A DNA stretch of 64,000 nucleotides, from contig JAFWJF010000001.1 of NCBI GenBank assembly GCA_017511715.1, forward strand, positions 2,892 to 66,891, in the 5' to 3' direction. Source of the DNA: Alphaproteobacteria bacterium (lineage in GTDB: Bacteria > Pseudomonadota > Alphaproteobacteria > Rs-D84). Below the pieces are notes generated by a model. That model ran no database searches and had not been told where the DNA came from. It worked only from the letters and a program-made list of their open reading frames with translations. This document shows positions 1-64,000 of this stretch, one piece after another; position 1 is the first letter of the stretch; every line of letters begins with the position of its first letter. Made by a program: the position numbers and the translations under genes.

Positions 1-11
1 TTGTTTGTGCG

Positions 12-899
12 TTGATAGTTATTTTGATTGCTATCTTGGTCATGCTTTTCAAGATTAACGCACCGGTAAAGGTTATAGCACCATCTGTTCCAGAACCTAT
101 TGTTCGTTCTGTAAGGAATAACGAAAAACACACTACGCCCTCTTTCGATTTGGTGCGTATTGAAAAATCAGGAAATATTATTGTGGCAGGACGCAATATT
201 CGTGAATCTAATATTTCTATTGTTATAAATAAAAAAGTCGTTGCCACGGCGCATACTAACAAAGACGGTGAATTTGTATATGCACCAAACGAAGCCTTAA
301 AACCAGGCAATTATGTAATTTCTTTGATTGATACAGATAAAAACATCAAGTCGGCAGATTCTGTATTTGTGTACATTTCTGAACAAGGATATAAAAATTC
401 TGTATCGTTATTGATGACAAAAAATGGCAGTAAAATTATGCAGGCACCTGTGTTGGCAGATGGCGATTTGGTCGTTTCCAAAATAGATTATATGAATAAT
501 GGTCGTATGGTCGTGACTGGCAAGGCGTTGCCAAGATTGCGCGTGTCGCTATCTTTGGATGATAAGTATATTGGTTTTTCGCGTGTGTCTGATTATAAAA
601 ATTTTGGTTTGGGTGCCGATGTGGGCAAATTAGAAAGCGGTAAAGAATACAAATTAAATATTCGTTTGCATGATGGCGAAGGTACCACAATCGCAAATAT
701 AGAACATCAATTTATTATGCCAGAAATGACTGGTGATGATGATACTTTTTATACAGTGCGCCGTGGTGATTGTTTATGGATAATTGCGCGTAATTTTTTG
801 CGCCGTGGTGTTTTGTTCACCATGATTGCAGAACGTAATAATATCAAAAATCCAGATTTGATTTTCCCTGAACAATTATTGCAAATACCTGTTAAATAA
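12..899 (+). CDS. LysM domain protein with N-terminal hydrophobic anchor; may extend upstream of the window
   Basis: C-terminal LysM-like motif (YTVRRGDCLWIIARNF...IFPEQLLQIP). N-terminus IVILIAILVMLF is hydrophobic. TTG start at 12 with no in-frame stop upstream. Confidence 0.5.
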   Translation: MIVILIAILVMLFKINAPVKVIAPSVPEPIVRSVRNNEKHTTPSFDLVRIEKSGNIIVAGRNIRESNISIVINKKVVATAHTNKDGEFVYAPNEALKPGNYVISLIDTDKNIKSADSVFVYISEQGYKNSVSLLMTKNGSKIMQAPVLADGDLVVSKIDYMNNGRMVVTGKALPRLRVSLSLDDKYIGFSRVSDYKNFGLGADVGKLESGKEYKLNIRLHDGEGTTIANIEHQFIMPEMTGDDDTFYTVRRGDCLWIIARNFLRRGVLFTMIAERNNIKNPDLIFPEQLLQIPVK

Positions 900-913
900 A
901 ATAGAGTATTACA

Positions 914-2029
914 ATGAAGTTTTATTCAGAAAACTGGTTTGAGGCAACATCTAAATTTGCACATCGCGCAATGGATGTCGGCGTGTTTTCTGCATATAAA
1001 ACACCCGATATGCAATACGAAATAACTTGTGTCACGATTGGTAGTGGTGATAATAAAATTGTTATAAATTCAGGTGTGCATGGTATCGAAGGGTATTTTG
1101 GCAGTGCTGCACAGAACATGTTCTTGGCAAATATGGTGTCAAAAATATCAGAACCTGCATTGGATAAATTCTCAATAGTTTTGATTCATGTAATCAATGG
1201 TTGGGGTATGCAAAACCGTATGCGCGAAGTGTTTGATAAAAAAAACGGTGGCTTAATAGATTTGAACAGAAATTTTGGTATAGATTTCTCCAAACCAGAG
1301 CAATTACCAATCAACCCTAAATATGCGATTGCGCATCCTGTGCTGTTATCCACACCAGATAAAATTATAAAGAAAGAAGCAATAAAAAAATTTAGGCAAG
1401 AACATCTTAAAGACGGTGTTTGGGCGGCGATAAGCCATGGTCAATATTATGAACCATATGGCTTGTTTTATGGTGGTTGTGAAAGATTGCCGGAAAACGT
1501 TGCAACCATGCGTATATATGATGATATTATGGGCAAAAATGCAAAGTCTTTGATATCCATTGGTTTGCATACTGGACTCGGTCGTTTTTATCGCAAAAAA
1601 GCTGATGTCACCAGTTCTTTGTTAGTGTCCCATCCGGAAACACACAAAAATACTTTGTTTTTCAAGGAAAAATTAGCACCAAATGTGCCGATAACGCCAG
1701 ACAACAACGCGATAAGTGGCCCTACTCTTTTGGGGGACTTGGTAGATTGCCTTGAAAACCGATACAAATCTAGAAATATACCTGTCTATACCGCCGATTT
1801 TGAAATCGGTACGGGTGAATTTCCGATAATGTCGCCTGTGTATAAGCGGATGGATATGGGGGATGCGCGTTATGATTTGTTGCACTATGGCAAGATAAAT
1901 AACGAAACATGGGCAAATTTAACGGAAAGTTGGTACCCATCAGATGTGCGGTGGAAGAACGCCGCTTTGCGCCGGGTTGAAATATTGTTTAATGATATTA
2001 TATATTATATGAATAGTATCTCAAAATAG
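914..2029 (+). CDS. DUF2817 / M14-like zinc carboxypeptidase family protein
   Basis: Motif VINSGVHGIEGYFGSAAQ resembles the GxHGxEGxxGS core of DUF2817 / M14-like proteins. Intact 371-aa ORF. Confidence 0.45.
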   Translation: MKFYSENWFEATSKFAHRAMDVGVFSAYKTPDMQYEITCVTIGSGDNKIVINSGVHGIEGYFGSAAQNMFLANMVSKISEPALDKFSIVLIHVINGWGMQNRMREVFDKKNGGLIDLNRNFGIDFSKPEQLPINPKYAIAHPVLLSTPDKIIKKEAIKKFRQEHLKDGVWAAISHGQYYEPYGLFYGGCERLPENVATMRIYDDIMGKNAKSLISIGLHTGLGRFYRKKADVTSSLLVSHPETHKNTLFFKEKLAPNVPITPDNNAISGPTLLGDLVDCLENRYKSRNIPVYTADFEIGTGEFPIMSPVYKRMDMGDARYDLLHYGKINNETWANLTESWYPSDVRWKNAALRRVEILFNDIIYYMNSISK

Positions 2030-2045
2030 TCCAAAGGGGGCAAAT

Positions 2046-2279
2046 ATGAATGAAGAAAAACATTTTGATTATGCAAGTGTAATAGATGCCACTGATTTGA
2101 GCATGCAGGTGCAGTCTTTTATCAATAAACACAAAACAATCAAGCCTGGCGATTGGATTGTGTTGAACAGATTGGTAAAACAACTTAATAAACAAAAGTA
2201 CAGTGAATCTCGTAAAGTTTTGCGCAGTATGCGAAACAGATTTGAAGCAATTCAGAATAAATACCAAAGAGAGCGTTAA
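2046..2279 (+). CDS. hypothetical small protein
   Basis: 77-aa ORF with no recognisable motif. Confidence 0.25.
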   Translation: MNEEKHFDYASVIDATDLSMQVQSFINKHKTIKPGDWIVLNRLVKQLNKQKYSESRKVLRSMRNRFEAIQNKYQRER

Positions 2280-2280
2280 A

Positions 2281-2595
2281 ATGGTAAAAACCAGACTTCA
2301 TATACGCCCAAAGTTTGATTGCGATCGCAGCACTGGGGGTGTGCCACCGCGTTCAAATTGCGATTCTATTATTGAAAAAATAAAACATTTGTTTTATTTG
2401 TATGGCGAAGATATGTCTTTGACGGAAAAACAACAATTATTAGATATATTAACGCAAATAGAAAAAAACAAAAAATGTATAGATACTCAGTTGAAAAGTG
2501 AAATGCATAAAATTGTTGAGTTAATAAAAAGAAAATATCTCGCAAGAGATAAAATGTATGAAATGCGCAGGGTTGTGAAGAGAAAGCTACGCTAA
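2281..2595 (+). CDS. hypothetical basic protein
   Basis: ORF from internal Met (MVKTRL...), K/R-rich, followed by a hairpin terminator at 2611-2643. Confidence 0.3.
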   Translation: MVKTRLHIRPKFDCDRSTGGVPPRSNCDSIIEKIKHLFYLYGEDMSLTEKQQLLDILTQIEKNKKCIDTQLKSEMHKIVELIKRKYLARDKMYEMRRVVKRKLR

Positions 2596-2610
2596 CAGTA
2601 TACGCAAGAT

Positions 2611-2663
2611 AAAAAATAAATCGCCCAAAAGGCGATTATCTTTTGGTGCGGGCAAAGGGAATC
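2611..2663. repeat. direct repeat DR1: terminator hairpin plus duplicated 3' end of tRNA-Gly(CCC)
   Basis: 53-bp copy (one mismatch) of 2791-2843. It contains aaataaatcgcccaaaaggcgat and the last ~20 nt of the minus-strand tRNA (tggtgcgggcaaagggaatc). Confidence 0.8.
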
Positions 2664-2790
2664 ACTCGACACTTCGTGTCTGTGTGGCAATCGTGACGAT
2701 TTTGGTGCGTTACACTTCCAAAATCTACTGCTTGTCGAACCCTTCGTTGCTGATGCAACTCTGGTCGGGTTCGCTTCCCTGCCCTTGGTA
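2664..2790 (-). mobile_element. tRNA-3'-end-associated repeat element, copy 1 (127 bp, bounded by DR1/DR2)
   Basis: Its reverse complement aligns closely with 32130-32243 (caacgaag..gggttcgacaagcagtagRttttggaag..cgcaccaaaa..acgattgcc..). It is immediately followed, in tRNA orientation, by the duplicated tRNA 3' end. Confidence 0.65.
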
Positions 2791-2843
2791 AAAAAATAAA
2801 TCGCCCAAAAGGCGATTATTTTTTGGTGCGGGCAAAGGGAATC
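2791..2843. repeat. direct repeat DR2, overlapping the genuine 3' end of tRNA-Gly(CCC)
   Basis: Identical to 2611-2663 except one base. Confidence 0.8.
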
Positions 2844-2897
2844 GAACCCTCGTCTAAAGCTTGGGAAGCTTTCGTTCTGCCATTATACCATGCCCGC
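2824..2897 (-). tRNA. tRNA-Gly (anticodon CCC)
   Basis: Reverse complement gcgggcatggtataatggcagaacgaaagcttCCCaagctttagacgagggttcgattccctttgcccgcacca. Cloverleaf with 7-bp acceptor stem, T-loop GGTTCGATTCC, encoded CCA. Confidence 0.85.
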
Positions 2898-3045
2898 AGA
2901 AACCGACCCAGTGATGATATATCTTTTTGTTTGAAATGTCCAGTGATTTTAATGCGCAAATGCAATTTTCTGCCTTTATTTATATATTGTGTGTATGCAA
3001 TAATCAGTCTGTTAGATGTTTTTTGGTTGTATAAAAGGTGTTCGT

Positions 3046-3642
3046 ATGACTAATAATGAAATTAAAGATACACTTAAGCAGGCAAGTCGCTTGGTTAATA
3101 CGATGGACAAAGAACATATAAAAAATTTATTAAGGGTATTTGTTGACGCGCAGTTTGAGAAAAACTGTGCGTCTTTCTTTTATATAGATATAAAAAAGAC
3201 ACTTAAAAAATTGTTAAGTGATTTGGTTAAAACAGAGCATGTGAACGGGGTTTTGAATCGTAAACAAATGAAGCAGGTTTTTGAGATAATGGGTGATTAT
3301 GGCTTTCGCCCTATATGCAAATTGTGTGGCAAACCAATAGAAATTAATTCCGTCAACCAAAGACATAAAGACCAGTTGAAAAATATGGCTTTCTCGTGGG
3401 ATCATCAGGTGCCAAAGTCAAAGGGTGGCAGTTATGATTTATCTAATTTGCAACCAACACATAAATTATGTAATAATAGACGCGGAACAAAGCCATTATA
3501 CAGCAGACACTATAAAATCAAGTTAAACATTGAACTTTCTGTAGAGTTAGAAGAACAAGGAACACGATATCGTCCTGCCAGCTTCGGTTTGCGAAAACAA
3601 GATTCTTGGTGTCATAAACAATGTTGCCAACGGCAAAGATAA
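3046..3642 (+). CDS. HNH endonuclease family protein
   Basis: Motifs CKLCGKPI...WDHQVPKSKGGSYDLSNLQPTHKLCNNRRG (HNH with zinc-binding Cys). Adjacent to the tRNA-Gly locus. The ORF could start at 3016. Confidence 0.6.
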   Translation: MTNNEIKDTLKQASRLVNTMDKEHIKNLLRVFVDAQFEKNCASFFYIDIKKTLKKLLSDLVKTEHVNGVLNRKQMKQVFEIMGDYGFRPICKLCGKPIEINSVNQRHKDQLKNMAFSWDHQVPKSKGGSYDLSNLQPTHKLCNNRRGTKPLYSRHYKIKLNIELSVELEEQGTRYRPASFGLRKQDSWCHKQCCQRQR

Positions 3643-3830
3643 TGTCTAACAAATATTTGACTTTTGATAAAATTTGATACATAATTACTGCGCAAATCCC
3701 AAAGATTGCCATTGTAAACGACCCTGTGTGCGGTATGCACAAGGAACATCAACCGGCGAGTTTTCGCTCTTGATGCGCGTTTTTGTGTGGCTTTTTTGGG
3801 AAAAATAACAAAAAACAGGAGTAAAATAAA

Positions 3831-4280
3831 ATGGCAACAGTTATCAGATTGGCACGTTATGGTGCAAAAAAACGCCCCTATTATCATATTGTAGTCACAG
3901 ATTCTCGTAATGCGCGTAATTCTGGGGCGATTTTGGAAACAGTTGGTAAATATAACCCAATGTTAGCAAAAGACGATGCAAAACGCGTTGTTTTAGAAAT
4001 TGAAAAAGTAAAAGCATGGATGGCAAAAGGTGCAAAAGCATCTGACCGTGTTTACAAATTCTTGGTAAATGCTGGCTTGGTTGCTGCAAAACCAGTTCCA
4101 ACACAAACCAAGAAAAACCAACCTTCAGAAAAAACTCAAATGAAGGCAAAAGATAAAGCTGAAAAATTGGCTAAAATAGCAGAAGAAAAAGCCGCTGCAG
4201 AAGCAGCCGCAAAAGCCGCTGCGGAAGCACCGACAGAAACACCAGCAGAAGAACCTGCTGCTGAAGCTGTTGCTGAATAA
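3831..4280 (+). CDS. rpsP: 30S ribosomal protein S16 with Ala/Glu-rich C-terminal extension
   Basis: N-terminus MATVIRLARYGAKKRPYYHIVVTDSRNARNSG is canonical S16. Tail EEKAAAEAAAKAAAEAP. Confidence 0.9.
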   Translation: MATVIRLARYGAKKRPYYHIVVTDSRNARNSGAILETVGKYNPMLAKDDAKRVVLEIEKVKAWMAKGAKASDRVYKFLVNAGLVAAKPVPTQTKKNQPSEKTQMKAKDKAEKLAKIAEEKAAAEAAAKAAAEAPTETPAEEPAAEAVAE

Positions 4281-4348
4281 TATCTTTTTGTTTTTTGATT
4301 ACTTGGCGGGCATCCGCCAAGTGAATTGTTTTTAAGAAAGGTACAAAA

Positions 4349-4648
4349 ATGAAAAAAATGTATGTCATCCCAAATATAGAGATTGTGCGTTTGGTGGGGA
4401 CTGGTTTTTTTGCAATAAGCACAGAAGAACACACAATAAAAAAGGTTTTTTGTTCGGAAACACGTTGCCCGTTTAATAACGAATGGTGTGTGGATAAACA
4501 AAAACGATTGGATGCTTGGCATAAGGCTGTAAACTATTTTGCAAAAAATCGTTCTAATGTTAGTTTTTCTACATCTGCAAATATGTTTGATGGTTGTCCT
4601 AATGGATATAAGTTTTTGTGCGGAGCATACAAACAAAAACAATGGTAA
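4349..4648 (+). CDS. hypothetical Cys-containing small protein between rpsP and rimM
   Basis: 99-aa ORF with an AAGG RBS-like sequence and no known motif. Confidence 0.3.
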   Translation: MKKMYVIPNIEIVRLVGTGFFAISTEEHTIKKVFCSETRCPFNNEWCVDKQKRLDAWHKAVNYFAKNRSNVSFSTSANMFDGCPNGYKFLCGAYKQKQW

Positions 4649-4651
4649 GAC

Positions 4652-5113
4652 ATGGATAGCAACAATAAAATCTTGGTTGGAAAAATTGTTGCCCCCCAAG
4701 GTATTCGGGGTGAATTTCGCGTGCAATCTTTTGCCGAAAAACCAGAAGATTTCAAGGGCTTTCGTATTGTTTGCGACAGATTTGATGCCGAAAAATTTCA
4801 TTTTGTTCGTGTGTTAAAACAAAATGTTATTATCGCAAAAATTGATGGTGTTGATGACAGAAACACCGCAGAATCTTTGCGTGGAACAGAATTGTTCGTT
4901 TTTCGTGATGATTTGCCAAAATTAAAAGAAAACGAATATTATCAATCTGATTTAATAGGCTTTGATGTTGTTCGTGATGGTAAAAAAATTGGGGTCGCAG
5001 ATTGTTTCCAAAATTTTGGTGGTGGCGACATTATTGAACTTGATAATGGCGAAATGGTTTCTTTTGTTGGGGCCAATGTTGATTTTGATAATCAAGTTAT
5101 AAATGTGAAATAA
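4652..5113 (+). CDS. rimM: 16S rRNA processing protein RimM
   Basis: ILVGKIVAPQGIRGEFRV motif and conserved position in the rpsP-rimM-trmD-rplS operon. Confidence 0.85.
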   Translation: MDSNNKILVGKIVAPQGIRGEFRVQSFAEKPEDFKGFRIVCDRFDAEKFHFVRVLKQNVIIAKIDGVDDRNTAESLRGTELFVFRDDLPKLKENEYYQSDLIGFDVVRDGKKIGVADCFQNFGGGDIIELDNGEMVSFVGANVDFDNQVINVK

Positions 5114-5379
5114 GAAGGTTAAATATGAGATTCATTTATGTAAATCACAGATGTATAAATATTGGTGTAGATTGCGGTTTCTTCCCAATAACAAAATGTT
5201 CTGTTCAGGTTTGGGCTGCCAAAAATAATATGCCATGCAGAAAGATTGCACATGGTCTTTTTGACCGTGAAATTCGGTTGCAGGCAGAACACGCCCAAGA
5301 ACAAACTATTGCAAAACAAATACAAGAAATTTGCGACAATTGTAAATACGATTATATAAAACAAAAAACACGGTAAAAG

Positions 5380-6069
5380 ATGCATTTCAATATATTGACT
5401 GTTTTTCCAGAAATGTTCCCAGGAACCCTTGATAAAGGGGTAGTTGGGCGTGCTTTGGATAAGGGTATATGGTCGTATAAAACAATCAATATTCGTGATT
5501 TTGCGATAAACAACTATGGCAGTGTTGATGATGAACAGTTTGGTGGTGGTGCCGGTATGGTTATGCGCCCTGATGTTCTGGGAAATGCCATAGATTCCAT
5601 AGAAAACAAAGGCAAAATCATATTCTTTTCACCACGTGGCAAACAATTAAATCAAAAATTAGTGCATGATTTTGCAAAATATGATACAATGACCCTGCTC
5701 TGTGGTCGGTATGAAGGTATTGACCAACGGGTTATTGATGAATATGACATTGAAGAGGTGTCAATCGGAGATTATGTTTTATCTGGCGGCGAAATAGCAG
5801 CGCAAGTTTTTGTTGACACTGCCGTTCGCGTGTTGGATAATGTACTTGGTGGCGGTGATGAAGCCGTCCAAAACGAAAGTTTCGAAATCGGCGGGCTTGA
5901 ATGGCCATTATATACCCGTCCGTCAGTATGGCGTGGACATAAAGTCCCAGAAGTCCTGCTGTCCGGTCACCATGGCAATATCAAACGGTGGCGGAAACAA
6001 CAATCGGACGAAATAACAAAGATACGTCGTCCGGATTTAATAAAGGAAAATGAAAATGAGCATAATTAA
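5380..6069 (+). CDS. trmD: tRNA (guanine37-N1)-methyltransferase
   Basis: [16 protein letters not shown]-terminus, [11 protein letters not shown] and YTRP motifs typical of TrmD. Confidence 0.9.
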
Positions 6070-6448
6070 AAAAATTGAACAAGAACAAGTTGCTAAATTG
6101 AAAGGCGATAAAGTTATCCCTGCTTTCAAGGCTGGTGACACAGTTAAAGTTCATGTAAAAATCAAAGATGGTGATAAATTCCGTATCCAAATGTTTGAAG
6201 GCGTAGTTATTGCGCGTGATGGTGGTACTGGAAACAATGCGTCTTTCACAGTGCGCCGTGAATCTTATGGCGTTGGTGTAGAACGCAAATTCCCATTGTA
6301 TAGTCCAGCAATCGAAAAGATTGAAAAAGTTCGTGTCGGTAAAGTTCGCCGTTCGAAATTGTTCTTCTTGCGTGGTTTGTCTGGCAAGAAAGCTCGTATC
6401 GTTGAAGATTTGTCTGCAAAGGCTAAAAACGCCGGCGAAGATAAATAA
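6050..6448 (+). CDS. rplS: 50S ribosomal protein L19
   Basis: [44 protein letters not shown] is canonical L19. Operon context. Confidence 0.9.
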
Positions 6449-6472
6449 TTATCAAAACAAAGGGGGTGCAGA

Positions 6473-6836
6473 GATGAACATTACAAAAATATTGTCTTGT
6501 TTGTTTATTGTGCCCCTGTTTTTATTGTCAAATTCCCCTGCTTTTGCATATGTTGAAAAAAATACTGCCGTACTTCGTGTAATGAATAAGGCCGCCGGAA
6601 AAACACAAATTGTTCCTGTTGCTGTTGGCAGTACAAAAAAGTATGATGGCTTAAATATAATCGTCAGAAATTGCAAACAAAGCGATCCTTTCGATGCAGA
6701 AAACTTTTTTGTGTTTGTTGAAATATATACAAAAACAGATGAAAGAATTTTTAGCGGTTGGATGAACCGTAATGAACCAGGACAAAATCCGTTGCAAAAT
6801 GATACGTATGATGTTTGGGTTGAAAAATGCGAGTAA
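6473..6836 (+). CDS. secreted DUF2155-like protein
   Basis: Signal peptide MNITKILSCLFIVPLFLLSNSPAFA, a GGGTG RBS upstream, and a conserved alphaproteobacterial small periplasmic protein pattern. Confidence 0.5.
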
Positions 6837-6839
6837 ACA

Positions 6840-7181
6840 ATGTCTCAAAATACTAGAATACAAAAGATAAAACTGTTTATAAAGATTTCTATCATTGTTG
6901 GTATATTGATTACATTTGTTGTGTTGGGGTTGTTTGTGCGCCCGATTACGACCTTTGAGAATGCACATATGAAAAAATGGTTGGTGCTGAACGATGTGCA
7001 ACGTATAAAAACTGTTGAACGCGTTGTTAAAACTCAAGAACATCAAGATTTGCTTATTAGATGTGTTGACAAGATTGCGAACTTGCCAAATTCTAATGAA
7101 ATGTTGATAAGTGATGCCGTGGCGATATGTTATGGCGGAATTCAACAGAATGCACAAAATGCACAGTCTGATGAAGAATAA
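6840..7181 (+). CDS. hypothetical membrane protein
   Basis: 113-aa ORF with one TM helix (ISIIVGILITFVVLGLFV). Confidence 0.35.
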   Translation: MSQNTRIQKIKLFIKISIIVGILITFVVLGLFVRPITTFENAHMKKWLVLNDVQRIKTVERVVKTQEHQDLLIRCVDKIANLPNSNEMLISDAVAICYGGIQQNAQNAQSDEE

Positions 7182-7866
7182 TTTATTTTTATTATCATTT
7201 TTACTTTTTGGGTGTGCAACAGAAACACATCAATATTATATTGGCGAACGTTATCTTGGGACAAAATATGTTTCTGACCCGTTGGGCGAAAAAAAATTTC
7301 CAGACCAAGACCCTTTAATTCGTTTTGATGCCTTTGATTGTACGACTTTTGTTGAAACGTCTTTAGCGGCAGGAAATGTAAAAAAATTAAATAAAATCAG
7401 ATATAAAAACGGCGAAGTTGATTTTATTTATCGCAATCATTTTATTGAAAGCGATTGGTTGAAAAACAATAAAAATTTTTTGGAAAATGTAAGCAACTTG
7501 TATGGCAAAACAGCAGTAAGGCATGTTGTTATTGATAAAAAATCTTGGTTTAAGCACGTGCATAATATTGATACTGATTTTTCCAAACAGGCTGTTGATA
7601 TTGAATATATACCGTATAAAAATTTATCAAAAATAGATATACAATCGCCATTAGTTGTGCTATTTATACATGACGGTGATGGTTTTTATGATAAAATCGG
7701 AACTGATTTAGCGGTTGTGCATATGGGATTTTTATTGCCAAATAACACACTGCGCCATGCATCCCGTAAACACGGAGTTGTCATGGATACAGATTTTTAT
7801 GAATATGTCAACAAACGCAAACAAAATGAACATAACCTTGGTATAGCATTGGTGAAAATAAAATGA
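7171..7866 (+). CDS. lipoprotein, DUF1460-like (amidase / transglutaminase-like fold)
   Basis: Lipobox LLFGC and motif DPLIRFDAFDCTTFVETSLA. Confidence 0.45.
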   Translation: MKNNLFLLSFLLFGCATETHQYYIGERYLGTKYVSDPLGEKKFPDQDPLIRFDAFDCTTFVETSLAAGNVKKLNKIRYKNGEVDFIYRNHFIESDWLKNNKNFLENVSNLYGKTAVRHVVIDKKSWFKHVHNIDTDFSKQAVDIEYIPYKNLSKIDIQSPLVVLFIHDGDGFYDKIGTDLAVVHMGFLLPNNTLRHASRKHGVVMDTDFYEYVNKRKQNEHNLGIALVKIK

Positions 7867-8987
7867 GTAAAGAAAATTTGATTATAACCGATATGGGAAA
7901 AAGCGAAAGCCACAAACATTCTGATAAACAGATTTTGTGTTTAGGCATAGAATCTTCGTGTGATGAAACCAGTGCTGCCATTGTGGACAGCGACAAGAAT
8001 ATTTTGTCGCATATCATTTATTCGCAAATTCCAGAACATCAAAAGTATGGGGGGGTTGTGCCTGAATTGGCGGCGCGCGCTCATATATTGGCAATTGACG
8101 AAGTTATTAAATTAACATTGGAACGTGCAGGAAAAGATATTAAAGATATTGACGTTGTTGCTGCAACCGCTGGTCCCGGTTTGATTGGCGGTGTTCTGGT
8201 TGGCTGGATGGCAGCAACCGGTATCGCTGACGCAACAAATAAGCCACTGGTTGCGGTAAATCATTTGGAAGGGCATGCGCTTGTGCCACGTCTTAAAGCC
8301 GCGTCAGCAAGCGATTCTGCAACAAATATAGATGTAGAATTCCCTTATTTATTAATGTTAGCATCTGGCGGGCATTGTCAGATATTGTTGGTTCGTGGTG
8401 TCGGTAAATACGAATTAATAGGTCAAACCTTGGATGACAGCGCCGGCGAAGCCTTTGATAAGATATCGAAAATGTTAGGGCTTGGGTATCCTGGCGGGCC
8501 TGTGGTTGACAAGCGCGCGCAAATGGGCGATAAAAAACGTTTTCATTTTCCTCGTCCGTTGTGTGATAAACCGGGATGTGATTTTTCGTTTTCTGGAATA
8601 AAAACGGCGGCGCGTATGCTGTTGGATAAAACCCCACAACCAGATATAGATGAACAATTTATAAATGATTTTTGTGCTTCTTTTCAGTCGGCTGTGGTTG
8701 ATTGTATAACAAACAGACTGCACAATGCCCTGCATGACAGTCGTGTTATAGAGGCACAACCTAAAACTATGGTTGTTGCCGGGGGTGTGGCAAAAAACAG
8801 CGCGGTTCGCGCAGCAATGGAAGATTTGGCAAACAAATCAAATATGTTGTTCGCAGCACCACCAATGAATTTGTGTACCGATAATGGTGCGATGATTGCG
8901 TGGGCAGGCTTAGAAAATTATCGCATTGGTAATGTTGTGCGCGAACCTGTCGCGCCACGTCCGCGTTGGCCGTTGACTGAACTGTAA
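7863..8987 (+). CDS. tsaD: tRNA N6-adenosine threonylcarbamoyltransferase (Kae1/YgjD family)
   Basis: LGIESSCDETSAAIV and NHLEGHAL motifs. Confidence 0.9.
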   Translation: MSKENLIITDMGKSESHKHSDKQILCLGIESSCDETSAAIVDSDKNILSHIIYSQIPEHQKYGGVVPELAARAHILAIDEVIKLTLERAGKDIKDIDVVAATAGPGLIGGVLVGWMAATGIADATNKPLVAVNHLEGHALVPRLKAASASDSATNIDVEFPYLLMLASGGHCQILLVRGVGKYELIGQTLDDSAGEAFDKISKMLGLGYPGGPVVDKRAQMGDKKRFHFPRPLCDKPGCDFSFSGIKTAARMLLDKTPQPDIDEQFINDFCASFQSAVVDCITNRLHNALHDSRVIEAQPKTMVVAGGVAKNSAVRAAMEDLANKSNMLFAAPPMNLCTDNGAMIAWAGLENYRIGNVVREPVAPRPRWPLTEL

Positions 8988-9007
8988 AATATGGTATAAT
9001 AAAACCT

Positions 9008-9505
9008 ATGGATGAAAAAGAAGAACTTTTTTATAAAAAAGCAACAGATAAATTGCTGGCGACCATTGAAAAAATGGGGATGGAAAAGATTCCACGTATG
9101 CGTGCAAAAAATTTAGCACTGTATTTTCGTGATTCTTTCAAGTTGGAAGATGTAAAATATCAAACTTTTGATAAAGAAAACGCAGATGCTTTTAGGTATT
9201 GTTCTGACGGTTTCTGTCGCGCTTCCAGTATTGATTTTGCGCTTATGATGGGTGGTGGCAAAGATTGGAAATTGATGTTCATCGACGATATGTGGGCGCA
9301 TGGACCGCATCATTATTTGTTGCACGTTCCATCAAATACAATATTAGATTTAACATATGACCAATATGCACATTCTGGAATAACAATTCCTTATTTCTTG
9401 GGCAAGCCAACAAAACTCTATTTTGATGAAAATGAATCAGAGGGGCGTTTTGCCAAGGCATTAAATTTGATGCCTTTGCTGGCTGCGAACAAACAAAAAG
9501 AATAG
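9008..9505 (+). CDS. hypothetical protein
   Basis: 165-aa ORF between tsaD and xseA with no recognised motif. Confidence 0.4.
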   Translation: MDEKEELFYKKATDKLLATIEKMGMEKIPRMRAKNLALYFRDSFKLEDVKYQTFDKENADAFRYCSDGFCRASSIDFALMMGGGKDWKLMFIDDMWAHGPHHYLLHVPSNTILDLTYDQYAHSGITIPYFLGKPTKLYFDENESEGRFAKALNLMPLLAANKQKE

Positions 9506-10741
9506 TTGATGCTGCAAAAACCAGAACCATTTGTTAAACCAGATATGATATTCAGTGTTTCTGATGCATCAATGCTGTTGAAAAAAGTTGTAGAAACGGC
9601 TTTCCCTGAAATACGGATTCGTGGTGAATTGTCGCAAATTACACATGCTACATCGGGGCATTTGTATATGACAATCAAGGATGCCGGGGCGGCAATAAAT
9701 GCGATTATTTGGCGCGGAACACCGGTTAATTTCAAGTTAGAAGAAGGCGCAGAAGTAATTATAACTGGGCGGTTTACCACCTATCCTGCGCGCAGCAATT
9801 ATCAAGTAATAATTACGTCAATTGAAATGGCTGGCGTTGGCGCGATTCTTAAAATGTTGGAAGAAAGAAAGCATAAATTGGCTGCGGAAGGTTTGTTTGA
9901 TGAATCACGCAAAAAACCTTTGCCACGTTTCCCGCAAACAATTGGCGTGGTAACCAGTCCGACAGGCGCAGCATTTCAAGATATCCAAAACAGATTGCGC
10001 GAAAGATTCCCAGTGCATGTGTTGCTTTATCCTGCAACAGTTCAAGGAGCAACAGCAGCAGAAGAAGTTGCCGCCGGTATTGAATATTTTAATCGCATGA
10101 ATAATGTTGATGTTATTATTGTTGCGCGCGGTGGCGGGGCGTTGGAAGATTTGCTGCCTTTTTCTGAAGAAATTGTTGTGCGTGCTGCTGCAAATAGCCG
10201 TATCCCGCTGATTTCTGGTGTTGGACACGAACCGGATTGGATGTTGATAGATTTTGCCGCCGATGTACGTGCCCCAACCCCAACTGGTGCGGCAGAAACT
10301 GTCGTGCCAACAAAAATATCACTGATTCAAGAATTGGATAATTTATCACACAGATTAAACACTGCTTTTATAACGCATTTGGGAAATCTTAAGCGTGGCT
10401 TGGCAAATATAACGCCCAAAAGCCCGAAGCAAGTTCTTATGGAACAATCTCAAAGACTTGACGATTTGTCGCATACAATGGATATTGTAATCGATAAAAA
10501 ACTGCAATATGTTCATCAGAAAATAGAATTAATGTCGCGCTTCCCTATGATTTTATCAAACAAATTGATAACACTAAATCAGTCTGTCCAACACATGGGT
10601 CAGATGTTAAATTCTTTGTCGTATAAAAATGTTTTGCAACGTGGATATGCGATTGTTCGTGATAAAGATAACAAAATTATAAGCACCTATTCTGCGGTTC
10701 CCGATTCCATTGAATTTGCAGACGGAATATTAAATTTATAA
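9506..10741 (+). CDS. xseA: exodeoxyribonuclease VII large subunit
   Basis: N-terminal OB-fold (IRGELSQITHATSGHLYMTIKD) and VIIVARGGGALEDLLPF motif. Confidence 0.85.
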   Translation: MMLQKPEPFVKPDMIFSVSDASMLLKKVVETAFPEIRIRGELSQITHATSGHLYMTIKDAGAAINAIIWRGTPVNFKLEEGAEVIITGRFTTYPARSNYQVIITSIEMAGVGAILKMLEERKHKLAAEGLFDESRKKPLPRFPQTIGVVTSPTGAAFQDIQNRLRERFPVHVLLYPATVQGATAAEEVAAGIEYFNRMNNVDVIIVARGGGALEDLLPFSEEIVVRAAANSRIPLISGVGHEPDWMLIDFAADVRAPTPTGAAETVVPTKISLIQELDNLSHRLNTAFITHLGNLKRGLANITPKSPKQVLMEQSQRLDDLSHTMDIVIDKKLQYVHQKIELMSRFPMILSNKLITLNQSVQHMGQMLNSLSYKNVLQRGYAIVRDKDNKIISTYSAVPDSIEFADGILNL

Positions 10742-10880
10742 TATGTGCCGGGTGTTGAATACAGCCTGCCAGAAAAATAATTGGAATTTAGTTTTTTTGT
10801 TGTATTCAACAAAATGCTTGGTAAAATGGTACTTCCGTATTATTTATATATGAGTGTAAAGACGCAAAAAAGGATAAAAT

Positions 10881-11351
10881 ATGCTAAAATGCCCAAAAAA
10901 ACCAACATATGCAAGCAAATTACCAAATGAAGATCATCCTGTTGTTTGGGCTGATTTACCGTTCGCTATTGAAAAAATATTGTATATGGAAAACGTTACT
11001 GCACGCCGTAGCGGTGCCACCAAGGACTATGACCATATATTGATAGAAAAAACAGATGTTGATAAAACATCCGGACAAAAAAATAAAAAATTACTTTTCG
11101 AATTTATTGAAGACATAAAATCTGAACGCGGATGTATTTACACTGGCAACAATCAATTAATTTATGCCGGGCATTTTCTTTGTGAAGAAGATGGGATTGC
11201 TGATATCTTTAATCAGGTTTTCTTTACAGTGACAGCAAATCATACTAATTCCCTTTTGCGAGAAGCGAAAGAGCAGAAAAAAATGTGTCCTGCGACAGAA
11301 CCAATATTTAATTATATTTTGCCGATATTGTACGAAGCTCGTACACGGTAA
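10881..11351 (+). CDS. hypothetical protein
   Basis: 156-aa ORF followed by a bidirectional terminator. Confidence 0.35.
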   Translation: MLKCPKKPTYASKLPNEDHPVVWADLPFAIEKILYMENVTARRSGATKDYDHILIEKTDVDKTSGQKNKKLLFEFIEDIKSERGCIYTGNNQLIYAGHFLCEEDGIADIFNQVFFTVTANHTNSLLREAKEQKKMCPATEPIFNYILPILYEARTR

Positions 11352-11370
11352 AATATTAAAGTAATATAAA

Positions 11371-11395
11371 AAACACCCGTCAGGGTGTTTTTAAT
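11371..11395. terminator. bidirectional rho-independent terminator
   Basis: aaaaaacacccgtcagggtgttttt hairpin between convergent genes. Confidence 0.6.
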
Positions 11396-13043
11396 GTTTA
11401 ATCAAATTCTTTGCACTTGCCAGTGATTCTGGTGTAATTTCTGCACCACTGATTATGCGGGCGATTTCATTAAGTCTTTCTTCGCCGGTTATTTCATTAA
11501 CAGAAGTTGTGGTGGTGTTTTGTTCGCTGTGTTTTGATATCTTAAAGTGTTTGTCGGCGAAACCGGCGACCTGGGCGGAATGGGTTATAACCAACAATTG
11601 TTCGTTTTTAGCAAGTTTATTTAACCTTTCACCAACAGCAGCGGCGGTTGCGCCACTTATCCCGGTGTCTAATTCATCAAAAACGATAGTCTTTTTATTT
11701 GTTGGGTTATTAAGAACGACACGCAGTGCCAACATAAAACGCGATAATTCGCCGCCTGATGCGATTTTGTTTAATGGGGCGAATGGTGTGCCTGGGTTTG
11801 TTTTTATCATAAAAGTAATGTCGTCAATGCCGTTTATGTTTGGGACAGTTGTTTTTATATCAACGTTGAAATCTGCCGAACCTAATTTCAGGTCTGGCAA
11901 TTCGGTCAATATTTGTTTGCGCAGGTTTATTGCGACGTTTTTGCGCAAATCAGACAATTCTTTGGCGCATTTATTAAAAACAGCAGAATATTGACTTAGC
12001 GCGGTTTTGCATTTTTTCAATTCCGCATCACTGTTGTCGATTGCGTTTAACTGTTTTTCCATTTCGGCTAACTTTTTAGGCAAATCATCGGCGGCACAGC
12101 GGTGTTTCCTTGCTGCAGCACGAATTGCAAACAGCCTTTCTTCAACAGAATCTATGTCTTCAACATTGGTGTTTTCAGGATGTATTTGTTCGCTGATTTC
12201 TGCAACTGTTGACGCGACATCGTATAATTTATCTATGGTTTCAGAATACGGGTTGGGGTCGGTTTTTATCCGTTCCAAAATGTGCGCAACCGAACAGATT
12301 TGTTCATCCAGTGAATTACCGTTGTTTTTCAGAATGTCCAATGCGTCATTCAAAATACCAGAACTTTTTTCTGCATCCATCATCTTGGCGCGCACGGTTG
12401 CTAATTCTTCTTCTTCGCCAATTTGTGGGTTAAGGTTTCGCAGTTCGGTTACATTGTGTTCCAAGAAATCGCGTTCGGTTTCCGATTTTTCCAGAATTTC
12501 TGTCAGTTGTTTCAGTTGTTTTTGCGCGCTGGCTAAATTTTTGTACGCTTTTTGCGTATCGGATAAAATGTTTGTGAATTTGTTGTCTTGCAATTTTGCG
12601 TATTCATCCAAAGATGTTAAATGTGTGGAAGGGTCTAAAAGAGAATGATTATCAAATTGCCCATGAATTTCGACAATTTCATCGCCGATTTGTTTCAAGA
12701 TTTTTACAGACACTGGTGTATCGTTAATCCATGCCCTGCTTTTTCCATCCAGAGATAATGTTCTGCGTAAAATTAAGCCATCGTCATAATCTATGCCGTT
12801 TTCATTTAATACTTCTTTGACTTTGTCGTTGACGGAATCAAATTCTGCCGTTACAGACGCATTGTCGCAACCTGCCCTTATTAAACCGATATCAGAACGC
12901 GCGCCCAGTGCCAAAGATAATGCATCCAATAAAATGCTTTTTCCCGCACCTGTTTCGCCGGTCATGATATTAAGCCCGTCGCCGAATTCCAAATTCAGTT
13001 TTTCAATCAAAACGATATTAGAAATATATAAACTTGTTAACAT
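11391..13043 (-). CDS. recN: DNA repair protein RecN
   Basis: N-terminal MLTSLYISNIVLIEKLNLEF..GETGAGKSIL Walker A. C-terminal ABC signature ASGGELSR and Walker B IVFDELDTG. Confidence 0.9.
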   Translation of the reverse strand: MLTSLYISNIVLIEKLNLEFGDGLNIMTGETGAGKSILLDALSLALGARSDIGLIRAGCDNASVTAEFDSVNDKVKEVLNENGIDYDDGLILRRTLSLDGKSRAWINDTPVSVKILKQIGDEIVEIHGQFDNHSLLDPSTHLTSLDEYAKLQDNKFTNILSDTQKAYKNLASAQKQLKQLTEILEKSETERDFLEHNVTELRNLNPQIGEEEELATVRAKMMDAEKSSGILNDALDILKNNGNSLDEQICSVAHILERIKTDPNPYSETIDKLYDVASTVAEISEQIHPENTNVEDIDSVEERLFAIRAAARKHRCAADDLPKKLAEMEKQLNAIDNSDAELKKCKTALSQYSAVFNKCAKELSDLRKNVAINLRKQILTELPDLKLGSADFNVDIKTTVPNINGIDDITFMIKTNPGTPFAPLNKIASGGELSRFMLALRVVLNNPTNKKTIVFDELDTGISGATAAAVGERLNKLAKNEQLLVITHSAQVAGFADKHFKISKHSEQNTTTTSVNEITGEERLNEIARIISGAEITPESLASAKNLIKH

Positions 13044-13079
13044 GCTTGAATTATAGTCAAAAAAATACCGAAAGTTCAA

Positions 13080-13526
13080 TTAAATAATTTTATCCAGACT
13101 CCAATCTTGCAACCATAAAATATAGCCTTTGATTTTATAGTTTGGATACGCAGAACACAACAATTCTGCATATTCTTGTAATTGTTTTGTATATTTTTCG
13201 ATAAAAGTATTTTTATTCGTATCTGTTTTATAGTCAATAAAATCTATCGTTTTTGCATCATGATTAATTAACATTCTGTCGATTCTGCGGCTTATGAAGT
13301 GCCCATGGATGATGCCGGCGATAGGTGCTTCTGTTTGCGCGGTTTTACTGAAAAACGGCAACAAATTTGGATGCTGTTTAATAGCATTAACAATATCTTT
13401 TTCGCCGATGACATAATCCGTGTCTATAATAACACGTTGTAAAATCGTGTGCGTGGCAGTACCTGTTTTGGTGGCAAAATTTTTATTTTTTGCACCAGTC
13501 AAAAATTGTGTCAAGTTTTGTGTCAT
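13080..13526 (-). CDS. addA: AddA C-terminal PD-(D/E)XK nuclease domain, a separate ORF overlapping the helicase ORF in another frame
   Basis: Motifs GIIHGHFISRRIDRM...IDFIDYKTD...EYAELL (RecB-family nuclease). Confidence 0.7.
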   Translation of the reverse strand: MTQNLTQFLTGAKNKNFATKTGTATHTILQRVIIDTDYVIGEKDIVNAIKQHPNLLPFFSKTAQTEAPIAGIIHGHFISRRIDRMLINHDAKTIDFIDYKTDTNKNTFIEKYTKQLQEYAELLCSAYPNYKIKGYILWLQDWSLDKII

Positions 13527-16113
13527 TTGTAATCTTTATAGTATCTTCGTTAATAAATAATTCTGGGGCACGTCCAAAAACATTCCACAATTGTTTGTGC
13601 CAAACCATTTCAGGCGCACGATCCGTGTCGCATCCGTATATATATAATTCATCGCGTGTGCGTGTCATGGCAACATACAACAATCGGTAATATTCCGCTA
13701 TTTGATCGGCTTTGTTTCTGTCAATAATGGGCTGCAGGTTTTCACTGGTTGCCGTTTTCCAAAGCCAAACATCAAAAGAATTATTATTATGCAAATAATT
13801 TACGTTTAATATGATATCTGGTTTTGGAAAAGTTAATGTATCGATTAAAAACACGACTGGTGATGCCAGACCTTTGCTGCCGTGGACTGTCATTATGCGC
13901 ACGCCTTGGGATGCGTCCATGTCGCGTTTAATTTCGCTGTCGCCGGTGATGAACCACTTAAGGAAATGGTGTAATGTGCCCGGTTGGGTGCGCTCATACG
14001 CCAAACACATTGTTAAAAATTCTTCAATTGGGTCAATGACCTGGTTGCCAAGCGCGGCTATGAATTTTTTGCGTGTATCATTTTTATCTAAAACATAACT
14101 AAAAAATGAATATGGTGCTAATTTTGCAGATTTTTCGATAGTGTCAATCAAGTCTGTATAAATATCAAGATTTTGTTCGCTTAAATTATCAAAAACGGTC
14201 GTTTTCTTGTTTCTACACAGATTAAAAATATCTTGTTCTTTCAATCTGTAAATTGGGCTTTTTAATACACAACATAAACTATAATCGTCGGTTTGGTCTG
14301 TGCAAAATCTAATCAGATACAACAAGTCTTTTATTGCAGGAAAATCAGGTAATTTGATTCTGTCGTTGCCGGCAATTGCGATATTGCGTTTTTTTAACGC
14401 AGTGGACAACAAGTTAACAAACGCGCCACGTTTTTGTACAAGTATCATAATATCTTTTGGGTTGCGCCCGGCGCGAACAAATTGTTCTATTTTATCTGCC
14501 AACATGTTCGTGTAGAGTTTGTTCTTTTCTGTGCCGGTCTTTTCGCACTTGAAAACGTCATGAATTTCAACAAAACCCGGTGCTTTCGCCCGAAAGCATT
14601 TGTGCTGATTATTGTGAAAACCTGTTGTTTTAATGATTTCCGGACAATCAAAAAACGCATCGACTGTATCTAGTATTGGTTTTACAGAACGAAAACTTTG
14701 GTCCAGAGATACTTCCTTTATAGTTCGATAATTTTGTTGAATCTGTTCTGCAATTGCGTCGCGACTTAGCGCAAAAGCGCGCGGGTCTGCGTTTTGGAAG
14801 CCGTATATAGACTGCTTTGTGTCGCCGACAACGAATAAAGAACGATTGTTGGCAGTGTTGCCGTCCGTAAAGAAATCGCCGGCTAATGCACGCAAAATGT
14901 TCCATTGTTGTGGACTGGTGTCTTGGGCTTCGTCAACCAGTATGTGCGACAAGGATATGTCCAGTTGGGACAAAACCCAGCCCATGACATCTGGTTTTTC
15001 GAATAATTGTTGCGTGTATAAAATCAAGTCCTCGAAATCTAGCAGGTTGCGCTCTCTTTTTATTTGGCGGTAAGTGTCGGCAAAACCCATAGACAGGTCA
15101 AAAAGTGCGATTGTGTCTTTAAGAATCTTTGTGTTTATAAGGTTTTGTTGAACGGTGTATACTCGCGTGGCTTCGGTTGCCAGCAAATCGTACTTTAATG
15201 TATTTTTTATTATTGTGTTATCACTGGTTAGATATGCGGACTTGTATTTATCGAAATCTATAGTGTTATCAATATATTGTTTGGTCAGGTGTATTGTGTT
15301 TTGTATGTATTGTGCCGGCTTTTTTGATTCTTTTTCGGTTTTGTATGCAAAATCTAAGATTTTTTGCAGATAATCTGGCTTGAATTCTGGGTTTATACCA
15401 TTGTTGATTTTTAGTATTTTTTGTGTTGTTTCAATAAAATATTCACGATATTTATAAATGTCTTTAACTTGAAAAAACGAGCGATATCTGGATAATAACA
15501 AACCACGCAATTCTTCCAAAAAGTATTCAGATTTGATTTCTGTTATTCGATTAAATGCCATCAATATATTTTGCATATTTGTTGTTTTGGTAAAAGATTT
15601 TGTTATCAAGGAATCAAATGCTTCTTGAAGTAAAACCGATTGGGCAGCACCAGACACCAAGGACCAAGATGGTGATATACCTGCCTCCAATGGAAAGCGG
15701 TGCAGAATCTCTTCGCAAAAACTGTGGATGGTTTTTATTTTAAGCATGTCGGGGTTGTCTATATACATATAAAAAACACGGCGAGCATATGCCAAATCTT
15801 TTTTTGTTGCAGGTTGATTTTCAGATATTCCATCCAAGAGCTCTGCTAATTCTGTATCGCTTGCGCGCGCCCAATTGCGCAGTTGGGCTAAGATTCTGTT
15901 GCGCATTTCGCCAGCGGCGGCGTTGGTATATGTCAAACAAAGAATGCCGGGGGCTATATCGTTATTAAATTCGCCATTCCTGAACAAAATTCGCAAAAGC
16001 CTTTGTACAAGGACAGTTGTTTTTCCTGTTCCTGCGTTGGCTTGAACCCAAATATTTTCAGATGGGTTTGATGCGATGTTTTGTGCATCTGAAAAATTTT
16101 CGTTTTGTGACAT
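13483..16113 (-). CDS. addA: double-strand break repair helicase AddA (UvrD-like helicase part)
   Basis: N-terminus QANAGTGKTTVLVQRLLRIL..ILCLTYTNAAAGEM (Walker A, motif Ia), UvrD-family motifs throughout. The 3' end overlaps the nuclease ORF in A/T homopolymer tracts. Confidence 0.85.
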   Translation of the reverse strand: MSQNENFSDAQNIASNPSENIWVQANAGTGKTTVLVQRLLRILFRNGEFNNDIAPGILCLTYTNAAAGEMRNRILAQLRNWARASDTELAELLDGISENQPATKKDLAYARRVFYMYIDNPDMLKIKTIHSFCEEILHRFPLEAGISPSWSLVSGAAQSVLLQEAFDSLITKSFTKTTNMQNILMAFNRITEIKSEYFLEELRGLLLSRYRSFFQVKDIYKYREYFIETTQKILKINNGINPEFKPDYLQKILDFAYKTEKESKKPAQYIQNTIHLTKQYIDNTIDFDKYKSAYLTSDNTIIKNTLKYDLLATEATRVYTVQQNLINTKILKDTIALFDLSMGFADTYRQIKRERNLLDFEDLILYTQQLFEKPDVMGWVLSQLDISLSHILVDEAQDTSPQQWNILRALAGDFFTDGNTANNRSLFVVGDTKQSIYGFQNADPRAFALSRDAIAEQIQQNYRTIKEVSLDQSFRSVKPILDTVDAFFDCPEIIKTTGFHNNQHKCFRAKAPGFVEIHDVFKCEKTGTEKNKLYTNMLADKIEQFVRAGRNPKDIMILVQKRGAFVNLLSTALKKRNIAIAGNDRIKLPDFPAIKDLLYLIRFCTDQTDDYSLCCVLKSPIYRLKEQDIFNLCRNKKTTVFDNLSEQNLDIYTDLIDTIEKSAKLAPYSFFSYVLDKNDTRKKFIAALGNQVIDPIEEFLTMCLAYERTQPGTLHHFLKWFITGDSEIKRDMDASQGVRIMTVHGSKGLASPVVFLIDTLTFPKPDIILNVNYLHNNNSFDVWLWKTATSENLQPIIDRNKADQIAEYYRLLYVAMTRTRDELYIYGCDTDRAPEMVWHKQLWNVFGRAPELFINEDTIKITNDTKLDTIFDWCKK

Positions 16114-16168
16114 TTATGCTCTTGCTTTATTGAAAATATTTTAGTATAAATTTCCTTAAGTTTCAAGG

Positions 16169-18112
16169 ATGTTATTTGTTAGGAGAAAGAGCATGAATCA
16201 AACTTTGTTAATTGTATTATTGTCCGTGGTTTCTTTGGTATTTGTTAATATGATTGCGATATTTTTTATTTCGCGCAAATCTCAACGCGTTATGGGGTCT
16301 TTGTTAGAAATTATGACAAATCCTGAACAGGCAAAAATACAAGATGCCGCCCGCGTTTTACAGACGATATTAAAGGACGAAATTACCAAAATTGATAATA
16401 ATTTTCAGATGATGGCAGGCGCAATGATGAACCAAATTGCGCACACAGAAGAAATAAAAAAGGCGCTTTCAGAACAAAATGATAAATTGGTCGCGACAGC
16501 GGATGAAGCAACAAAAAAAATTGCGGTTATGTCACAAAGACTGGAAAACACGATTGAAGGATTGAATGGTATCGTTTCGTCAAAAGGCTGGTTAGATGTG
16601 CAACAAAGCACGGATAATTTTTCTGCTGTAACGGAAGGCTTGTTAAACAAAATAACAGAAGCGACCACTGCAACCACAGAAAATGCATCTAAGATTCAAG
16701 AACAAATAAATCAGAGCATTGAAACAGAACAGCAAATAAGCGAACAGTTGCAAACGCATTTTGCAAATAATACTAATAATATGCAAGAATTGTCTGCTGC
16801 GGGCGTCGCGTTGCAACAACAACTGACTGATTTAAGTACTAGCGTGACCTCCGGCTTTGATAATGTCACGACTTCATCAAAGAATTATGAAGAAACAATG
16901 CGTCAAAACGATAAATTATTAAGCGAATATTTAACCAAAATGTCAGAATTTACAAAACGTGCAGGCAAAGAATTGACGCGCCAAGTTAACACAATGACCG
17001 AAACAGCAAATGTTGTTGGTGCAAATGTTCGTATGGCGGAAACATCAATAGATAAACAGTTGCGCAAATTAGAATCTGCAATAGAATCGCTTAATGCGTC
17101 GACAACGAACACAACGGCATCTGTACGTGGAATAACAAACGAATTGGCAGGGCTTACGAATCGTTTTGACAGTGAAATTCATGACTTTTCAACTGGGGTT
17201 GTTCGTGAAATCAAAGATGTGTCTGGTGTTGCAAACGCAACATTAGAAAACACTAAATCTGCAGCAACTGAATTTGCAGATTCTGTAAAAAGTATGGGTA
17301 TAGGCGTTCGTGAAACATTGATAGAAATGAACAAGGCACACACACAATTAGCCGGTCAGTCTGAAAACCTTATCAAAATGTCCACCGAAACCACGGAACA
17401 ATTAAAACCTTTGTCTGAATTGATAGAAAAGTATTATGTCGCCCTGCCCGATTTGGCGGCTGGTTCGCGCGACATGAGCGAAAACTTAAATACGATAGTT
17501 AACACGTTGGTTGAAAAAATCAACACTATGAAAACTACAATATCAGAATCTTTGGAAAACATAAACAATTCGTCTGTGCAGTTGGGTAATGTCGCGGGTG
17601 AATCACGTCAGCAAATGATAGATTTGATGGCTGATTATGCCAAGGCTGTTGATGCGATGCAAAGCCTTAATAAACAAATGATGGTTGCGCGGGCTTCTGC
17701 ACCGATGGATGCAATAAAGGTTGCGCCAAGTGCAAATTTTGCGCCGTTAAGCACGAAAGATTTTCTTAATAATGTAGATAAGTTATTTGATAAATTATAT
17801 GAACAGGCGGTCGATTTGACACGCGCATCTAATGCTGAAATACCTGATGTGGTGTGGGACAAATACAACGATGGCGACAAAAAGATATTTGCAAAGTGGT
17901 TGGTAAAAATGTTTAATGCCACGAACAAGAAACAAATTCATGATTTGTTGAAATCTGACAAGATATTTAATTCACAGGCAACGCAATTTGTCCGTAATTT
18001 CGAGAAAGTATTAAACGGTGCGAACCAAACTAATGAAGCAGATAAATTAAAGGCGACATTGCTTAAAACAGATTTGGGCGTAATATATACCGCGATACAT
18101 AAAAACATATAA
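16169..18112 (+). CDS. membrane-anchored coiled-coil protein (Q/T/N/E-rich), unknown function
   Basis: N-terminal TM segment LLIVLLSVVSLVFVNMIAIFFI followed by roughly 550 aa of predicted coiled coil. Confidence 0.5.
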   Translation: MLFVRRKSMNQTLLIVLLSVVSLVFVNMIAIFFISRKSQRVMGSLLEIMTNPEQAKIQDAARVLQTILKDEITKIDNNFQMMAGAMMNQIAHTEEIKKALSEQNDKLVATADEATKKIAVMSQRLENTIEGLNGIVSSKGWLDVQQSTDNFSAVTEGLLNKITEATTATTENASKIQEQINQSIETEQQISEQLQTHFANNTNNMQELSAAGVALQQQLTDLSTSVTSGFDNVTTSSKNYEETMRQNDKLLSEYLTKMSEFTKRAGKELTRQVNTMTETANVVGANVRMAETSIDKQLRKLESAIESLNASTTNTTASVRGITNELAGLTNRFDSEIHDFSTGVVREIKDVSGVANATLENTKSAATEFADSVKSMGIGVRETLIEMNKAHTQLAGQSENLIKMSTETTEQLKPLSELIEKYYVALPDLAAGSRDMSENLNTIVNTLVEKINTMKTTISESLENINNSSVQLGNVAGESRQQMIDLMADYAKAVDAMQSLNKQMMVARASAPMDAIKVAPSANFAPLSTKDFLNNVDKLFDKLYEQAVDLTRASNAEIPDVVWDKYNDGDKKIFAKWLVKMFNATNKKQIHDLLKSDKIFNSQATQFVRNFEKVLNGANQTNEADKLKATLLKTDLGVIYTAIHKNI

Positions 18113-18118
18113 ACATAA

Positions 18119-18149
18119 CGGCATAGAAAATATGCCGTTTGTTTTTTCT
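18119..18149 (+). terminator. rho-independent terminator
   Basis: cggcatagaaaatatgccg hairpin followed by a T-run. Confidence 0.6.
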
Positions 18150-18594
18150 CTTTTATTTGGTGTTTTTTTCTGTTAAAATAACTCTGTCGGCAAGAGTTTT
18201 GCCGATGGGGTGTCAGAACCCGTTTCGATGCGCGTCCATGATGACGTTAAAACTCCAACCAAATTGGGTTGGAGGGCTGCAAAATATATTGAATATGCAC
18301 ACAATTTCGCATTGAATTGTTCTGAACCTCCAACCGCCTGAAATTTCATGCGGTTTTTTTGGTGTTTGTCCCTTTCGTTGGGGTGTTGTGTGGCGATACA
18401 TACGCAAACATTTGCCACCGTCCCCCGAATAAAAGGGATAAAAAAGTTCTCCTCCGTTGGAGGAGTCCCCGCAGGGAGAGGTGGTCTTGAAAGGATGCCA
18501 GATATTTCAAATTCTTGAAAAAGACCACCCCGCCGTTCCGGCACCCCTCCGCAGGAGGGGAACTGGAAGCAGAGCGAATACAAAAAAAGGACAG

Positions 18595-18742
18595 AGAGAA
18601 TACAAGCAAGGTTTTGGAAACGAAGTGCACCGAAACCGTTGCGGTATACACGCAGACACAAAGTGTCGAGTGAATACGAGAACAAATAATTAGAAAAATC
18701 TTAAAAAATCGAAGTTTACAAGATTTTTTTGATTTTAATTAT
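18595..18742 (+). repeat. tRNA-associated repeat element, copy without tRNA duplication (long variant); likely carries a promoter
   Basis: ggttttggaaacgaagtgcaccgaaaccgtt...cacgcagacacaaagtgtcgagtg matches 32186-32243 and the reverse complement of 2664-2720. The 3' 75 bp matches 38622-38697. A TTTACA-N17-ATTATT promoter-like sequence and a GGAGG RBS lie directly upstream of 18763. Confidence 0.55.
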
Positions 18743-18762
18743 TGTTTATCGAGGAGGAAAAA

Positions 18763-19488
18763 ATGAAAAAGTTTTTGGTATTTATGTCGTTGGTGTTTGT
18801 GTGTGGTATTGCTTCCGCTGAAACAATAAATGTGAATTGGGTTGTTGATGGTGATACTTATGCGCAGACATCTTGCGAAACGGGTGGAAATTTTACTCTG
18901 CCAACAACGCCAACAAAATACGGGTATCATTTTGTTGGTTGGCAACAAGATGGTTCAATTGGTTATTGGGAACAATCGGGAACACCGACACCGGACAATC
19001 CAATCGAACCGATTTTCAGACAGTTTGGAAATACTGTTCTGCGTGCTGTGGGCAGTGGAAACAATTTAATTGCAGATAGTTATGATGTATCAACAGGAAA
19101 AATAACAAGAAGAATCGGGGTCAAGGTACTGGATGGAACGGAGACTTGGGCGACCGACCCGGTTGGAACAGGTGGACATATTAGATTTAATTATAGTTGG
19201 CCTGCTCCCTACAAAAAACCAGGGTTTGATATTTTGACAAATATGTTTCCTACTCAACCGGGCGTTGTTGGCCCAAACGCTACCAGTGCAGTGATAAGTG
19301 GGCACGACACTAACAGGAATATATACATTGCTTTCCCGGCAAACCTTTTAGATGGTGATTTAACCACTACTATAGGGCGCAGAACTGCCTTTAACAACTG
19401 GCTTTCTGCACAATACAACGCAGGTACACCTGTAATCATTTATTACCCATTGGCAACACCTGTTGAAGAAGCCTATAACGCACAATAA
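18763..19488 (+). CDS. secreted protein with a Listeria-Bacteroides-type repeat (Flg_new-like)
   Basis: Signal peptide MKKFLVFMSLVFVCGIASA. Motif NFTLPTTPTKYGYHFVGWQ. Related to parts of the giant protein at 41012. Confidence 0.6.
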   Translation: MKKFLVFMSLVFVCGIASAETINVNWVVDGDTYAQTSCETGGNFTLPTTPTKYGYHFVGWQQDGSIGYWEQSGTPTPDNPIEPIFRQFGNTVLRAVGSGNNLIADSYDVSTGKITRRIGVKVLDGTETWATDPVGTGGHIRFNYSWPAPYKKPGFDILTNMFPTQPGVVGPNATSAVISGHDTNRNIYIAFPANLLDGDLTTTIGRRTAFNNWLSAQYNAGTPVIIYYPLATPVEEAYNAQ

Positions 19489-19490
19489 AC

Positions 19491-20222
19491 ATGAGAAAGA
19501 TTGTTTTTGTTTTTATTGTTGTTTTTAATGCGCCCCTTGCATACGCTGATTTAATTACCGACAATACTTCTAATTATTGTGATTTTATAAGTATGCAGCC
19601 AAATTTATCGGCAGTATTTGAACCGAATGAATACACCTGTGCAAGCGGTTATTATTTACCTGTGAATCACGATGGGTGCGAACCATGCCCAAGTGAACAC
19701 ACATGCAATGGCGGAACTTTTACTTTTGATGAAAATGAATCACAGGGGATAACGTATGGCACAATAATAACATCTGGATATGATTACGGCTGTGACCCAC
19801 ATCTTGCTTTTGGTTTTTATACGGCGGTATTCGAACCAAATTCTCACGAATGTTCATCGGGTTATTATTTGCCGGCAAGCACCGACGAATGTATAATTTG
19901 TCCGCAAAATTCTTATTGTAGTGGTGGTGTGTTCTTTTTTAATGAAACAGAAAATCAGGGTATAAATACATGTGCGCCAGGTTTATTTTCGCCGTCTGGT
20001 TCGTCATCTGATTCACAGTGTGGACATAAATTACACGTTGGTAATGATGTTGTTTATCTGCGTAGTGTAAAAAAGACAGTGCCATCACTTCATGTGAAAA
20101 TTGGCAATGATATTTATTATGGCAATATGACAAAGATACGAACAAAGATGAACACAGATTTAATGCGGTATTTTCGTATCGGTGATTATTATTTGTGTGA
20201 TGATACAACGTGTCCAGAATAA
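19491..20222 (+). CDS. secreted cysteine-rich repeat protein that shares a ~65-aa C-terminal domain with the giant surface protein
   Basis: Signal peptide. Two CxSGYYLPxxxDxCxxCP repeats. C-terminus CGHKLHVGNDVVYLRSVKKTVPSLHVKIGNDIYYGNMT...YYLCDDTTCPE parallels the last 65 aa of the 3533-aa protein. Confidence 0.6.
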   Translation: MRKIVFVFIVVFNAPLAYADLITDNTSNYCDFISMQPNLSAVFEPNEYTCASGYYLPVNHDGCEPCPSEHTCNGGTFTFDENESQGITYGTIITSGYDYGCDPHLAFGFYTAVFEPNSHECSSGYYLPASTDECIICPQNSYCSGGVFFFNETENQGINTCAPGLFSPSGSSSDSQCGHKLHVGNDVVYLRSVKKTVPSLHVKIGNDIYYGNMTKIRTKMNTDLMRYFRIGDYYLCDDTTCPE

Positions 20223-20223
20223 T

Positions 20224-20252
20224 AAAAAAAACGCCCATACAGGCGTTTTTGT
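20224..20252. terminator. bidirectional rho-independent terminator
   Basis: aaaaaaaacgcccatacaggcgttttt. Confidence 0.6.
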
Positions 20253-20253
20253 C

Positions 20254-20886
20254 TTATTTGATACGTTGAGAAGCAGACTTAATAAATGTACGCAGGCGGT
20301 CATCAAATGCGATAGTTTGAGTGTTTGATACAACTATGTGGTCGATGTGTAAGCCTGATGCCCTAAAATCGCTTGCATTACATGTGTTTGTGCGCCGAAC
20401 ATCTATGTCGTTTGGCATGTTTTGTCGTTTTTGTATAATTTCCATGTTGTTTATCATAGGAACAAACCATGCAATACGAAATTTATAAATGTGCGCTGCA
20501 TCGTGGCAGGAAAACCAGTCCATCATTTGACGAACATAACGCGGTTGAATCACATCGTAAGTAAAGTTTTCGCCCCAGTGCGCCGTTATTTCAGATTCTG
20601 GCACACCGTAAAGCCATTTTGGTTGACCCGGTTTCCAAAATTGTTCGTTCACAAACAGTTTGGTTGCGAATTTTTCTTTGTCAAAATAGTTTTCGTCCCT
20701 GAAATAGTATTCGCGACCGTCTTTTTCCCCATCGCGCATTGGGCGTGTTGTTGCAGATTTAAGATTATAAAATGCACCACGTGGTAAAATATTTTTTATG
20801 AAATACGATTTGCCGCTGCCAGATAAGCCCGTGCAAAATAATATTGTTGATTGTTTCTTCATTTTTTGTCCCATAAAAACCCGCAA
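20254..20886 (-). CDS. guanylate kinase-like P-loop protein (divergent)
   Basis: Walker A CTGLSGSGKSY and Gmk-like SATTRPMRDGEKDGREYYF motif. The C-terminal half is not typical Gmk. Confidence 0.45.
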   Translation of the reverse strand: MRVFMGQKMKKQSTILFCTGLSGSGKSYFIKNILPRGAFYNLKSATTRPMRDGEKDGREYYFRDENYFDKEKFATKLFVNEQFWKPGQPKWLYGVPESEITAHWGENFTYDVIQPRYVRQMMDWFSCHDAAHIYKFRIAWFVPMINNMEIIQKRQNMPNDIDVRRTNTCNASDFRASGLHIDHIVVSNTQTIAFDDRLRTFIKSASQRIK

Positions 20887-20904
20887 GACGCGGGTTAGTT
20901 AAAT

Positions 20905-22995
20905 TTAGTCTTCCAAGAAACTGCGTAATTTACGCGCACGTGTTGGGTGTTTCAATTTATTAAGAGCCTTTTGTTCAATCTGACGAATACGTTCGCGTGT
21001 TACACCGATGTATTCACCAACCTCTTCCAAAGTGCTGGTTTTATTGGTTGACATACCAAAACGTTGACGCAGAACAGTTTCTTCTTTTGGGTCAAGTTCA
21101 GATAAAATCTGGGTGACGATTTTACGCAGATTCTTTTGTGCTGCCGATGTGAACGGATTTTTCGCCGTTTCGTCAGCAATAATTTCAATGCGCGAACTGT
21201 CATCTTCGCTGCCAACAGGTGCTTCCAGGGACATAGGTTTAAGATTAACCTTTAATGCCTTGTGTATCTTGTCAACAGGCAGATAAATAATCTTTGATAA
21301 TTCTTCGGCTGTTGGTTGACGACCGTATTTGTGCATAAATTGACGCGATGCACGTTGAATCTTGTGTATGTTGTCAATCATGTGTACCGGGATACGAATT
21401 GTACGCGCTTGGTCGGCAATACTGCGCGAAATACCCTGTTGTATCCAGTTGGTAGCATAAGTTGAAAACTTGTTGCCCAAACGATAATCAAATTTATCAA
21501 CGGCTTTCATCAAACCGATGTTTCCATCTTGAACCAAATCAGAGAAGTCTAAACCAAGACCGCGATTGCTAGATTTCTTTGCAAATTTTATAACAAGGCG
21601 CAGGTTGGCTTCTATCATTTCGCGTTTTGCGCGAGCGGCTTCGGCTTGACCGCGACGAACCAGTTCGACAACTTTTTTGTATTCTGCGGTTGGTTGGCCT
21701 GTTTCTTTTGCAATCGCGGTTATGTCTTCTTGAATTTTCAAGACATCTTCTTTGTGGTTGATTGCAAAGTTTTGCCACGCTGCACTTTTGTTTCTTGCTA
21801 GTTTTTTAACCCAATTATGGTTTATTTCGTTACCTGTATATTCGGTCAAGAAGTCTTCACGTTTAACCTTGCACGCAAGCGCAAGACGCAACATTTTACC
21901 TTCCAACCCCATAAGCAATTGATCGCGCTGGGTTAATTTTTCCATTATTTCAGCGATTCTGTCATCGTTAAGACGAATTTTTCCGACATGCTCAAACAAT
22001 TCTACGCGCAATTTGTTGTACTTTTTTTCCAGTGCTTCGTCTGGTGTTGATGATACCAACAAATTATCCAGGCGTTTCGATTGCAACTTTTGCATACTGG
22101 AAAATACGCGTTTTATTTTTGCAAATAAATCTGTAATCATCGGCATCAAAGCGTCTTCCATCACAGGAATTGGAACGCCAGACGAACTGCGTTGCCCATC
22201 TTCTTTTTTGCCGTCTTCGTCTTCATCAAGTTCTTCTTCGTCTTCATCGCTTTCATTAGATACAGAATCTTCCAATGCATCCAAATCTTCATCGTCTAAA
22301 TCATCAACGCGGTCAACGCCTTTTGATTTCAATGTGTCAGCCAGTGCAGCCAATGATTTTTGTTCAGATTCACTGGAATACATAACTTCCAAATTTATGA
22401 TATGACGCAAACGAATATTGCCATTTAACAATTGCTGATACCAATCAAGCATGGCTTGAATTGTCATAGGGCTTTCGCACAGACCGTAAACCATTAAACG
22501 CGAAGCGGCTTCAATTCTTTGTGCAATAGCGATTTCGCCTGCCGCGGTCAATAATTGAACTGTCCCAATTTGTTTCAGATATGATTGAACAGAATCTTGG
22601 ATGCCCAAAACTAAATTGCCCGTAGAACTACGTTCCAATTGTTTTGCATAATGTTCGTAATCATCATCGTTAACATCGACTTGTTCTGCATCGGCATTTA
22701 ATAAATCACGAGATTTATCGCGATTATAGTTTTCATCATCTTCTTCGTAATATTTTTCCATATCACGCGCAAAACTGTTGCTGTCTGTATCAAGGAATTC
22801 CAGTTCCAAGTCCTGCTTAAAGAACTCCAACACTTCGTCTTTTTCTTCGTCTGGGACTTCATCTGCCTGAATCGCAGAATCAAAATCTGTCTGGGACAAA
22901 TAGCCGATTTCATTTGCAGACAGTGCCAATTCTTTCAAGTTCTCTGGCAAAGAATCAATTAATAACTTTGTCGCTTCATCCAGTTTTTTAGTCAT
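20905..22995 (-). CDS. rpoD: RNA polymerase sigma factor RpoD (sigma-70) with acidic non-conserved insert
   Basis: Regions 2-4 include the LIEANLRLVIKFAKKSSNRGLGLDFSDLVQDGNIGLMKAVDKFD rpoD box and EEVGEYIGVTRERIRQIEQKAL. Confidence 0.95.
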   Translation of the reverse strand: MTKKLDEATKLLIDSLPENLKELALSANEIGYLSQTDFDSAIQADEVPDEEKDEVLEFFKQDLELEFLDTDSNSFARDMEKYYEEDDENYNRDKSRDLLNADAEQVDVNDDDYEHYAKQLERSSTGNLVLGIQDSVQSYLKQIGTVQLLTAAGEIAIAQRIEAASRLMVYGLCESPMTIQAMLDWYQQLLNGNIRLRHIINLEVMYSSESEQKSLAALADTLKSKGVDRVDDLDDEDLDALEDSVSNESDEDEEELDEDEDGKKEDGQRSSSGVPIPVMEDALMPMITDLFAKIKRVFSSMQKLQSKRLDNLLVSSTPDEALEKKYNKLRVELFEHVGKIRLNDDRIAEIMEKLTQRDQLLMGLEGKMLRLALACKVKREDFLTEYTGNEINHNWVKKLARNKSAAWQNFAINHKEDVLKIQEDITAIAKETGQPTAEYKKVVELVRRGQAEAARAKREMIEANLRLVIKFAKKSSNRGLGLDFSDLVQDGNIGLMKAVDKFDYRLGNKFSTYATNWIQQGISRSIADQARTIRIPVHMIDNIHKIQRASRQFMHKYGRQPTAEELSKIIYLPVDKIHKALKVNLKPMSLEAPVGSEDDSSRIEIIADETAKNPFTSAAQKNLRKIVTQILSELDPKEETVLRQRFGMSTNKTSTLEEVGEYIGVTRERIRQIEQKALNKLKHPTRARKLRSFLED

Positions 22996-23032
22996 AAAAA
23001 AACCTTTGATTTATTGATGTGAAACATAAAAC

Positions 23033-23560
23033 TTATTTGCTGCTTTTTTTAGCCTTTGCAACTGCTTCGTGCAGTGCAGATTCAGAAACCAACCCCAACA
23101 CGATTGGGCTTTGAATTTGAATCAAAGAATAAGATTTGTGTACCTTTTCGCGAATAGATTTTACAGTTGGGTTTGTGCTGCGCATAAGGCGTGCAATTTG
23201 TCCGTCCGTTAATTCAGGATAATTTTTCACAATCCATAAAATACCACCCAAGCGATTTTGACGATGTAATTTCGGAGTATAGCCAACGCCTCTCTTGTTT
23301 TGTTGCTTTTGTGCTTCAACAATGGCTTCGCGCAAAGTCAATCTTGCATTTGGATCTGCTTCGCATTTTTCGATATCTTCACGTGTGACCTGTCCGTTGA
23401 TAATCGGGTTTAACCCTTGCATTTTATTAGATTCTGCATCAGCAATATTTTTAACTTCCAATTCGTGCAATCCGCAGAATTCAGCAATTTGTTCAAATGT
23501 TAGTGCAGTGTTTTCAATCAACCAAAGTGCGGTAGATTTAGGCATATATGGATAGTTCAT
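23033..23560 (-). CDS. DUF1013 domain protein (alphaproteobacteria-conserved)
   Basis: N-terminus MPKSTALWLIENTALTFEQIAEFCGLHELEV. Confidence 0.55.
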   Translation of the reverse strand: MNYPYMPKSTALWLIENTALTFEQIAEFCGLHELEVKNIADAESNKMQGLNPIINGQVTREDIEKCEADPNARLTLREAIVEAQKQQNKRGVGYTPKLHRQNRLGGILWIVKNYPELTDGQIARLMRSTNPTVKSIREKVHKSYSLIQIQSPIVLGLVSESALHEAVAKAKKSSK

Positions 23561-23636
23561 GGATGTTCCCTTTGTTTAGACGCGTTCTAATATAGCACAA
23601 AATGCGCTATATTCAAGCAGTTTTTTTATTATTTTT

Positions 23637-25061
23637 TTACAGTTTTTTTACTAATTTGAAACCATCAACAGTATCCATCACTGTCCAGCCGCTTTTGTCA
23701 ATTTGCGTGCGCAAAGCATCCGCGGTTGCAAAGTCGCGATTTTTCTTTGCCGCAAGGCGTTTTTGTGCCATTTCTTGAATTTCCGATGGGGCTGTTTCAG
23801 ATTCTGCATCGTGTAATTTTTGTGCGTGTTCCATAAATTGCAACCCCAACAAATCATCGACAAATTGTACCAGTGCTAATTTAGTTGCGGTATTAACAGA
23901 TTTGTCTTTCAGCAATTCTTGGAAAACAACCAGCGATTCTGCGGTTTTAAGGTTGTCCGAAACAGGTGCTAAAATTTTGTCGTGCCATTGTTGATACAAG
24001 GTTGTATCTGTATCGCCAGATTTGTCATTTAATAAATCTGCGATTTTACGAACGATGTTTTTATATCCTGATTCTGCGGCTTCCAAGGCTTCGAAAGAAA
24101 ACGCTAATTGAGATTGATAATGACCCAATACTATCCAATAACGGTAAATAATAGGTTCAATATTGCGGGCGCGAACAGCGTTCATGCCCAAAAATTCGCC
24201 TTTTGATTTAGACATTTTGTCGCCACTTTTATCAACCAAGAAACTGAAATGCACCCAGTAATGCACCCACGGCTTTCCAACAATAGGCTCGCTTTGTGCG
24301 ATTTCGTTTGTGTGATGAACACGCGATAAATCTTCGCCACCAGTATGAATATCAAAATGAGCCCCAAGTAATTTCATGCTCATAACACAGCATTCTGTAT
24401 GCCAGCCCGGGAAACCAATTCCCCATGGACTGTCCCATTCCATTTGGCGTTTTACATCTTTGGGTGAATATTTCCACAGTGCAAAATCTGTTGGGTTGCG
24501 TTTCGCGTCATTGTATTCAACGCGCGCACCTGCACGCTGACCGGACAAAGACCCGCCTGTCAGAGCCCCATAATCTGCGAATTTAGATGTATCATAATAT
24601 ATTCCATCTCCTGGAATTTCGTATGTATATCCCAATTTTTCAAGTTGCTGAATCAATTCGATTTGTTCACGAATGTATTCTGTGGCGCGTGGCATGGTCG
24701 TCGGACGCATAATATTCAAATCGTCACTGTCGCGTAAAAATTCATCCAAATAAAATTGCGCAATATCCCACACAGATTTATGGTCGCGCGCAGCGCCCTT
24801 TTCCATTTTATCTTCGCCAGAATCATTGTCTTCATCGGTTAAATGTCCAACATCAGTGATGTTCATAACATGATTAACGTCAAAACCGTTTGCCAAAAAC
24901 ATGCGTTTAAGCAAATCGTTGTGAACCATTGTGCGCAGATTTCCCAAATGGGCATAATGATAAACTGTTGGGCCACAAGAATAAAAACCAACATGATTAG
25001 GGATAATTGGCTTAAAATCTTCGACTTTGCGTGTAAGGGTATTAAATAGTCTGATTTGCAT
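23637..25061 (-). CDS. cysS: cysteinyl-tRNA synthetase
   Basis: HIGH-type CGPTVYHYAHLGN, KMSKS, and zinc-binding Cys. Confidence 0.95.
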   Translation of the reverse strand: MQIRLFNTLTRKVEDFKPIIPNHVGFYSCGPTVYHYAHLGNLRTMVHNDLLKRMFLANGFDVNHVMNITDVGHLTDEDNDSGEDKMEKGAARDHKSVWDIAQFYLDEFLRDSDDLNIMRPTTMPRATEYIREQIELIQQLEKLGYTYEIPGDGIYYDTSKFADYGALTGGSLSGQRAGARVEYNDAKRNPTDFALWKYSPKDVKRQMEWDSPWGIGFPGWHTECCVMSMKLLGAHFDIHTGGEDLSRVHHTNEIAQSEPIVGKPWVHYWVHFSFLVDKSGDKMSKSKGEFLGMNAVRARNIEPIIYRYWIVLGHYQSQLAFSFEALEAAESGYKNIVRKIADLLNDKSGDTDTTLYQQWHDKILAPVSDNLKTAESLVVFQELLKDKSVNTATKLALVQFVDDLLGLQFMEHAQKLHDAESETAPSEIQEMAQKRLAAKKNRDFATADALRTQIDKSGWTVMDTVDGFKLVKKL

Positions 25062-25246
25062 AATGATTCCTTTTGATTTCAGTGCAGATGTTAATAAAAA
25101 TAGAAAGATATTGCAAACATTATGTTTGCGAAAGAAAAAACATTAACGACAACAGTAAAAATTGATAAATAATATTGTCATGAAAGAAAGTTTAACAAAT
25201 TTTTATAAAAAAATCAAAAGAAAAACTGCCATGTATGGCAGTTTTT

Positions 25247-26014
25247 TTATGCAAAATATTGTTTTTGTTTAAGACTTTTGTATTTCAACATTTTTTGATA
25301 ATCTGAAACATTTTTTGCTATCGCGCTCCGGGCATCAAAAATTTCTTTTTTGCCAGATTTCCAGCCTTCAAGTTCTTTGATTGCGCGCATCACGCGTTCT
25401 AATTCATCAGGCGTTAAGTGTTTCAGTCTTTTCTGAAGGTTCAAGCCTGTCATATGCGACAATTTTTGTTGATATAATCTTGTGTTGTTATTGTCGCTTG
25501 GTGGGGCGTATTTATATATCGCCGCAGCGATTGTCAGGTTTGTGTATTTATCAGATTGCAACAAAGCCCGCAAAGCGTTCATACCGTGTTCTTCGGTTGG
25601 GAATACGGCGAATCCGCCTGCTGAACCGCAAGAACCATATTGACGCGAAATTTCACCAGGTCTTAATGCCCCCGGATTCATATTGCGCCATGTGCGCGAA
25701 CCGCCCGTACGAATAAAGCCACTGCCGTCTTCTGATGTGTATTTTACCCATGATTTGCCCTGCCATGATATTGTATAAGAAACAGAGTCCTCTTGTTCGG
25801 TTTGTGCTTCAACAGAATCTGCACTTTGTGCAAATGATTTCGCAAATAGCGGTAAACAACTTGGCGGTAACCAATTACAAGAATCATTTTTTATATTATA
25901 TAAAGCAGAATCTGGCTTTGTGTTATACGCCCCTGCCTTGCTTGTTTTTGGTGTTATGCCAACCAAAAAAGCATTCAAAACAAAGAGGGACGGCAATACG
26001 AATTTTTTCTTCAT
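25247..26014 (-). CDS. secreted hypothetical protein
   Basis: Signal peptide MKKKFVLPSLFVLNAFLVG, then a conserved-looking block TGGSRTWRNMNPGALRPG. Confidence 0.45.
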   Translation of the reverse strand: MKKKFVLPSLFVLNAFLVGITPKTSKAGAYNTKPDSALYNIKNDSCNWLPPSCLPLFAKSFAQSADSVEAQTEQEDSVSYTISWQGKSWVKYTSEDGSGFIRTGGSRTWRNMNPGALRPGEISRQYGSCGSAGGFAVFPTEEHGMNALRALLQSDKYTNLTIAAAIYKYAPPSDNNNTRLYQQKLSHMTGLNLQKRLKHLTPDELERVMRAIKELEGWKSGKKEIFDARSAIAKNVSDYQKMLKYKSLKQKQYFA

Positions 26015-26343
26015 AATGATATCCTTTTGGTTTGATGTCAAACAGATAAAACGCAGAATACAAAATGCATATTATGCGTTATCTGTTCACAGTTTTTGTT
26101 TTTGATTGGTTCATCACAAAAGGAAGGTAAATTGTGATGTACATTCAGACATACTAAACAATCGTACGCCCCGACTTGTCTTTCTAGACAGCCCGCCCCG
26201 TCCGGGGAACCAAGATGATGTATATATAGCATATTTTGAGCATGCTGTCAATACAAAATCATAAAAAAATTTAATGAATTTTTATTTAGGCAAAAATTCA
26301 CACTTGCATTTATAAAAGCATTTATATATAATAGTCCCCGTTC

Positions 26344-26432
26344 GGAGCGTTGGCAGAGTGGTAATGCAGCGGATTGCTAATCCGTGACCGTGTTATAGCG
26401 GTCCATAGGTTCGAGTCCTATACGCTCCGCCA
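26344..26432 (+). tRNA. tRNA-Ser (anticodon GCU)
   Basis: ggagcgttggcagagtggtaatgcagcggattGCTaatccgtgaccgtgttatagcggtccataggttcgagtcctatacgctccgcca. Long variable arm, CCA encoded. Confidence 0.85.
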
Positions 26433-26463
26433 GATTTAAACCACCCGCAAGGGTGGTTTTTTA
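26433..26463. terminator. bidirectional terminator
   Basis: aaaccacccgcaagggtggtttttt. Confidence 0.6.
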
Positions 26464-28200
26464 TACCTGTTTTTCTTCGGGTGTGTGCCCAGGTTGAAAG
26501 ATTTCAACGTCGCGCGTCATCGCCAGGAATTTTTTTGCACGCGATTGCACCAATTCTTCAATTGGAATTTCTTTCAATTCCATCAATGCATCTGATACAG
26601 ATTTTGCCAACAATTCCATTGTAGTTTGCCAATCTTTGTGTGCGCCGTCTGCCGGTTCGTCGATGATTTTATCAATCACATTTAATGATGCCATATCACG
26701 CGCAGTCAATTTTAATGCGGTTGCCGCCTGTGCCTTGAATTTGTTGTCTTTCCACAAAATACTGGCACAAGATTCGGGTGCAATAACTGAATAAATCGAA
26801 TTTTCCAACATCATTACGCGGTCGCCTGTTCCAATCGCGATTGCACCGCCAGAGCCACCTTCGCCGACATTAACAGCAACATAAGGCGTTCTTGCCCGCA
26901 GTCCCATTGCGATTGTTGATGCCACCGCCTGAGATTGACCGCGTTCTTCCGCCGCGCCACCGGCAAATGCACCAGCAGTGTCAAACAGCGAAATAATCGG
27001 CAAATCAAATTTTTCAGCCAATTTCATCAAACGTTGTGCCTTTCTGTATCCTTCTGGATTAGGCATGCCGAATCTGTGTTTTTGGCGTGTTTCAATGGTG
27101 CGCCCTTTTTCTTGTCCAATAATAACAGCCGGCGTTCCATACCAATAACCTATTCCGCCACACATGGCTGCGTCTTCGCCAAAACACCTGTCCCCGGCAA
27201 GGTATGTCCATTTGTCCACAATGCCGTTCACATAGTCCAAAAAATGCGGTCTGTTTTCATTTCGTGCCAAAAGTACCTTGTCATATTCAGGCGTTTTGCC
27301 CGCATCACGCGATTTCTTTGGCGCGTCATATTTAGGTGTTTTTACATCAATAACTTTGGGTTCGGCAGGTTGTTTTGTTAATACAGTTAATACGCGTTCC
27401 AGTGTTTCTTTTAATTCTGAACGATTAACAACTATGTCTACCATACCATGTTCATACAAATAATCTGCAGTCTGGAAATTAGACGGCAATTTTTCGTGTA
27501 TATTTTGTTCAATTATGCGACGACCAGCAAAGCCAATACGCGCGCCCTTTTCGGCAATATGGATATCGCCCAACATCGCAAACGAAGCCGTCACACCACC
27601 AAATGTTGGGTCTGTTAAAATAACTATGTACGGCAATTTATTTTCATGCAGTTTATTTACTGCGACAGTTGTGCGTGCCATTTGCATCAACGACAAAATG
27701 TTTTCTTGCATACGCGCGCCGCCACTGCATGTGACCATAACGAAAGGTTGCTTTAATTCAATCGCGTGTTCAATACTGGCAATAATCGCATCACCTGCAG
27801 CACGCCCCATAGACCCCATCATAAAGTCCCCGTTCATCACGCATACCGTCGAATTTATACCCCCTATTTTGCCATCGGCGGTTGATATAGAATCATTAGT
27901 TCCTGCATCTTCACGCGCTTCTTTTAATCTTTCTTTGTATGGTATTCTGTCGACAAAATTCAGCGGGTCATCTGTCACAATCGGTAAATCAAATTTTTGC
28001 CAATTCACATCATCAAACAATAAATCAAATCTTTGTTTGGGTGACATTATAAACGCACGTCCGCACTTTGGACAAACGTATTGATTGTTTTTATAGTCTT
28101 TATAAAACACTAAACGACCACACGCTTCGCATTTTATCCACATCAATTTGCGCACGCGTTCGTATTTGTCACGATTATGATTTGTAATACCCCTTGACAT
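26461..28200 (-). CDS. accD-accA: acetyl-CoA carboxylase carboxyltransferase, fused beta (AccD) and alpha (AccA) subunits
   Basis: N-terminus has the AccD zinc ribbon CEACGRLVFYKDY...CPKCG and carboxyltransferase fold. C-terminal half has AccA motifs (PNPEGYRKAQRLMKLAEKFDLPIISLFDTAGAFAG...VGEGGSGGAIA). One 579-aa ORF. Confidence 0.85.
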   Translation of the reverse strand: MSRGITNHNRDKYERVRKLMWIKCEACGRLVFYKDYKNNQYVCPKCGRAFIMSPKQRFDLLFDDVNWQKFDLPIVTDDPLNFVDRIPYKERLKEAREDAGTNDSISTADGKIGGINSTVCVMNGDFMMGSMGRAAGDAIIASIEHAIELKQPFVMVTCSGGARMQENILSLMQMARTTVAVNKLHENKLPYIVILTDPTFGGVTASFAMLGDIHIAEKGARIGFAGRRIIEQNIHEKLPSNFQTADYLYEHGMVDIVVNRSELKETLERVLTVLTKQPAEPKVIDVKTPKYDAPKKSRDAGKTPEYDKVLLARNENRPHFLDYVNGIVDKWTYLAGDRCFGEDAAMCGGIGYWYGTPAVIIGQEKGRTIETRQKHRFGMPNPEGYRKAQRLMKLAEKFDLPIISLFDTAGAFAGGAAEERGQSQAVASTIAMGLRARTPYVAVNVGEGGSGGAIAIGTGDRVMMLENSIYSVIAPESCASILWKDNKFKAQAATALKLTARDMASLNVIDKIIDEPADGAHKDWQTTMELLAKSVSDALMELKEIPIEELVQSRAKKFLAMTRDVEIFQPGHTPEEKQV

Positions 28201-28204
28201 AATT

Positions 28205-28483
28205 TTATCCGTTCATTTTTTTAGTTAATTCACGACTTGGCTTGAACAAAATGGTTTTGTTCGCGCTTAAATGTATTCTTTCGCCAGTGCTTGGGTTAAA
28301 GCCTAGTTTGGTTGCACGCTTGCGTGGTTGAAAAGTGCCAAAACCACGTATTTCAATTCTGTTATCATTTGCAACAGCCGTTTTTATTTCATCAACAACA
28401 CAATCAAGCATTGCCATCGCATCAGAAGTTCTCATGCGATTAAATTGAACTTTTATTGATCTTACCACGTCAGAACGTTTCAT
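28205..28483 (-). CDS. integration host factor / HU family DNA-binding protein
   Basis: RIEIRGFGTFQPRKR...NPSTGERIHL...FKPSRELTKK matches the IHF beta-arm consensus. Confidence 0.8.
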   Translation of the reverse strand: MKRSDVVRSIKVQFNRMRTSDAMAMLDCVVDEIKTAVANDNRIEIRGFGTFQPRKRATKLGFNPSTGERIHLSANKTILFKPSRELTKKMNG

Positions 28484-28611
28484 AATAAATCATCCTTTTT
28501 TCTATTATGATACCATATTTTACAAAAAATAAAGCAAATTATCAATTAAGAAAAGGCTCTTATCAAAAAACACTTATGCATATGGTAAAATCTGCATATC
28601 AGGGAGCAACT

Positions 28612-29340
28612 ATGTACGAAGAAACATATGATGAAAATTGCGAACATTTGCCACTTATTGGTGATGTCGCGCCATATTTCAGTGCGAATACCACAACGGG
28701 ACCAATAAATTTTCCAATTGATTTTCGCGGACGCTGGGTTGTGCTGTTTTCTCATCCGATGGATTTTACGCCGGTCTGCACAACAGAATTTTTGGCTTTT
28801 CAATCAATGTTGCACGAATTTCAAGAACTGGATACAGAATTAATCGGGCTGTCTGTTGGGGCAATATCTTCGCACTTGGCTTGGTTTCGTTCAATTTATG
28901 ATGAAATAGATTTCAATAATTGGAAAAATGTAGATATTACTTTCCCTGTTATTGCAGATATAGATTTGCATGTATCAAAACTGTACGGGATGATTCATCC
29001 AAACACTTCAGATACAAAAACAGTGCGCGCAGTGTTTATAATTGACCCCAAAAGTATAATTCGCACTATTTTGTATTATCCGCAAACAACCGGTCGAAAC
29101 ATGAAAGAAATCAAACGCATATTAATTGCCCTGCAAACCAATGATGCATTCAAGGTATCTACGCCAGCAGACTGGACACCAGGACAGCCCGTTATTGCAC
29201 CAAGTCCACAAAATATTCAAGATTTACAAAAAAGGCTTAATAATCACAACAAGAATATTGATGTGCAAAGTTGGTATTTGGCATTTCGCGATTTGCCTGA
29301 AAACAAGATTTACGAAAAAATTAAAAAGAAAAAATCTTAA
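28612..29340 (+). CDS. peroxiredoxin (1-Cys / Prx6-like)
   Basis: WVVLFSHPMDFTPVCTTE peroxidatic Cys motif. AGGGAG RBS before the Met at 28612. The ORF could start at 28507. Confidence 0.85.
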   Translation: MYEETYDENCEHLPLIGDVAPYFSANTTTGPINFPIDFRGRWVVLFSHPMDFTPVCTTEFLAFQSMLHEFQELDTELIGLSVGAISSHLAWFRSIYDEIDFNNWKNVDITFPVIADIDLHVSKLYGMIHPNTSDTKTVRAVFIIDPKSIIRTILYYPQTTGRNMKEIKRILIALQTNDAFKVSTPADWTPGQPVIAPSPQNIQDLQKRLNNHNKNIDVQSWYLAFRDLPENKIYEKIKKKKS

Positions 29341-29684
29341 AACTTTAATGGCAAATCACGTAAATCAATCGGAGCATTTTCAGATTCTGGAAGCCAACGA
29401 TATTTCGCAACATCTATTTTCCCGTCTTTGGTAAAACCAACGCCTTCTGCGCGCAACATTTTACGTTGAACTGCCGCCCATTGACCATCCCACAAACGTC
29501 CATCAGAAAAAGTTACGCGATGCCATGGTCGATTATCAGTTTCACAAACAGCGTTCATCGCATACCCCACAAAACGTGCAGCACGTGGTCGCCCCAGCAT
29601 TTTTGCAATATCGCCATAAGTGGCAACTCTTCCCTTTGGAATCTTTTCAACTATATCATAAACTTGTTCGTAAAAATTTTTCAT
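29337..29684 (-). CDS. atl: alkyltransferase-like protein (MGMT DNA-binding fold lacking the catalytic Cys: PWHRV)
   Basis: GRVATYGDIA...RAARFVG...PWHRV, where the canonical motif is PCHRV. Confidence 0.75.
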   Translation of the reverse strand: MKNFYEQVYDIVEKIPKGRVATYGDIAKMLGRPRAARFVGYAMNAVCETDNRPWHRVTFSDGRLWDGQWAAVQRKMLRAEGVGFTKDGKIDVAKYRWLPESENAPIDLRDLPLKF

Positions 29685-29713
29685 TTTTTATAAAACCGGT
29701 ATAAAAATTCAAT

Positions 29714-31141
29714 CTATTCTCTACCTTGGTACACAGTGTTCGAATAACCAAAACTGTGTTTTAATTTTTCAACCAATTTATTATAGTCCGGTTTTTTTGT
29801 TAATTTTTCACGCCATGCATTATACTCTGCAGATAAACGGGTTGTGTGTTTGCGAAAACTATCAGATAAATTCTTGTCAAAATCTGCCATAGTATTTATC
29901 TTAGACAATCTCTTTAATTCATCTGTTGCCCTTTTTTGCCATTTTTTTGCTTCTTCGATTTCAGTATTTTTACGTGCTTCATCGGGAAAACGCCAAGAAG
30001 GTATTTCTTCCTCTAGTCTACGCGTAGCGTTTTCTAAATCAAATTGGGCATTTACCCTTTCTGCGGACACGAGTTCCATAAATTGTGTTTCATACAATTT
30101 CATGAAATCAATCGGCGTATTGTTCATAATGCTGCGTTTTATTTCTGAAACAAATATCTGGGGTAACCCAGACGGTGTAGAAATGCTATCAACCAAAGAG
30201 CCTATGGTTGCAGCATTCATTATGCCACCATCTTTTTTGGTTAAAGATTCACCTTTTAGATACATGTAAACGCATTCGGACAAATTATCCATCTGGCAGT
30301 ATAACGAATAAGAATGTCCTTTGTTTGATGTGGCGCCTTTAATCCCCGCGGCAGTTGCGGCTTCGTATATAGCTACAACAGGTTCGCTGCCATCGCTGGT
30401 CGCAACTAATTCATGAAAATGCATCTTTTCCATCGCCATATGAACAACTGCATCGCGCAAAAAGTGTGACAAAATATCGAAACGACTTTCTTCAAACAGC
30501 CCACGCAAAAAAGCCTTTTTGTCTTTGGCAGAATCGTACATTTTCTTTACGCGTTCATCGAACCTAAATTCTTCTTCTACTTCATAATCTTTCAAATCAC
30601 CGTTTTTGTATTTTTCATATGTTGCACGATCGCTATCGTTCAGCATCTTTAATATTGTTTCAACTTCCTCTTCGGTATAATTATCGCGTTTGTATGTTGC
30701 GCCATGTTCATCAATTTTGAACAGAACATCATTAGATGGGCGAATAACAAAAGTGCTTTTTGGCAAGACCAATCCACGCTCTGGATTTGTTGACCAGTAT
30801 GTATCAACCGCGGCAATTTCTGCGGGATTACCGTTTTCTTTGACTATGTCTTTATAGGGGGACAAAATTACAATCGGCATATCATCCCAAGAACCCGATC
30901 CATGTGCTTTTACAACATGGTTTAATGTTGTATGAACAGTAGCACGCGGAAGGTCAAAATTCGTAGCCATTCCCGTTGATTGAATAAACATCAAACCGTC
31001 CGAATTTTTATGCGGCATATATTTTGTAGCATGAACGACACACCAATTATTCATATCAGACATATATTCTTCATCAGCATAATTTTTTTGTAATTTCTCT
31101 ACTGCCTGTCTAAAAAGCTCTATTCTATTCATAAAAATCAC
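29714..31141 (-). CDS. hypothetical protein (475 aa), lineage-specific
   Basis: Long intact ORF with no recognised motifs. Ends just before tRNA-Ser(CGA). Confidence 0.5.
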   Translation of the reverse strand: MIFMNRIELFRQAVEKLQKNYADEEYMSDMNNWCVVHATKYMPHKNSDGLMFIQSTGMATNFDLPRATVHTTLNHVVKAHGSGSWDDMPIVILSPYKDIVKENGNPAEIAAVDTYWSTNPERGLVLPKSTFVIRPSNDVLFKIDEHGATYKRDNYTEEEVETILKMLNDSDRATYEKYKNGDLKDYEVEEEFRFDERVKKMYDSAKDKKAFLRGLFEESRFDILSHFLRDAVVHMAMEKMHFHELVATSDGSEPVVAIYEAATAAGIKGATSNKGHSYSLYCQMDNLSECVYMYLKGESLTKKDGGIMNAATIGSLVDSISTPSGLPQIFVSEIKRSIMNNTPIDFMKLYETQFMELVSAERVNAQFDLENATRRLEEEIPSWRFPDEARKNTEIEEAKKWQKRATDELKRLSKINTMADFDKNLSDSFRKHTTRLSAEYNAWREKLTKKPDYNKLVEKLKHSFGYSNTVYQGRE

Positions 31142-31263
31142 CTTTCTTTGATAAGAATTATATCAAAAATCACGCAAAAAAGCAATCCGAATAACCGGTA
31201 AAAGAATTAACGCAAAAGCATTTGATTTTTTATCGAAAACAGTTATAATACCAACACACAGAC

Positions 31264-31354
31264 GGAGATGTGGCAGAGCTGGTTGAATGCGCGTGACTCG
31301 AAATCACGTATACGGGCAACCGTATCGGGGGTTCGAACCCCTCCATCTCCGCCA
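31264..31354 (+). tRNA. tRNA-Ser (anticodon CGA)
   Basis: ggagatgtggcagagctggttgaatgcgcgtgactCGAaatcacgtatacgggcaaccgtatcgggggttcgaacccctccatctccgcca. Long variable arm, CCA encoded. Confidence 0.85.
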
Positions 31355-31369
31355 GAAAAAAGGTTGTTT

Positions 31370-31948
31370 ATGAACAAAAATTTGCACGATATTATTTTTT
31401 CAATATACGAATATTTTGGCAAGGATAGAGAAAAACTTGATGAGGCGCGGTCCGAATTTTACCGTATTGGCGAAGCCAACCCACGTGTAGCCCTTATGTT
31501 ATATCGAGCATTATTGACAGATTATATAAACCAAAAAAAGAAAAAAATTGCTTTAGCCGATACAATGCGAATATATTTGATAGTTTCTACTAACGCAGAC
31601 TTTTATCTGATACACCCTATTGATGCATTGTCCATGCCAGAAGCAGATAAGTTCTATGAAACATATCACATAAGATATCCGCGTTCATCAACCATATCAA
31701 AAATCTTAATTAACATGAACAGATTTGATTCTGACAAACCAAAAGGCAAACTAGATTTTAAGAACAAATTGCGCGTAAAATATACAGTAAAAGATTCAAA
31801 CTATCCACACTCGTTCAATAAAAGGATGTTTTTACTGAATAAAAATCGCATCAGCAAAGATACCGTATATAAGAAATTAAGCGGATTAAACAAATTTTTC
31901 ATAGCACAAGCCTATAAAAAATACTTGAAAAAACAAAAATCTTTGTAA
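31370..31948 (+). CDS. hypothetical protein inside the tRNA-Ser islet
   Basis: 192-aa ORF (MNKNLHDIIF...) lying between the tRNA and the duplicated tRNA 3' end. Confidence 0.4.
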   Translation: MNKNLHDIIFSIYEYFGKDREKLDEARSEFYRIGEANPRVALMLYRALLTDYINQKKKKIALADTMRIYLIVSTNADFYLIHPIDALSMPEADKFYETYHIRYPRSSTISKILINMNRFDSDKPKGKLDFKNKLRVKYTVKDSNYPHSFNKRMFLLNKNRISKDTVYKKLSGLNKFFIAQAYKKYLKKQKSL

Positions 31949-31962
31949 AAAGAAATCACACA

Positions 31963-32108
31963 TCAAAATCATATGAATTAACAGATTTTACAATCGCATC
32001 AACCAATTTGTTTTGATGAGAATCTGATTTTAATAATTTTTCTTCGTTTTTGTTGGACAAATGCCCCAGTTCTATCAATGCACCCGGTACAGTCGAACGC
32101 AATACTGG
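31963..32108. repeat. direct duplicate of the 3' end of amiC (~145 bp, one mismatch), partner at 33898-34042
   Basis: tcaaaatcatatgaattaacagattttacaatcgcatcaacc...cgaacgcaatactg present twice. Confidence 0.85.
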
Positions 32109-32258
32109 TCATTTTTTATTTATCGTGTATGGGTATGGGGTTAGACGCTACAACGAAGTTGTTGGGTTCGACAAGCAGTAGGTTTTGGAAGCAAGGCGCA
32201 CCAAAACCGTTACGATTGCCCCGCAGGCGAAAGCCGAGGAAATCCTCCATCTCCGCCA
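32109..32258 (+). mobile_element. tRNA-3'-end-associated repeat element (short variant) ending in a duplicated tRNA-Ser(CGA) 3' end
   Basis: Core caacgaagttgttgggttcgacaagcagtaggttttggaagcaaggcgcaccaaaaccgttacgattgcc, about 85% identical to the reverse complement of 2664-2760. The final 15 nt cctccatctccgcca equal 31340-31354. Confidence 0.7.
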
Positions 32259-32288
32259 TAAATAAAAAAAGACACAAACCGGTCTTTT

Positions 32289-33875
32289 TTATCTGCTGTT
32301 GTCAGGAATTGTCTTGTCCTGTGTTTTTGTAGTTGTTTTTTTTAACAGTTTTTTTACTGCATTTTTCAATTTTTCTTTTTTGCTTTCCCCTTGCATTTTC
32401 AATTTCAGTTCGTTTGCGAAATCTTTAAACTTTTCATGCAAAACAATTGATACTTTGTGAGGTTCTGGTTTCACAAAAATATTATCACTCCATAAAAAAT
32501 CACTCCCTATTCCTTTAACATTTGGCAGATTTATCGACTTTAAGTTTGTATTTTCAGTTAAAAATTCATCGCCAATATCTTCTACTTTCGGTAAACTTAT
32601 TGATGTTAACATTTTATTGTAATACAAGAATCTATTACCAATTTTTTCAACTTTTGGCATGTTTATTGATGTTAATATTTCGTTATTTTCCAAGAAATAG
32701 TCGCCAATTCTTTTTACAGATGGCAAATCTATTGATGTCAATGCGTTATTAGAATTTAAGAAATGCATACCGATTTGTTCGACCTTTGGTAGCGCTATTG
32801 ATGATAACATCTTGTTCTTCACTAAGAAATCACAACCAATTTTCTTAACATTTGGTAAATTTATTGTTGTTAAACTTTTGTTGTGTTCTAAAAAAACGTC
32901 TTTAATTTTTTCTGTTGTAGCTAAATCTAATTCTATAATCTGCCCTTTGAATATTACAATACGATTGCCGTCCAGTGTGGATAACGTCGTTTCTTTTGTT
33001 ATTTTGTTATATGTTCTGGTAACTTTTTTCCCGTTAAATGCCAGATAAAAAACATCAAATGTTGTGCCGTAATCAATTGGTGAAGTTATTGTTTTATCTT
33101 TATCATTATAAATCATGCCATCAAACATGATTTCGCGGTCTTTGTTCAATCGTGTAATTGTGCCACCAGTAAAATAATAATCGTCACCGATGTAAATGTT
33201 GTCTCTTTCAAAACTGTACCAGACCAACTGGTCATTAACCCAAACATAGTTATTTGGCATTTTAATATCAGAAACATTGAATTCTACATCAAAGAATTTT
33301 CGCAATGAATTTGTAAGTCCCGGGATGATATTATCTGGGTTATTACCGAATGTTGCATCTGGATTGTTTACTGTATGGTTATAACGATTTTTAATAGATA
33401 TAAATCCACCACCCTTTGCAATTTGAATTGATATAACAGATGTTCCGTATTCGTCTTCGCGTTCTGGATTTGCGGATGGTTTTATTTTGTCTGCGCCACG
33501 TTTTACCGCATGAATTATATAAAAGTTTTCATGCCTATTGGGGTCACTGAAAGTACATAATTCTTCGCCGGGGCGATAATATTTTTTTATTGAATCTTTT
33601 TGTTTTTTACTTTCAACTATAAACGCGTCATAGCCCGCTTCATCTAACAATTCTAACGGCTTTTTATCTGTGGTATATTGGGATGCAGACATTATTTTAC
33701 ATTTAGACCGGATTGTTGGTATCAATCTTTCTAGATCTTCTAATTGTGTAAATTCTAATATGTGTTCAATATTTGGAACATCCAGCAATTCGGCATTGCG
33801 AAGAATCTTGGCAAAACGTTCACCGCGATGCTTTTTAATATTTTTAAAAACTTCGGCTGTATCTATTTCTTTCAT
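32289..33875 (-). CDS. BspA-type leucine-rich repeat protein with unknown N-terminal domain
   Basis: C-terminal tandem repeats of about 23 aa (LPNVKKIGCDFLVKNKMLSSIALPKVEQIGMHFL...). No signal peptide. Confidence 0.7.
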   Translation of the reverse strand: MKEIDTAEVFKNIKKHRGERFAKILRNAELLDVPNIEHILEFTQLEDLERLIPTIRSKCKIMSASQYTTDKKPLELLDEAGYDAFIVESKKQKDSIKKYYRPGEELCTFSDPNRHENFYIIHAVKRGADKIKPSANPEREDEYGTSVISIQIAKGGGFISIKNRYNHTVNNPDATFGNNPDNIIPGLTNSLRKFFDVEFNVSDIKMPNNYVWVNDQLVWYSFERDNIYIGDDYYFTGGTITRLNKDREIMFDGMIYNDKDKTITSPIDYGTTFDVFYLAFNGKKVTRTYNKITKETTLSTLDGNRIVIFKGQIIELDLATTEKIKDVFLEHNKSLTTINLPNVKKIGCDFLVKNKMLSSIALPKVEQIGMHFLNSNNALTSIDLPSVKRIGDYFLENNEILTSINMPKVEKIGNRFLYYNKMLTSISLPKVEDIGDEFLTENTNLKSINLPNVKGIGSDFLWSDNIFVKPEPHKVSIVLHEKFKDFANELKLKMQGESKKEKLKNAVKKLLKKTTTKTQDKTIPDNSR

Positions 33876-33890
33876 TTTGTTATTCTCTTT

Positions 33891-35084
33891 TTAAACGTCA
33901 AAATCATATGAATTAACAGATTTTACAATCGCATCAACCAATTTGTTTTGATGAGAATCTGATTTTAATAATTTTTCTTCGTTTTTGTTGGACAAATGCC
34001 CCAGTTCTATCAACGCACCCGGTACAGTCGAACGCAATACTGCAAATGGCGCATGACGGACAGATGGGCCTTTTTGTTGTTCTATGCTTGCGCGATTAAA
34101 CGATTTAGCACATCCATTTGCGTATTCTTCGCTTAATTCTGCAACAGCACGTTGTTGCAGTGAAGACAAGGCAACACGAATATCTTTGGAAAATTGTTCA
34201 AATCCGTTAACATCTATTTTATCCGCAGCATTTTCTGAATCTGCCAATTTTTGCGCTTCTTCGTCTGATGCTTTTTCAGACAAAGTATAAATTGAAAAGC
34301 CCTTCATGTCACGACTTGGGTTTGCGTTTGCATGCAAAGAAATGAATAAATCGGCGTGTTTCTTTTCGGCAAATTCTGCGCGTTCTGCCAATTTAAGAAA
34401 AGTATCATTAGAACGAGTCAGGTATGTTTTGTATCCGTTTGCTTCCAGTTTGCTTTTCAGTTTTTTTGCGACAGACAAAACAACCGTTTTTTCTTGTGTG
34501 CCACCACGCCCTGTACATCCCGGGTCTTTGCCACCATGTCCAGGATCAATAACTATGACACGTTTCGCAGAATTATTATTTGTTGTTGATTTTGTTTCTG
34601 ACTTTGTTGCTGTTTTTGCAGTCGTTGTTGATACGGGGGCTGATACGTCTATTCCGCGCCCTGTCCCGGCAGCAAAATCAATAACCAACCGATAATCGTT
34701 ATCGCCATTTGGTTCCAGAATCATTATTTGTTTTTTATCAATCGCGTCTATAAGCCCAGATAATGCACACAACACCTGTAATTTCGTACCATCTTGAATT
34801 TGGGTGACGCGCTTTATCATTGTGTCGTTTGCCAGTTTTGGCTGTATACTGCTGCTGCCCGAAGTGTTTGACAGATTTACAATTAACTGTTTGTCACCAT
34901 AAGATAAATCATATACTGGACGTGAAGAAGTTTCGATTACTAATCGTGTCTTGCCGCCTGGTTGCAGACCTGTTCTTATTGAACGCACCGCATTCGGTGC
35001 AGAAAAAGCAACACGTGGTGCAATCCCAACGACTAACGCACTGAAACTAACTGTCCTTAAAAGTTGTCTGCGACTTAATTTCAT
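33891..35084 (-). CDS. amiC: N-acetylmuramoyl-L-alanine amidase (AmiC-like; Tat signal, AMIN and Amidase_3 domains)
   Basis: Tat motif SRRQLLRTVSF and amidase core VIVIDPGHGGKDPG...LFISLHANA. The ORF could start at 35132. Confidence 0.9.
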   Translation of the reverse strand: MKLSRRQLLRTVSFSALVVGIAPRVAFSAPNAVRSIRTGLQPGGKTRLVIETSSRPVYDLSYGDKQLIVNLSNTSGSSSIQPKLANDTMIKRVTQIQDGTKLQVLCALSGLIDAIDKKQIMILEPNGDNDYRLVIDFAAGTGRGIDVSAPVSTTTAKTATKSETKSTTNNNSAKRVIVIDPGHGGKDPGCTGRGGTQEKTVVLSVAKKLKSKLEANGYKTYLTRSNDTFLKLAERAEFAEKKHADLFISLHANANPSRDMKGFSIYTLSEKASDEEAQKLADSENAADKIDVNGFEQFSKDIRVALSSLQQRAVAELSEEYANGCAKSFNRASIEQQKGPSVRHAPFAVLRSTVPGALIELGHLSNKNEEKLLKSDSHQNKLVDAIVKSVNSYDFDV

Positions 35085-35162
35085 GAGAATCATTATATCA
35101 AAAAAAAGACATGGTTTCAAGAAAAGTTGCAATAAAAAAAACCGCCACTGTGGCGGTTTGAT

Positions 35163-36413
35163 TTATCTGTTTATACAATTCGCAAACGATTGAGATATTA
35201 TTGATGTTTCTGTTGGCGTCAATGTTTGGACTGGCACGACATAACACCGCGAACTGTCGCGAATAACAAAGACTTTTGTGCCCATTTTATATGCATTTTG
35301 CATATTTGTCATTTGTGCAGAACTTAAAAATGAATTTGGCGTTGTCAATGCGTTGTTAGAAAGTCCAGCGTTCACAACTTGCTGTGCGCTTGCATAATCA
35401 TAGATTTCGGACATAGATGTTACTTCCATATATACCGACCAGTTTCCAGGTTTTTCAATTGACGGTTCTGTTGCCGCAGGAAATGCAACGTTTGCCATTA
35501 TCGCAACAGCGTTTTGTAAGTTAGGTGTCGTATTTGTTGTGGTTGGGTGTGCCACCTGATTCAACTGTAAATTATCACCACACGCTAAATTCATACGATT
35601 TGTATAACTTGCCAAAACAGCATCGACAGCGGCCTCCCAATTTGCACCTTTGGAATTCAGGTCAAGGCTTACTATCTTTTCTGCCCAACCCCAAATGCTT
35701 GCCCCTACATTTCCAGCATTAGCAAAACGAGTCACCATTTCGGCCGAACCACCCGCGACACCCGCACCACAATAATCTGTTAATTGCGTTGTTAACATGC
35801 TGTTGGTTTCGTTTCCATATGCCAACGCCACAGAATGACATGCCATGGCGGCTTCTAATTCGCGTCTACGTTGTACACACAAATCAGAATGAGATTTTGT
35901 CAGTTTGTCCGCCATATTTGCCATTGACAAATAAGACATCAATTCTTGTTGGACATAAGACGGGCAAAGACGTGCCGCTGTATTCATCCCGCCAGAACCG
36001 TTTTTAGTGATAGTATTATATTGTGGCAACAAAATTGAAGTATCTTTCTGCAAACAGAGTAATGTATAGTTATATAATTCACTTTCTGTTGCATACATAC
36101 AACGCCCAGAAGTTTTTCCCGGAACAATTGTTGTGTCCCCACAATAATCGGTTAAACAATTCATAATCTTTTGACGACATGCAGTATCAACATCAGGCTG
36201 GGTTATCATAAAATAAGTATTTCGTTGATTTTGTATGTATGCGTTAACCACACCATTTTGACCACGTGATCCGGCATTAGAATAACCAGTTGATGTAGTA
36301 TAAATAGTGGCACGCCCACCATCGTTTGCAACCGTTCCTGCAGATATTGCCATTGCCGCGCCAGACATTAAAAATGCGCCAACACAACCAAATGTTAACA
36401 AGCTTTTTTTCAT
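35163..36413 (-). CDS. secreted hypothetical protein (416 aa, Cys-containing)
   Basis: Signal peptide MKKSLLTFGCVGAFLMSGAAMA. Confidence 0.5.
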   Translation of the reverse strand: MKKSLLTFGCVGAFLMSGAAMAISAGTVANDGGRATIYTTSTGYSNAGSRGQNGVVNAYIQNQRNTYFMITQPDVDTACRQKIMNCLTDYCGDTTIVPGKTSGRCMYATESELYNYTLLCLQKDTSILLPQYNTITKNGSGGMNTAARLCPSYVQQELMSYLSMANMADKLTKSHSDLCVQRRRELEAAMACHSVALAYGNETNSMLTTQLTDYCGAGVAGGSAEMVTRFANAGNVGASIWGWAEKIVSLDLNSKGANWEAAVDAVLASYTNRMNLACGDNLQLNQVAHPTTTNTTPNLQNAVAIMANVAFPAATEPSIEKPGNWSVYMEVTSMSEIYDYASAQQVVNAGLSNNALTTPNSFLSSAQMTNMQNAYKMGTKVFVIRDSSRCYVVPVQTLTPTETSIISQSFANCINR

Positions 36414-36532
36414 GAAAAATCCCTCTCTGTTGAAGATATTCTATCATATTTTACACCCCAACGCAATAAAACTTTCATGAAAAAATATAAAAAAGTTGAT
36501 TTAAGCCAATAAACTGATATATTTTTACTGTT

Positions 36533-37604
36533 ATGGTGATTAACAATGAAGTTTTAAATCAAATTGCCGACGACATTTCTGCCGTAAGGGGGTTTCTTTG
36601 ACCCCGAAAAAATTCAATCTGAAATCAACAAATTAAACGATATTTCTAATAAGCCTGATTTATGGGACAAACCGGACGAAGCCCGCAGTGTTTTGCAGAA
36701 AAAATCAAATTTAGAAAAACAGTTGGCTGAATTAAATAGTTTAGAAAACGAATACAAAAATTTGGTTGATTTGTACGATTTGTCGCCAGGAGATCCAGAT
36801 ATCAACAAAGCAGTATCAGAATTGGCGCAATCTGCACACAAAGCAAAATTTATCACTCTATTTAGCGACCCAATGGACAACAACGGCGCGTTTTTATTTA
36901 TTCAGTCCGGTGCGGGTGGTACCGAAGCGCAAGATTGGGCACAAATGTTGTCGCGCATGTACACGCGTTGGTGCGAAAGACATGGTTTTGCTATCGAAGT
37001 TGTCGAAGAACACCCCGGCGATGTCGCAGGTATAAAAAGTATTACGTTCAGAATATCTGGCGAGCGTGCATTTGGTTGGCTGAAAAACGAAATTGGCGTG
37101 CACAGGTTGGTTCGCATATCACCGTTTAACGCAAACGGAAAACGCCAAACCAGTTTTGCTTCGGTTGATGTATGGCCTGATGTTGACGATTCAATAGAAA
37201 TTGAAATAAACGAAAAAGATTTGCGCATTGATACATATCGTGCCAGCGGCGCAGGCGGGCAGCATGTTAACAAGACAGATTCCGCGGTTCGCATAACTCA
37301 TATTCCTACAAATACTGTGGTTACTTGTCAGAACGAACGCAGTCAAATTCAGAACAAAGATATGGCGATGAAAATGTTGCGTTCTAAATTGTACGAACTT
37401 GAAATGCAGAAACGTGCCGCAGAAGAGGATGCAGCAAAAGCCGCCCAAAAGAAAATTGAATGGGGCAGTCAAATAAGAAACTATGTCCTTTATCCATATC
37501 AGTTGGTCAAAGATGTGCGAACAAACGTGGAAAAGACAGATTCTGCCGCGGTTTTAGACGGTGATCTGGATGATTTTATGTTGGCAATGTTGCAACAAGA
37601 GTAA
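36533..37604 (+). CDS. prfB: peptide chain release factor 2 with programmed +1 ribosomal frameshift
   Basis: Frame 0 reads MVINNEVLNQIADDISAVRGFL, then an in-frame TGA at 36599. The +1 frame continues DPEKIQSEINK... into the main ORF, which carries the SPF and GGQ (RASGAGGQHVNKTDSAVRI) motifs. Confidence 0.85.
36585..36602 (+). promoter_or_regulatory. prfB +1 frameshift site (internal SD-like AGGGGG, CTT TGA C slippery context)
   Basis: taagggggtttctttgac parallels the E. coli AGGGGGUAUCUUUGAC site. Confidence 0.8.
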
Positions 37605-37608
37605 ACAC

Positions 37609-38415
37609 ATGAAAAAACTATCTGAAGAATTTTGTTATAACGCGATAAGGGGAACATTTCCAGGCGCGAACAAAATAAGAATTCCGGCTGTTCCGGGGCA
37701 TGTCGCAAAAGTTTTTATTTTTAAGATTAACAATGGTTCGCGCGTATGTCGTTTTAATGAAAAAACACTTGTTATGCGCAATCAAAAACTGACGAAAATG
37801 TTGGTTGATTATGGGGTTCCAATAAAAACAACTCAGGTTCACACTTTCCAAGGACAATATTTTGAATCTTATGAATACGACCCACACAAAACATTGGCAG
37901 AATGCGAAACTGAAATGTCTGATGATGAGATTATAAATGCGTATAAAAGTGCATTGCGCATTCAGGCGCATTTGGCATTATTTCCGTTGCAACAGTTTAA
38001 TCAGATAGATAAATCTCACTTTATGGATGTGTATAAAATAACTATGACTAAATGTATAAACAACTATATGATGCAATATTTGTATCGCGCTGTTTATAAG
38101 CGTTTTTCTGTTGGCAAAAATATGTGTGTAGCACATACTGATTTGACACCCGCAAATATGTTGGTATCAGACAATCATAATGATATCGTACGACTTATTG
38201 ATTTTGATGCTATTTCGATTTGCAATGAAAATATGGCTGTTTTCAGTGCGTTACGCTTATACCCATTATCTAGTGCAAAAGAACTTGTTGAATATTATCA
38301 AGACATATCAGGACACAAATTAAACTATCGCGAGATTATGTTTATGTTGAAACTGTTCAAAGGAACCCTGGACTTTCGCAAACGGCTAAATGACATTTCG
38401 TTCAGACAGCATTAG
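37609..38415 (+). CDS. phosphotransferase (APH / choline-kinase-like) family protein
   Basis: Brenner motif HTDLTPANMLV and RLIDFDA (DFD). Confidence 0.65.
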   Translation: MKKLSEEFCYNAIRGTFPGANKIRIPAVPGHVAKVFIFKINNGSRVCRFNEKTLVMRNQKLTKMLVDYGVPIKTTQVHTFQGQYFESYEYDPHKTLAECETEMSDDEIINAYKSALRIQAHLALFPLQQFNQIDKSHFMDVYKITMTKCINNYMMQYLYRAVYKRFSVGKNMCVAHTDLTPANMLVSDNHNDIVRLIDFDAISICNENMAVFSALRLYPLSSAKELVEYYQDISGHKLNYREIMFMLKLFKGTLDFRKRLNDISFRQH

Positions 38416-38458
38416 TTTCTTGCTTTTGTATGTTAAATATTTATAATTAGATTGATTT

Positions 38459-38535
38459 GCACCCATAGCACAACTGGATAATGCGTTGGCCTCCGAAGCC
38501 AAAGATTGCAGGTTCGAGTCCCGCTGGGTGCGCCA
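38459..38535 (+). tRNA. tRNA-Arg (anticodon CCG)
   Basis: gcacccatagcacaactggataatgcgttggcctCCGaagccaaagattgcaggttcgagtcccgctgggtgcgcca. Confidence 0.85.
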
Positions 38536-38539
38536 TGAA

Positions 38540-38572
38540 TAAAAAAAGACCCAGCAGGGTCTGTTTTTTATT
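38540..38572 (+). terminator. rho-independent terminator after tRNA-Arg
   Basis: aaaaaaagacccagcagggtctgtttttt. Confidence 0.6.
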
Positions 38573-38575
38573 CAC

Positions 38576-38712
38576 TTATGAAGCACCGCGGGACAGGTCA
38601 GAGCGAAGCGCATGACCAATCCGCAGATAAACAATTAAGAAAATATTAAAAAATCGACGTTCACGAGATTTTTTTGATTTTATTTATTGTTTATCAAGGG
38701 CTGGGTGCGCCA
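38576..38712 (+). mobile_element. tRNA-associated repeat element (long variant) ending in a duplicated tRNA-Arg 3' end
   Basis: 38622-38697 is about 85% identical to 18667-18742. The upstream part is a diverged version of the core (aagcgca..acc.a.ccgcag). It ends with gctgggtgcgcca, equal to 38523-38535. Confidence 0.6.
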
Positions 38713-38876
38713 CAAATAAAAAGCCGGTCTTTTAATTATTTTTTTATATAAAAATGCGTCAAAAAGGCCGGCAACAAAAACAAACTGTTTTTTTAATTTT
38801 TTGCGTTATATCAATCAGAAATCGCATGTTATTAAAGCAAAAAATAAAACCGGTTGTTCAACCGGTTTTTATCTGC

Positions 38877-40691
38877 TTATTTTTGCACAAAGTGTACGCT
38901 GTATTGTGGTTTTTTGTCTGCCCCCAAACTGGCGCGCACGACTTTGTTTGATGCAACCTGAACTGCATGGACTAAATTATCACGATTTTTGCGTTCTGTT
39001 TTGGTTAATTTATCAATCGCATTTGTGATTTCGATTTGTATTTGGCGTTTCATAAAACCTGTGTCATCAGACTCAAAGATTCCTGCACTAGAAACTTCTG
39101 GCACACCTTTAAGGAAACCGCGCTTGTCCACCGGCAAAGTCACAAAGATTGCACCATTTGAAGCGATTTTTTTGCGTGTTTTATACACTGGGTCATTGGC
39201 ACTGCGTTCTGTTTCGCCTTCCATAACGACAAAGCCCGTTGGGATAGATTCGCAAACATACGGTTCTGTGCCGTCTTTGAGCGCGATAACATCGCCATTA
39301 TGGACAATCATCATATGTTTAGCCCCACCGCGTTCCATAGCCATTTTTCCGTTCAACATTTCAGAAATAAATTCCCCATGCATTGGAATTGACACTTGTG
39401 GGTGCACTAAATCATAGAATCTTTCCAATTCAGGACGCCCCGCATGGCCAGAAGCATGCAAATTATCTGTATCAAATATTGTGTAAGTTTTGATACCCAT
39501 GCGCGCCAATTTGTTGTAAAGATAAGAAACGTCTTGTTCACGCCCAGGAATAATAATTGCGCTGAAAACCACAGTATCTGTCGGCATCAATTTCAATTCT
39601 TTTACGTGCCCATTACAAAGACGTGTTAACATAGCGAATTTTTCACCCTGGGAACCGGTCAAGAATATAGCCTGTTTTTCGGCTGGCAAATCTTTGATTT
39701 CATCAAAAGTATAAACGTCATCTTTGCCGATATAGCCGTATTCTATACCGATTTCGCGGAATTCTGGCAACCCGACATAAGGCACAGGATTTGGGTTGCT
39801 GCGTTCTTTGATACAGGCGACCCTGCCTGCGGCTTTTGCGGCTTCTGAAAACATTTTGATACGCGCAAGGCTGCGAGAATAGCCGGTAACCAGTACGCGT
39901 CCTGGTGCTTTTTTCATAATTTCTGTTAACGTTTCACGCACCTGAACTTCTGTAGTTTGTGGGGTTTGTCTTTCTGCCGATGTAGAATCACAAACGCACG
40001 CCAACAATTTTGGGTCGGACCCTATTTCTGCCAGGCGAGTATAATTTGTCTTTGGTTCGATTGGGTTGTCATCATTGAAAGTCCAATCGCCCGTATGCAA
40101 GATTTTTCCAGCCGGTGTCTTGATTATCAACATTTGTGCTTCTGGGATAGAGTGTGAAACATGGAAAGTTTCAACTATAAATGGGTCAAGATTAAGTTCT
40201 GCCCCGTTTGCATCAAATTCGATGATATCTTTTTCTGGGTTATAGTCCAATTCGATTCCATCAAATGTGCGGCGCAATATTTCGGCCGGGAAACGCGTGC
40301 AATAGATAGGTTTTCTAAACTTTGGCCAGATGTATTTCAGTGCGCCGATATGGTCTTCGTGTCCGTGAGTAATAACAAAACCCACGACATCTTTTTTGTG
40401 TTTTTCCAGCCATGTTGTATCACAGTATTGAACATCGCCTGCCCCGATTTCTTCTTCCAAGAAGCCCATACCGCAATCAACGATTAAATATTTACCTTTA
40501 TATTTATATACATACATATTTTGACCGACGTGTTCCAAACCGCCAAGTGCCATAAAATATACTTTATCATCGTTTTTATTGCTTTCCGGTTTTTCTTTTA
40601 CGGTGCTGGCGCGTGCTGGCGCGCTCTTTTTTGTCGTAGTTTTGGCTTTTTTTGCCAATTTTTCTTTAATTTTTTCTTTTATTTTCATCAT
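38877..40691 (-). CDS. rnj: ribonuclease J with Lys-rich N-terminal extension
   Basis: Metallo-beta-lactamase HGHEDHIG, beta-CASP and RNase J C-terminal domain. N-terminus KIKEKIKEKLAKKAKTTTKK. Confidence 0.9.
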   Translation of the reverse strand: MMKIKEKIKEKLAKKAKTTTKKSAPARASTVKEKPESNKNDDKVYFMALGGLEHVGQNMYVYKYKGKYLIVDCGMGFLEEEIGAGDVQYCDTTWLEKHKKDVVGFVITHGHEDHIGALKYIWPKFRKPIYCTRFPAEILRRTFDGIELDYNPEKDIIEFDANGAELNLDPFIVETFHVSHSIPEAQMLIIKTPAGKILHTGDWTFNDDNPIEPKTNYTRLAEIGSDPKLLACVCDSTSAERQTPQTTEVQVRETLTEIMKKAPGRVLVTGYSRSLARIKMFSEAAKAAGRVACIKERSNPNPVPYVGLPEFREIGIEYGYIGKDDVYTFDEIKDLPAEKQAIFLTGSQGEKFAMLTRLCNGHVKELKLMPTDTVVFSAIIIPGREQDVSYLYNKLARMGIKTYTIFDTDNLHASGHAGRPELERFYDLVHPQVSIPMHGEFISEMLNGKMAMERGGAKHMMIVHNGDVIALKDGTEPYVCESIPTGFVVMEGETERSANDPVYKTRKKIASNGAIFVTLPVDKRGFLKGVPEVSSAGIFESDDTGFMKRQIQIEITNAIDKLTKTERKNRDNLVHAVQVASNKVVRASLGADKKPQYSVHFVQK

Positions 40692-40802
40692 TTAGTATCC
40701 TTTTTTAAGGTTTAACATTTTGCGCACCCACCAAATTCATTGTCAATAAAGACATATTTTCTTTATCAATAGTAAATCTGTGGGTGTGCGACTTGTGACA
40801 AA

Positions 40803-40824
40803 AGACATATTAAGAAAAATATGT
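40803..40824. promoter_or_regulatory. perfect 7-bp inverted repeat with 8-bp spacer upstream of the giant gene
   Basis: gacatat taagaaaa atatgtc. Confidence 0.3.
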
Positions 40825-40953
40825 CGTTGTTTTTATCATATTCTGTATAATATCGCAAAAAACACACAAAATCAAGGAATAATATTTATGCAGTGTGTTA
40901 TTGGAAAAGCTGTCAAAACAAAAAATAAAAAAAATTACAACAAAAAGCGATTG

Positions 40954-40988
40954 ACACATTACGGAATTTTTTTCTACACTGATAGACA
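40954..40988 (+). promoter_or_regulatory. putative sigma-70 promoter of the giant surface-protein gene
   Basis: TTGACA, 17-bp spacer, TACACT. AAGGAAG RBS 9 nt before the ATG at 41012. Confidence 0.3.
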
Positions 40989-41011
40989 AGAAAAGAAGGA
41001 AGTTTGTTCAG

Positions 41012-44000
41012 ATGGCGGGAATCAAGCCTTTTTATAACATGTTAAAGCGTTTAATATTTGCAATATTCGTAGTGTTTACTGCAAATTCTGCATTTGCGGC
41101 GTGTGCTAGCAATCAAATTGATGTAAATGGTGATGGAACCAAATGTGAGGATGTGAAATTCACATTAGACCTTTCCAGAAGTTCAAACATAACGGTTTTC
41201 AATTTCTTTATGTCTGCCAAAGGAACATTTTATGTCGATTGCGGCAATGGCGGAACATTGACCAGCAATTCTGCCACTAATTACCCGGTATCGGGCAAAA
41301 CAGTTAACCGTACCTATGGAACGGGTAATGTAAGGTACTCTTGTACATGGGCCAATGGCAGCAAGACACAAACAATTAGGTTTGGTGGGGTTGCAGAAGG
41401 ATATAGCACCAATACAAGCACCGCCGCAATACGTTTTAATTATAATGCAACACAAGCGGCATATATAACATCAGTTTCTGGTAATTTGTCCGCTATGTTC
41501 CCGTATATTACAAACAATGCACAAAGTGGTGCACAACCAAGATTTTATATGACTTTTGATAAAGCGACAAACCTGAAAAGTATCCCCGATACATTGTTTG
41601 CAAATTACACAACACCGGCAACAAATATGTTTCATTCTACGTTTAACAATTCAGGATTGACATCAATACCTAGCAATTTGTTTTCCACCATATCTGGCGC
41701 AGCAGAAGGTCTGTTTTCTAGCACATTTAATGGATGTACCGGCTTAACATCAATACCTGGCAATTTGTTTTCCACCATATCTGGCGCAGCAAACAGCTTG
41801 TTCTATGGCACATTTCAGAATTGTACCGGCTTAACATCAATACCTAGCAATTTGTTTTCCGGGGTGTCTGGCGGGGCAAGTTCTATGTTTTTTTTCACGT
41901 TTAAAGGATGTACCGGCTTAACATCAATACCTGGCAATCTGTTTTCCACCATATCTGGCGCAGCAAACAGCTTGTTCTATGGCACATTTAGTGGATGTAC
42001 CGGCTTGACATCAATACCTAGCAATTTGTTTTCCACCATATCTGGCGCAGCAGACGGTCTGTTTTCTAACACATTTAATGGATGTACCGGCTTAACATCA
42101 ATACCTGGCAATCTGTTTTCCGGGGTGTCTGGCGGGGCAAGTTCTATGTTTTCTTACACGTTTAATGATTGCAGTTCGATATCTGCAATACCGGCAGGAC
42201 TATTTTCCGGTGTAAACCAGGCGGCAACAGGTTTGTTCATGAATGCATTTTCTGGTTCTGGGGTAAGTGGTTATATACCACCGACCACATTTTCCGGGTT
42301 GATTTCGGCGGGCAGCCCACAAAGTTCAGATATGTGGCTAGATACATTTTCATACACGAATTTAACAGCGACTTGTCCACAGGGAACAACGCAGTATATG
42401 ACAGGATACGAAGGTGGCACTAATGGTCCTACATGGAATGGGATGGTTTCTTGTACGCCAAATTCGACCACTGCAATTGCAGTAACTTTGGACAGTGCAG
42501 GCGCGACCACAAATGCCACACCTTCGACAATATATCTTCGATACGAGGATCGTTGGTACAGTAATTCTGCCCTTTCTGTTCAGATAAGTTCGCTTAACAC
42601 CATTCCATCAAAAACGGGATATATGTTCGGCGGTTTTTACACTCAACCAAATGGTTCCGGAATACAAATTATCAATTCAAATGGTTACATCTTGCAAACC
42701 ATGGAAGCAATCACGTTTACAACCACACCGACAACCGTGTATGCTTATTGGATAGAACCAAAGTTCACATTAACAACATCATCGACCAACAGTTTTCAAT
42801 TTAAACTATCTGCCGCTGGTACATTCTATGTAGACTGCGGAAACGGTGGAACGTTAAGTGGAACCGGGGCGTCCGGAAACACAATTACGCGTGCCGACAC
42901 AACCGAAGCGACATATACATGTTCATGGACCAACAGTGCAACACGAACAATCAGATTCAGCGGTGCCGCAACCGGGTATAATTCGTCTTATGGTGTTGCA
43001 GCAATAAAGTTTAATATGACAGATGCTGCCACTGATGCAAACGCAGCATTGTTAACGGGTATGTCTGGCACACTGGGGTCAATATTCGGAACAGTTGCCA
43101 CCGCCAGCACAGGCTCTGTTCAACCAGCATTTAATAAGACATTTTATGGTGCATCAAACCTTAATGCGTCAATACCGTCAAACTTTTTTGCGGGCGTTCA
43201 TGGTGCACCACGCGGGGGAATGTTTCAACAAACCTTTTCTGGATGCAGCAGTTTGACCGGCTCTATCCCAGAAACCCTATTCTGTGAAAACACGACCAAT
43301 CCAAGTGCATCAAACTGTATCTATGGAGCACCAATTGGGGCAATGTTTGAACATACATTCCTTGGTTGTAGTGGTTTGACGGGTTCTATCCCAGAAAAAC
43401 TGTTTGTGGGTATCCATGGCGCGCCTGCAAGTTATATGTTTTCTCAGACATTTAATGGATGTAGTGGTTTGACGGGTTCTATCCCAGAAAAACTATTCTG
43501 TCAAAACACAACCAGCCCATCTGCATCAAACTGTATCTATGGCGCACCGGCATCATCTATGTTTGCCTTGACATTTTATGGATGTAGTGGATTAACTGGC
43601 TCTATTCCAGAAAAACTGTTCGTTGGTATCCATGGTGCACCAGCAAATAATATGTTTCAACAAACATTCTATAATTGTAGTGGTTTAACTGGCTCTATTC
43701 CAGAAAAACTATTCTGTCAAAACACAACCAGTCCATCTACATCAAACTGTATCTATGGCGCGCCGGCAAGAGCTATGTTTTTTCACACTTTTTCTGGTTG
43801 TACAAATTTAACTGGTTTGATACCACAAAACCTTTTCAAAGGGATATACGGCGCGCCGGCAGAAAATATGTTTAATGGTACATTTAGGAATGACAACAAA
43901 TTGACAGGAATAACCGACGGCACAACTACCACAACCTATGTTCCATCAACATTCCTTAGCGCGATTAACAACACAAGCGCAACAACACCAGCAACAGGAA

Positions 44001-47000
44001 TGTTTACTGGTACGGGGCTTGCATCGTCTTGTCCGACGTGGGCAGCCGCCGCAACACCGGTATGGGCAACTGATGCTGGTAAGCCATGGTGCGAACCAGA
44101 TATAAAATTCACATTAAACACATTAGCGACTAACAGTTTTCAATTTAAACTATCTGCCGCTGGTACATTCTATGTAGACTGCGGAAATGGCGGAAGGTTA
44201 AGTGTGGTAAACGGTAACGGAACAGTTTCTGGGAATACGATAACAAAAACAGGTACTTCGTGGGGGACATTTGAATGTTCTTGGGATGATACCGAACCAC
44301 AAACACTTCGATTTGGTGGTGCAGCATCAGGGTACACTGCAAGCCAATCAGGCGGTGCAATAAGATTTAATGTTTCTGATACAAACCAAGATGATGATAC
44401 AAACGCACCAAAGATCACCGGAATATCCGGGTCATTGGGTGCAATATTTGGAACCATAGATGGCACGGTTTCCCCAACAGGCGCGGAATCACAACCAAGA
44501 TTCTATGGAACATTTTGGGCTGCATCCAACCTTGCTGGTTCAATACCAGACGAGCTTTTCTATGGCATACATGGCACACCAATATCATATATGTTTAACC
44601 GTACTTTCCGTGGTTGTAGCAGTTTAACTGGAAAAATACCTGAAACATTATTCTGTCAAAACACAAGCAACCCAAATGCATCAAACTGTATTTATGGCGC
44701 ACCGACACAACAGATGTTTTACATGACTTTTCACGGATGTAGCGGTTTGACAGGAAATTCTTCAACCGGATATGCCATTCCTGCAAAATTATTTGCAGGT
44801 ATTCGTGGTGATCCATCTTCAGCATCGAGTGTGTTTGGTTATACATTTTCCGGTTGTAGTGGTTTAAATGGGCAAATACCTGAAACATTATTCTGTCAAA
44901 ACCCGAACAGCCCCAGTGCATCAAACTGTATCTATGGTGCGCCGGCATCAAATATGTTTTCATTTACATTCCAAGGATGCACTGGTTTGACAGGTGACGG
45001 TATACATGCCGTTCCAGTAAAGTTGTTTGCAGGTCTCCATGGCGCGCCGGCACCAAAAATGTTTCAATCTACTTTTACTGGCGACACAGGATTGACAGGG
45101 GAAATTCCACCTGCGCTATTCTGTGGTGGTAATACGAATAATCTGAGTAATCCATCTGCCTCAAACTGTATCTATGGCACCCCGGCAACAGAAATGTTTA
45201 ATAGTACGTTTTATAATACTAGAATAACACATGTAGATAAAAATATGTTTGCGGGGATATCCGGTACTTCTGCGGAAAAGATGTTCTATCGTACATTTAA
45301 AAGTTGTAGTTCATTGTCGTACATAAATGATACCTTTAACACAAAAGCGACAACTTACATTCCGTCAGATTTCCTTGGTGGCATTACTGATGGATCCGTG
45401 ACAAATGACGCAACAGAAATGTTCACAGGTACGGGACTCACATCACCTTGTCCGACGGGGACAGCCACCGCAACACCGGCGTGGGCAACGGATGCTGCCA
45501 AACCATGGTGTGCACCCAACACATATAGCATTACATATGATATGAATGGTGGAACAAACTATTCCGGCGCACCTACAACATATGTTTATGGGACAAGTAC
45601 AACAATTAATGGCGCACCAACAAAATCAGGCTATATATTCAAAGGATGGACTGGTTCTAATGGTTCAACACCACAACCAACCGTGACGATTGGTGCAAGT
45701 GCCACCGGGGCAAAATCTTACACTGCGAACTGGGAAACGGCAAAATTCACATTAACCACATCAGGAATGAGCGATTTCAGCTTCAAGCTTTCGCCAAAGG
45801 GAACATTCTATGTCGATTGCGGAAATGGTGGAACGTTAAGTGGTCAAAGCGCGTCCGGCAGTACAGTTTCCGTCAACACAATCACACGTACAACCACAAC
45901 CGCAACAACATATACTTGTAGCTGGGCCAGTAGTGCTGGAAACAAAACAATATCTTTTGGCGGGTCTGCCACAAATACCACAACAACATATAACTCAGAT
46001 ACGAACGTACCAGCAATACATTTTTTGGAAAGTAGTAATGCAGACTCAATCAAAAGCGTATCTGGTAATTTGTCCGCGATGTTCCCGTACATCACATCAA
46101 ATGCACAAAGTGGTGCTCAACCAAGGTTTAACAGAACATTTTATGATGCAACACACTTGACCAGTGTTCCCGATACATTATTCGCAAATTATACCACACC
46201 CGCAACATATATGTTTAGTAATACATTTGCAAGTTCTGGGTTAACATCGATACCGGCGGGACTGTTTTCCCGCATAACCGGTGCAGCAACCGGTTTGTTC
46301 GAGGGTACATTTAGCGGTGCGCGCTTAACATCAGTGCCGGCGGGGCTATTTGCCGGGATATCTGGTGTGGCAGACAGTTTGTTTAATAGCACATTTACTG
46401 GCACACCAATAACATCTATACCAGAGAATTTGTTTGCCGGGGTATCGGGGTCTGCATCTGGCGTGTTTTCTTACGCTTTTTATCGTTGCGCTAGCCTGGC
46501 CACCATAACAAATGGGCAAACAAGTACGACCTATGTTCCGGGAACGTTCCTTAGTGATGTTACTGGCAATGACAATTACATTGGTGCCGACATGTTTGGC
46601 ATGACAGACTTGGCTGACACCTGTCCATATGGTATGGGCGATACAACACCGGCATGGGCAAGTGATGCTGGTAAACCATGGTGTTCTCCCAATACATATA
46701 CAATAACCTATTCTGCCGGTCAAGGTGGCGTTGGTGCAAACCAAACGGAAAACGTTGTGTTTGGCACCACATTTACCACAAAATCTGCAAATACGTTTAG
46801 TAAACCACACGCTACATTTACAGGCTGGGATACTCTTGAATACTCTTCAGCCTGGACACAACCAGATACAACATATACTTATGATTTGCCGTCAGATATT
46901 ACGATTGCAGCACAATGGACATGTGATTCTGGATACACATTAAATAACAGCACCGGAAATTGCGATGCCAACAGTATCACATGTGATCCAGGTTTTTATC

Positions 47001-50000
47001 TGAAAGGCAACACTCTAACATGTACGGCATGTCCTGCTGGTAAATATTGCGCGGGTGGCACATACACTCATAACGGTACGGACTTAGGTATAACTGGCGA
47101 TGTTACGGCGGGATATTTTGCTTCTGGTGGTGCAAAGGTCGCAGCCCCAACCAGCAACAGCGATTGCTTAAGCGGTAATACATGCGGTAAATGTACGACA
47201 GATTCTGCCACTGGTCGTCCTGCGTATTCAACAGCTGGAGCAGCAAGTTGTTCGGCATGCCCTGCAGTAACGGGCGATATGGCAAGTCGTGTTATCTCTT
47301 ATGCAGGTTGGTGGAGCAACGATATACATAATGCGGTTACAGGATGCGCTGCCTGGTTCAATGATACAGATAATGATGCAACATTCAGAGTGTATTGCTA
47401 TTATAACACTACAGATGGTGCCTATGGTGGTTCAAACAGCATTTGCCAAGTATGGCATCCGACTGCTTGTGCAGCAGGAAAATATGATACGATAGAATCA
47501 ACAACGGAATGGCTTGCTTCTGCTAATTACACACGTGGGAAAGGTGTAGATTTCATGAATGGCAAGGTTTGTACAAACACAGATGCAGGTTATTACAGTG
47601 CCGAAGGTTCTTTGACACAAACCGCATGTGCAGCAGGCTCTTACAGCAGTGCGGGCGCAAGTACATGTACGGCATGTCCGGCGGGTAAGACAACCGCTGG
47701 CACTGGAACGGCTTTCAACACTAATGCAAACACTACATGTTCAACAAGTTGTTCGTCTATCGCAAACCTGAAAACTTGGAACAGTCAGACTTGGAACAGC
47801 GCAAATAATACAGTGACTAATTTGTGCACGGTTGCAACTTGTAATGCTGGGGCATATAAGTCTGGTAACACTTGTCCGGTTTGTGGTGCGAATTCTTGGT
47901 CAGATGATGGTGCAAGCAGCTGTACAGCATGTAACACGACCAATGGATACACGAACAGTGGAACAACAGCGGCGGCTCATGCTGGTCAGTACAGTTGTAA
48001 GACCACGTGTGCGGCAGGTAAACAAGTTGCAAGTCCTGGCGAGGCATGTTCTACCCCCGGTGGCAGTTGGTATTCTGTTCAACACACTGTAGGGGAAGGA
48101 TCGACATCCGCTGTTCAGCTGATAAGTAATCCGAATGTATTTGATTGTTTAATTGGTGGCTATGCAACACCTGACACAACTATACAAACAGACCACGATG
48201 CAAGCACAGATTGTAGGATAACATGTTCTGCAGGAAGCAGAGTCACAACGCCTAATGGTATGTGTACAGCGATAACGAGTGGCAATGTATATATGCTTGA
48301 ACATACTGTTGCCCAGGGATCTACATCACCAAAAGCAACATCATGCCCAACAAGTTATACAATCAGCGGTTCTACACAAGCAGACCACGATGCGAAGAAC
48401 GATTGTAAGATAACATGTGGTGCTGGATATGTTGTTGACACAGAAGATGGTAATTGTATTGTGCCAGAAGAAGGTTTCCAGACAGGGATACATACAGTAA
48501 GCGCAGGAAGTGTGACACGAATAGATAAAGATCCAGGCATGAACGTACCCCGTGCAGGAATATGGTATGACTGTTTGACTAACTATAGTGCGACAGGCAA
48601 AAGCGCAATCAACCACGATCAAAGAAGTGATTGTAAAATAACATGTAATGCGGGAACACAGATTGCAACTAACAATGCAACTAGGTGCACGACACCGACA
48701 GGAAGTTGGTACACAGAACAACATACAGTAAGTGCAGGCAGCACGAGTAGTCCAACCAGTTGTGCGACAGGCTATGCAACAGCAAACACATCAACCGCAA
48801 CAGACCACGATGCGCAAGCCGATTGTAAGATTGGGTGCAGTGCTGGATATTATATACCAACAGCAGGTGGTGGATGCAAGGCATGTCCTGCTGGTAAATA
48901 CTGCACAGCAATAAGTGGTATTGCAGAAACTGCAACATCTGCCGCGACAGGAAACATAACGGCTGGGTATTTTGCTTCTGGTGGTGCAAAGGTCGCAACC
49001 CCAACAAGTAGCAGCGATTGCTTAAGCGGTAATACATGCGGCACATGCCAGGGACAGAATGGACCAAATGGTCGTCCACTTTATACTGATGCAACCGGCG
49101 GCGCAGCACAATGTTCTGAGTGTCCAGCAGTAGAAGCATCTTTAACAAGTCGTGTTGTCTCATATGGTTATTGGCCAGATACGCGTGACAGAGGGATACA
49201 AAATTGTTCTGCGAAATTCACTGATACAGATCCTGATGCTACGTTTACTACGGAATGTTATTATAGAGGCTCTAATTATCATGAATCCTTTAACTGTCAA
49301 ACCGCCGCACCAACCGCTTGTGCTGCGGGTAAGTATGAAACTATCAGAACAACAGACAAATGGGGCACATATTACGCCATTGGTACTGGAGTAGATCATA
49401 TGAACGGTAAGGTTTGTACGGATACAGATGCAGGTTATTACAGTGCCGAAGGTTCTTTGACACAAACCGCATGTGCAACGGGTTCATACAGCAGTGCTGG
49501 CGCAAGTACATGTACGGCATGTCCGGCGGGTAAGACAACCGCTGGCACCGGAACAGCTTTCAACACTAATGCAAACACTACATGTTCAACAAGTTGTTCG
49601 TCTATCACAAACCTAAAAACTTGGAACAGTCAGACATGGAACAGTTCAAATAATACAGTGACTAATTTGTGCACGGTTGCGACTTGTAATGCTGGGGCAT
49701 ATAAGTCTGGTAACACTTGTCCGGTTTGTGGGGCGAATTCTTGGTCAGATGCTGGTGCAAGCAGCTGTACAGCATGTCAAACAGATTATACCAACAGCGG
49801 AACAACAGCGACAAACCATGCAGGAAACGCATCTTGTAAGATAACTGTATCTGGCGGTCATTATATTGGCACACCCGGTCAAAACAGCACAAACTGGGGA
49901 ACATGTGATGCAGGAACCTTTAAGGCGCAACATACCGTGGCATATGGCAGCACAAGTAGTTGTTCGAACTGCGAAGGCAGAACGAAGTACAGTGCGGCAG

Positions 50001-51613
50001 GTGCATCATCTTGTTCAACTGTAAGCAGTGGATATTACTCAACAGGATGTACATCTAATAATAACTGTACAGGACAATCACAGTGTACGGGTGCAACATA
50101 CTGTGCAAGTGGTGTACAAAACAACTGTCCGACAGCAGAAAGCACATGGACACAGGGTACTGGTAATGGATGGACAGCTGTAACACAGTGCTTTGAGACC
50201 AAGAACGCAACAGATGTAAGCAGTTATTGCAGTGCTGGACAATTAAAGAAGAACGCTACGAACACCACGACCTGGGGCGACAGCACAATAAGCACAGCGT
50301 TGAAAGCAAAAGCGGGTTCTATTGTAAGCGGACAAACATGTACACAATGTACAGGTGCCACATTCTCGGCTGGTGATACTGCGACAAGTTGTAGTGCATG
50401 CCCGACTGGATATGATGCGAACACAGATGCTGGCAAGAGCACGAACACACAATGCCAGATAAGTGTGACGGGCGGTCATTATATTGGTACGAAGGGTCAG
50501 ACAAGTTCTAACTGGGATACATGTGCGGCAGGTACATACAAGGCAGCACACACTGTGAACTATAACAGCACAAGTAGTTGTTCGAACTGCGAAGGCAGAA
50601 CGAAGTACAGTGCGGCGGGTGCATCATCTTGTTCAACTGTCACCAGCGGATACTATTCAACCGGTTGTGACACATCGACAAACAATAACTGTACAGGACA
50701 ATCAAAGTGTACTGGAAAAACATATTGCACAAATGGTGTACAGGAAGATTGTCCAGCCGCAGCTGATCACAAACGTACAACGTTCCCAGCAGCATATTAT
50801 TCGCCAACAATTACAAGCACATCCATAATGAGTGCCAGTAGACGCAAGGCAATCACAGAATGTAAGGCTTCTTCGACAATGACTGGGGCACGCGGAACAT
50901 TGATTGATCAAGCAACATATAACCCAACCACAGAAGAATACGACACCACAACATGGTATGGATATTATAATGTTAAACCGGGGTATTATTTGACCACCAC
51001 GGGCAGTTGCGGAACATACGCATACTATCAAAATGCGGAAATTTGTCCAGATGGTGCTTATTGTCCGGGCAAGGCGGGGGTTAAGTGTGATTCTAGCAAC
51101 GAAGCAACCGTTCATACGCCAACATTCGGTCTGGAAGAATGTTCAGCATTGAACAGCGAATATACAAAATCTGATAGTGGGCGCAATGCAGCAACCGATT
51201 GCTATCTGAACACGACAGCAACAAAATATGTTGCAACTGCTGGTGAAAACCAAGTTGATTGTATTGCAGACGGATATTGTCCGGGTAATGTAAAGATATA
51301 TTATAACAGCATTGGTGGACGCACTGCGTGCCCTGCCACAGCACCATATAGTGGCGCGGGTATGTCAAGGCCCGAACAATGCGGACGCAAGTTGCATATT
51401 GGCGATAACGTAATGTATTTGCGTTCTGAAAAAGCAACGACACCTTCGCTGAACGTCAATTTTGGTGGCATGACATATTATGGAAATATGGCAGAAACCC
51501 AAGCAAACATTACAAGTTCTTCAACCAAAGAATTGAAGATTAAATACAAAAATAATAACAAATTGTACTACTTGTGTGATGACACAACCTGTCCAGAGGC
51601 AGACAACGATTAA
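41012..51613 (+). CDS. giant secreted mosaic surface protein (3533 aa): four N-modules with BspA-like LRR blocks, Listeria-Bacteroides repeats, ephrin-receptor-like Cys-rich repeats, conserved C-terminal domain
   Basis: Signal peptide MAGIKPFYNMLKRLIFAIFVVFTANSAFA. Four copies of KFTL..F.FKLSAAGTFYVDCGNGGTLSG...TYTCSW...TIRFGG. LRR repeats LFxxISGAAxxLFxxTFxGCTGLTSIP. Repeats of the form YxITYxxNGG...GYxFKGW. More than 20 C..G.Y..(A)G...C..CPAGKxxxG motifs. Single uninterrupted ORF. Confidence 0.9.
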   Translation: MAGIKPFYNMLKRLIFAIFVVFTANSAFAACASNQIDVNGDGTKCEDVKFTLDLSRSSNITVFNFFMSAKGTFYVDCGNGGTLTSNSATNYPVSGKTVNRTYGTGNVRYSCTWANGSKTQTIRFGGVAEGYSTNTSTAAIRFNYNATQAAYITSVSGNLSAMFPYITNNAQSGAQPRFYMTFDKATNLKSIPDTLFANYTTPATNMFHSTFNNSGLTSIPSNLFSTISGAAEGLFSSTFNGCTGLTSIPGNLFSTISGAANSLFYGTFQNCTGLTSIPSNLFSGVSGGASSMFFFTFKGCTGLTSIPGNLFSTISGAANSLFYGTFSGCTGLTSIPSNLFSTISGAADGLFSNTFNGCTGLTSIPGNLFSGVSGGASSMFSYTFNDCSSISAIPAGLFSGVNQAATGLFMNAFSGSGVSGYIPPTTFSGLISAGSPQSSDMWLDTFSYTNLTATCPQGTTQYMTGYEGGTNGPTWNGMVSCTPNSTTAIAVTLDSAGATTNATPSTIYLRYEDRWYSNSALSVQISSLNTIPSKTGYMFGGFYTQPNGSGIQIINSNGYILQTMEAITFTTTPTTVYAYWIEPKFTLTTSSTNSFQFKLSAAGTFYVDCGNGGTLSGTGASGNTITRADTTEATYTCSWTNSATRTIRFSGAATGYNSSYGVAAIKFNMTDAATDANAALLTGMSGTLGSIFGTVATASTGSVQPAFNKTFYGASNLNASIPSNFFAGVHGAPRGGMFQQTFSGCSSLTGSIPETLFCENTTNPSASNCIYGAPIGAMFEHTFLGCSGLTGSIPEKLFVGIHGAPASYMFSQTFNGCSGLTGSIPEKLFCQNTTSPSASNCIYGAPASSMFALTFYGCSGLTGSIPEKLFVGIHGAPANNMFQQTFYNCSGLTGSIPEKLFCQNTTSPSTSNCIYGAPARAMFFHTFSGCTNLTGLIPQNLFKGIYGAPAENMFNGTFRNDNKLTGITDGTTTTTYVPSTFLSAINNTSATTPATGMFTGTGLASSCPTWAAAATPVWATDAGKPWCEPDIKFTLNTLATNSFQFKLSAAGTFYVDCGNGGRLSVVNGNGTVSGNTITKTGTSWGTFECSWDDTEPQTLRFGGAASGYTASQSGGAIRFNVSDTNQDDDTNAPKITGISGSLGAIFGTIDGTVSPTGAESQPRFYGTFWAASNLAGSIPDELFYGIHGTPISYMFNRTFRGCSSLTGKIPETLFCQNTSNPNASNCIYGAPTQQMFYMTFHGCSGLTGNSSTGYAIPAKLFAGIRGDPSSASSVFGYTFSGCSGLNGQIPETLFCQNPNSPSASNCIYGAPASNMFSFTFQGCTGLTGDGIHAVPVKLFAGLHGAPAPKMFQSTFTGDTGLTGEIPPALFCGGNTNNLSNPSASNCIYGTPATEMFNSTFYNTRITHVDKNMFAGISGTSAEKMFYRTFKSCSSLSYINDTFNTKATTYIPSDFLGGITDGSVTNDATEMFTGTGLTSPCPTGTATATPAWATDAAKPWCAPNTYSITYDMNGGTNYSGAPTTYVYGTSTTINGAPTKSGYIFKGWTGSNGSTPQPTVTIGASATGAKSYTANWETAKFTLTTSGMSDFSFKLSPKGTFYVDCGNGGTLSGQSASGSTVSVNTITRTTTTATTYTCSWASSAGNKTISFGGSATNTTTTYNSDTNVPAIHFLESSNADSIKSVSGNLSAMFPYITSNAQSGAQPRFNRTFYDATHLTSVPDTLFANYTTPATYMFSNTFASSGLTSIPAGLFSRITGAATGLFEGTFSGARLTSVPAGLFAGISGVADSLFNSTFTGTPITSIPENLFAGVSGSASGVFSYAFYRCASLATITNGQTSTTYVPGTFLSDVTGNDNYIGADMFGMTDLADTCPYGMGDTTPAWASDAGKPWCSPNTYTITYSAGQGGVGANQTENVVFGTTFTTKSANTFSKPHATFTGWDTLEYSSAWTQPDTTYTYDLPSDITIAAQWTCDSGYTLNNSTGNCDANSITCDPGFYLKGNTLTCTACPAGKYCAGGTYTHNGTDLGITGDVTAGYFASGGAKVAAPTSNSDCLSGNTCGKCTTDSATGRPAYSTAGAASCSACPAVTGDMASRVISYAGWWSNDIHNAVTGCAAWFNDTDNDATFRVYCYYNTTDGAYGGSNSICQVWHPTACAAGKYDTIESTTEWLASANYTRGKGVDFMNGKVCTNTDAGYYSAEGSLTQTACAAGSYSSAGASTCTACPAGKTTAGTGTAFNTNANTTCSTSCSSIANLKTWNSQTWNSANNTVTNLCTVATCNAGAYKSGNTCPVCGANSWSDDGASSCTACNTTNGYTNSGTTAAAHAGQYSCKTTCAAGKQVASPGEACSTPGGSWYSVQHTVGEGSTSAVQLISNPNVFDCLIGGYATPDTTIQTDHDASTDCRITCSAGSRVTTPNGMCTAITSGNVYMLEHTVAQGSTSPKATSCPTSYTISGSTQADHDAKNDCKITCGAGYVVDTEDGNCIVPEEGFQTGIHTVSAGSVTRIDKDPGMNVPRAGIWYDCLTNYSATGKSAINHDQRSDCKITCNAGTQIATNNATRCTTPTGSWYTEQHTVSAGSTSSPTSCATGYATANTSTATDHDAQADCKIGCSAGYYIPTAGGGCKACPAGKYCTAISGIAETATSAATGNITAGYFASGGAKVATPTSSSDCLSGNTCGTCQGQNGPNGRPLYTDATGGAAQCSECPAVEASLTSRVVSYGYWPDTRDRGIQNCSAKFTDTDPDATFTTECYYRGSNYHESFNCQTAAPTACAAGKYETIRTTDKWGTYYAIGTGVDHMNGKVCTDTDAGYYSAEGSLTQTACATGSYSSAGASTCTACPAGKTTAGTGTAFNTNANTTCSTSCSSITNLKTWNSQTWNSSNNTVTNLCTVATCNAGAYKSGNTCPVCGANSWSDAGASSCTACQTDYTNSGTTATNHAGNASCKITVSGGHYIGTPGQNSTNWGTCDAGTFKAQHTVAYGSTSSCSNCEGRTKYSAAGASSCSTVSSGYYSTGCTSNNNCTGQSQCTGATYCASGVQNNCPTAESTWTQGTGNGWTAVTQCFETKNATDVSSYCSAGQLKKNATNTTTWGDSTISTALKAKAGSIVSGQTCTQCTGATFSAGDTATSCSACPTGYDANTDAGKSTNTQCQISVTGGHYIGTKGQTSSNWDTCAAGTYKAAHTVNYNSTSSCSNCEGRTKYSAAGASSCSTVTSGYYSTGCDTSTNNNCTGQSKCTGKTYCTNGVQEDCPAAADHKRTTFPAAYYSPTITSTSIMSASRRKAITECKASSTMTGARGTLIDQATYNPTTEEYDTTTWYGYYNVKPGYYLTTTGSCGTYAYYQNAEICPDGAYCPGKAGVKCDSSNEATVHTPTFGLEECSALNSEYTKSDSGRNAATDCYLNTTATKYVATAGENQVDCIADGYCPGNVKIYYNSIGGRTACPATAPYSGAGMSRPEQCGRKLHIGDNVMYLRSEKATTPSLNVNFGGMTYYGNMAETQANITSSSTKELKIKYKNNNKLYYLCDDTTCPEADND

Positions 51614-51717
51614 TAATTCTCGTTTGAGACAATCGTTGTCCTGGGCCTGTAAAATGTGCAAGCGCCCCACCCCGCAGCACATATCGCGATAGCGTCCCGC
51701 AAAGAATCAATAAAACA

Positions 51718-51752
51718 CTTGATTTTCTAAATAAAACGGTATAAAATGTGCA
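51718..51752 (+). promoter_or_regulatory. putative promoter of rpsD
   Basis: TTGATT, 17-bp spacer, TAAAAT, followed by a ~110-nt leader. Confidence 0.3.
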
Positions 51753-51863
51753 ACGCTGAATAACCAGAACTGATTAAACAATGGTGTCTTTTGGTCCCAT
51801 TAGCGATAAGGATTCTGTGAAGTGTTCGGCACAAGAAAAACCAAAAACTAAAAGGAATATATT

Positions 51864-52496
51864 ATGGCAAGAGCTGGTGCAAAACGTAGCACACGTAAAC
51901 TTAAAATTGGCCGTTCTTTGGGTGTTAACCTTTGGGGTCAGGCTAAATCTCCATTTAATAAACGCAAATATAAACCAGGACAACATGGTCCAACTTCACG
52001 TGGATCTTCTTCGTCTGATTACGCAAAACAGATGCGCGCAAAACAGACATTAAAAGGTTATTATGGTAATATCGGCGAAAAGAAATTCCATGCTTATTAT
52101 GCAGAAGCAGAAAATATGAAAGGTGACGCACCTGAAAACTTGATTGGTTTGTTGGAAAGACGTTTGGATGCTGTTGTTTACCGTTCCAAATTAGCACCAA
52201 CAGTGTTTTCTGCACGTCAGTTGGTAAGCCACGGTCATATTTATGTTAACGGCAAACGCGTTAAAATTGCTTCTTATCGTGTGAACCCGGGCGATGTTAT
52301 CACTGTCAGTGAAAAAGCAAAACAAATGCCTTTGGTCGTGTTGGCTTTGGAATCTGGTGAACGCAATTTCCCAGACTATATCACAGTGGACAGTGCAAAT
52401 TTCACCGCAACATTTACACGCGTTCCAGCGTTTGAAGACGTTCCATATCCAGTGCAAATGCAACCAGAATTGGTCGTCGAATTCTATTCTCGTTAA
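51864..52496 (+). CDS. rpsD: 30S ribosomal protein S4
   Basis: KYKPGQHGPTSRG and the S4 RNA-binding domain. Monocistronic, as in alphaproteobacteria. Confidence 0.9.
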   Translation: MARAGAKRSTRKLKIGRSLGVNLWGQAKSPFNKRKYKPGQHGPTSRGSSSSDYAKQMRAKQTLKGYYGNIGEKKFHAYYAEAENMKGDAPENLIGLLERRLDAVVYRSKLAPTVFSARQLVSHGHIYVNGKRVKIASYRVNPGDVITVSEKAKQMPLVVLALESGERNFPDYITVDSANFTATFTRVPAFEDVPYPVQMQPELVVEFYSR

Positions 52497-52504
52497 TAGA
52501 AATT

Positions 52505-52535
52505 AATTCTGTTGAAAAAGCCCCACGATTGTGGG
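52505..52535 (+). terminator. rho-independent terminator
   Basis: aaaaagccccacgattgtggggtttttgtttt. Confidence 0.55.
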
Positions 52536-52597
52536 GTTTTTGTTTTGATTTTTTTATATGTTTATGTTATCATTTGTTAAAAATAAAGGTCTTAGGT

Positions 52598-53590
52598 ATG
52601 GATGATAAAATTGTTTTAACAGGTATTAAACCCACAGGTACACCACACATAGGGAATTATATTGGCGCACTGAAGCCCTTGATTGACATGTCGCAAAATC
52701 ACAAAACGATTATGTTTATCGCAGATTTGCACGCACTTAACGCGGTACATGATGCAAAAGAAATTAAACAGCATACTTATGAAATTGCCGCATTGATGAT
52801 TGTAATGGGGTTAAATTTGGAAAATACCGCTTTTTTCCGTCAGTCTGATATTGATGAAATATATAAATTGTCTGAATTTTTAATGAATGTGACACCAAAG
52901 GGACTGATGAACCGCGCCCATTCATACAAGGCGATGGTTGAAAAAAATACTGAAATTGGTACGGATGTCGATGCCGGCGTAAATATGGGGCTTTATACAT
53001 ACCCCGTGCTGATGGCGGCAGATATTTTGCTTTATAATTCTGATATTGTGCCGGTCGGCAAAGACCAAAAACAGCATGTTGAATTTGCACGCGATATTGC
53101 AGGATATTTTAATAATATCTATGGCGAAACTTTCAAATTACCAACACCTGTTATTGGCGAAGAAAGTGGATATCTGCCCGGGCTTGATGGTCGCAAGATG
53201 AGCAAATCTTATGATAATACTATTCCAATGTTCGCGCCAAGCAACGAATTAAAGAAAAAAATTATGCGTATTATCACAGATTCCAAGACCCCTGAAGAAC
53301 CCAAAAACCCGGACGAATCAACAATATTCCAGATTTATAAATTCTTTGCAAATGAACAAGAAATCGCAAAATTCCGTAAAATGTTCCTTGATGGTGGCAT
53401 GGGTTATGGCGATGCAAAAACAATACTATATGAAAAAATAGATTCTGTATTAAACGAACCACGCAAAGAATACGAAAGATTGATGGCAAATAAATCTGAA
53501 ATTGATGCGATTTTAGATGAAGGGGCAAAACGCGCTAAATTTATTGCCGCAAAAACTATCGCAAAAGTAAAAAAGAAAATGTTGGGATAA
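52598..53590 (+). CDS. trpS: tryptophanyl-tRNA synthetase
   Basis: LTGIKPTGTPHIGNYIGA (HIGH-like) and KMSKS motifs. Confidence 0.9.
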   Translation: MDDKIVLTGIKPTGTPHIGNYIGALKPLIDMSQNHKTIMFIADLHALNAVHDAKEIKQHTYEIAALMIVMGLNLENTAFFRQSDIDEIYKLSEFLMNVTPKGLMNRAHSYKAMVEKNTEIGTDVDAGVNMGLYTYPVLMAADILLYNSDIVPVGKDQKQHVEFARDIAGYFNNIYGETFKLPTPVIGEESGYLPGLDGRKMSKSYDNTIPMFAPSNELKKKIMRIITDSKTPEEPKNPDESTIFQIYKFFANEQEIAKFRKMFLDGGMGYGDAKTILYEKIDSVLNEPRKEYERLMANKSEIDAILDEGAKRAKFIAAKTIAKVKKKMLG

Positions 53591-53611
53591 AAAATATAGG
53601 AGAGAGAAAAA

Positions 53612-54349
53612 ATGAAAAAATATATTATTTGGATTTTATCTGTTATTGGTGTTGCTGCCGTTGTGTCTTTGGCTTTTGATTTTATTAAAAAACCAGATGA
53701 AATTCGCAAAATAAATGTAAGTGGCGAATGTTTGACTTCTGTTCCAAAGGACAGAACCGCAATTACTCTGCGCGTGACAACGTTAGATAAAAACGCCGCA
53801 GTTTCTATGAAAATGGCGACTGAAAAAATGGCAGAAATCACAGATTATCTGAAAACTATTGATGTTAAAATGCAAACCACCGAATTCAATTCGTATGAAA
53901 AAACAGAATGGAATCATGTCGCACAAAAATCAGAAAACCTGGGCATAGAAACGCGTATCGCAATTGAAGTTTCTGCTAAAAATCCTGAAATCATAGAAGC
54001 CGTACTGAATAAGTATGCAGGGCAACAAGATGTATTCACCGAAAATTTGCGAATGTTCACAAGCACAGAAGCAATGAAGCCTGCACTTGATAAATGTTTA
54101 TCTGTCGCAGTAGAGGATGCACGCAATCGCGCAAATGCATTGGTTGTCGCAGATAATCTTAAGGCTGGAAAATTGTTATCTGTATCTTATGACAATGTAT
54201 CTTACAACGAAAGACCTGTTGCCAACTATCGTTTAATGGGTGCAAAAATGGCAACTATGGAATCTGCTGCGTTTGATGCCGGCGGAACTATCGTTGGCAA
54301 AGACACAGAAATTACAGTCACAGTATCTGCAACTTTCGAAATAAAATGA
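53612..54349 (+). CDS. SIMPL / DUF541 periplasmic protein (BP26/Omp28-like)
   Basis: Signal anchor, then ITLRVTTLDKNAAVSMKMATEKM...ARNRANALV, the typical SIMPL pattern. Confidence 0.6.
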   Translation: MKKYIIWILSVIGVAAVVSLAFDFIKKPDEIRKINVSGECLTSVPKDRTAITLRVTTLDKNAAVSMKMATEKMAEITDYLKTIDVKMQTTEFNSYEKTEWNHVAQKSENLGIETRIAIEVSAKNPEIIEAVLNKYAGQQDVFTENLRMFTSTEAMKPALDKCLSVAVEDARNRANALVVADNLKAGKLLSVSYDNVSYNERPVANYRLMGAKMATMESAAFDAGGTIVGKDTEITVTVSATFEIK

Positions 54350-55263
54350 ATGATATAATTGCTGAATTTGTTAACTATTTATTAAAAACAAAACACTATT
54401 CAACGCATACCGCAACGGCATACGAAACAGACGTTTGTGATTTTGTCCAATTCTTGAAGCGATTTAATAACGGTAATGCAGAATTATCCGATGTCGCAAA
54501 TGCAGATACTTTCGCATTTCGTGGTTGGATGGCAGATCGTGCAAAACGCGAATTAACACACAAATCAACTGCGCGTGCACTGTCTGGTCTGCGCACATTT
54601 TACAAATGGTTATTGCGTTATAAAAACATCCAAAACGATGCCATAGATTTAATTTCTGCCCCAAAGGTTGAACGCAAATTATCAAAAGCAATAGAGGCAA
54701 CAGATATATCAGATATGCATGCGGCAATACGTTCCCTTGATTTCGAAGAACCATGGATTGCAGCACGCGATTGGGCGTTGATAGTTTTGATATTCGGATG
54801 CGGTTTGCGAATAAGTGAGGCTTTGTCATTAAAAAATTCTGATGTAGCAAATAAACCAGATTCTTTGCGCATAATCGGCAAAGGGAATAAAGAACGTATC
54901 GTGCCGGTTTTGCCTGCCGTGCATGTCGCAATTGAAAAATATATGAAAATAAATCCGTTTGGCACACGAAGTGATGACGCCCTGTTCCGCAGTGTGCGCG
55001 GGCTTCCTATGTCGGCACGAATGGCAGAAAAAGTTGTGGAAAAACTGCGCCATTATTTACAATTACCAGATTATGTGACACCGCATGCGTTGCGTCATAC
55101 CTTTGCAACGGCTTTGCTGGCCGGGGGCGCAGATTTACGAAGCCTGCAAGAATTATTGGGACATTCATCGCTTTCTACTACGCAACTGTACACAAAGGTA
55201 AACATGGCGGAAATTATGGATGCGTATAAACACGCCCACCCAATGGCAAATGAAAACAATTAA
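54346..55263 (+). CDS. tyrosine recombinase XerC/XerD family
   Basis: RALSGLRTFYKWLL, GLRISEALSL, HALRHTFATALLAGGADLRSLQELLGHSSLSTTQLYTKV with catalytic R-H-R-Y. Confidence 0.85.
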   Translation: MNDIIAEFVNYLLKTKHYSTHTATAYETDVCDFVQFLKRFNNGNAELSDVANADTFAFRGWMADRAKRELTHKSTARALSGLRTFYKWLLRYKNIQNDAIDLISAPKVERKLSKAIEATDISDMHAAIRSLDFEEPWIAARDWALIVLIFGCGLRISEALSLKNSDVANKPDSLRIIGKGNKERIVPVLPAVHVAIEKYMKINPFGTRSDDALFRSVRGLPMSARMAEKVVEKLRHYLQLPDYVTPHALRHTFATALLAGGADLRSLQELLGHSSLSTTQLYTKVNMAEIMDAYKHAHPMANENN

Positions 55264-55267
55264 AAAA

Positions 55268-56443
55268 TCAAATAGATTTTTGTTTTAATATACGAATGTA
55301 TTTTTGTATTTCTGTTGTTGCTCCGTGGATTAAGAAAGCTTTTGGACATGCGCATCGTTTAGCATCGGTATCACATTTCATCAAAGAGCATAAATTACAA
55401 TTCATTGTTTGCAAAGCAACACATGCGGGCATCATAGATACTATAGGTTCTTGATATTTGGTGTATAATTTAGAATATTCTTCTGGTTTGTTCTTTCTTA
55501 AATTCATCAAAAATAAATATACCGCACACACATTACGCGCAACACGAGCACATTGTCTACGTTTTCTTCTTGCTTCGTTGCTCGTCTTGCAGTGATCTTC
55601 TTTGTTTGCTTCGTAATATTTTTTGCGTCTTGTTTTTATTTTTGCACTGTTTTCTTGTCTATATTGTTTTTGTTGTGTCAATATGTCATTTTTGTTTTCT
55701 TTATAGTATTTTTTTCTTTTTATACTTCTTTCTTCTGCGTGTTCAGCATTATATTCTCTTTGATGTTGTAAAATTTTATCTTTGTTTTCTTCATAATATG
55801 CTTTGTGTTGAACCTGCCGTTTTGCCTTGTGTTTTTGATACATAGCAGCCAAATACACTTTATAAATATCTTTGCGTTCTTGATAGTCCGCTTTTTTTCT
55901 GGCTAATAATTCTGTTTTGTGTTCCTGATAGTATCTGGTCACTTTTTCGATAATTTTTTCCCTGTTCTTTTTATAATATTTTTTGTCTTTATTTCTTTTT
56001 TTTATTTTTATTTGTTCTGATTTTTCCAACAATATTTCTTTTATTTTATTTGCAACAGGTTTTGTTATCAAACGTGCGTTTTTGTTTGCTTTTCTGGTTG
56101 CCTCATTTAAATGCAACAAACGCTTCAATGTTATTGAAAAAGGTATTTTTAACCAAATTAAACTCACCATATCATTTTTTAGATATGCGGTCCCCGCAAT
56201 CAAATCTATGAAATCAGATTCTGTGAAAATGTCTTCTATGCTTTCTGAAGTTAAAAAAGTTTTTATATCTTTTTCATGTTCGGAATCAAATAAATACCAT
56301 TCTGTAACAACTTCTGCAAAAGAAGAAACGTGTTGCGCCACAGTATTTTTTGTTGCATATGTTATCGCATTTAAACCATCGGCAACACAAACTTTACCTG
56401 ACAATTCTTGAAACAAAGATTCTATTTCAACACTATTTCGCAT
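55268..56443 (-). CDS. K/E/Y-rich tandem-repeat protein with Cys-rich C-terminus, unknown function
   Basis: Roughly 25-aa repeats of the form (R/K)KKYYKENK(D/N)xIxxxQxxYxxE, six or more copies. C-terminus has 9 Cys. Confidence 0.5.
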   Translation of the reverse strand: MRNSVEIESLFQELSGKVCVADGLNAITYATKNTVAQHVSSFAEVVTEWYLFDSEHEKDIKTFLTSESIEDIFTESDFIDLIAGTAYLKNDMVSLIWLKIPFSITLKRLLHLNEATRKANKNARLITKPVANKIKEILLEKSEQIKIKKRNKDKKYYKKNREKIIEKVTRYYQEHKTELLARKKADYQERKDIYKVYLAAMYQKHKAKRQVQHKAYYEENKDKILQHQREYNAEHAEERSIKRKKYYKENKNDILTQQKQYRQENSAKIKTRRKKYYEANKEDHCKTSNEARRKRRQCARVARNVCAVYLFLMNLRKNKPEEYSKLYTKYQEPIVSMMPACVALQTMNCNLCSLMKCDTDAKRCACPKAFLIHGATTEIQKYIRILKQKSI

Positions 56444-56524
56444 ATTATTTACTTTATTTTAAACCATTAATTTTTACATAATAGTACATTTGTCAAATTT
56501 GTCAACAAGACATTCAAATAAAAA

Positions 56525-56556
56525 AATACCGCCTTATTTGGTGGTATTTTTTTTAC
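56525..56556 (-). terminator. terminator downstream of cspA
   Basis: aaaataccgccttatttggtggtatttttttt, a near-palindrome with a T-run. Confidence 0.5.
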
Positions 56557-56569
56557 AATATTTATATTT

Positions 56570-56911
56570 TTATTTTTTCCAAAATGCAAAACCACGTCTT
56601 TCCTTATGTTCTTCACGAGATTTGCGTTCTTCGCGTGCGCGCCTGCGTTCTGCGCGGCGTTCTTGAAATCTTTTTGCAGATTCTTCATCACGTTGTATCA
56701 ATTTCAGAGTTGTCACAGATAATTTTCCATTACGAACTTCTTCATCAAATTCAACGATGTCATTTTCATTCAAGAAACGAATATCTGCTGCCTTTAATGC
56801 AGAAGAATGAACAAATACATCATCTGTATTTCCATCTTCATTTGGAGTGTCCGGGGCAATAAAACCAAAACATTTTTTGCCGTTATACCATTTTACCTTT
56901 CCTTGACGCAT
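56570..56911 (-). CDS. cspA: cold-shock domain protein with charged R/E-rich C-terminal extension
   Basis: GKVKWYNGKKCFGFIAP...DVFVHSSAL (RNP1/RNP2 motifs). Tail RAERRRAREERKSREEHKERRG. Confidence 0.85.
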   Translation of the reverse strand: MRQGKVKWYNGKKCFGFIAPDTPNEDGNTDDVFVHSSALKAADIRFLNENDIVEFDEEVRNGKLSVTTLKLIQRDEESAKRFQERRAERRRAREERKSREEHKERRGFAFWKK

Positions 56912-57010
56912 AATTGTATCCTTTTTATGCTTGGGTTAATGGTTGTTGCGAACCTTTTCAACAACCTGATTATATTTTACATTAAATGCCAAACAAAACG
57001 CAAGAAAAAA

Positions 57011-57035
57011 CGCAGGGGATAAAATCTTATCCCCC
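57011..57035 (-). terminator. terminator downstream of the 468-aa ORF
   Basis: gcaggggataaaatcttatcccc hairpin. The minus strand reads ...tatcccctgcgttttttc. Confidence 0.5.
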
Positions 57036-57041
57036 GACACA

Positions 57042-58448
57042 CTATTTCTTATAATAGCGTTGCAATTCTTTCATTATAAAGTTGAAAAACTTGCCCGACA
57101 TAGTGTCTGTATTTACAGTCCAATTAGAATCTGAATACGGCATCGCAGATACCAAAATAAACTTTGCCATCCATCTAAATATTCGTATTTCTTGGTCGCG
57201 AGTCAATTTTGCAGGCGCGTTTTCAACATAAAACACTTCATTTTCAACCGCATTATCAACCTTTTCCATTATAATATCTGTGATTTTCTGTGGATAATAT
57301 ACGGTTGATATTCTGGGGAAGCCTTCAAATAATTTATCTTCGTTGCCGGCACTATATAAAATATTCCACCCTATTCTGTCAAACAAATCTTCGACACATT
57401 CACATATTATTGCATTGTATTTTTTTATGCCTTCTTGGTGTAAAATTTCTGTTTGAGTTTCAATTTGAGCCGCCGATTTGATTTTTCTGGTTTCGGCACG
57501 TCTTGATTTTTCATACGCCGCGTGGGTTTGATGTTCAAATTCGAAAAATGTACGAACCTGGCATATAATTTCCATTGGAATAACTTTGTCTGCCGTTCCA
57601 ATATTCAATATCAATTTCGCATCACGATAGCCACGCGGGTTTGCGATATCAAAAAACTTGTCCCGCACAGCAATTATCTTGTCCGGCCACATGTTACAGA
57701 TACGTTCAATAAATGTTCGCGCTTGGGGAACCAAATCAAACAAGCATTTTATGCGCCAAACATCTTCAAGTCTGGCGTATGGTGTACGAATCTGGTCAAG
57801 GGCGCGCACCAATTCAACCGATACTTGTTCATGCCCAGATCCTATTATCTTCAATACCTTTGCAGACGCATCTGTAATGAAAGATTTAGAAAAAGTTTCA
57901 TGAATTTTATCCGATATCGCCCGCGCAGATGCTAATTTTTTTGTCCGCCCTATAACCATATATGCGGTTTGCGCAACTTCATTTACATAATCATTATAAT
58001 ATTTCCCAGTAATTTTATCCAATGTTCGCGCAACACTTTTTTGGGCCCCCACGATAACCGTCACAATTGACGACACCGCCAAATCTATTTTATGTCCACG
58101 TGTTGCCACAAAAAATTGATTACGCATTGGATCTTCGTCCAATCTGTGATTTACCAAATATGGTTCCAGAGGATTAATATCCGATATTGTTATTTTTTTG
58201 TTTACTGCTGAATCTGTTTCATAATCATATGCGTGAACAGCTGCCTTTGGCGCACCGAAACATTTACCGATATACAAGAAAACTTCACGAAAATTATTCA
58301 TTGAATTGGAATACAAAGTTATCAAATATTCGCGTGTTGCGTTATCTATGCGGTCTTCTGAAAAGGCTTTTTCGATAAGTTCCAGATTTTTGTTGTCATG
58401 CGCTTTTGTCAATGCAAATATAACGCCATCTTCTGTGTCGGCAACCAT
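57042..58448 (-). CDS. hypothetical 468-aa protein with a possible RelA/SpoT-like nucleotidyltransferase core (tentative)
   Basis: Segment PRGYRDAKLILNIG...PMEIICQVRTFFEFEHQTHAAYEK loosely matches the RSD GYxSxH ... E(I/V)QIRT...H...YK motifs. Confidence 0.4.
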   Translation of the reverse strand: MVADTEDGVIFALTKAHDNKNLELIEKAFSEDRIDNATREYLITLYSNSMNNFREVFLYIGKCFGAPKAAVHAYDYETDSAVNKKITISDINPLEPYLVNHRLDEDPMRNQFFVATRGHKIDLAVSSIVTVIVGAQKSVARTLDKITGKYYNDYVNEVAQTAYMVIGRTKKLASARAISDKIHETFSKSFITDASAKVLKIIGSGHEQVSVELVRALDQIRTPYARLEDVWRIKCLFDLVPQARTFIERICNMWPDKIIAVRDKFFDIANPRGYRDAKLILNIGTADKVIPMEIICQVRTFFEFEHQTHAAYEKSRRAETRKIKSAAQIETQTEILHQEGIKKYNAIICECVEDLFDRIGWNILYSAGNEDKLFEGFPRISTVYYPQKITDIIMEKVDNAVENEVFYVENAPAKLTRDQEIRIFRWMAKFILVSAMPYSDSNWTVNTDTMSGKFFNFIMKELQRYYKK

Positions 58449-58462
58449 AACAAATCCTTTTG

Positions 58463-59929
58463 TTATTTCATTATCGGAAAGAGTATAACATCACGCGCGG
58501 TCGGCTGATTAAACACAATCATCGCCAAACGGTCTATACCCATACCCACACCAGAAATCGGTGGAAAACCATGTTCCATTGCACGGACAAAGTCATTATC
58601 TGGGTTAAAGGCTTCTTCTTCACCACCTGCAATATTTTTTGCCTGCTCTTCAAATGCAGCCAGTTGCTGTATTGGGTTTACCAATTCAGAATAGCCCTTG
58701 CATAATTCGCCACCGGCGACCAACAATTGATACATATCAAGTCTGCGGTCATCTTCGTCATTGTGGCGTGCCAATGGCACCATATATGTCGGATAATTAT
58801 AAAGGAATGTAGGTTGAACTATTTGATTCCTGATTTTACGTTTATAGACATAATCAACCAATGTTGGAATTGATTTCAAATCATCTAATTCGCCCGCAGG
58901 GAACATGCCCTGTTCCACCAATTGATTGCGCAGTTTGTCTACATCATCAAAATCAAGTATATTGCATCCGAACAATTCGTTCATTTTTGCAGTATAGTCC
59001 ATCATTTCATATTTACTGAAATCTAACATTGTGCCCTGATATTCAATCTGCAAAGTACCGCGCGCCTTTTGCACTAATTCTTGAACCATTTGCCACGTAA
59101 AATCGATATTTCTTTTATAGTCCCAATATGCAGCATACCATTCTATCATTGTAAATTCTTGCAAATGCATGGCATCCATGCCTTCATTACGAAAATCTTT
59201 TGCCACTTCGTAAACCCGGTCAAAGCCCGCACCAATCGCTTGTTTCAAGAATAATTCAGGTGAAATACGCAACTGGAAATCTGCATCCAAGGCGTTATGG
59301 TGTGTTGTAAATGGTTTTGCCGCCGCCCCAGAAGCAATATTTTGCATAATCGGTGTTTCAATTTCCAAAAAACCATTTCTGTTCATAAACTCACGCAAAT
59401 TATGAGTCATTTGAAAACGCCCCAGCAACGCATTACGTGCCTCTGGATTAGAAATTATGTCTAAATATCTTTGGCGATAACGTGTTTCTGTATCTGTCAA
59501 ACCATGATACTTTTCTGGCAGTGGGCGCAGAGCTTTTGCCAGAATTTCATATTTCGATACGCGAACGGTCAATTCTCCCGCAGTTGTGTGGTAAAGCGTA
59601 CCGGTAATTCCTATAAAATCGCCCAGATCAACATTGGCTTTCATAAACTTATAATTTTCTTCGCCTAATTCTTCGCGGGACATAGAAAACTGTATTTCGC
59701 CTTCGATATCATAAATGCGTCCAAACATCAATTTGCCAAGCCACCGCAAAGCCGTCACACGCCCACACAACACAACAGGCGTATCGTCCGCCAATTCACG
59801 CGCTTCGCTAATCTTATGTGTTCTATCAAATTTATCTTTCCAAACGACACCATCACGTTGTTTAATGTTTTCAACCTTTTGCAAGCGTGCTTCGGTTTCA
59901 TTTGTAGATATATTTGTGTTTTCTGCCAT
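58463..59929 (-). CDS. lysS: lysyl-tRNA synthetase, class II
   Basis: N-terminal OB anticodon-binding domain, class II motifs (FRNEG, GGELCKGYSELVNP, GVGMGIDRL). Confidence 0.9.
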   Translation of the reverse strand: MAENTNISTNETEARLQKVENIKQRDGVVWKDKFDRTHKISEARELADDTPVVLCGRVTALRWLGKLMFGRIYDIEGEIQFSMSREELGEENYKFMKANVDLGDFIGITGTLYHTTAGELTVRVSKYEILAKALRPLPEKYHGLTDTETRYRQRYLDIISNPEARNALLGRFQMTHNLREFMNRNGFLEIETPIMQNIASGAAAKPFTTHHNALDADFQLRISPELFLKQAIGAGFDRVYEVAKDFRNEGMDAMHLQEFTMIEWYAAYWDYKRNIDFTWQMVQELVQKARGTLQIEYQGTMLDFSKYEMMDYTAKMNELFGCNILDFDDVDKLRNQLVEQGMFPAGELDDLKSIPTLVDYVYKRKIRNQIVQPTFLYNYPTYMVPLARHNDEDDRRLDMYQLLVAGGELCKGYSELVNPIQQLAAFEEQAKNIAGGEEEAFNPDNDFVRAMEHGFPPISGVGMGIDRLAMIVFNQPTARDVILFPIMK

Positions 59930-60118
59930 TGTTTTTCCTTTTTACTTGAAAAAACGGACACACAAAAGTGCGTCCGTCACATTTATTTATTGATGGTCGC
60001 ACCTGTTTAATTGAAAAAGCGTTTTATACACAATTTCATCATATACACCGCTAAATTTGTTTTCACAATGATTTATAGCACAAATATTCTGATTTTTCAA
60101 CTATAATTTTTTTTGGTA

Positions 60119-61228
60119 TTAGACCGAATATTTCTCAAAAACCTTGTTTAACTGATTATGAACCTTTATCAGTGTTGCACATTTTGGCATGTTTTTTACA
60201 GATGATGCGCCAATATATGTACAACAAGATGCTATTCCACCAGAAATATCTTGCAAAATTTTGTCCAAAGAACCAGTGTATGGTATTAATAATTCACGTC
60301 CTTCGGATGTTTTATAATTGCACATACCTCCTGCGAATTTATTGTTTGCATATTCCGAAGACATCCCATAATACTGCTTGAAACGTTTTGTTTGTACTAC
60401 AGATTGACCGTCAATCATTTCATTCGTTTGATATTGTTTTTCGATGATTTCGCCTTCGGCTTCATCAGAACCAGCAAACATGCCGCCCGCCATCACAAAA
60501 TCTGAATTCAGACAAAAAGCCTTGCATATATCACCGATATCAACAATTCCACCATCTGCGCAAATGTGCCCGTTAACAGAATGTGCGATATCCGCGCATT
60601 CCAAAATCAATGATACCATCGGCGTTCCGCACCCCGTCTGTTTGCGCGTTAAGCACGCGGAACCACTGCCAATGCCACATTTGATAATATCTGCATAATC
60701 TAGCAATTTTAGACATACATCGCCGCTGGCAATATTACCCACCATTATTACAGCATCTGGAAATTCATGTCGAACATCTATCAACATATCCCATGCCTTT
60801 GGGATATAAAAGTTTGGTGCGTCAATACAGATATTACGCGTCCCAATCCAGTTATATTTTGATTCTAAATCTTTCAATTTTTGTATTTGTTCTGCTGCAT
60901 TTTTCAATCCGATTGTAATAAACAGATTATCAATAGAAATATTGCCTGCGCGACAATCATCTAAAAATTGTCCTATCTCATCAACTGTGTAATGTTTATG
61001 AATTGTTGCAAACATGCCACGCGCCAATAATTTTTTTGCAATTGCAAAATTGCCCACAGTTGCCATGTTTGCATTAAAAACCCCAAGTCCTGTCCTGGTT
61101 TGACCGTGTTTGAATTTGAACAATCTTTGCAGATTGACTTCACGTCTTGAATTAAGATTTATTCCCATTTTCGGCTTAATTAAAATATCAGAATAATCAA
61201 GATATTCTTCTGATAATACTTGTGTCAT
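60119..61228 (-). CDS. GMP reductase / IMP dehydrogenase family protein (GuaC-like, no CBS insert)
   Basis: GIGSGSACLTR and GCGTP catalytic-loop motifs. About 370 aa. Confidence 0.7.
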   Translation of the reverse strand: MTQVLSEEYLDYSDILIKPKMGINLNSRREVNLQRLFKFKHGQTRTGLGVFNANMATVGNFAIAKKLLARGMFATIHKHYTVDEIGQFLDDCRAGNISIDNLFITIGLKNAAEQIQKLKDLESKYNWIGTRNICIDAPNFYIPKAWDMLIDVRHEFPDAVIMVGNIASGDVCLKLLDYADIIKCGIGSGSACLTRKQTGCGTPMVSLILECADIAHSVNGHICADGGIVDIGDICKAFCLNSDFVMAGGMFAGSDEAEGEIIEKQYQTNEMIDGQSVVQTKRFKQYYGMSSEYANNKFAGGMCNYKTSEGRELLIPYTGSLDKILQDISGGIASCCTYIGASSVKNMPKCATLIKVHNQLNKVFEKYSV

Positions 61229-61311
61229 ATTTTACCTCTTTTCCACCTGCGATTATACACAATTAAAGGAAGTTATTTCAACACAATAAAATACCTTTGC
61301 TCTAAAAAAAA

Positions 61312-61335
61312 CACCCTTTCGGGTGTTCAAACTTT
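61312..61335 (-). terminator. terminator following the duplicated tRNA-Gly(GCC) 3' end
   Basis: Plus strand aaaaaacaccctttcgggtgttcaaac. Minus strand is a hairpin plus T-run. Confidence 0.5.
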
Positions 61336-61348
61336 GGTGCGAGCAAAG
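61333..61348. repeat. duplicated 3' end of tRNA-Gly(GCC) (tttggtgcgagcaaag), partner at 61436-61451
   Basis: 16-bp exact direct repeat flanking an 87-bp insert. Confidence 0.75.
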
Positions 61349-61437
61349 TACTTCGGCAACTAGCGTTGCCTCGCCTCGCAACTCGCCCCTTTGCCGCAAA
61401 AATCAAAAACCGCCCTAACGGACGGTTTTAAAATTTT

Positions 61438-61514
61438 TGGTGCGAGCAAAGGGGCTCGAACCCTCGACCTCAACCTTGGCAAGGTTGCGCTCTAGCCAAC
61501 TGAGCTACGCTCGC
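61438..61514 (-). tRNA. tRNA-Gly (anticodon GCC)
   Basis: Reverse complement gcgagcgtagctcagttggctagagcgcaaccttGCCaaggttgaggtcgagggttcgagcccctttgctcgcacca. Confidence 0.85.
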
Positions 61515-61594
61515 ATTGCCCGCATATTCTGACATACTTTTTTATACATTGCAAGCACTTTTTGCAAAAAAACACCGCCCAAACGGGCGGATGC

Positions 61595-62581
61595 TTATAT
61601 TCCGAACCAACGCCACGGTTGAAACGCGCGCAAAAGCCCCAACGCAGTGCGTTTGTCGGCAATCGTATGACCACAACGTGGGCACACCAGGAACGGCTTC
61701 AAGAAGGCATTAACTTTGGAAAAAACAACACCCCAGATAAAGATTCCCGCAATCCATGCTGCAATTACCAAGCCCCACGCAACCAAGTTGAAATAATGGT
61801 TAACTGTGCGGGTCAAGATTTGAACAACACCTAAATTTGATTTCTCTAAATCGTTATAAATCCTTGTTGCCACTGGCCAAGATGATGGACGCCATGGATA
61901 CACATGTTTGATTCCATAATTGGTCAACAATGTTGTACCAAGTCCCGTTTTTTTATCAAGTTGCTTTTTGATTGCTTCATCAATCATCTTGTCGACTTCA
62001 ATTTGGGAAACTTTGACAAGTTCGGTTTTAACAGAATCAAGTTTTTTATTAACCTGTTCTGCCACAGCATCAACCTTTGCGATACCTTTATCAGCGGTCG
62101 CAACTGCTTTGTTCGTTTCTTCAACGGCCTTGTCTATTTCGCCTGTTTTAATTCCAAATTTATTTGCCAAACCAGTTATCGCAGAAACTTTTTTTGTTTC
62201 TTGTTTTACTTTATTTGTTTGTTCTTTGGCTTTGGCGGTTGTATCGGTCACTTTATCGACCTGTTTTTCAACTATTTTTACCTTTTCAATCGCAACACCT
62301 ATCGGTTTTTCAAGGTTAATAGAATCTTTTATTCCATCCAACAATCTTTGATATTGTTCTTGGATATTACGTTGCAAATCAAAAAACATGGATACAACCA
62401 TAGACTTTTTGATTGGACCAGCATAATGATTCTTTACATACAACGGAAACCATGCAACAAATATAAGCCATATCACAGATATAACCGCAAAAACGCGTTT
62501 AGTCATTTTGATAACAGACGGTTTTTTTGCAACTGTTTTTGCACCGCCACGATCAATTACTTCGATTTCTTTTCTTGCCAT
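61595..62581 (-). CDS. membrane protein with coiled-coil region and C-terminal CPRCGH zinc-ribbon-like motif
   Basis: TM helices near both ends, a K/E-rich coiled coil between them. The antisense ORF 61904-62659 is F-rich junk. Confidence 0.5.
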   Translation of the reverse strand: MARKEIEVIDRGGAKTVAKKPSVIKMTKRVFAVISVIWLIFVAWFPLYVKNHYAGPIKKSMVVSMFFDLQRNIQEQYQRLLDGIKDSINLEKPIGVAIEKVKIVEKQVDKVTDTTAKAKEQTNKVKQETKKVSAITGLANKFGIKTGEIDKAVEETNKAVATADKGIAKVDAVAEQVNKKLDSVKTELVKVSQIEVDKMIDEAIKKQLDKKTGLGTTLLTNYGIKHVYPWRPSSWPVATRIYNDLEKSNLGVVQILTRTVNHYFNLVAWGLVIAAWIAGIFIWGVVFSKVNAFLKPFLVCPRCGHTIADKRTALGLLRAFQPWRWFGI

Positions 62582-62641
62582 AATATTTTCCCCTTGGTTG
62601 ATTACATGATATTAAAATTTAGTATTGCATTTCAAGTGTTT

Positions 62642-64000
<1,359 letters not shown>

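Follow-up and report, generated by a model that had tools for sequence, protein, structure and literature searches.

The units described here, which are gene-less, 90-190 bp in size, and located 3' of tRNA genes whose 3' ends they repeat, look like not-yet-described miniature integrative cassettes. More specifically, our preferred but tentative explanation is that they are integrase-less, repeat-bounded cassettes that are gained and lost at copies of tRNA 3' ends and that carry a structure-constrained module. The cassette reading is not mutually exclusive with those in which the units give rise to an RNA or act as single-stranded DNA, and the three can overlap. No description of the element was found in the literature.

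The window (i.e., the entire 64-kb stretch of DNA that was analyzed) stems from an uncultured gut alphaproteobacterium, and its contig is also present in identical form in an ENA metagenome assembly. It contains five tRNAs according to ARAGORN and Rfam. Behind four of them there is a 3' unit that ends in a repeat of the tRNA 3' end, with the repeats measuring 53, 15, 13, and 16 bp. A previous sequence-only reading of this DNA had claimed such insertions at four of the five tRNAs, a layout like that of attR junctions, and a fixed orientation relative to the tRNA. All of these were borne out, since the repeats could be located at the ends of the units and the orientation is the same on both strands in the window. 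That reading overlooked the structure of the units, their tRNA-specific inverted complement, the position of the conserved core in a T-loop slot, and the copies that lie away from tRNAs.

On the minus strand, the intact tRNA-Gly(CCC) (2824-2897, called by both ARAGORN and Rfam) is preceded by a promoter-like TGGACA-17-TATCAT at 2942-2914. The last 20 nt of this tRNA (from T-loop G57), together with a bidirectional terminator (stem 2799-2817), make up the proximal copy (2791-2843) of the 53-bp repeat. The distal copy (2611-2663) consists of the tRNA 3'-end copy GATTCCCTTTGCCCGCACCA and a terminator (2619-2637), and the two copies differ by 1 mismatch over 53 bp, terminator included. Next to the proximal copy lies what we term the framework (2737-2790, minus strand), which is composed of the tRNA 3'-end complement AAGGGCAGGGAA, Arm 1 (GAACCC...GGGTTC around the hairpin GTTGC-ATCA-GCAAC), and a duplicate of the 5' strand of the T-stem together with TTCGA. 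It is followed by the conserved core, or part 1 (2661-2736, minus strand; 96.7 bits with the covariance model), which harbors Arm 2 (CAAG/ATTG, GTA/(C)AC, and GATTTTGG/CCAAAATC, with the tip GU[GUA]AC) and Arm 3 (CAC/GTG closing GACAC-GAA-GTGTC).

On the plus strand, the last 15 nt (31340-31354) of tRNA-Ser(CGA) (31264-31354) are repeated at 32244-32258. The stretch between this tRNA and its core (31355-32169) contains an ORF (31370-31948, 192 aa) that matches nothing in Pfam or PHROG, 148 bp copied from the 3' end of an amidase gene (31960-32107), and a weak framework. In this second core copy (32170-32242, plus strand; 76.6 bits), H1 is formed by GGTTTTGG/CCAAAACC and Arm 3 by GGC-GAAA-GCC, both being compensatory relative to the Gly-CCC copy; the repeat of the tRNA-Ser(CGA) 3' end, CCTCCATCTCCGCCA, and then a terminator follow (32244-32290, plus strand).

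The two other units have no core. Behind tRNA-Arg(CCG) (38459-38535, plus strand, called by ARAGORN), the unit (38536-38712, plus strand) comprises a terminator, the 5' complement GCACCGCGGGA, a hairpin, a module that we call part 2 (38618-38699), and the repeat GCTGGGTGCGCCA (38700-38712), which is an exact 13-bp match to 38523-38535. The tRNA-Gly(GCC) (61438-61514) and its unit occupy 61333-61514 on the minus strand, with a terminator, the inverted complement GCGGCAAAGGGGCGAG, hairpin(s), and the repeat CTTTGCTCGCACCAAA (61333-61348; 16 bp, the counterpart of 61436-61451). This unit has only the general layout, i.e., inverted complement plus repeat, in common with the others. The fifth tRNA, tRNA-Ser(GCT) (26344-26432, plus strand), is an unoccupied comparison site that is followed by a terminator only; the same tRNA type is occupied by a unit in L005.

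In addition, a third core copy (18598-18674, plus strand; 84.1 bits) is located away from any tRNA, in the leader of a surface-protein gene and behind a GC-rich hairpin cluster (~18350-18597). It runs into a part 2 module (18673-18754, plus strand). This module is an extended AT-rich hairpin whose ends form inverted repeats of ~13 bp, and it contains a promoter-like site that points outward (TTTACA-16-AATTAT, 18715-18742). Immediately downstream of the module are the RBS and start codon (ATG, 18764) of a gene for a Flg_new-repeat surface protein. The 82-nt part 2 of the Arg-CCG unit is 83% identical to this copy. A conserved sequence had previously been claimed for three of the tRNA-linked insertions. 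The sequence itself is real and not a product of chance, as each half has 2 matches in the window versus 0 expected from 100 shuffles, but only two tRNA-linked inserts carry it (2664-2790 and 32130-32243), the third copy not being at a tRNA. A covariance model search of the window with filters off returned no core copies beyond these three.

When read in the orientation of the tRNA, a unit proceeds from the tRNA through a bidirectional terminator, the framework, Arm 1, and the core to the rest of the tRNA through CCA and a second terminator. In general terms, a terminator is thus followed by the complement of the T-stem-3'/acceptor-3' strand, then by at least one and up to several hairpin arms, and finally by the copied tRNA 3' end. 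The complement of the acceptor-3' and T-stem-3' strands with which the framework starts amounts to the entire T-arm-to-acceptor region copied imperfectly and in inverted form, as can be seen in the tRNA-Arg-ACG framework (CCCAGCAGGAT against ATCCTTCTGGG) and in the Met units, where the unusual GGTCCGA of tRNA-Met is present. At its end, Arm 1 (GAACC(C)...(G)GGTTC, sometimes around a GTTGC/GCAAC hairpin) duplicates the 5' strand of the T-stem together with TTCGA. The core (~75 nt) comes next, after which the sequence resumes at ATCC... and continues onward through CCA. Since the core lies between TTCGA and ATCC, it occupies the T-loop slot of a partial tRNA copy (TTCGA, core, ATCC).

The units are modular. 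The T-loop slot is taken by other inserts in L011 and L039, and in L023 a perfect tRNA-Arg 5' part reaching to the T-loop continues directly into the core and part 2, behind which a promoter and an intact tRNA are found. Near-identical cores of the ATTTTGG type are found within unrelated tRNA-specific frameworks (Met, Gly, Arg-ACG, and Arg-CCG) of different MAGs. Combinations and tandem repeats of core, part 2, and GC-rich hairpins occur, with L008 containing two copies of core plus part 2 and a further core, and L018 three cores with a 74-nt period (i.e., a tandem triplication of the arms); whole units are repeated in L013, L030, L035, and L075. As for other genes at these sites, an HNH gene adjoins tRNA-Gly in the window, and a GIY-YIG gene is situated inside the L022 unit.

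A degenerate pattern was used to search GTDB species genomes, JGI metagenomes, and IMG/VR. Of the 27 pattern loci in GTDB species genomes, 25 are in Enterousia-like alphaproteobacterial MAGs and 2 are chance matches in coding DNA, with one or two exact matches per species genome. JGI metagenomes provided 41 pattern loci (~33 of them real), and IMG/VR provided no match to the DNA pattern. The relatives of the element are all in Ca. Enterousia-like gut and rumen MAGs. Our covariance model, R1, retrieved 82 matches, of which 71 are distinct; one row of its seed alignment is a constructed chimera, and all pair counts reported here come from natural matches only (alignment A4).

The association of the core with tRNA 3' ends is overwhelming. 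Indeed, for 34 of the 71 distinct copies the distance to a tRNA on the same strand, whose 3' side they occupy, is at most 150 nt, and for a further 9 it is at most 1 kb, giving a total of 43, so the association with tRNAs proposed by the sequence-only reading held when the copies were tabulated. Another ~15 copies are behind tRNA 3' fragments or at a locus edge. Cores are present at 15 anticodon classes (four Arg-type, Gly, Met, three Ser, two Pro, two Gln, Tyr, Lys, and Leu), and in loci outside the window tRNA-end repeats of 13-21 nt occur at a fixed offset behind the core. There were no inverted copies among the 43 tRNA-linked ones. A class of ~12 copies has no tRNA linkage; these reside between tandem genes for Flg_new/InlB-repeat surface proteins, either with their own GC-rich closing stem and extra hairpins or in a gene leader together with part 2.

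The core is composed of two irregular hairpins with strong covariation, which supports the presence of secondary structure. We aligned 65 distinct sequences to R1 and compared them with 500 shuffles and with slid-partner controls. Paired cells amounted to 93.8%, versus 81.5% for shuffled and 30-47% for slid partners, changes on both sides were seen in 21 of 25 pairs, and the covariation score was 0.307 versus 0.113 for the shuffled set; none of the 500 shuffles reached the observed value of any measure. An alignment fitted to R1 favors structure, and the independent result obtained with RNAalifold on a plain MAFFT alignment agrees with it, recovering H1, its tip, the CNC/GN'G helix, and the variable hairpin, with double changes in 7 of 15 pairs. 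Beside recombinase islands, moreover, H1 stems can be wholly different while retaining the same scaffold (ATTACGC/GCGTAAT, ATTTGGC/GCCAAAT, and ATTTGCC/GGCAAAT). Since the core hairpins are kept by compensatory substitution, the core must at some stage act as a folded single strand.

Most whole units are predicted to fold into a multi-arm junction in which pairing between the 5' complement and the copied tRNA end forms the closing stem, with NCCA left unpaired. For the Gly-CCC unit, in which the distal repeat pairs with the 5' segment of the framework, the predicted fold has an MFE of -50.2 kcal/mol and a z-score of -4.5; the corresponding z-scores are -5.3 for Arg-CCG, -1.35 for Gly-GCC, and -0.25 for Ser-CGA, and Ser-type units are predicted to barely form the outer stem. 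Cognate pairs of 5' segment and tRNA end are more stable than non-cognate ones (mean of -13.8 vs -11.2 kcal/mol, p = 6e-4). The 5' part of the unit reproduces the 3' third of the tRNA in inverted form and does not correspond to the tRNA 5' half, and neither ARAGORN nor the Rfam tRNA model detected a cloverleaf over the units. In the window, only the five tRNAs pass the Rfam threshold and no family matches the units, the scores being 12.7 bits for RtT (gathering 45, E = 9) and 12.4 for tmRNA_permuted (gathering 47).

The tRNA-Arg-ACG locus allows the units to be compared across MAGs. Their nucleotide identity there is 0.61-0.82, versus 0.65-0.80 for the adjacent M48 peptidase gene, and the differences between MAGs are concentrated in compensated stems, which argues against neutral decay. 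The earlier description of the insertions as decayed is therefore doubtful, given that the fold is kept by compensatory changes and that the units diverge only at the pace of a neighboring protein gene. The same observation weighs against cassettes, since divergence equal to that of the neighboring gene is at least as compatible with a function in place as with turnover of elements.

The sequence-only reading also offered, as one of two options, that the insertions were left by related integrases, and large-serine-recombinase islands were first suggested as carriers by L016, where a 4.4-kb island encoding a 523-aa large serine recombinase is found between tRNA-Arg-ACG and the unit. This recombinase has ~50 homologues at ≥45% identity, and in 10 of 10 Enterousia-type loci (L071-L080) its gene is antisense to, and overlaps, the 3' end of tRNA-Arg-ACG. 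The islands target the very 3' terminus of tRNA-Arg-ACG or tRNA-Ala and leave short repeats (8-12 nt). They proved not to be the carriers, as the tRNA-Arg-ACG islands have their own, different right junction (...GTGTTCCAAC... followed by GGTGCGCCA; in fuller form, ...GGTGTTCCAACTTTT(T/A)TGAATAT followed by (A)GGTGCGCCA), which, with its short repeat, is proximal to the unit, and the block of terminator, unit, and repeat lies distal to it. Crossover by these recombinases in the T-loop was likewise discarded, because the island crossover maps to ~GG at tRNA positions 68-69. No complete island among the 11 recombinase loci uses a unit as its own att arm. Other large insertions between tRNA and units include a prophage (terminase and ParB-methylase), a pAgo plus DpnII island, and another island. 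Since these larger elements are inserted between the tRNA and the units, they are not unit carriers, and the units are resident features that have been displaced; the recombinase islands are younger than the structured units, which lie outside them. In the case of L081, a 50%-identical recombinase is at tRNA-Ala-GGC in a MAG with different neighboring genes, and core-less units are present on both sides of the island, from which we infer that it integrated into the repeat of a unit, not into the tRNA.

The units also differ between relatives as whole blocks. Look-ups that used window proteins to find strains with empty sites recorded nothing. Among other relatives, L076 and L077 have no unit after the island junction and read from the island through AGGTGCGCCA into ggaatttaacc..., whereas L078, whose recombinase protein is identical to theirs, has one block of terminator, unit, and ATCCTTCTGGGCGCGCCA exactly there, between ...GCGCCA and the shared terminator ggaatttaaccgcc..., a difference that could reflect deletion, not insertion; the distal flanks of these strains also differ. 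Similarly, L026 combines units 1 and 2, of which L028 has only the first and L067 only the second. A T/C polymorphism in L078 places the unit crossover 3' of the crossover of the recombinase island itself, and thus that enzyme is not clearly responsible for unit insertion. The earlier suggestion of an islet or small non-autonomous element is supported by the tandem arrays and by these precise filled/empty differences, but a search for an intact copy with an integrase found none, nor was a recombinase or transposase detected inside any unit.

The arrays and the exact filled/empty differences show that units come, go, and multiply as whole blocks through recombination between copies of the tRNA 3' end. 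This could be brought about by site-specific recombination supplied in trans (e.g., by the large serine recombinases specific for tRNA 3' ends, which are common in these genomes) or by short-homology recombination. Recombinase islands, a prophage, and a defence island would later have integrated into the tRNA and pushed the units outward. The core is a module in its own right, positioned precisely in the T-loop slot, which other modules can take as well, and it is also found outside tRNA contexts. Its folded form is more likely to be RNA, conceivably a read-through or weakly promoted transcript, in which the paired tRNA-like end with its free NCCA might be processed and stabilized like a tRNA.

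It is possible, if somewhat doubtful, that the units instead constitute a resident family of non-coding RNAs ("tRNA-trailer RNAs"), expressed via terminator read-through or from a weak -10-only promoter, in which the closing stem mimics the acceptor/T-stem stack with a free NCCA. Such an RNA would be cut by RNase P and trimmed and stabilized like a tRNA, and the conserved internal loops of its arms would bind a protein or another RNA. The strong covariation together with conserved unpaired nucleotides, the tRNA-specific complement that leaves NCCA single-stranded, the terminator right behind CCA as in tRNA genes, and the purine-rich loops (GAA, AAA, and GAAA), which favor the tRNA-sense strand, are all consistent with it. 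The tRNA-Arg-ACG units, conserved like a coding gene across MAGs and with stems that swap in a compensatory manner (ATTTGGC/GCCAAAT versus ATTTGCC/GGCAAAT), likewise argue for an RNA, and the RtT RNA of E. coli is similar in concept. The RNA step is weakened, however, because a consensus scan found no sigma-70-like promoter for tRNA-linked units, because these units lie between bidirectional terminators (the one between tRNA and unit being apparently good), and because the next genes converge on them. Further points against an RNA are that units several kilobases from the tRNA, pushed there by islands, keep their form, that the tandem arm triplication in L018 and the arrays of whole units would be odd for a functional RNA, that strains differ in being filled or empty, and that there is no Rfam family, with RtT scoring far below its gathering threshold. 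The strand counts (26 G-U-type vs 42 A-C-type cells, 27 of the latter from one marginal pair) do not single out either strand as the folded one.

We regard it as rather unlikely that the units constitute a new class of tRNA-end mimics, be it as folded RNA or as single-stranded DNA. Here, the closing stem would reproduce the acceptor/T-stem duplex of the neighboring tRNA, interchangeable modules would be inserted in a dedicated manner into the T-loop slot, and the units would serve either as regulatory RNAs that are processed like tRNAs or as spare landing sites for recombinases. In L081, the island did integrate into the repeat of a unit and not into the tRNA.

Another unlikely alternative is that the core, and perhaps the whole unit, is a non-autonomous element that is moved as a folded single strand of DNA, i.e., a substrate for transposition or recombination. 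The models would be IS200/IS605- or REP/RAYT-type elements (subterminal hairpins and insertion 3' of ...GA) or CTX-phage and integron attC sites, in which a pair of inverted copies imitates the target by folding into a duplex. In line with this, the orientation is strictly fixed to the target strand, the core has no terminal inverted repeats, and GA, which could be either a duplication or a crossover site, is found at both core junctions (TTCGA/CAAC... and ...GAGNGA/ATCC, with the slash marking the junction). The non-tRNA copies follow ...GGGA, and head-to-tail arrays join as ...GAGGGAA/CACAAG. An invariant (A)GTAG is located at the 5' foot of H1, and GTAG at the stem foot is a feature of REP sequences. 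In addition, the CNC/GN'G pairing brackets the 3' hairpin, in analogy to the pairing of guide and cleavage site in IS608. By folding, the inverted and direct copies of the tRNA end could imitate the double-stranded end of the tRNA gene, and hairpin selection without transcription would explain the absent promoter. On the other hand, tblastn against ~0.7 Mb of loci, with an approximate query sequence, gave no Y1/HUH transposase match, and copies are few, namely one or two exact pattern matches per species genome and three cores in the window. Furthermore, a 5-nt target predicts many non-tRNA sites, yet most copies are in T-loop slots, and the large serine recombinases found here act on double-stranded DNA.

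Very unlikely, in our view, are inert scars, that is, decayed attR ends of former complete tRNA-integrating islands with no present activity or function. The order of tRNA, unit, and tRNA 3'-end repeat is the classical attL/attR picture, minimal units are gene-free, and degenerate repeats or truncated units occur in L006, L016, L019, L035, and L079, but compensatory changes far above both the shuffled and the slid controls, conservation equal to that of the neighboring protein gene, near-identical cores at different tRNA types in different MAGs, and the lack of a complete island with a unit as its own arm among the 11 recombinase loci all contradict this. Other candidates were rejected: a hammerhead ribozyme (the framework GAUGAG...CGAAA lacks C3/U4, varies as GATTTGA or GAAGCGA, is simply the T-arm complement, and has no Rfam match), a tRNA pseudogene or tmRNA-like gene (no ARAGORN or Rfam call over the units), an inverton (all 43 tRNA-linked copies share one orientation), a viral origin (no IMG/VR match to the DNA pattern or the recombinase), a homing endonuclease as driver (the HNH and GIY-YIG genes are single cases without homologues at other copies), and a MITE (the end repeats of the unit vary with the tRNA from 13 to 53 bp and the core has no terminal inverted repeats, part 2 alone having inverted ends).

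tRNA genes are classic landing sites for mobile DNA, and partial-tRNA scars are usually taken as debris. What would pass for debris here is found across the lineage as a family of modular units under structural constraint, which both copy the tRNA 3' end and pair with it. If the units move despite having no recombinase of their own, as in our preferred cassette reading, they would represent a new kind of miniature integrative cassette that marks the growth of genomic islands in gut bacteria with reduced genomes. If they are RNAs, they would form an undescribed family with tRNA-like ends and no Rfam model. Either way, R1 can serve as a concrete probe with which to search metagenomes and metatranscriptomes from rumen and gut.

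Among known systems, the tyrT-linked repeats of E. coli, which encode RtT RNA (RF00391), are units behind a tRNA that end in a copy of its 3' end and are freed from the tRNA transcript by processing. The units described here show no sequence or structure homology to RtT by the Rfam scores given above, have another arm architecture, and are found at many tRNA types in a different phylum-level lineage. REP/BIME, BOX, Correia, and Rickettsia palindromic elements are likewise small, hairpin-forming, and modular and are located after terminators and in gene leaders; Correia elements also have an outward promoter-like site, present here in part 2. Unlike these palindromic repeats, our units are anchored in a T-loop slot, have a tRNA-specific closing stem and a low copy number, and are without a known transposase.

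Serine-recombinase islands specific for the ends of ssrA or tRNA genes are known, an example being the ssrA islands of Dehalococcoides (PMC3146451). The lineage studied here has its own serine-recombinase islands at tRNA 3' ends, but the structured units are outside the right junction of these islands. An island model with partial-tRNA "snippets" has been put forward for the tycheposons of Prochlorococcus in a preprint (10.1101/2020.12.28.424599). Like integrase-less remnants and cis-mobilizable elements (CIMEs) at tRNA genes, and like tycheposon snippets, our units are located on the 3' side of a tRNA whose end is repeated at their boundaries, accrete in tandem, and are displaced distally by newer integrations. 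No element was found here that has a unit as its own att arm. The units further differ from CIMEs and tycheposons in being 90-190 bp long and gene-less and in carrying a covarying module and a tRNA-specific inverted complement. Finally, whereas tycheposon integrases are tRNA-specific tyrosine recombinases, a single module family is found here at no fewer than 15 tRNA classes (i.e., at least 15).

The T-loop slot of the partial tRNA copy, in which the conserved ~75-nt two-hairpin core sits, was found to hold other structured inserts in framework units of two loci from related Ca. Enterousia-like genomes (L011:3740-3900 and L039:260-362), as in GGGGGTTCGA/gccgtaggcgaaagggacccatggagtgaaaacgaacatgggaattaca/ATCCCTCACCATCCGCCA. 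Since these inserts differ, the slot takes more than one module family. Units that lack the core altogether were found in a further MAG, whose neighbouring genes differ, at L081:3100-3250 and 11539-11700; the recombinase here is P0039 and the tRNA is tRNA-Ala-GGC. In each unit a spacer separates an inverted complement from a 32-nt copy running from the T-arm to CCA, and the whole is predicted to fold into an acceptor stem with two arms, leaving the CCA free (z = -2.9). A type III restriction-modification island at this locus has core-less units on both sides.

A mirror arrangement occurs on the minus strand of L023 (5815-6200), where the duplicated portion is the 5' part of the tRNA rather than the 3' part. 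There, a perfect copy of positions 1-59 of tRNA-Arg-CCG is joined at the T-loop to the core and part 2 (the separate AT-rich hairpin module), followed by a TATAAT-type promoter and then the intact tRNA.

At tRNA-Arg-ACG, a large serine recombinase clade (~520 aa; L016:3156-4727, and about 10001-11575 in each of L071-L080) is encoded antisense to the tRNA, overlapping its last ~45 nt. The islands marked by this clade span 4.5-11 kb and have a conserved MerR-like gene, with variable cargo (KAP NTPase, AAA_21/DUF4435, and PEGA/OMP surface proteins) and a right junction of the form ...GTGTTCCAAC.../GGTGCGCCA. Displaced units are directly adjoined on their tRNA-proximal side by a pAgo (Piwi domain) and DpnII-like nuclease pair (L011:218-3537) and by a prophage end comprising a ParB-methylase, DUF5681, and a large terminase (L021:2657-6714). 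In the window, a free-standing HNH endonuclease gene (3016-3642) lies directly upstream of, and divergent from, tRNA-Gly-CCC, and a 96-aa GIY-YIG gene separates tRNA-Gln from the core and part 2 in L022; no homologues of either gene were found at other core copies.

A 148-bp direct repeat with 99% identity (window 31960-32107 and 33895-34042) brackets a block made up of the Ser-CGA core with its repeat and terminator, plus the gene for a BspA-type LRR protein (32289-33875). This layout suggests that the block was inserted or duplicated recently. Of the two repeat copies, the second forms the 3' end of the amidase gene (33891-35132, minus strand). Further along, a single 3,533-aa ORF (41012-51613) is made up of many diverged tandem repeats (periods of 87, 216, and ~1,850 nt) with abundant CxxCPAGKYC-like Cys motifs, and presumably encodes a giant surface protein.

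Core copies away from tRNAs, between surface-protein genes, are accompanied by clusters of short GC-rich hairpins such as CTCCTCCGTTGGAGGAG, CCCCTCCGCAGGAGGGG, and CCCCCGTGGGGG (window 18350-18597; L010, L040, L041, L047, L049, L051, L058, and L061). These hairpins form a further repeat family, although the genome is otherwise AT-rich. Part 2 was located at window 18673-18754 and 38618-38699, and in L008, L022, L023, L027, L054, and L071. It has inverted ends (GATAAACAAT...ATTGTTTATC) and a promoter-like site pointing outward, and its first window copy lies immediately 5' of the RBS of an ORF beginning at 18764. In its behaviour, part 2 resembles a MITE-like hairpin module of ~85 bp.

What the first reader, a model, noticed from the sequence alone, without database searches (positions are those of the whole stretch)
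18150..18742. 590-bp non-coding, hairpin-dense region between the coiled-coil gene and the secreted-protein pair
No credible ORF. The region has multiple perfect inverted repeats: aactccaaccaaattgggttggag, ccgcctgaaatttcatgcgg followed by a T7 run, ctcctccgttggaggag, and cctccgcaggagggg. It ends in the repeat-element copy. I tried to read a tmRNA or RNase P RNA into it and could not match the conserved motifs. It may be a structured sRNA, a decayed islet, or several nested repeat insertions.
Basis: seen in the sequence. Interest (0 to 1): 0.5.

Follow-up and report, generated by a model that had tools for sequence, protein, structure and literature searches.

The report
Conserved leader RNA plus repeat debris
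The 590-bp gap is not one RNA: its first third is a previously uncatalogued, strongly structured leader RNA with a built-in terminator switch, found in at least about 150 copies ahead of secreted-protein genes in small-genome gut bacteria (Candidatus Enterousia), and the rest is palindromic repeats plus a recent 164-bp insertion.

Summary

The region is a mosaic.
- 18171-18362 is a complete transcription unit: an extended -10 promoter, a 177-nt multi-helix RNA and an intrinsic terminator.
- A covariance model finds 159 matches (151 distinct sequences) in Ca. Enterousia MAGs and gut/rumen metagenomes. 95-96% of cells are paired and 45 of 51 pairs show compensatory changes.
- No Rfam 15 family matches, and ARAGORN finds no tmRNA.
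- A motif present three times (c1 CUCCAACC, c2 GGUUGGAGG, c3 CCUCCAACC) covaries. It gives two exclusive folds: P4+P1+terminator, or a 9-11 bp c2:c3 antiterminator.
- 74% of downstream genes start about 24 nt after the terminator and encode signal-peptide proteins.

I read it as a conditional terminator (riboswitch-like leader) with an unknown effector.

The remainder:
- 18365-18442 is an unexplained hairpin.
- 18445-18564 is an inverted pair of REP-like units.
- 18599-18762 is a 164-bp insertion absent from a 97%-identical relative. It is built from the right ends of small islands that sit at tRNA 3' ends elsewhere in the window.

It is not tmRNA, RNase P, 6S or SRP.

The parts
18117..18148 (.). 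Bidirectional terminator-like hairpin (AACGGCATA-GAAAA-TATGCCGTT) plus a T-run. It ends the coiled-coil gene (16169-18112).
   Evidence: The terminator scan reports it on both strands. It is inverted repeat I2.
18171..18179 (+). Extended -10 promoter TGtTAAAAT of the leader RNA. The transcription start is inferred at about 18186.
   Evidence: Read from the sequence. Of 144 family copies, 137 have a good -10 hexamer, 112 have it 6-7 nt upstream of the first helix, and 67 carry the TG extension.
18186..18362 (+). Leader RNA, 177 nt.
- P0: 18186-93 / 18199-206.
- P1a: 18207-11 / 18326-30.
- P1b: 18213-19 / 18319-25.
- P2: 18224-31 / 18309-16.
- P3: 18232-36 / 18243-47.
- P4 (c1:c2): 18253-60 / 18267-74.
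- P5: 18278-81 / 18296-99, with a conserved loop.
- P6 (alternative to P2): 18301-06 / 18315-20.
- Terminator: 18332-37 / 18350-55, then T7.
   Evidence: Covariance model hits of 219 bits (R1) and 183.5 bits (R2). The fold has z -5.4.
18327..18335 (+). c3 (CCUCCAACC). It pairs either with the 5' GGGG (P1a) or with c2 at 18267-18275 to form the antiterminator helix ALT. Its last 4 nt are the first 4 nt of the terminator's 5' arm.
   Evidence: Inverted repeat I11 is 100% complementary over 9 nt. ALT is at least 9 contiguous bp in 130 of 138 copies, with at least 7 covarying variants.
18365..18442 (.). Long imperfect hairpin of unknown nature. It is shared only with the near-identical relative L178.
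   Evidence: Inverted repeat I5. nhmmer hits only L178 911-992.
18445..18564 (.). Inverted pair of 44-nt REP-like palindromic units (18445-18488 in reverse orientation, 18521-18564 forward).
   Evidence: Inverted repeat I1. Similar units occur at L040 11413-11458, just after a gene stop, and about three times in L162 315-475. On the minus strand, 18465-18449 is terminator-like.
18599..18762 (+). 164-bp insertion relative to L178. It consists of module A (about 18599-18683) and module B (18684-18757).
   Evidence: Window 17901-18598 matches L178 450-1145 at 97%. Window 18763-19600 matches L178 1147-1987 at 92%. A single base in L178 stands in place of 18599-18762.
18602..18676 (+). Module A. 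It is homologous to the distal ends of small islands bounded by duplicated tRNA 3' ends: tRNA-Gly 2659-2735(-), tRNA-Ser 32171-32232(+), and L174 tRNA-Met.
   Evidence: nhmmer E-values of 8.7e-6 and 0.013, and reciprocal hits.
18684..18757 (+). Module B. It is 87% identical to 38629-38699, the distal end of the tRNA-Arg island. It carries a promoter-like site (TTTACA-16-AATTAT, 18715-18742) and the GAGGAGG Shine-Dalgarno (18751-18757) of the secreted-protein gene that starts at 18763.
   Evidence: plus the sequence.

Best explanation
The region is a mosaic of one functional RNA element and repeat debris.

(1) The leader RNA, 18171-18362. This is a self-contained unit made of an extended -10 promoter, a 177-nt RNA and an intrinsic terminator.
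- It belongs to a large, previously uncatalogued family of Ca. Enterousia (order Rs-D84, Alphaproteobacteria with genomes of about 0.75-1 Mb).
- I propose that it works as a conditional transcription terminator, that is, an attenuator or riboswitch-like leader, for the co-oriented gene downstream. That gene is usually a signal-peptide protein.
- The RNA folds into a closed multi-helix domain (P1a/P1b/P2 enclosing P3, P4 and P5), followed directly by the terminator.
- One motif occurs three times: c1, c2 and c3.
- When c2 pairs with c1 (hairpin P4) and c3 pairs with the 5' GGGG (P1a), the terminator is free to form and transcription stops. This yields a 177-nt RNA.
- When c2 instead pairs with c3 (9-11 bp), P1 and P4 are broken and 4-8 nt of the terminator's 5' arm are sequestered. 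RNA polymerase then reads through into the gene.
- P2 and P6 are a second pair of mutually exclusive helices.
- Energy calculations put the default state at termination, so an unidentified effector (small molecule, protein, RNA or kinetic signal) must favour the c2:c3 state.

What is shown: family membership, the helices, the covariation, the competing pairings, the promoter, and the position relative to genes.
What is inferred: that the pairings act as a switch, and that something regulates it.

(2) The rest, 18365-18762. This is not conserved beyond close relatives.
- It holds an unexplained hairpin and an inverted pair of REP-like palindromic units.
- It also holds a 164-bp insertion (18599-18762) derived from the right end of tRNA-targeting mini-islands.
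- That insertion now supplies the Shine-Dalgarno sequence and a promoter-like site for the secreted-protein gene.
- In this genome the leader may therefore be partly uncoupled from its gene.
For: Family and structure
- nhmmer finds 21 copies in 17 of 81 Enterousia loci.
- Model R1 finds 22, 91 and 46 matches in three searches, which are 151 distinct sequences.
- Covariation on A7: 96.1% of cells paired, 38 of 51 pairs compensatory, score 0.618 against 0.178 for shuffles and at most 0.086 for slid registers.
- Covariation on A8 (88 distinct sequences): 95.0% paired, 45 of 51 pairs compensatory, score 0.607 against 0.173.

The switch
- c2:c3 is 9 nt and 100% complementary in the window (I11).
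- It is at least 9 contiguous bp in 130 of 138 copies, and pure Watson-Crick in 109.
- The variable parts of c1, c2 and c3 change together: AACC, UGACC, UGCC, UGAACC, UGGCC, AGCC, and CCCCGACC in L007/L014.
- P6 covaries: ACAAU/AUUGU becomes ACUAU/AUAGU.
- Energies for the domain up to the terminator: about -56 kcal/mol for the terminating fold and -42 to -46 for the c2:c3 fold.

Promoter and position
- Each copy has its own -10 hexamer 6-7 nt upstream of P0.
- 115 non-redundant copies have a Shine-Dalgarno-preceded ORF on the same strand. The median start is 24 nt after the terminator, which leaves no room for another promoter.
- 85 of those 115 are signal-peptide-like, against 30% of control ORFs.
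- The window's own downstream genes both have signal peptides.

Genomic setting
- The closest relatives have the coiled-coil gene directly followed by the kinase-like gene.
- The leader plus secreted-gene module is therefore a variable insertion at a hotspot, and different cargo sits behind the same leader in other genomes.

Not a known RNA
- Rfam at gathering thresholds, Rfam at E up to 10 on the region, and Rfam at E up to 1 on ten other loci with copies all give nothing.
- ARAGORN finds no tmRNA.

Debris
- L178 lacks 18599-18762.
- REP-like units occur elsewhere.
- Modules A and B match the ends of the tRNA islands.
Against: - There are no expression data and no ligand. The switch is inferred from sequence alone.
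- The terminating fold is 10-13 kcal/mol more stable than the c2:c3 fold, and P1 is long (12 bp). This is unlike typical ligand-gated P1 helices.
- Tandem arrays of 2-4 complete copies exist, each with its own promoter and terminator (L102, L140, L144). These look more like sibling sRNA genes.
- About a quarter of downstream genes are not secreted proteins. Many of them are 50-100 aa proteins, several with XRE-type HTH domains.
- 17 copies have no Shine-Dalgarno-preceded ORF within 150 nt.
- In this window the leader is 400 nt from the gene, and module B offers its own promoter-like site.
- The covariation counts were made on alignments fitted to the model, which leans towards the structure.
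- The metagenome copies were fished with a pattern that fixes part of the P5 loop, P6 and CCUCC.
Confidence: 0.6

Rival explanations
1. The 177-nt RNA is mainly a trans-acting small RNA family of multicopy 'sibling' sRNAs. Its CCUCC (anti-Shine-Dalgarno) or GGAGG motifs, or its conserved loops, would act on other mRNAs or titrate a protein. Read-through into the downstream gene would be incidental.
For: - Every copy has its own strong promoter and intrinsic terminator.
- The fold is very stable and termination is the default.
- There are tandem arrays of 2-4 complete units.
- The loops are conserved: the P0 loop RGUGUUYY and the P5 loop GAAUAUAUUGAAUAA.
- The CCUCC motif is complementary to ribosome-binding sites.
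Against: - CCUCC and GGAGG are base-paired in both predicted states.
- 115 of 139 copies that are neither followed by another copy in tandem nor cut off by a contig end are followed at a median of 24 nt by a co-oriented, Shine-Dalgarno-preceded ORF with no room for a promoter.
- The three-way covariation of c1, c2 and c3, which overlaps the terminator arm, is what a cis switch needs and is not needed for a trans-acting seed.
- Complementarity between c3 and the gene's own Shine-Dalgarno region is barely above the cross-copy control: 4.43 against 4.23.
Confidence: 0.25
2. The conserved unit acts at the DNA level. It would be a portable promoter/5' region that serves as a recombination site for exchanging surface-protein cassettes (antigenic variation), or as an attC-like folded site. 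The 'helices' would then reflect DNA hairpins or inverted repeats.
For: - It heads variable cargo inserted at a hotspot between conserved convergent genes.
- It is present in many copies per genome. At least 6 lie on three contigs of one human-gut assembly.
- c2 and c3 are perfect inverted repeats, and c1 and c3 are direct repeats.
Against: - Seven separate helices covary, including long-range ones.
- G-U pairs are frequent at fixed positions: pairs 1-40 and 43-339 are mostly G-U. These would be C-A mismatches on the other strand, so one strand is the folded one and it is the transcribed strand.
- The copies are highly diverged (45-220 bits) rather than homogenised.
- No recombinase gene is seen next to them.
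- No inverted c2-c3 segment was observed, although I did not search for one systematically.
Confidence: 0.07
3. The whole 590 bp is one known housekeeping RNA: tmRNA including the two-piece alphaproteobacterial form, RNase P RNA, 6S or SRP RNA.
For: - The organism is an alphaproteobacterium, where permuted tmRNA is expected.
- The region is long and structured.
Against: - No Rfam family reaches its threshold anywhere in the window except 5 tRNAs.
- Nothing relevant appears even at E up to 10 in 17900-19000.
- ARAGORN finds no tmRNA in the window.
- Only the first 177 nt are conserved, and they are multicopy.
- The second half is absent from relatives or interrupted in them.
Confidence: 0.01
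4. The region encodes the 170-aa minus-strand protein (18173-18685) that the ENA annotation calls.
For: The ORF exists and was called by a gene finder.
Against: - It uses a TTG start, has no Pfam match and has an odd Cys/Leu/Phe-rich composition.
- It is broken by stops and a frameshift in the 97%-identical L178.
- Its sequence overlaps an RNA whose helices covary.
Confidence: 0.02

Closest known systems
Terminator/antiterminator leader RNAs: riboswitches, T-box leaders, and protein-controlled attenuators such as the PyrR or trp leaders
   Same: - It lies in a 5' leader with its own promoter.
- It has a conserved, covarying multi-helix domain followed directly by an intrinsic terminator.
- One segment (c3) is shared between the domain-closing helix, the terminator arm and an alternative antiterminator helix.
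- There is an anti-antiterminator hairpin (P4).
- Tandem copies also occur, as they do for some riboswitches.
   Different: - It matches no Rfam 15 family.
- The effector is unknown.
- The closing helix is unusually long and stable, so termination looks like the default.
- The downstream genes are functionally heterogeneous secreted or surface proteins and small HTH proteins, not one pathway.
- The motif is present in three copies whose variable part differs between copies in one genome.
Multicopy sibling sRNAs with anti-Shine-Dalgarno motifs, such as the alphaproteobacterial CcsR/'cuckoo' RNAs and AbcR (recalled from memory, not tested here)
   Same: - It is alphaproteobacterial and multicopy, sometimes in tandem.
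- Each unit has its own promoter and terminator.
- It carries C/U-rich CCUCC motifs.
   Different: - Those RNAs expose the CCUCC motif in hairpin loops. Here it is paired.
- Those are not positioned as leaders of co-oriented genes.
- No Rfam model of such families hits.
REP/BIME-type extragenic palindromes and Rickettsia palindromic elements
   Same: 18445-18564 is an inverted pair of GC-rich units of about 44 nt. The units are imperfect palindromes, they are extragenic, and similar units recur in other Enterousia contigs, once as a cluster of three.
   Different: - Only a few copies were seen here.
- No RAYT-type transposase was looked for.
- The unit sequence is specific to this lineage.
- This applies only to the middle of the region, not to the leader.
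Integrase-type islands at tRNA 3' ends, and their gene-less derivatives (CIME-like cis-mobilisable elements)
   Same: - Modules A and B (18599-18757) match the distal ends of inserts bounded by direct repeats of tRNA 3' ends.
- The repeats are 13-50 nt, at tRNA-Gly, tRNA-Ser and tRNA-Arg in the window and at tRNA-Met in L174.
   Different: - In the region of interest there is no tRNA and no clear target duplication.
- The islands seen are tiny (130-1900 bp) and carry no integrase.
- Module A has RNA-like covarying hairpins of unknown role.

Membership tests
tmRNA (one-piece or permuted two-piece) | tRNA-like domain with a T-arm and an acceptor end in CCA, plus a tag reading frame. These are detectable by ARAGORN and by the Rfam tmRNA models. 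| tested here: not met
   ARAGORN finds no tmRNA in the 64-kb window. No tmRNA family hits in 17900-19000 even at E up to 10.
RNase P RNA, 6S RNA, SRP RNA | A match to the curated covariance models, that is, the conserved core helices and motifs. | tested here: not met
   The Rfam gathering scan of the window returns only 5 tRNAs. The permissive scan of the region returns only noise of 12-23 bits.
Any Rfam 15 family | A score at or near the family's gathering threshold. | tested here: not met
   The best hit overlapping the leader is 16 bits against thresholds of 35-60. Ten other loci holding 14 or more copies give no family at E up to 1.
Riboswitch-like or attenuator leader RNA (generic kind) | A conserved structured domain supported by covariation. 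| tested here: met
   95-96% of cells are paired, and 38 of 51 and 45 of 51 pairs have compensatory changes. These values are far above the shuffled and slid controls. Caveat: the alignments were fitted to the model.
Riboswitch-like or attenuator leader RNA (generic kind) | An expression platform in which an intrinsic terminator competes with a mutually exclusive antiterminator. | tested here: met
   There is a terminator stem followed by a T-run. The c2:c3 helix of 9-11 bp overlaps 4-8 nt of the terminator's 5' arm in 130 of 138 copies and covaries. The function of the competition is inferred.
Riboswitch-like or attenuator leader RNA (generic kind) | A location in the 5' untranslated leader of the regulated gene. 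| tested here: met
   Of 156 non-redundant copies, 115 are followed by a co-oriented ORF with a Shine-Dalgarno sequence, at a median of 24 nt. A further 7 are followed by another copy, 17 lie at a contig end and 17 have no such ORF. In this window the gap is 400 nt.
Riboswitch-like or attenuator leader RNA (generic kind) | A specific effector (metabolite, ion, tRNA or protein) that shifts the fold. | not testable with these tools
   No ligand can be inferred. The downstream genes share secretion, not a pathway.
REP/BIME-like extragenic palindromes (for 18445-18564) | Short GC-rich imperfect palindromes that are extragenic, dispersed and often in inverted pairs. | tested here: met
   The arms are 44 nt and 75% complementary. 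Related units occur in L040, L162 and L178. The copy number per genome is unknown.
Integrative island at a tRNA gene (for modules A and B) | An insert bounded by a direct repeat of the tRNA 3' end. | tested here: not met
   This is met for the tRNA-Gly, tRNA-Ser and tRNA-Arg inserts in the window and for L174 tRNA-Met. It is not met for the copy in the region of interest, which has no tRNA fragment and no clear duplication.
Integrative island at a tRNA gene (for modules A and B) | An integrase or recombinase gene within the element. | tested here: inconclusive
   None is present in the 130-1900 bp inserts seen. The 190-aa ORF 31371-31948 has no Pfam hit when tested as the longer ORF 31268-31948. 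Full-length relatives were not found, and IMG/VR gave 0 hits.

The most novel reading that the evidence does not exclude
The leader is a new class of regulatory RNA. It could be a riboswitch for an unknown signal or the target of a dedicated antitermination factor. In either case it would place much of the variable secreted and surface proteome of a reduced-genome gut symbiont lineage (Rs-D84/Enterousia) under one RNA-based control. Its three-copy covarying 'address' (c1/c2/c3) would give each copy its own private switch sequence.
Probability: 0.3. Interest if true: 0.8.

Novelty: new variant of a known kind. Interest (0 to 1): 0.6.

Why it matters
Ca. Enterousia and its order Rs-D84 are uncultured gut and rumen Alphaproteobacteria. 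Their genomes are about 0.75-1 Mb and they have few regulators (PMC12306168). Their secreted and surface proteins are the likely interface with host or partner cells.

One RNA element has well over a hundred diverged copies, very strong covariation and a legible terminator switch, and it sits in front of these genes. It is therefore a concrete, testable candidate for how such organisms control their surface proteome.

It is also an orphan structured RNA that is absent from Rfam. For annotation, it explains a spurious 170-aa gene call and similar calls in related MAGs.

Tried and rejected
- Known RNAs. Rfam at gathering thresholds on the window, Rfam at E up to 10 on 17900-19000, on 2560-2900 and on 31950-32300, and Rfam at E up to 1 on ten other loci returned only tRNAs and noise. 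The noise included a 12-bit tmRNA_permuted hit and a 12.7-bit RtT hit near tRNA-Gly. ARAGORN found no tmRNA.
- Protein coding. The minus-strand ORF was rejected.
- DNA uptake sequences. I looked for Neisseria- or Pasteurellaceae-type uptake sequences, because the terminator resembles an inverted DUS pair. No over-represented 9-12-mer of that kind exists in the window.
- Tertiary contacts. I tested loop-loop or pseudoknot contacts among the P0 loop, J1/2, J3/4, the P4 loop, the P5 loop and J5/6. Own-copy complementarity is no better than cross-copy complementarity.
- Pairing with the gene's ribosome-binding site. I tested whether c3 pairs specifically with the downstream gene's own Shine-Dalgarno region. 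The effect is marginal (4.43 against 4.23) and is confounded by relatedness.
- Small ORFs. I looked for a leader peptide or a start codon after the internal GGAGG. None is conserved (sequences).
- Integron attC similarity of c1/c2. The core-site consensus is not met, and it is absent in the CUGACC-type copies.
- IMG/VR scan for module A. It gave 0 hits.
- A broader covariance model from A7. Model R2, built from A8, added only two weak extra hits and no second copy in the window.
- My first search pattern had one N too many and found nothing. It was corrected.
Full report
**What is in the sequence**

The interval between the stop of the 647-aa coiled-coil gene (16169-18112) and the ATG of the first secreted protein (18763) is 650 bp.
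- The terminal repeat is real: 18684-18754 is 87% identical to 38629-38699.
- The region folds far better than dinucleotide shuffles, with z -8.3 on the + strand and -7.3 on the - strand.
- Its G+C rises to about 0.5 in a window averaging 0.39.
- The only long ORF is 170 aa on the minus strand with a TTG start. The ENA annotation calls it as a gene.
- That ORF has no Pfam match and is broken by stops and a frameshift in a 97%-identical relative.

**Organism and setting**

- The window is an ENA metagenome scaffold.
- The coiled-coil protein has more than 1,300 relatives, all from uncultured Alphaproteobacteria.
- 80 genome loci fetched with it are mostly labelled Candidatus Enterousia, or as rumen or gut Alphaproteobacteria MAGs.
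- Enterousia belongs to order Rs-D84. Its members have genomes of about 0.75-1.0 Mb (PMC12306168).
- In these loci the conserved order is a UvrD-like helicase (-), the coiled-coil gene (+), a kinase-like gene (-) and rpoD (-).
- In the closest relatives the coiled-coil gene is followed within a few tens of bases by the kinase-like gene.
- Everything from 18113 to 20253 in the window (the region of interest plus two secreted-protein genes) is therefore a variable insertion at a hotspot. Other genomes carry different cargo there.

**The first third is a conserved RNA**

- BLASTN and nhmmer with the region against the 80 loci hit only its first 250 bp. There are 21 copies in 17 loci, and some loci have two.
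- Each copy has a -10 box, a run of covarying helices and a stem followed by a T-run.
- I built a covariance model (R1) from the window copy and L006, using a hand-drawn structure. It recovered 22 copies in the genome loci.
- R1 then found 91 and 46 further copies in those loci. In all there are 151 distinct sequences.
- Only one copy lies in the 64-kb window.

Covariation is very strong.

| Alignment | Cells paired | Pairs with compensatory changes | Covariation score | Shuffled control | Slid registers |
|---|---|---|---|---|---|
| A7, 22 genome-derived copies | 96.1% | 38 of 51 | 0.618 | 0.178 | at most 0.086 |
| A8, 88 distinct metagenome copies | 95.0% | 45 of 51 | 0.607 | 0.173 | at most 0.079 |

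There are two caveats. The alignments are fitted to the model, and the metagenome set was selected by a pattern. The compensatory changes are also visible by eye in unaligned sequences.

G-U pairs at fixed positions show that the + strand is the folded strand.

No Rfam 15 family matches this copy or 14 others, and ARAGORN sees no tmRNA.

**Anatomy in window coordinates**

- Promoter: TGtTAAAAT at 18171-18179. Of 144 copies, 137 have a good -10 hexamer, 112 have it 6-7 nt before the first helix, and 67 carry the TG extension.
- RNA: 18186-18362.
  - P0 is a 5' hairpin with a conserved loop.
  - P1a pairs GGGGU with ACCUC.
  - P1b pairs UCAGAAC with GUUCUGA.
  - P2 pairs UUCGAUGC with GCAUUGAA.
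  - P3 is a variable hairpin. It carries a 30-50 nt insertion in a 'long form' subfamily.
- P4 pairs CUCCAACC with GGUUGGAG.
  - P5 is short, with the conserved loop GAAUAUAUUGAAUAA.
- The terminator is at 18332-18355 and is followed by T7.
- The RNA alone has z -5.4.

**The switch**

The 3' arm of P4 (c2, GGUUGGAGG, 18267-18275) is perfectly complementary to c3 (CCUCCAACC, 18327-18335) (I11).
- The first five bases of c3 form the 3' strand of P1a.
- The last four bases of c3 are the first four of the terminator's 5' arm.
- Across the family the variable part of this motif changes in c1, c2 and c3 together. The variants are AACC, UGACC, UGCC, UGAACC, UGGCC, AGCC, and CCCCGACC with GGGG in L007/L014.
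- c2:c3 is at least 9 contiguous base pairs in 130 of 138 copies, and pure Watson-Crick in 109. P4 averages 7.7 bp.

This gives two mutually exclusive states.
- State 1 has P1, P2 and P4 formed and the terminator free to form.
- State 2 has c2:c3 formed, P1 and P4 broken and the terminator arm sequestered.

A second exclusive pair exists. P6 (ACAAUU/AAUUGU, which covaries to ACUAU/AUAGU) encloses the 3' strand of P2 in its loop.

This is the classic logic of terminator, antiterminator and anti-antiterminator.

ViennaRNA puts the terminating fold 10-13 kcal/mol below the c2:c3 fold. Termination is therefore the likely default, and an effector would be needed for read-through. That the pairings act as a regulated switch is inference.

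**What lies downstream**

- Of 156 non-redundant copies, 115 are followed on the same strand by an ORF with a Shine-Dalgarno sequence. The median start is 24 nt after the terminator, which leaves no space for another promoter.
- 85 of those 115 (74%) have a signal-peptide-like N-terminus by a crude hydrophobicity rule, against 30% of long control ORFs from the same loci. Several of the 'negatives' are mis-called starts.
- The cargo proteins are diverse. They include Cys-rich repeat proteins, BspA-type LRR proteins and Listeria-Bacteroides-repeat proteins like the window's sec1.
- A minority are proteins of 50-100 aa, several with XRE-type HTH domains.
- Seven copies are followed by another copy. 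L102 has four complete units in 850 bp, each with its own promoter and terminator.
- These arrays and the stable default fold are the main support for the rival reading, a family of trans-acting sRNAs.

I rate the cis-attenuator reading at 0.6 and the sRNA reading at 0.25. The two are not fully exclusive.

**The rest of the region is debris**

Only a near-identical relative, L178 from a rumen metagenome, shares 18362-18598.
- L178 is 97% identical over 17901-18598 and 92% identical over 18763-19600.
- A single base in L178 stands in place of 18599-18762, so that 164-bp stretch is a recent indel.

18365-18442 is a long hairpin of unknown nature.

18445-18564 is an inverted pair of 44-nt units.
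- Similar units follow a gene stop in L040 and form a cluster of three in L162.
- They therefore behave like REP/BIME-type extragenic palindromes.
- One arm is terminator-like on the minus strand.

The 164-bp insertion has two modules.
- Module A (about 18602-18676) matches the distal ends of small inserts that are bounded by duplicated tRNA 3' ends. These are at tRNA-Gly and tRNA-Ser in this window and at tRNA-Met in L174.
- Module B (18684-18757) matches the distal end of the tRNA-Arg insert, which is itself 164 bp.
- Module B carries a promoter-like site and provides the GAGGAGG Shine-Dalgarno sequence of sec1.

In this particular genome the leader is therefore 400 nt from its gene and may be partly bypassed.

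**Comparison with known systems**

- In mechanism the leader works like a riboswitch or T-box-style attenuator. It meets the generic criteria that I could test, namely a covarying domain, a competing terminator and antiterminator, and a leader position.
- It is a member of no catalogued family, and its effector is unknown.
- It differs from typical riboswitches in its long, stable closing helix, in the heterogeneous secretion-linked cargo, and in a three-copy motif whose sequence differs between copies in one genome.
- Sibling sRNAs with CCUCC motifs are a looser analogy, recalled from memory and not tested.

**Verdict**

The finding is real and more interesting than 'hairpin-dense spacer'. 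It contains a new, abundant and well-supported structured RNA family of a known mechanistic kind, followed by ordinary repeat and insertion debris. Interest is 0.6.

Noticed in passing
window 2611-2897(-), 31264-32258(+), 38459-38712(+); L174 9232-11235(-): Three of the five tRNA genes in the window are followed by a small insert bounded by a duplicate of the tRNA 3' end.
- tRNA-Gly(ccc): 50-nt repeat at 2791-2840 and 2611-2660, with a 130-nt insert.
- tRNA-Ser(cga): 15-nt repeat at 31340-54 and 32244-58, with an 889-nt insert holding a 190-aa ORF that has no Pfam hit.
- tRNA-Arg(ccg): 13-nt repeat at 38523-35 and 38700-12, with a 164-nt insert.
- L174 shows the same at tRNA-Met, with a 26-nt repeat and a 1.9-kb island.

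A conserved module of about 75 nt with covarying hairpins always abuts the distal repeat in the Gly, Ser and Met cases. In the Ser and Met cases it forms a T-arm-like hairpin with the tRNA fragment. The Gly insert folds with z -4.6, closed by pairing to the tRNA fragment. No integrase was seen, and IMG/VR gave no hit.
   Followed up: partly
L102 157-1001; L140 8626-9382; L144 406-799; L163 1646-2056; L165 89-499: There are tandem arrays of 2-4 complete leader RNA units. In L102, the array I read, each unit has its own promoter and terminator.
   Followed up: partly
L007 7000-7174; L014 7000-7174: These loci hold a divergent leader variant. All three motif copies have switched together from CUCC/GGAG/CCUCC to CCC(U)/GGGG/CCCCC. 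This suggests that further, more distant subfamilies were missed by the models.
   Followed up: partly
window 18113-20253 versus L002-L081 (about 6930-7600): The gap between the convergent coiled-coil gene and the kinase-like gene next to rpoD is a hotspot. It is empty in the closest relatives. Elsewhere it holds different leader-plus-secreted-protein cassettes, or insertions longer than 5 kb.
   Followed up: partly
L097 4223-4375 and 8636-8789; L087, L155, L127, L186 and others: Some leader copies (about 10 of the 115 with a downstream ORF) precede small proteins of 60-120 aa, several of which match XRE-type helix-turn-helix families (HTH_31, HTH_19, HTH_3), rather than secreted proteins.
   Followed up: partly
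window 41012-51613 (+): There is a single 3,533-aa ORF. That is very large for a genome of about 0.9 Mb. I did not examine it.
   Followed up: no
window 3016-3642 (+): An HNH endonuclease gene (Pfam HNH, E 1.3e-9) lies next to tRNA-Gly(ccc), which carries the 130-nt insert.
   Followed up: no
window 19491-20222 (+) and many downstream proteins in L006, L020, L049, L066 and L070: The secreted cargo proteins share Cys-rich repeats of the form C..GYYLP....C..CP....C.GG.F. These have no Pfam family above threshold.
   Followed up: no
window 18572-18586, 18594-18608, 18668-18682: There are three direct copies of GAGnGAATAC. They lie upstream of the 164-bp insertion, at its left junction, and at the boundary between modules A and B. 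They may be a trace of how the insertion arose.
   Followed up: no

Follow-up and report, generated by a model that had tools for sequence, protein, structure and literature searches.

Introduction

Two adjacent reading frames for small, apparently exported proteins lie in a 64,000-nt stretch of DNA from an alphaproteobacterium of the Rs-D84 lineage; this whole stretch is called the window here. The same window encodes a giant protein of 3533 amino acids with similar domains. A preliminary description took the pair for a miniature of the giant, part of a surface-protein family that grows by domain shuffling, with its promoter and ribosome-binding site supplied by a tRNA-associated repeat. What is this gene pair, and what controls it? 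Candidatus Enterousia and other bacteria of the order Rs-D84 are uncultured inhabitants of gut and rumen, thought to live off other cells; their genomes are smaller than 1 Mbp and they are judged to be partner-dependent (PMC12306168). Searches of the literature on Enterousia and Rs-D84 turned up no account of these proteins or of the RNA discussed below.

The gene pair

ORF1 (18763-19488, + strand, 241 aa) and ORF2 (19491-20222, + strand, 243 aa) are both present where they had been placed, with 2 nt between the stop codon of ORF1 and the start codon of ORF2. A protein of a metagenome-assembled genome (MAG) at NCBI, named 'InlB B-repeat-containing protein', is 100% identical to ORF1 and has the same 241-aa start. 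A ribosome-binding site, GAGGAGG, can be read from the sequence at 18751-18757 (+), and the ATG at 18763 follows 6 nt past it. Upstream, the gene for a 647-aa protein (16169-18112) ends in a terminator-like hairpin found by a terminator scan, with a 9-bp stem and a T run (18117-18139, +). Downstream, a two-way hairpin of the same kind, found by the scan on both strands (20227-20250), closes the pair and a converging guanylate-kinase-like gene.

The signal peptides of the preliminary description were recovered as signal-like N-termini (aa 1-19 in each protein), with a K/R-rich start, a hydrophobic core and an AxA site, recognized from the sequence with a crude rule. Candidate cleavage sites, placed by eye and with the crude rule, fall between ASA and E in ORF1 and between AYA and D in ORF2. 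Both products are thus predicted to be exported.

A single Listeria-Bacteroides repeat is present in ORF1, as claimed. Residues 24-66 match the Pfam family Flg_new (PF09479; E=1.6e-6, 28.6 bits against a cut-off of 27) and the solved InlB B-repeat (PDB 2y5p; E=2.4e-4), and fall below the stricter NCBIfam model TIGR02543 (15.8 against 20.95). The C-terminal domain (aa ~70-241, about 170 aa), of a minority type, has no relative in Pfam, PHROG or NCBIfam or among solved structures. It was also considered as a phage tail-fibre or receptor-binding protein and rejected, there being no PHROG or structural match.

The cysteine repeats reported for ORF2 are two in number (aa 40-87 and aa 111-158), 56% identical to each other (E=4e-21), and are followed by a C-terminal domain, the CTD (aa ~160-243). 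ORF2 scores 17.6 with DUF7631 (PF24634), under the cut-off of 27; a member of its family (P0062) reaches 28.3. Searches of PHROGs, NCBIfam and PDB sequences added no matches for ORF2 or for the C-terminal domain of ORF1. Structure models have a pLDDT of 81 for ORF1 and 82 for ORF2, whose CTD exceeds 93; the CTD shows no recognisable solved fold.

Relation to the giant protein

Pairwise alignment with the giant, the failure of which had been named beforehand as grounds for abandoning the relationship, was significant for ORF2. In BLASTP, ORF2 aa 126-243 align with aa 3406-3529 of the giant at 39% identity (E=8e-23), and the cysteine repeats with aa 1963-2052 (E=2e-7). The giant's own CTD (aa 3439-3528, encoded at 51326-51595, +) is homologous to that of ORF2, and a CTD profile finds the giant (P0215) at E=5e-29. 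With Ephrin_rec_like (PF07699) the giant scores 18.5 against a cut-off of 23.1. It too is named 'InlB B-repeat-containing protein' at NCBI. Alignment of ORF1 with the giant gave nothing significant, the best hit (E=0.17) lying within the B-repeat motif; the two have only a domain type in common. The picture of a miniature giant therefore holds for ORF2, whose cysteine repeats and CTD are homologous to the giant's C-terminal part, but not for ORF1, whose main domain does not occur in the giant. Nor does the pair recapitulate all the giant's domain types, because the four N-terminal DUF285/BspA-like modules of the giant are absent from it.

The CTD is a beta-rich domain of ~85 aa that forms the very C-terminal end of proteins 80-6644 aa long, hundreds of them within one lineage; in about one fifth of its best matches it is internal. 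Known sorting and anchor domains, including the type IX secretion CTD, the autotransporter barrel, LPXTG and PEP-CTERM, were not detected in ORF2 or the giant at Pfam E<=0.1 or NCBIfam E<=1. The distribution of the CTD suggests a surface-sorting or anchoring module.

A multicopy cassette family

A genome scan with the single ORF2 sequence found nothing, and a scan based on an alignment found the copies. There are 64 homologs of ORF2, 38-98% identical and mostly covering 85-100% of the query; 18 alignment columns are invariant in ORF2-type proteins, and 10 of these are cysteines. In five loci (L001-L005) and about 54 others the order is the same: a leader, an ORF1-like gene and an ORF2-like gene. 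The two genes are separated by -8 to +7 nt in 47 cassettes out of 54, and 56 of 60 have a homologous ORF1 N-terminus. One MAG has at least 13 copies, each in another neighbourhood, and the flanking genes differ at every locus. No recombinase was consistently near the cassettes in the neighbourhoods of L001-L005. As to viral origin, only 4 of 2.9 million IMG/VR contigs contain the leader pattern, and none the CTD.

The pair is accordingly one copy of a lineage-specific, multicopy, tightly linked cassette in Candidatus Enterousia and its relatives, Alphaproteobacteria with reduced genomes. More than 50 loci from many MAGs share this layout, which makes the pair an old one. Both window ORFs were found intact in several samples. 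ORF1-type proteins combine a constant N-terminus with at least three unrelated C-terminal domains; the class in the window is shared, among 60 cassettes, with one other locus only (L006). The nearest ortholog of ORF2 lacks the CTD altogether. Comparison of these sequences indicates that domains have been swapped between cassette copies. The idea of a surface-protein family with shuffled domains was borne out by the interchangeable modules seen in the spread of the CTD, the C-termini of ORF1 and the CTD-less ortholog of ORF2.

A structured leader RNA

The preliminary description had looked to the tRNA-associated repeat for control; across the family, the upstream element is instead a leader RNA with its own predicted promoter. 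In the window an intact leader lies at 18172-18368, scoring 185.9 bits with a covariance model (R1) that finds this single copy in the whole window; the giant gene has no such leader. Its predicted extended -10 element, TGTTAAAAT (TGnTAnAAT; 18171-18179, +), is a conserved box: in 36 aligned leaders T3, A4, A7 and T8 of TAnAAT are invariant or nearly so, and in tandem arrays each leader copy has its own extended -10.

The structured RNA of ~190 nt (18186-18360, +), defined by the covariance model and pairing statistics, is predicted to form, all on the + strand, helices P1 (18186-18206), P2 (18208-18221), P3 (18232-18247), P4, made by segments A and B (18253-18275), P5 (18276-18300) and P6 (18302-18319). 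A pseudoknot joins the P2 loop (18213-18219) to 18319-18325. Segment C (18327-18335) and an intrinsic terminator (18332-18360) follow. The minimum-energy fold is -66.4 kcal/mol (z = -4.44), and the fold is supported by the 36-sequence alignment with RNAalifold. In one alignment (A4) 93.1% of cells pair and 25 pairs have compensatory changes; among 97 independent metagenome copies these values are 95.2% and 33 of 45 pairs. None of 500 shuffles reached the observed pair counts, which are 2-3 times those of slid controls, where 31-51% of cells pair. The pseudoknot, which was left out of the covariance model, is paired in 98.6% of cells in the 97 independent sequences, and all 6 of its pairs covary.

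A search of Rfam 15 (4227 families) gave no match to the leader even at E<=1 and nothing credible in 18050-18800; at the gathering score the whole window yielded tRNAs only. Candidates for the 650-nt intergenic region among known RNAs (tmRNA, SRP RNA, 6S RNA, RNase P RNA and riboswitches) were sought, and none was found. Attenuation of the trp type through a conserved leader peptide was likewise rejected: the sole candidate ATG lies in a conserved GATGGGG block, and other copies have GTG, ATT, ACG or TCG in its place.

Gut and rumen metagenomes contain 98 further full-length copies of the leader. By the crude rule, about 70% of the first ORFs downstream of these have signal-peptide-like starts, compared with 27% of control ORFs, and many other secreted-protein genes in gut metagenomes are also preceded by the leader. 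Orphan leaders and tandem arrays with no cassette behind them occur as well (L132, four copies; L159, two copies). In 60 cassettes the median distance from the end of the leader model to the start codon is 15 nt, and in 40 of the 60 the start codon is within 20 nt, which leaves no room for a separate promoter; there, transcription could reach the genes only through the terminator. The RNA before nearly every cassette appears to be a previously undescribed family that normally controls expression of the cassette.

Competing terminator and antiterminator

Segment B of P4, GGTTGGAGG (18267-18275, +), can pair instead with segment C, CCTCCAACC (18327-18335, +). This alternative antiterminator helix, B:C, excludes both P4 and the terminator stem, which it overlaps. 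B:C is paired in 99.7% of cells and the terminator stem in 100%. Across four sequence variants, A, B and C vary in concert; A:B complementarity is at least 7/8 in 34 of 37 rows, and B:C at least 8/9 in 30 of 37. The metagenome leaders were selected by exact B and C sequences and are therefore uninformative on B:C covariation, which was judged on the smaller genome-derived sets A4 and A8 only. Forcing the RNA into the antiterminator state costs 15.5 kcal/mol relative to the terminator state. These pairing patterns point to a transcription-attenuation switch with mutually exclusive terminator and antiterminator.

A repeat insert and a chimeric locus

In the window the leader and ORF1 are 394 nt apart, the largest gap in the 60 cassettes. 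Between them is a repeat-derived insert of about 390 nt (18361-18752, assigned to neither strand), pieces of which recur elsewhere: in L001, in L054, and in the window at 38640-38695 and 2662-2682. Within it lie a GC-rich nested palindrome (18444-18564), pieces of a repeat associated with tRNA ends (18598-18673) and a repeat (D17) at 18673-18754. The two D17 copies (18673-18754 and 38618-38699) are 83% identical and share a 35-nt core that had no chance match in 100 shuffles; the second lies beside tRNA-Arg and precedes no gene. The pair does lie directly downstream of a real copy of the tRNA-associated repeat. The promoter-like sequence claimed for it, TTTACA-N17-ATTATT, exists in the form TTTACA-16-AATTAT (18715-18742) and matches at 9 of 12 positions, but 11 such sites were observed in the region and 6.3 +/- 2.7 in shuffles, so that the site is indistinguishable from chance. 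It may still act as a promoter. The ribosome-binding site credited to the repeat is there, straddling the end of D17; the other copy reads TCAAGGG at this place.

Comparison by blastn places the edges of the insert. Collinearity with one related locus (L079) ends at 18359, and homology with the locus that shares the ORF1 class (L006) starts at 18753. The former carries an ortholog of the 647-aa gene and its hairpin, and another gene follows the leader there. As the L006 homology starts exactly at the end of the repeat, the native upstream region has been replaced. Judged from these alignments, two loci that are separate in a related genome have been fused into a chimera in the window. The repeat was inserted locally and is peculiar to this genome. 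With 394 nt between leader and ORF1, the leader may no longer control this particular pair.

Weighing the explanations

The reading that we consider probable is that the pair is an Rs-D84 cassette for exported, disulfide-rich surface or secreted proteins, belonging to a family switched by an attenuating leader, and that the window copy is chimeric. An ORF1-type protein consists of a constant predicted signal peptide and B-repeat and an exchangeable C-terminal 'head' domain; an ORF2-type protein has two cysteine-rich repeats and the CTD that also ends hundreds of exported proteins, the giant included. Their tight linkage suggests that the two products act together. The leader would be transcribed from its own extended -10 promoter and fold by default into P4, a core closed by the pseudoknot, and the terminator, so that transcription would stop before ORF1. 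An effector, which could be a small molecule, a protein or an RNA, would favour the B:C antiterminator and RNA polymerase would then read into the cassette; this is the probable direction of switching. In the window an intact leader that came along with the upstream 647-aa gene has been joined to the cassette of another locus, with ~390 nt of repeat DNA between. Transcription of the pair would thus either run through from the leader or begin anew inside the insert.

The account closest to the preliminary description derives the pair from the giant, as a recent side product of domain shuffling, and has it driven by the promoter and ribosome-binding site of the tRNA-associated repeat. The cysteine repeats and CTD common to ORF2 and the giant fit it, as do the abutment of D17 on the ribosome-binding site, the promoter-like site 20 nt upstream, and the replacement of the native upstream region at the repeat end. 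We regard it as possible and rather doubtful: the age of the pair argues against recent shuffling, the main domain of ORF1 has no counterpart in the giant, the promoter-like site is at chance frequency, the other D17 copy stands before no gene, and the family-wide upstream element is a leader that is intact here. That the ~190-nt RNA is a free-standing, multicopy small RNA acting in trans, its position reflecting co-mobility or shared promoters and having no bearing on expression of the pair, seems unlikely. The tandem and orphan copies fit such an RNA at least as well as a leader, and the strong terminator in the default fold and the 394-nt gap agree with it. Yet transcription of most cassettes has no route other than through the terminator, given their nearby start codons, and a pure small RNA would have no need for a terminator-destroying B:C helix, which is kept by co-variation.

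Breakage of synteny with L079 exactly at the leader 3' end, where a different gene follows, together with neighbourhoods that differ in every genome and leaders that are dispersed repeats, could also mean that the conserved element is a DNA-level recombination or mobility site for cassette exchange, like integron attC or the conserved 5' regions of variable surface-protein families. This we hold to be quite improbable, since the conserved promoter box and the T-run terminator point to RNA, as do the pseudoknot and the six helices, which show compensatory changes on one strand and always have the orientation of the gene that follows; the neighbourhoods of L001-L005 lack a recurring recombinase, and homologous recombination between dispersed leaders would suffice for the synteny breaks. 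It is hardly credible that ORF1 and ORF2 arose by decay of a formerly larger surface-protein gene, as might be suggested by their adjacency on one strand, 2 nt apart, and by domain types that a single giant protein also contains. Each has a separate signal-peptide-like start, about 54 loci with 40-98% identity preserve the arrangement and the lengths of the two ORFs, and the same two ORFs are intact in several samples; the conservation data contradict decay.

Comparison with known systems

ORF1 resembles InlB B-repeat proteins (PF09479, TIGR02543) in aa 24-66, by the Pfam and solved-repeat matches given above. It differs from them in having one repeat only, about 18% of the protein, in lacking LRR and GW modules, in the unmatched domain that makes up the remaining 170 aa, and in its host, a diderm alphaproteobacterium. 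With its spaced CxxC pattern and 10 invariant cysteines ORF2 recalls the cysteine-rich repeats of ephrin receptors and TNFR, and its best fold matches are the cysteine-rich domains of TNFR and EphA2, which are weak (best Foldseek E-value 0.04); for these families and DUF7631, the matches of the window proteins are all under curated cut-offs or significance limits. The VSP-like CxxC proteins of Giardia resemble ORF2 by analogy only.

An ~85-aa beta-rich C-terminal domain on hundreds of otherwise unrelated signal-peptide proteins is reminiscent, again by analogy only, of the type IX secretion CTD of Bacteroidota. The CTD of this lineage differs in having no sequence match to known sorting domains and in its internal position in a fifth of best matches. 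Alphaproteobacteria are not known to use type IX secretion.

The leader has a pseudoknotted 5' domain, an intrinsic terminator just before the ribosome-binding site, a competing antiterminator and downstream genes for surface or secreted proteins, features shared with riboswitches (e.g., the pseudoknotted c-di-GMP-II class before adhesin genes), T-box leaders and protein-dependent attenuators. It is set apart by the absence of an Rfam match and of a conserved leader peptide, by its tandem and orphan copies, and by a copy number that is very high for a genome below 1 Mbp (at least 13 cassettes in one MAG).

The vsp, vsa and vlp genes of Mycoplasma are variable surface-protein families with a conserved 5' region. 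The analogy extends to many exported-protein paralogs with modular variable bodies, a conserved upstream region and signal peptide, and a reduced, partner-dependent genome. In contrast to these, each cassette copy here has its own predicted promoter and folded RNA switch, neither an invertase nor an inversion site was seen, and the leader is selected for RNA pairing and not for sequence alone.

Significance

In these tiny genomes a visible share is given over to a large, modular family of exported proteins. The shared CTD marks the surface proteome of the lineage and provides a handle for cataloguing it. The leader, a structured RNA absent from Rfam and with the architecture of a switch, is by its high copy number and strong covariation a ready candidate for ligand hunting and for a metatranscriptome readout. 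More speculatively, and as a conjecture that we hold only tentatively, it may be a new riboswitch-like class that senses a metabolite or second messenger which comes from, or signals, a partner cell, and that turns on the entire variable secretome of an obligately partner-dependent gut alphaproteobacterium copy by copy or jointly, with the CTD as the address tag of a new surface-display pathway and the leaders, being dispersed repeats, as anchors for cassette exchange, of which the chimeric locus in the window is suggestive. The window locus itself indicates that small repeat insertions can cut off a conserved regulatory RNA from its genes.

Proteins of the cassette

The two ORFs proposed in the preliminary description, ORF1 (window 18763–19488) and ORF2 (19491–20222), are both present as described. 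ORF1 starts with ATG at 18763, with GAGGAGG 6 nt before it, and its 241-aa product is 100% identical to a deposited MAG protein annotated as "InlB B-repeat-containing protein". The expected Listeria-Bacteroides repeat lies at residues 24–66 (28.6 bits; Pfam cut-off 27), and ORF1 also matches the solved InlB B-repeat structure. ORF2 carries Cys-rich repeats, as had been claimed; there are two, 56% identical to each other (E = 4e-21), and ten cysteines are invariant among its homologs, which fits an extracytoplasmic location. Each of the two proteins starts with what resembles a Sec signal peptide, judging from sequence, the N-terminal helices of the models and a crude rule. No significant solved-structure relative of either model was found.

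The pair had been regarded as a miniature of the 3533-aa giant protein encoded in the window. Pairwise alignment showed that ORF2 is homologous to the C-terminal part of the giant: its last ~120 aa, including the predicted shared C-terminal domain (CTD), match the giant's end (39% identity, E = 8e-23), and the two repeats match a Cys-rich region of the giant (E = 2e-7). Beyond that homology the miniature reading is not supported; ORF1 and the giant have only the B-repeat domain type in common.

The same two-ORF locus is present in other samples. At every inspected locus of an ORF2 homolog, an ORF1-like gene lies immediately upstream, and the flanking housekeeping genes vary between loci. A profile-based scan of species-representative genomes for ORF2-type loci gave 80 loci, all in MAGs of Candidatus Enterousia or unnamed gut/rumen Alphaproteobacteria. 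Several MAGs have multiple loci, RUG12675 at least 13. Some 54 loci have the order leader RNA, ORF1-like gene (215–265 aa), ORF2-like gene (210–270 aa), and the two genes overlap or lie ≤7 nt apart in 47 of these 54. The two genes are an old cassette that exists in many copies.

The proposal that the family grows by domain shuffling is supported by the modularity of the ORF1-type, ORF2-type and CTD proteins. In 56 of 60 cassettes the ORF1-type protein has a homologous N-terminus of 70 aa, and the remainders fall into at least three unrelated, exchangeable classes with 47, 9 and 2 members. The window remainder belongs to the rare class, shared with locus L006; it has ~70 metagenome relatives and occurs also in longer proteins without a B-repeat. 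The 64 ORF2 homologs are mostly full-length (~240 aa), and the closest ortholog, P0006, is 69% identical over residues 1–173 and then lacks the CTD. In L021, a leader precedes a 565-aa fusion of B-repeat, Cys-repeat and CTD. A profile of the ORF2 CTD matched 730 protein clusters (80–6644 aa), of which 429 reach E ≤ 1e-10, with the window giant confirmed among them; in roughly four-fifths of the best 150 of the 730 matches the domain is at the very C-terminus. In some large proteins (P0263, P0299, P0287, P0268 and others) a CTD-like domain is followed by ~130–260 residues, and the match begins at profile position 9–10; such proteins possibly form a separate subfamily that has an additional C-terminal module. 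The original observation is confirmed and its interpretation partly supported.

The giant gene itself (window 41012–51613) is highly repetitive, with periodic repeats of 87 nt and 216 nt. The protein has four ~400-aa N-terminal modules and two duplicated Cys-rich blocks of ~600 aa each, with ~91% DNA identity. Its 90% cluster also contains a variant of 3768 aa, which suggests that length varies as repeats are gained or lost.

A structured leader RNA

When intergenic DNA from four loci was aligned, a block of ~200 nt proved to be conserved; it corresponds to window 18172–18368 and not to the repeat copy D17 nearer to ORF1. An nhmmer search located the block before 40 cassettes. The aligned copies have in common a conserved extended -10 box, the helices P1 to P6, a terminator hairpin with a T run, and a pseudoknot in which the P2 loop pairs with the nucleotides directly 3′ of P6. 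Among 36 sequences 93.1% of cells are paired, compared to 36–51% with slid partners, and 25 of 45 pairs have changes on both sides; no shuffle reached the observed values.

A covariance model made without the pseudoknot found a single copy in the window (185.9 bits) and copies upstream of nearly all cassettes, including a divergent subclass. Scanning metagenomes by exact pattern gave at least 120 further sites, and model searches, each covering roughly 100 metagenome loci, gave 98 full-length matches (81–186 bits). For 97 distinct sequences from this independent set, 95.2% of cells are paired, and compensatory changes occur in 33 of 45 pairs. The pseudoknot is 98.6% paired, with six of six pairs covarying, a pairing that the model could not have imposed since it was built without it. 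No Rfam match was found for the leader, nor any description of it or of the protein family in the literature.

A putative transcriptional switch

Segment B of the leader (GGTTGGAGG) can pair either with A (CTCCAACC), forming hairpin P4, or with C (CCTCCAACC), a segment that overlaps the terminator stem in its 5′ half. Paired cells amount to 98.9% for A:B and 99.7% for B:C. The segments covary jointly in four variants (A/B/C): the one just given, CCCTGACN/GGTCGGGGR/YCCCCGACC, CTCCTGC/GGCAGGAGG/CCTCCTGCC, and GCCTGACC/GGTCGGGTG/CACCCGACC. This joint change indicates that selection maintains both pairings, the hallmark of a terminator/antiterminator switch. At minimum energy the window leader is predicted to adopt the terminator state (−66.4 kcal/mol, z = −4.44); in a nested-only model, 15.5 kcal/mol is needed to impose B:C. 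The leader would be OFF by default, and an effector would turn it ON.

The start codon lies a median of 15 nt past the end of the leader model, so that typical cassette genes can be transcribed only through the leader terminator. Leaders in metagenomes also precede many unrelated small proteins, ~70% of which have signal-peptide-like starts, a share that is 27% among control ORFs. XRE-type regulators make up a few of the downstream products. Complete leaders also occur head-to-tail, each with -10 box and terminator, four at L132 143–1009 and two at L159 2297–2687, and a further single copy at L132 5126–5302 (minus strand) has no gene behind it. Given such tandem or orphan copies, the RNA may have a role as a trans-acting small RNA. 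The leader pattern was also seen upstream of membrane- or secreted-looking genes in four IMG/VR contigs classed as viral (L209–L212), possibly prophage-adjacent or misclassified host DNA.

Origin of the window locus

The related genome JAZURV is collinear with window 14659–18359 (77.6% identity), through a helicase gene, a 647-aa gene with its terminator, and the leader. Collinearity ends exactly past the leader terminator, where JAZURV has a 530-aa giant-like gene. At this locus (L079 3518–5381, Ca. Enterousia sp. JAZURV010000013.1), syntenic with the window leader, the leader precedes the gene of a protein that shares 42% identity with the N-terminal module of the giant and has a weak DUF285 match. 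The giant's building blocks thus also occur as small leader-preceded genes. Window ORF1 and ORF2 are orthologous to a different JAZURV locus, L006, where a separate leader lies 11 nt before ORF1, and nucleotide homology with L006 starts at window 18753, the end of D17. Between leader and ORF1 the window has ~390 nt of small repeats, the largest such gap among 60 cassettes. Given where collinearity stops, where L006 homology starts and the repeats between, the window locus is, by sequence comparison, a chimera of the leader of one site and the coding pair of another, with repeat DNA at the junction.

The insert includes a GC-rich nested palindrome (18444–18564), a segment also found in L054, and two parts of a repeat family whose other members in the window lie beside duplicated tRNA 3′ ends. 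The palindrome, ~120 nt in an AT-rich genome with a small hairpin in each arm, resembles a MITE or REP element; it recurs inverted at L001 5084–5198, where it separates the leader of an unrelated cassette from ORF1. The upstream repeat copy reported earlier, D17 (18673–18754; 83% identical to 38618–38699), is real. The promoter-like site within it, TTTACA-16-AATTAT, is no better than chance. The window pair may have retained leader control, or may have acquired a new promoter in the insert.

The window has five tRNA genes, and for four of them (Gly-CCC, Ser-CGA, Arg-CCG and Gly-GCC) the 3′ end is duplicated 100–900 nt downstream (2611–2663 vs. 2791–2843; 32244–32258 vs. 31340–31354; 38700–38713 vs. 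38523–38535; 61333–61348 vs. 61436–61451), in one case along with the terminator. The DNA adjoining the duplicates belongs to the one repeat family of which parts also occur in the insert before ORF1. The arrangement resembles remnants of integrative elements that target tRNA genes, or else a small mobile element associated with tRNA ends. A 148-nt direct repeat (31960–32107 and 33895–34042, 99% identical), with an N-acetylmuramoyl-L-alanine amidase gene (33891–35132, minus strand) ending in the second copy, encloses a BspA-type LRR protein gene (32289–33875, minus strand) adjoining the duplicated tRNA-Ser end. The flanking copies and the tRNA end suggest that the LRR gene arrived via insertion.

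Implications

Members of the order Rs-D84 are fermentative, with genomes <1 Mbp that lack biosynthetic pathways, and probably depend on other cells (PMC12306168). The cassette proteins are a new, lineage-specific modular family, partly of known domain types. The RNA is a strongly supported, apparently undescribed structured leader with a predicted three-segment switch and a pseudoknot, and it is unusual in its copy number and in its link to the secretome.

Follow-up and report, generated by a model that had tools for sequence, protein, structure and literature searches.

A family of small gene-less elements lodged at tRNA 3′ ends and its probably rearranged copy at a tRNA-Ser(CGA) locus

When the end of a tRNA gene is repeated further downstream, what is the DNA in between? 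The question arises at the tRNA-Ser(CGA) gene of a 64,000-nucleotide stretch of an alphaproteobacterial contig (hereafter the window), where the last 15 nt of the gene recur behind an open reading frame of 192 amino acids (ORF192), a fragment of amiC and a copy of a repeated sequence. A preliminary description had regarded this locus as the largest surviving copy of a tRNA-linked islet family, and ORF192 and the amiC fragment as candidates for what such elements once carried. Every feature it listed is present, the repeat copy does end exactly at the 15-mer, and the displaced tRNA end and the islet family hold up; the ideas of a largest copy and of gene cargo do not. We favour, with some reservation, an account in which a gene-less element inserts at tRNA ends by catalysis in trans, the Ser locus was rearranged, and ORF192 is not cargo.

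The intact tRNA-Ser(CGA) gene (31264-31354, + strand; called by ARAGORN and scoring 56.3 bits against the Rfam tRNA model) is preceded by a promoter-like site, TTGATT-16-TATAAT (31222-31249, + strand), which is a consensus match only, at 10 of 12 positions. Its last 15 nt (T1, 31340-31354, + strand) comprise the 3′ strand of the T-stem, the 3′ strand of the acceptor stem and GCCA. T2 (32244-32258, + strand) is an attR-like direct repeat of T1 and represents the displaced, old chromosomal end of the tRNA gene. The 15-mer CCTCCATCTCCGCCA has exactly two sites in the 64 kb, even with two mismatches allowed. The shortness of the repeat is the one point in favour of chance or an assembly artefact as the source of the match and its flanking similarity, and the probability of either is negligible: shuffled sequences lead one to expect 0.03 occurrences, none of 100 shuffles reached two, the same architecture recurs at three other tRNAs of the window and in dozens of independent assemblies, and the Ser arrangement itself is also present, at 98% identity, in the assemblies of two other samples.

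No terminator separates tRNA-Ser from ORF192 (31370-31948, + strand), which lies between T1 and T2. The tRNA trailer and ORF192 together (31355-31955, + strand) are orthologous to the stretch directly 3′ of tRNA-Ser in a relative, L003, whose positions 9827-10053 and 10461-10808 align here. Next comes amiC′ (31956-32107, - strand), the last 148 nt of amiC including its own stop codon, which converges on ORF192 as in the ancestral position and duplicates the 3′ end of the intact gene (33895-34042) with one mismatch in 148 nt. The element begins immediately 3′ of this fragment, at 32108 and not at 32130 as had been proposed. The junction 32107|32108 falls at the apex of the element palindrome, of which the right arm survives (32108-32146, + strand; assigned in part by analogy with intact copies). 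This arm starts with the 3′ half of a terminator and its T-run (gtcatttttt) and continues with the mirrored trailer, ATAAATAAAAAA.GAC, and the mirrored 3′ part of tRNA-Ser (ATGGGTATGGGGTTAGAC); the trailer in question is the one 3′ of T2. It is followed by a small hairpin characteristic of the family, ACAAC-GAA-GTTGT (32150-32162, + strand), which covaries across copies (GTTGC/GCAAC, GCAAC/GTTGC and GCACTT/AAGTGC stems occur elsewhere), and by GGGTTCGA (32164-32171, + strand), the T-stem 5′ strand with the first half of the T-loop, immediately left of the core. The conserved core (32172-32243, + strand; supported by pair counts and a covariance model score of 81.8 bits) consists of arm B (GGTTTTGG...CCAAAACC with an outer stem) and arm C (CCC-GCA-GGC-GAAA-GCC-GA-GG), after which AAAT joins the displaced remainder of the T-loop. 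Beyond T2, an unstranded A/T-flanked hairpin (aaaaaaagac..ggtctttttt, 32259-32290), which a strict terminator scan does not call, is common to T2 and a convergent gene for an LRR_5 (BspA-type) protein of 528 aa (32289-33875, - strand). The latter lies directly downstream of intact amiC (Amidase_3; 33891-35132, - strand), whose last 148 nt are the second copy of the duplicated segment.

The segment 32108-32258 is one copy of a family of small, gene-less elements lodged at tRNA 3′ ends. Four of the five tRNA genes in the window carry a copy, and the pattern that the preliminary description had noted at three further tRNAs was recovered at each. The reference intact copy lies behind tRNA-Gly(ccc) (2645-2852, - strand; palindrome z = -7.9) and consists of the tRNA 3′ end, terminator, mirror, hairpin, GGGTTCGA, core and a 53-nt duplicate of the 3′ end plus terminator. 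The copy behind tRNA-Arg(ccg) (38536-38712, + strand; z = -8.1), with a 13-nt duplicate, has suffered an internal deletion and harbours a nested 82-nt MITE, and a decayed copy behind tRNA-Gly(gcc) (61340-61462, - strand; z = -6.9) keeps the mirror, a GTTGC..GCAAC hairpin and a 16-nt duplicate of the tRNA end, its core being mostly deleted. The Ser-locus repeat matches copies at 2656-2741 (- strand) and 18593-18679; the covariance model assigns 82, 98 and 80 bits to the Ser copy and these two, respectively, and 11 bits to the next-best match in the window. Far from being the largest survivor, the element copy at tRNA-Ser is of ordinary size and has lost its left arm.

A 19-base pattern from arm B, searched against genome contigs and JGI metagenomes, retrieved about 25 true copies from the former and 26 loci from the latter. 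All true copies reside in Alphaproteobacteria, Enterousia or rumen MAGs, several of the MAGs being titled Candidatus Enterousia; in these small-genome gut Alphaproteobacteria, most of the tRNAs examined have a copy. According to ARAGORN, copies lie behind at least ten tRNA species: Ser(gga), Ser(gct), Ser(tga), Ser(cga), Gln(ctg), Met(cat), Arg(ccg), Arg(acg), Gly(ccc) and Gly(gcc). Some form tandem arrays (L018, L055, L058 and L027), and others are decayed or truncated. The core also occurs away from tRNAs, at 18593-18679 of the window and in L066, L068, L070, L074 and L076, in some cases among other hairpin repeats, and it may be that the repeat is a more general one, of which the tRNA-linked form is just one setting. 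Related genomes include both occupied and empty sites: those at tRNA-Arg(ccg) and tRNA-Ser(cga) are occupied in the window and empty in the colinear relative L003.

An intact copy runs from the tRNA through an element-borne trailer and terminator, the mirror, the small hairpin, GGTTCGA and the core to the displaced T-loop-to-CCA end. The mirror is the inverted image of the trailer and of the T-arm and acceptor 3′ strand of the tRNA, and the resulting palindrome of about 90 nt has the terminator loop as its apex. The core, about 75 nt long, forms two covarying stem-loops and is followed by the old chromosomal T-loop-to-CCA end with its own terminator. Intact members measure 125-190 nt and contain no ORF; what they supply is a replacement tRNA end, a terminator, a mirror of both and a structured core. 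In the core stems 93.4% of cells are paired, compared with 27-40% after sliding of the partners; in ten pairs both sides change, and none of 500 shuffles reached the observed value. Long hairpins between the tRNA T-arm and the mirror were found in 12 of the 16 loci examined, the other four having no located resident T-arm. DNA folding gave z scores of -5.2 to -8.1 at occupied tRNAs, and only separate T-arm and terminator hairpins at the unoccupied tRNA-Ser(gct). Where resident and displaced trailers differ, the mirror matches the resident one; its specificity for the acceptor strand of its own tRNA is weakly significant (p = 0.019).

Such folds could also belong to an RNA. Whole units recurrently adopt a four-way junction whose closing stem has a tRNA-type end as its 3′ strand, arms B and C covary, the loop of arm B is conserved, and a terminator follows every unit, as might be expected of a host small-RNA gene encoding a cloverleaf-like RNA, 125-150 nt long, that is closed by an acceptor/T-stem mimic with NCCA at its end and undergoes tRNA-like processing. 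We consider such a gene improbable. Each unit is also preceded by a terminator, which leaves no room for a promoter, and no promoter-like site was found ahead of the Ser unit. Units present in one genome may be absent from another, some stand in tandem arrays and others are truncated or decayed, and counts of G-U versus A-C pairs reveal no strand bias and give no indication of the folding strand. In Rfam 15, only tRNAs pass the gathering threshold in the window, and the core is uncovered at E values up to 5 (31200-32400). Finally, pairing of the mirror with the tRNA end in residence is just as good, and the structure is therefore a DNA palindrome. A degenerate neighbouring tRNA invaded by the core was likewise rejected as a general model: the small hairpin is identical at unrelated tRNAs, and the Met copies are without the T-stem 5′ strand.

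Islands carried by integrases are delimited by direct repeats of a tRNA fragment (Islander, PMC4383910), and the interval between the 15-mers is bracketed in the same manner. The ORF192 family is moreover sparse and patchy, and the genes downstream of tRNA-Ser(cga) vary among relatives. The interval might hence be a decayed tRNA-integrated genomic island, with ORF192 and the amiC piece as its remaining cargo, but this is highly improbable. In L003, tRNA-Ser, the ORF192 homologue and amiC are contiguous and share the trailer/ORF192/amiC junction with the window, yet this relative is devoid of the core, the second 15-mer and the LRR gene. The comparison of relatives that the preliminary description had called for thus contradicts its own cargo reading. 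In agreement, amiC′ is a native 3′ end in its native place beside ORF192, intact family members are without any genes, and no integrase was found in or near the locus. A syntenic comparison is needed before genes flanked by repeated tRNA ends are taken for island cargo.

The other half of the locus has its counterpart in L052, which is closer to the window than L003 (85% versus 81% nucleotide identity). Here, amiC, the LRR gene and the terminator are followed by TGGCG, the reverse complement of the tRNA-Ser end, at which point the contig ends; the T2-terminator-LRR junction of the window is found in this relative as well. On the basis of these comparisons, we infer that the window is a fusion of L003-type and L052-type arrangements joined at the palindrome apex, and that the 753 bp between tRNA-Ser and the element would be chromosome-type DNA introduced by a secondary rearrangement. 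The precursor was probably an intact copy behind tRNA-Ser in a tRNA-Ser/terminator/LRR/amiC chromosome, comparable to L053, where tRNA-Ser(tga) is followed by the intact form and an LRR paralogue in convergent orientation. The palindrome would have broken at its apex and been joined, at the microhomology ac(t/c)g|gtc, to a tRNA-Ser/ORF192/amiC allele. This allele presumably belonged to a closely related strain, given a single difference between the amiC ends in 148 positions. The outcome would be the present order T1 - ORF192 - amiC′ - half palindrome - core - T2 - LRR - amiC.

The proposed order of events is drawn from two relatives, and aberrant excision would lead to the same final structure. 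In that case, the excision of an element behind tRNA-Ser in an ORF192-type chromosome would have been imprecise, with one end at the palindrome apex and the other 148 nt into amiC, so that the core, the tRNA end, ORF192 and amiC′ left together. The excised piece would then have entered an LRR-type chromosome at the tRNA-Ser T-loop, with ORF192 as a passenger, that is, captured chromosome rather than original cargo. This scheme predicts the exact order observed, including exact junctions at T1 and at core|T2; each of the two backbone types is represented among the relatives, and the tandem arrays suggest repeated integration. However, no circular form or excision product was seen, none of the approximately 50 other copies carries captured genes between tRNA and mirror, and a single homology-facilitated illegitimate recombination yields the same structure. 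We therefore rate capture as unlikely and retain the fusion as our working model. The units place long palindromes and repeats behind tRNA genes, leading to assembly breaks, as in L052, and to rearrangements, as at tRNA-Ser.

Because the Ser locus appears to be a fusion with a tRNA-Ser/ORF192/amiC allele, ORF192 is, as judged from sequence comparison, chromosome-type DNA and not surviving element cargo; it may itself be older accessory DNA. The homology search that had been suggested for it returned 2 matches in 5.8 billion proteins and 8 representatives in 1.84 billion. A family alignment indicates that these sparse homologues are real and have conserved motifs. A Pfam search gave no match, and the exact sequence is not on record. 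The predicted model (AlphaFold) is all-helical with modest confidence (pLDDT 66) and matches no known fold, the best Foldseek hit in the PDB having an E value of 1.3. ORF192 thus belongs to no known protein family by sequence or fold and represents a small lineage-specific family to which Pfam, homology and fold searches assign no function. One distant member, P0126, adjoins an ABC permease gene and has no called link to a tRNA-Ser gene.

How, then, does the element reach so many tRNA genes? It may insert by recombining with the gene in its T-arm or at its 3′ end, restoring the tRNA as tRNA-targeting islands do, with catalysis in trans by an enzyme that it does not encode. We infer this mechanism, having observed neither a recombinase nor a circular form nor a restored empty site. 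Our survey of ORFs within 3.5 kb of copies (135 ORFs, 48 loci) revealed no linked recombinase among the 25 families listed, which have at least two ORFs each and are all housekeeping; Pfam likewise identified no recurring recombinase in ORFs near core copies in the window and L032, and none in the ORFs of the Ser locus. No autonomous relative was found in the genome loci, IMG/VR, or phage or plasmid collections; the core has only unrelated coding matches in IMG/VR and no match in the phage and plasmid collections. Full-text literature searches returned no description of such an element.

A single strand of the element could fold, with the mirror pairing to the tRNA-type end, and in this respect it would resemble recombination sites that work as folded single strands. 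Classical integrase att sites, on the other hand, do not contain an inverted image of target-type sequence, a point against the proposed insertion. The units might be a new kind of non-autonomous integrating element that either has a folded single-strand attachment site or copies its target both ways, a possibility that we advance only tentatively and consider doubtful. In the first route, the mirror and the tRNA-type arm would pair to mimic a tRNA gene's duplex 3′ end, the core bulging out at T-loop position 58|59, and a trans-acting enzyme would exchange strands with the real tRNA gene at 58|59. In the alternative, each insertion would copy the target sequence in both orientations. By either route, one core family could thus occupy at least ten tRNA species and yet always match the local tRNA. 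Neither is a described mechanism of tRNA-gene targeting. If the mobility is real, it points to a trans-acting enzyme that recognizes the T-arm or acceptor end of tRNA genes, possibly as folded single strands, and the family would be a compact natural example of one element retargeting among many tRNAs.

tRNA genes are classic landing sites for large islands moved by integrases, and here a gene-less unit of less than 200 nt does likewise. As in tyrosine-integrase islands and prophages, insertion occurs in the 3′ part of the tRNA gene, the incoming DNA restores the gene, the displaced fragment forms a direct repeat bounding the far end, and the junction lies in the T-loop region; the attB site of mycobacteriophage Ms6 is situated in the T-loop of a tRNA-Ala gene (PMC1762012). 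In contrast to islands, the 125-190-nt element contains neither an integrase gene next to an att site nor any other gene, a single family occupies at least ten tRNA species, and the unit carries a mirror of tRNA end and trailer as well as a structured core abutting the displaced fragment. CIMEs are att-flanked remnants without recombination genes that are mobilized in trans (PMC5704250; PMC7563491). The element shares with them its attL- and attR-like repeats, the lack of recombination or transfer genes, non-autonomy with a recombinase presumably encoded elsewhere, and occasional tandem arrangement. CIMEs, however, derive from ICEs or IMEs by deletion, span kilobases and are bound to a single site, whereas the element is a uniform structured mini-unit of less than 200 nt at many tRNAs, with no known parent ICE or IME.

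Folded recombination sites provide a further parallel. The attP hairpin of CTX phage is used by XerCD. Similarly, the integron attC is a recombination site used as a folded single strand (PMC5027507). Imperfect palindromes, a structure more conserved than the sequence and small non-autonomous units in short tandem arrays are common to these systems and the element, whose direct - inverted - direct layout is what an inserted folded single-stranded circle would leave. By inspection only, TCGAACC / GGTTCGA resemble the attC R boxes (RYYYAAC...GTTRRRY) at 6 of 7 positions. The palindrome is present, but no intI or attI was found in any of the 48 loci, nor a dif-like site, and the 75-nt core at the crossover position has no counterpart in these systems.

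With REP/BIME sequences, Rickettsia palindromic elements and MITEs (examples in PMC5896051 and PMC6382973), the family shares short, hairpin-forming, multi-copy, non-coding units that are lineage-restricted and GC-rich relative to the genome. Unlike these, it has no terminal inverted repeats of its own, neither unit end being an inverted repeat of the other, and it does not duplicate a short stretch of its target; the duplicate comprises 13-53 nt of the tRNA end. The element is strictly oriented and positioned relative to tRNA genes, and its target is duplicated in both orientations. Tandem inversion duplications, which form by template switching at short palindromes, also produce a direct - inverted - direct segment with junctions at hairpins, here the terminator loop and the small hairpin. 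Because the second junction hairpin and the core are identical at unrelated tRNAs, these two parts cannot stem from a local spontaneous duplication. A larger cargo-bearing form consisting of the core, an 82-nt segment and genes was considered and discarded: the 82-nt segment has terminal inverted repeats and is thus a MITE in its own right, which nests in the displaced tail of some copies.

The 15-nt sequence CCTCCATCTCCGCCA, which forms the 3′ end of tRNA-Ser(CGA) (31264-31354), has a single further copy in the 64 kb, at 32244-32258, even when two mismatches are allowed. Shuffled sequences give an expectation of 0.03 for a second copy, so the match cannot be put down to chance, as the preliminary description had anticipated. 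Between the tRNA end (T1) and its duplicate (T2) lie a 192-aa reading frame (ORF192, 31370-31948) and, on the minus strand, a 148-nt fragment of the amiC 3′ end (amiC′, 31960-32107), which differs at one of 148 positions from the 3′ end of the intact amiC (33895-34042). A repeat-element copy then stops precisely where T2 begins. The locus reads T1, trailer, ORF192 and amiC′, and beyond a joint the element remnant, T2, a terminator, a leucine-rich repeat (LRR) gene and amiC. All the features initially reported here were thus recovered, as was the same duplicate pattern at three other tRNAs of the window: tRNA-Gly(ccc), with a 53-nt downstream duplicate that includes the terminator, tRNA-Arg(ccg) (13 nt) and tRNA-Gly(gcc) (16 nt). 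tRNA-Ser(gct) is the sole tRNA in the window without one. Our analysis shows that the 15-mer at 32244-32258 is a displaced tRNA end, part of a family of gene-less, structured, palindrome-bearing elements.

A 19-base pattern taken from one hairpin retrieved 26 loci from JGI metagenomes and, from the species-representative genomes, about 25 true copies. Copies accompany tRNA-Ser(gga), Ser(gct), Ser(tga), Ser(cga), Gln(ctg), Met(cat), Arg(ccg), Arg(acg), Gly(ccc) and Gly(gcc), and the tRNA-linked ones are invariably oriented like the tRNA. The genomes carrying the repeat are Alphaproteobacteria MAGs, several from the rumen or reticulum of sheep, yak and buffalo and several titled Candidatus Enterousia. 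A canonical copy starts with the tRNA, its trailer and terminator, and a mirror, that is, an inverted copy of the trailer, the T-arm and the 3′ strand of the acceptor stem. Next come a small hairpin (GTTGC..GCAAC or flipped), GG(G)TTCGA and a core of about 75 nt, and then (A)ATCC.. with the remainder of the tRNA 3′ end to CCA and a second terminator. The core consists of two arms. Of the cells in 21 distinct copies, 93.4% are paired, versus 27-40% with the partners slid; 10 pairs change on both sides, and none of 500 shuffles attains the covariation observed. Additional compensated variants occur in the relatives' loci L053, L055 and L056. With a covariance model the window has three full cores and no more (98, 82 and 80 bits; next match 11 bits), and the related contig L003 has none. 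The core has no match in Rfam, IMG/VR, or phage or plasmid collections, and full-text literature searches returned no description of such an element; the family appears to be undescribed.

The resident T-stem, the terminator and the mirror form one long hairpin, with the terminator loop as apex, in 12 of 16 loci examined; in the remaining four, no resident T-arm was located. DNA-fold z-scores of the palindrome run from -5.2 (L053) through -6.9 (Gly(gcc)) and -7.9 (Gly(ccc)) to -8.1 (Arg(ccg)); the unoccupied tRNA-Ser(gct) has only separate T-arm and terminator hairpins. Where the trailers after the tRNA and after the displaced end differ, the mirror agrees with the former, and therefore target-type sequence is present three times, as direct, inverted and direct copies, the third of which is interrupted in the T-loop by the core. 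Entire units fold as a recurrent four-way junction that uses the tRNA-type end in its closing stem, and wobble-pair counts do not distinguish which strand folds. That each copy mirrors the end and trailer of its own tRNA separates this family from classical att sites; the feature recalls sites working as folded single strands, such as integron attC and CTX-phage attP, as well as tandem inversion duplications.

Several observations suggest that the family is mobile. At tRNA-Arg and tRNA-Ser the window has a copy where L003 has an empty site. Whole units are repeated in tandem at periods of 173, 190 and 334 nt (L055 1367-1568, L058 2819-3037, L059 129-347, L018 101-458), and in L027 (823-920) the core alone recurs every 74 nt, with joints that connect the right end of the core to its left. 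In a converse form (L033 5815-6170, minus strand), positions 1-58 of tRNA-Arg(ccg) are fused directly to the core, followed by a miniature element (MITE), a promoter-like stretch and the intact tRNA-Arg; here the 5′ rather than the 3′ part of the tRNA is duplicated. Copies decayed by internal deletion are seen at Arg and Gly(gcc) in the window and in L054 and L062, and cores remote from any tRNA lie amid other GC-rich hairpins in L066, L068, L070, L074, L076 and the window (18593-18679, a full core of 80 bits). No recombinase was found among the listed families of 135 neighbouring ORFs. We file the family as tRNA-targeting non-autonomous integrative elements, which would insert by recombining with tRNA genes within the T-arm or at the 3′ end, using an enzyme presumably supplied in trans; that their mechanism is of a new kind seems doubtful.

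The copy at tRNA-Ser(CGA) retains only the right arm of the palindrome (32108-32146), comprising the terminator 3′ half with its T-run, a mirrored form of the trailer found 3′ of T2 (ATAAATAAAAAA.GAC), and the mirror of the tRNA-Ser 3′ region. The small hairpin (32150-32162), GGGTTCGA (32164-32171), the core (32172-32243) and T2 succeed one another as in other copies. The left arm, in which the element-borne tRNA end, its trailer and the 5′ half of the terminator would be expected, is replaced by 753 bp of ORF192-type allele entered straight from the tRNA.

The origin of this DNA is clarified by two syntenic relatives obtained by protein look-ups, L003 (about 81-85% nucleotide identity, colinear across about 23 kb) and L052 (about 85% across prfB, amiC and the LRR gene). 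L003 has an MGMT-like gene, tRNA-Ser(CGA), an ORF192 homologue and amiC, with four bases between the stop codons of the last two; LRR gene, second tRNA-end copy and core are all absent from L003. The ORF192/amiC′ junction of the window resembles that of L003, which identifies amiC′ as the 3′ end of amiC, still in its ancestral place. L052 reads amiC, LRR gene, terminator and TGGCG (the tRNA-Ser end in reverse complement), where the contig ends. The window thus holds the two arrangements in series. Its own arrangement recurs at 98% identity in two other samples (L050 and L051). L003 and L052 differ by about 20% from the two amiC ends of the window, which differ from each other at 1 of 148 positions; the duplication is therefore recent and derived from closely related DNA. 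ORF192 and amiC′ are chromosome-type DNA, since one relative has both without any element. The tRNA-linked repeat thus stands as first described, and comparison of the locus in relatives, as originally proposed, gives no support to ORF192 and amiC′ as its cargo; ORF192 may be accessory DNA, present independently of the element.

The joint at 32107/32108 coincides with the loop/3′-stem boundary of the lost terminator, that is, the palindrome apex, and shows microhomology (ac(t/c)g/gtc, the slash marking the joint). We infer a break at the palindrome apex and subsequent joining to the alternative allele of a closely related strain. Aberrant excision followed by re-integration would yield the same product, and we regard it as a live rival of lower probability. 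The presumed precursor form is seen at another serine tRNA, in L053, where tRNA-Ser(tga) is followed by a full unit, the displaced end and a terminator, with an LRR paralogue converging on them.

ORF192 is a real gene, one of a small family specific to this lineage: the homology search suggested at the outset returned 2 matches in a set of 5.8 billion proteins and 8 representatives in one of 1.84 billion. FYxxGKxNPxVA and YPK/R are among its conserved motifs; the protein has no Pfam domain, and its predicted model, mainly helical and of modest confidence, has no fold match.

The tRNA-Ser(cga) flank is a rearrangement hotspot. The gene immediately 3′ of it is ORF192 in the window and L003, an MGMT-like gene in L026 (7734-8000) and an unrelated ORF in L071 (minus strand, near 13400). 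In the window, a 475-aa ORF (29714-31141, minus strand) without a Pfam match separates the MGMT-like gene from the promoter of tRNA-Ser; it is absent from L003 and present in L050. The LRR protein (32289-33875, minus strand) belongs to a very large family, with more than 3600 homologues at E below 1e-10; named matches are annotated as Alphaproteobacteria MAG proteins, with a common N-terminal region and variable repeat number. In L053 (10211-10526), an LRR_5 paralogue 71% identical to it converges on tRNA-Ser(tga), which carries an intact unit; the relative layout is that of the window's tRNA-Ser(cga), although the surrounding genes are different. An association of LRR genes with the flanks of serine tRNAs may thus be more frequent than expected by chance.

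The MITE, 82 nt long, occurs at 18673-18754 and 38618-38699 and in L013, L032, L033, L041, L060, L072 and L073. It has terminal inverted repeats of 10-12 bp (GATAAACAAT..ATTGTTTATC) and an internal A/T-run palindrome, and is nested within several element tails; at tRNA-Arg it splits the displaced tail into AATCCGC and GCTGGGTGCGCCA. The copy at 18673-18754 contributes the DNA directly preceding the ribosome-binding site of a gene. It lies in a 2.4-kb segment absent from L003 (18100-20511), together with a GC-rich hairpin cluster (about 18400-18590), a core and two secreted-protein genes, one with a Listeria-Bacteroides repeat (18763-19488) and one Cys-rich (19491-20222).

Elsewhere in the window, the long reading frame of prfB (36693-37604) can be aligned with the RF2 profile from profile position 47 onward only, and the motif CTTTGAC (36596-36602) precedes its start by about 90 nt; both fit the programmed +1 frameshift that is usual for prfB. 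A single 3533-aa ORF (41012-51613, plus strand) contains several internal repeat families, with periods of 87 and 216 nt and larger, and Cys-rich CxxC-type units, and its GC content exceeds that of its surroundings. The carboxyltransferase subunits accD and accA are fused into one 579-aa frame (26461-28200, minus strand), a fusion that L003 keeps.
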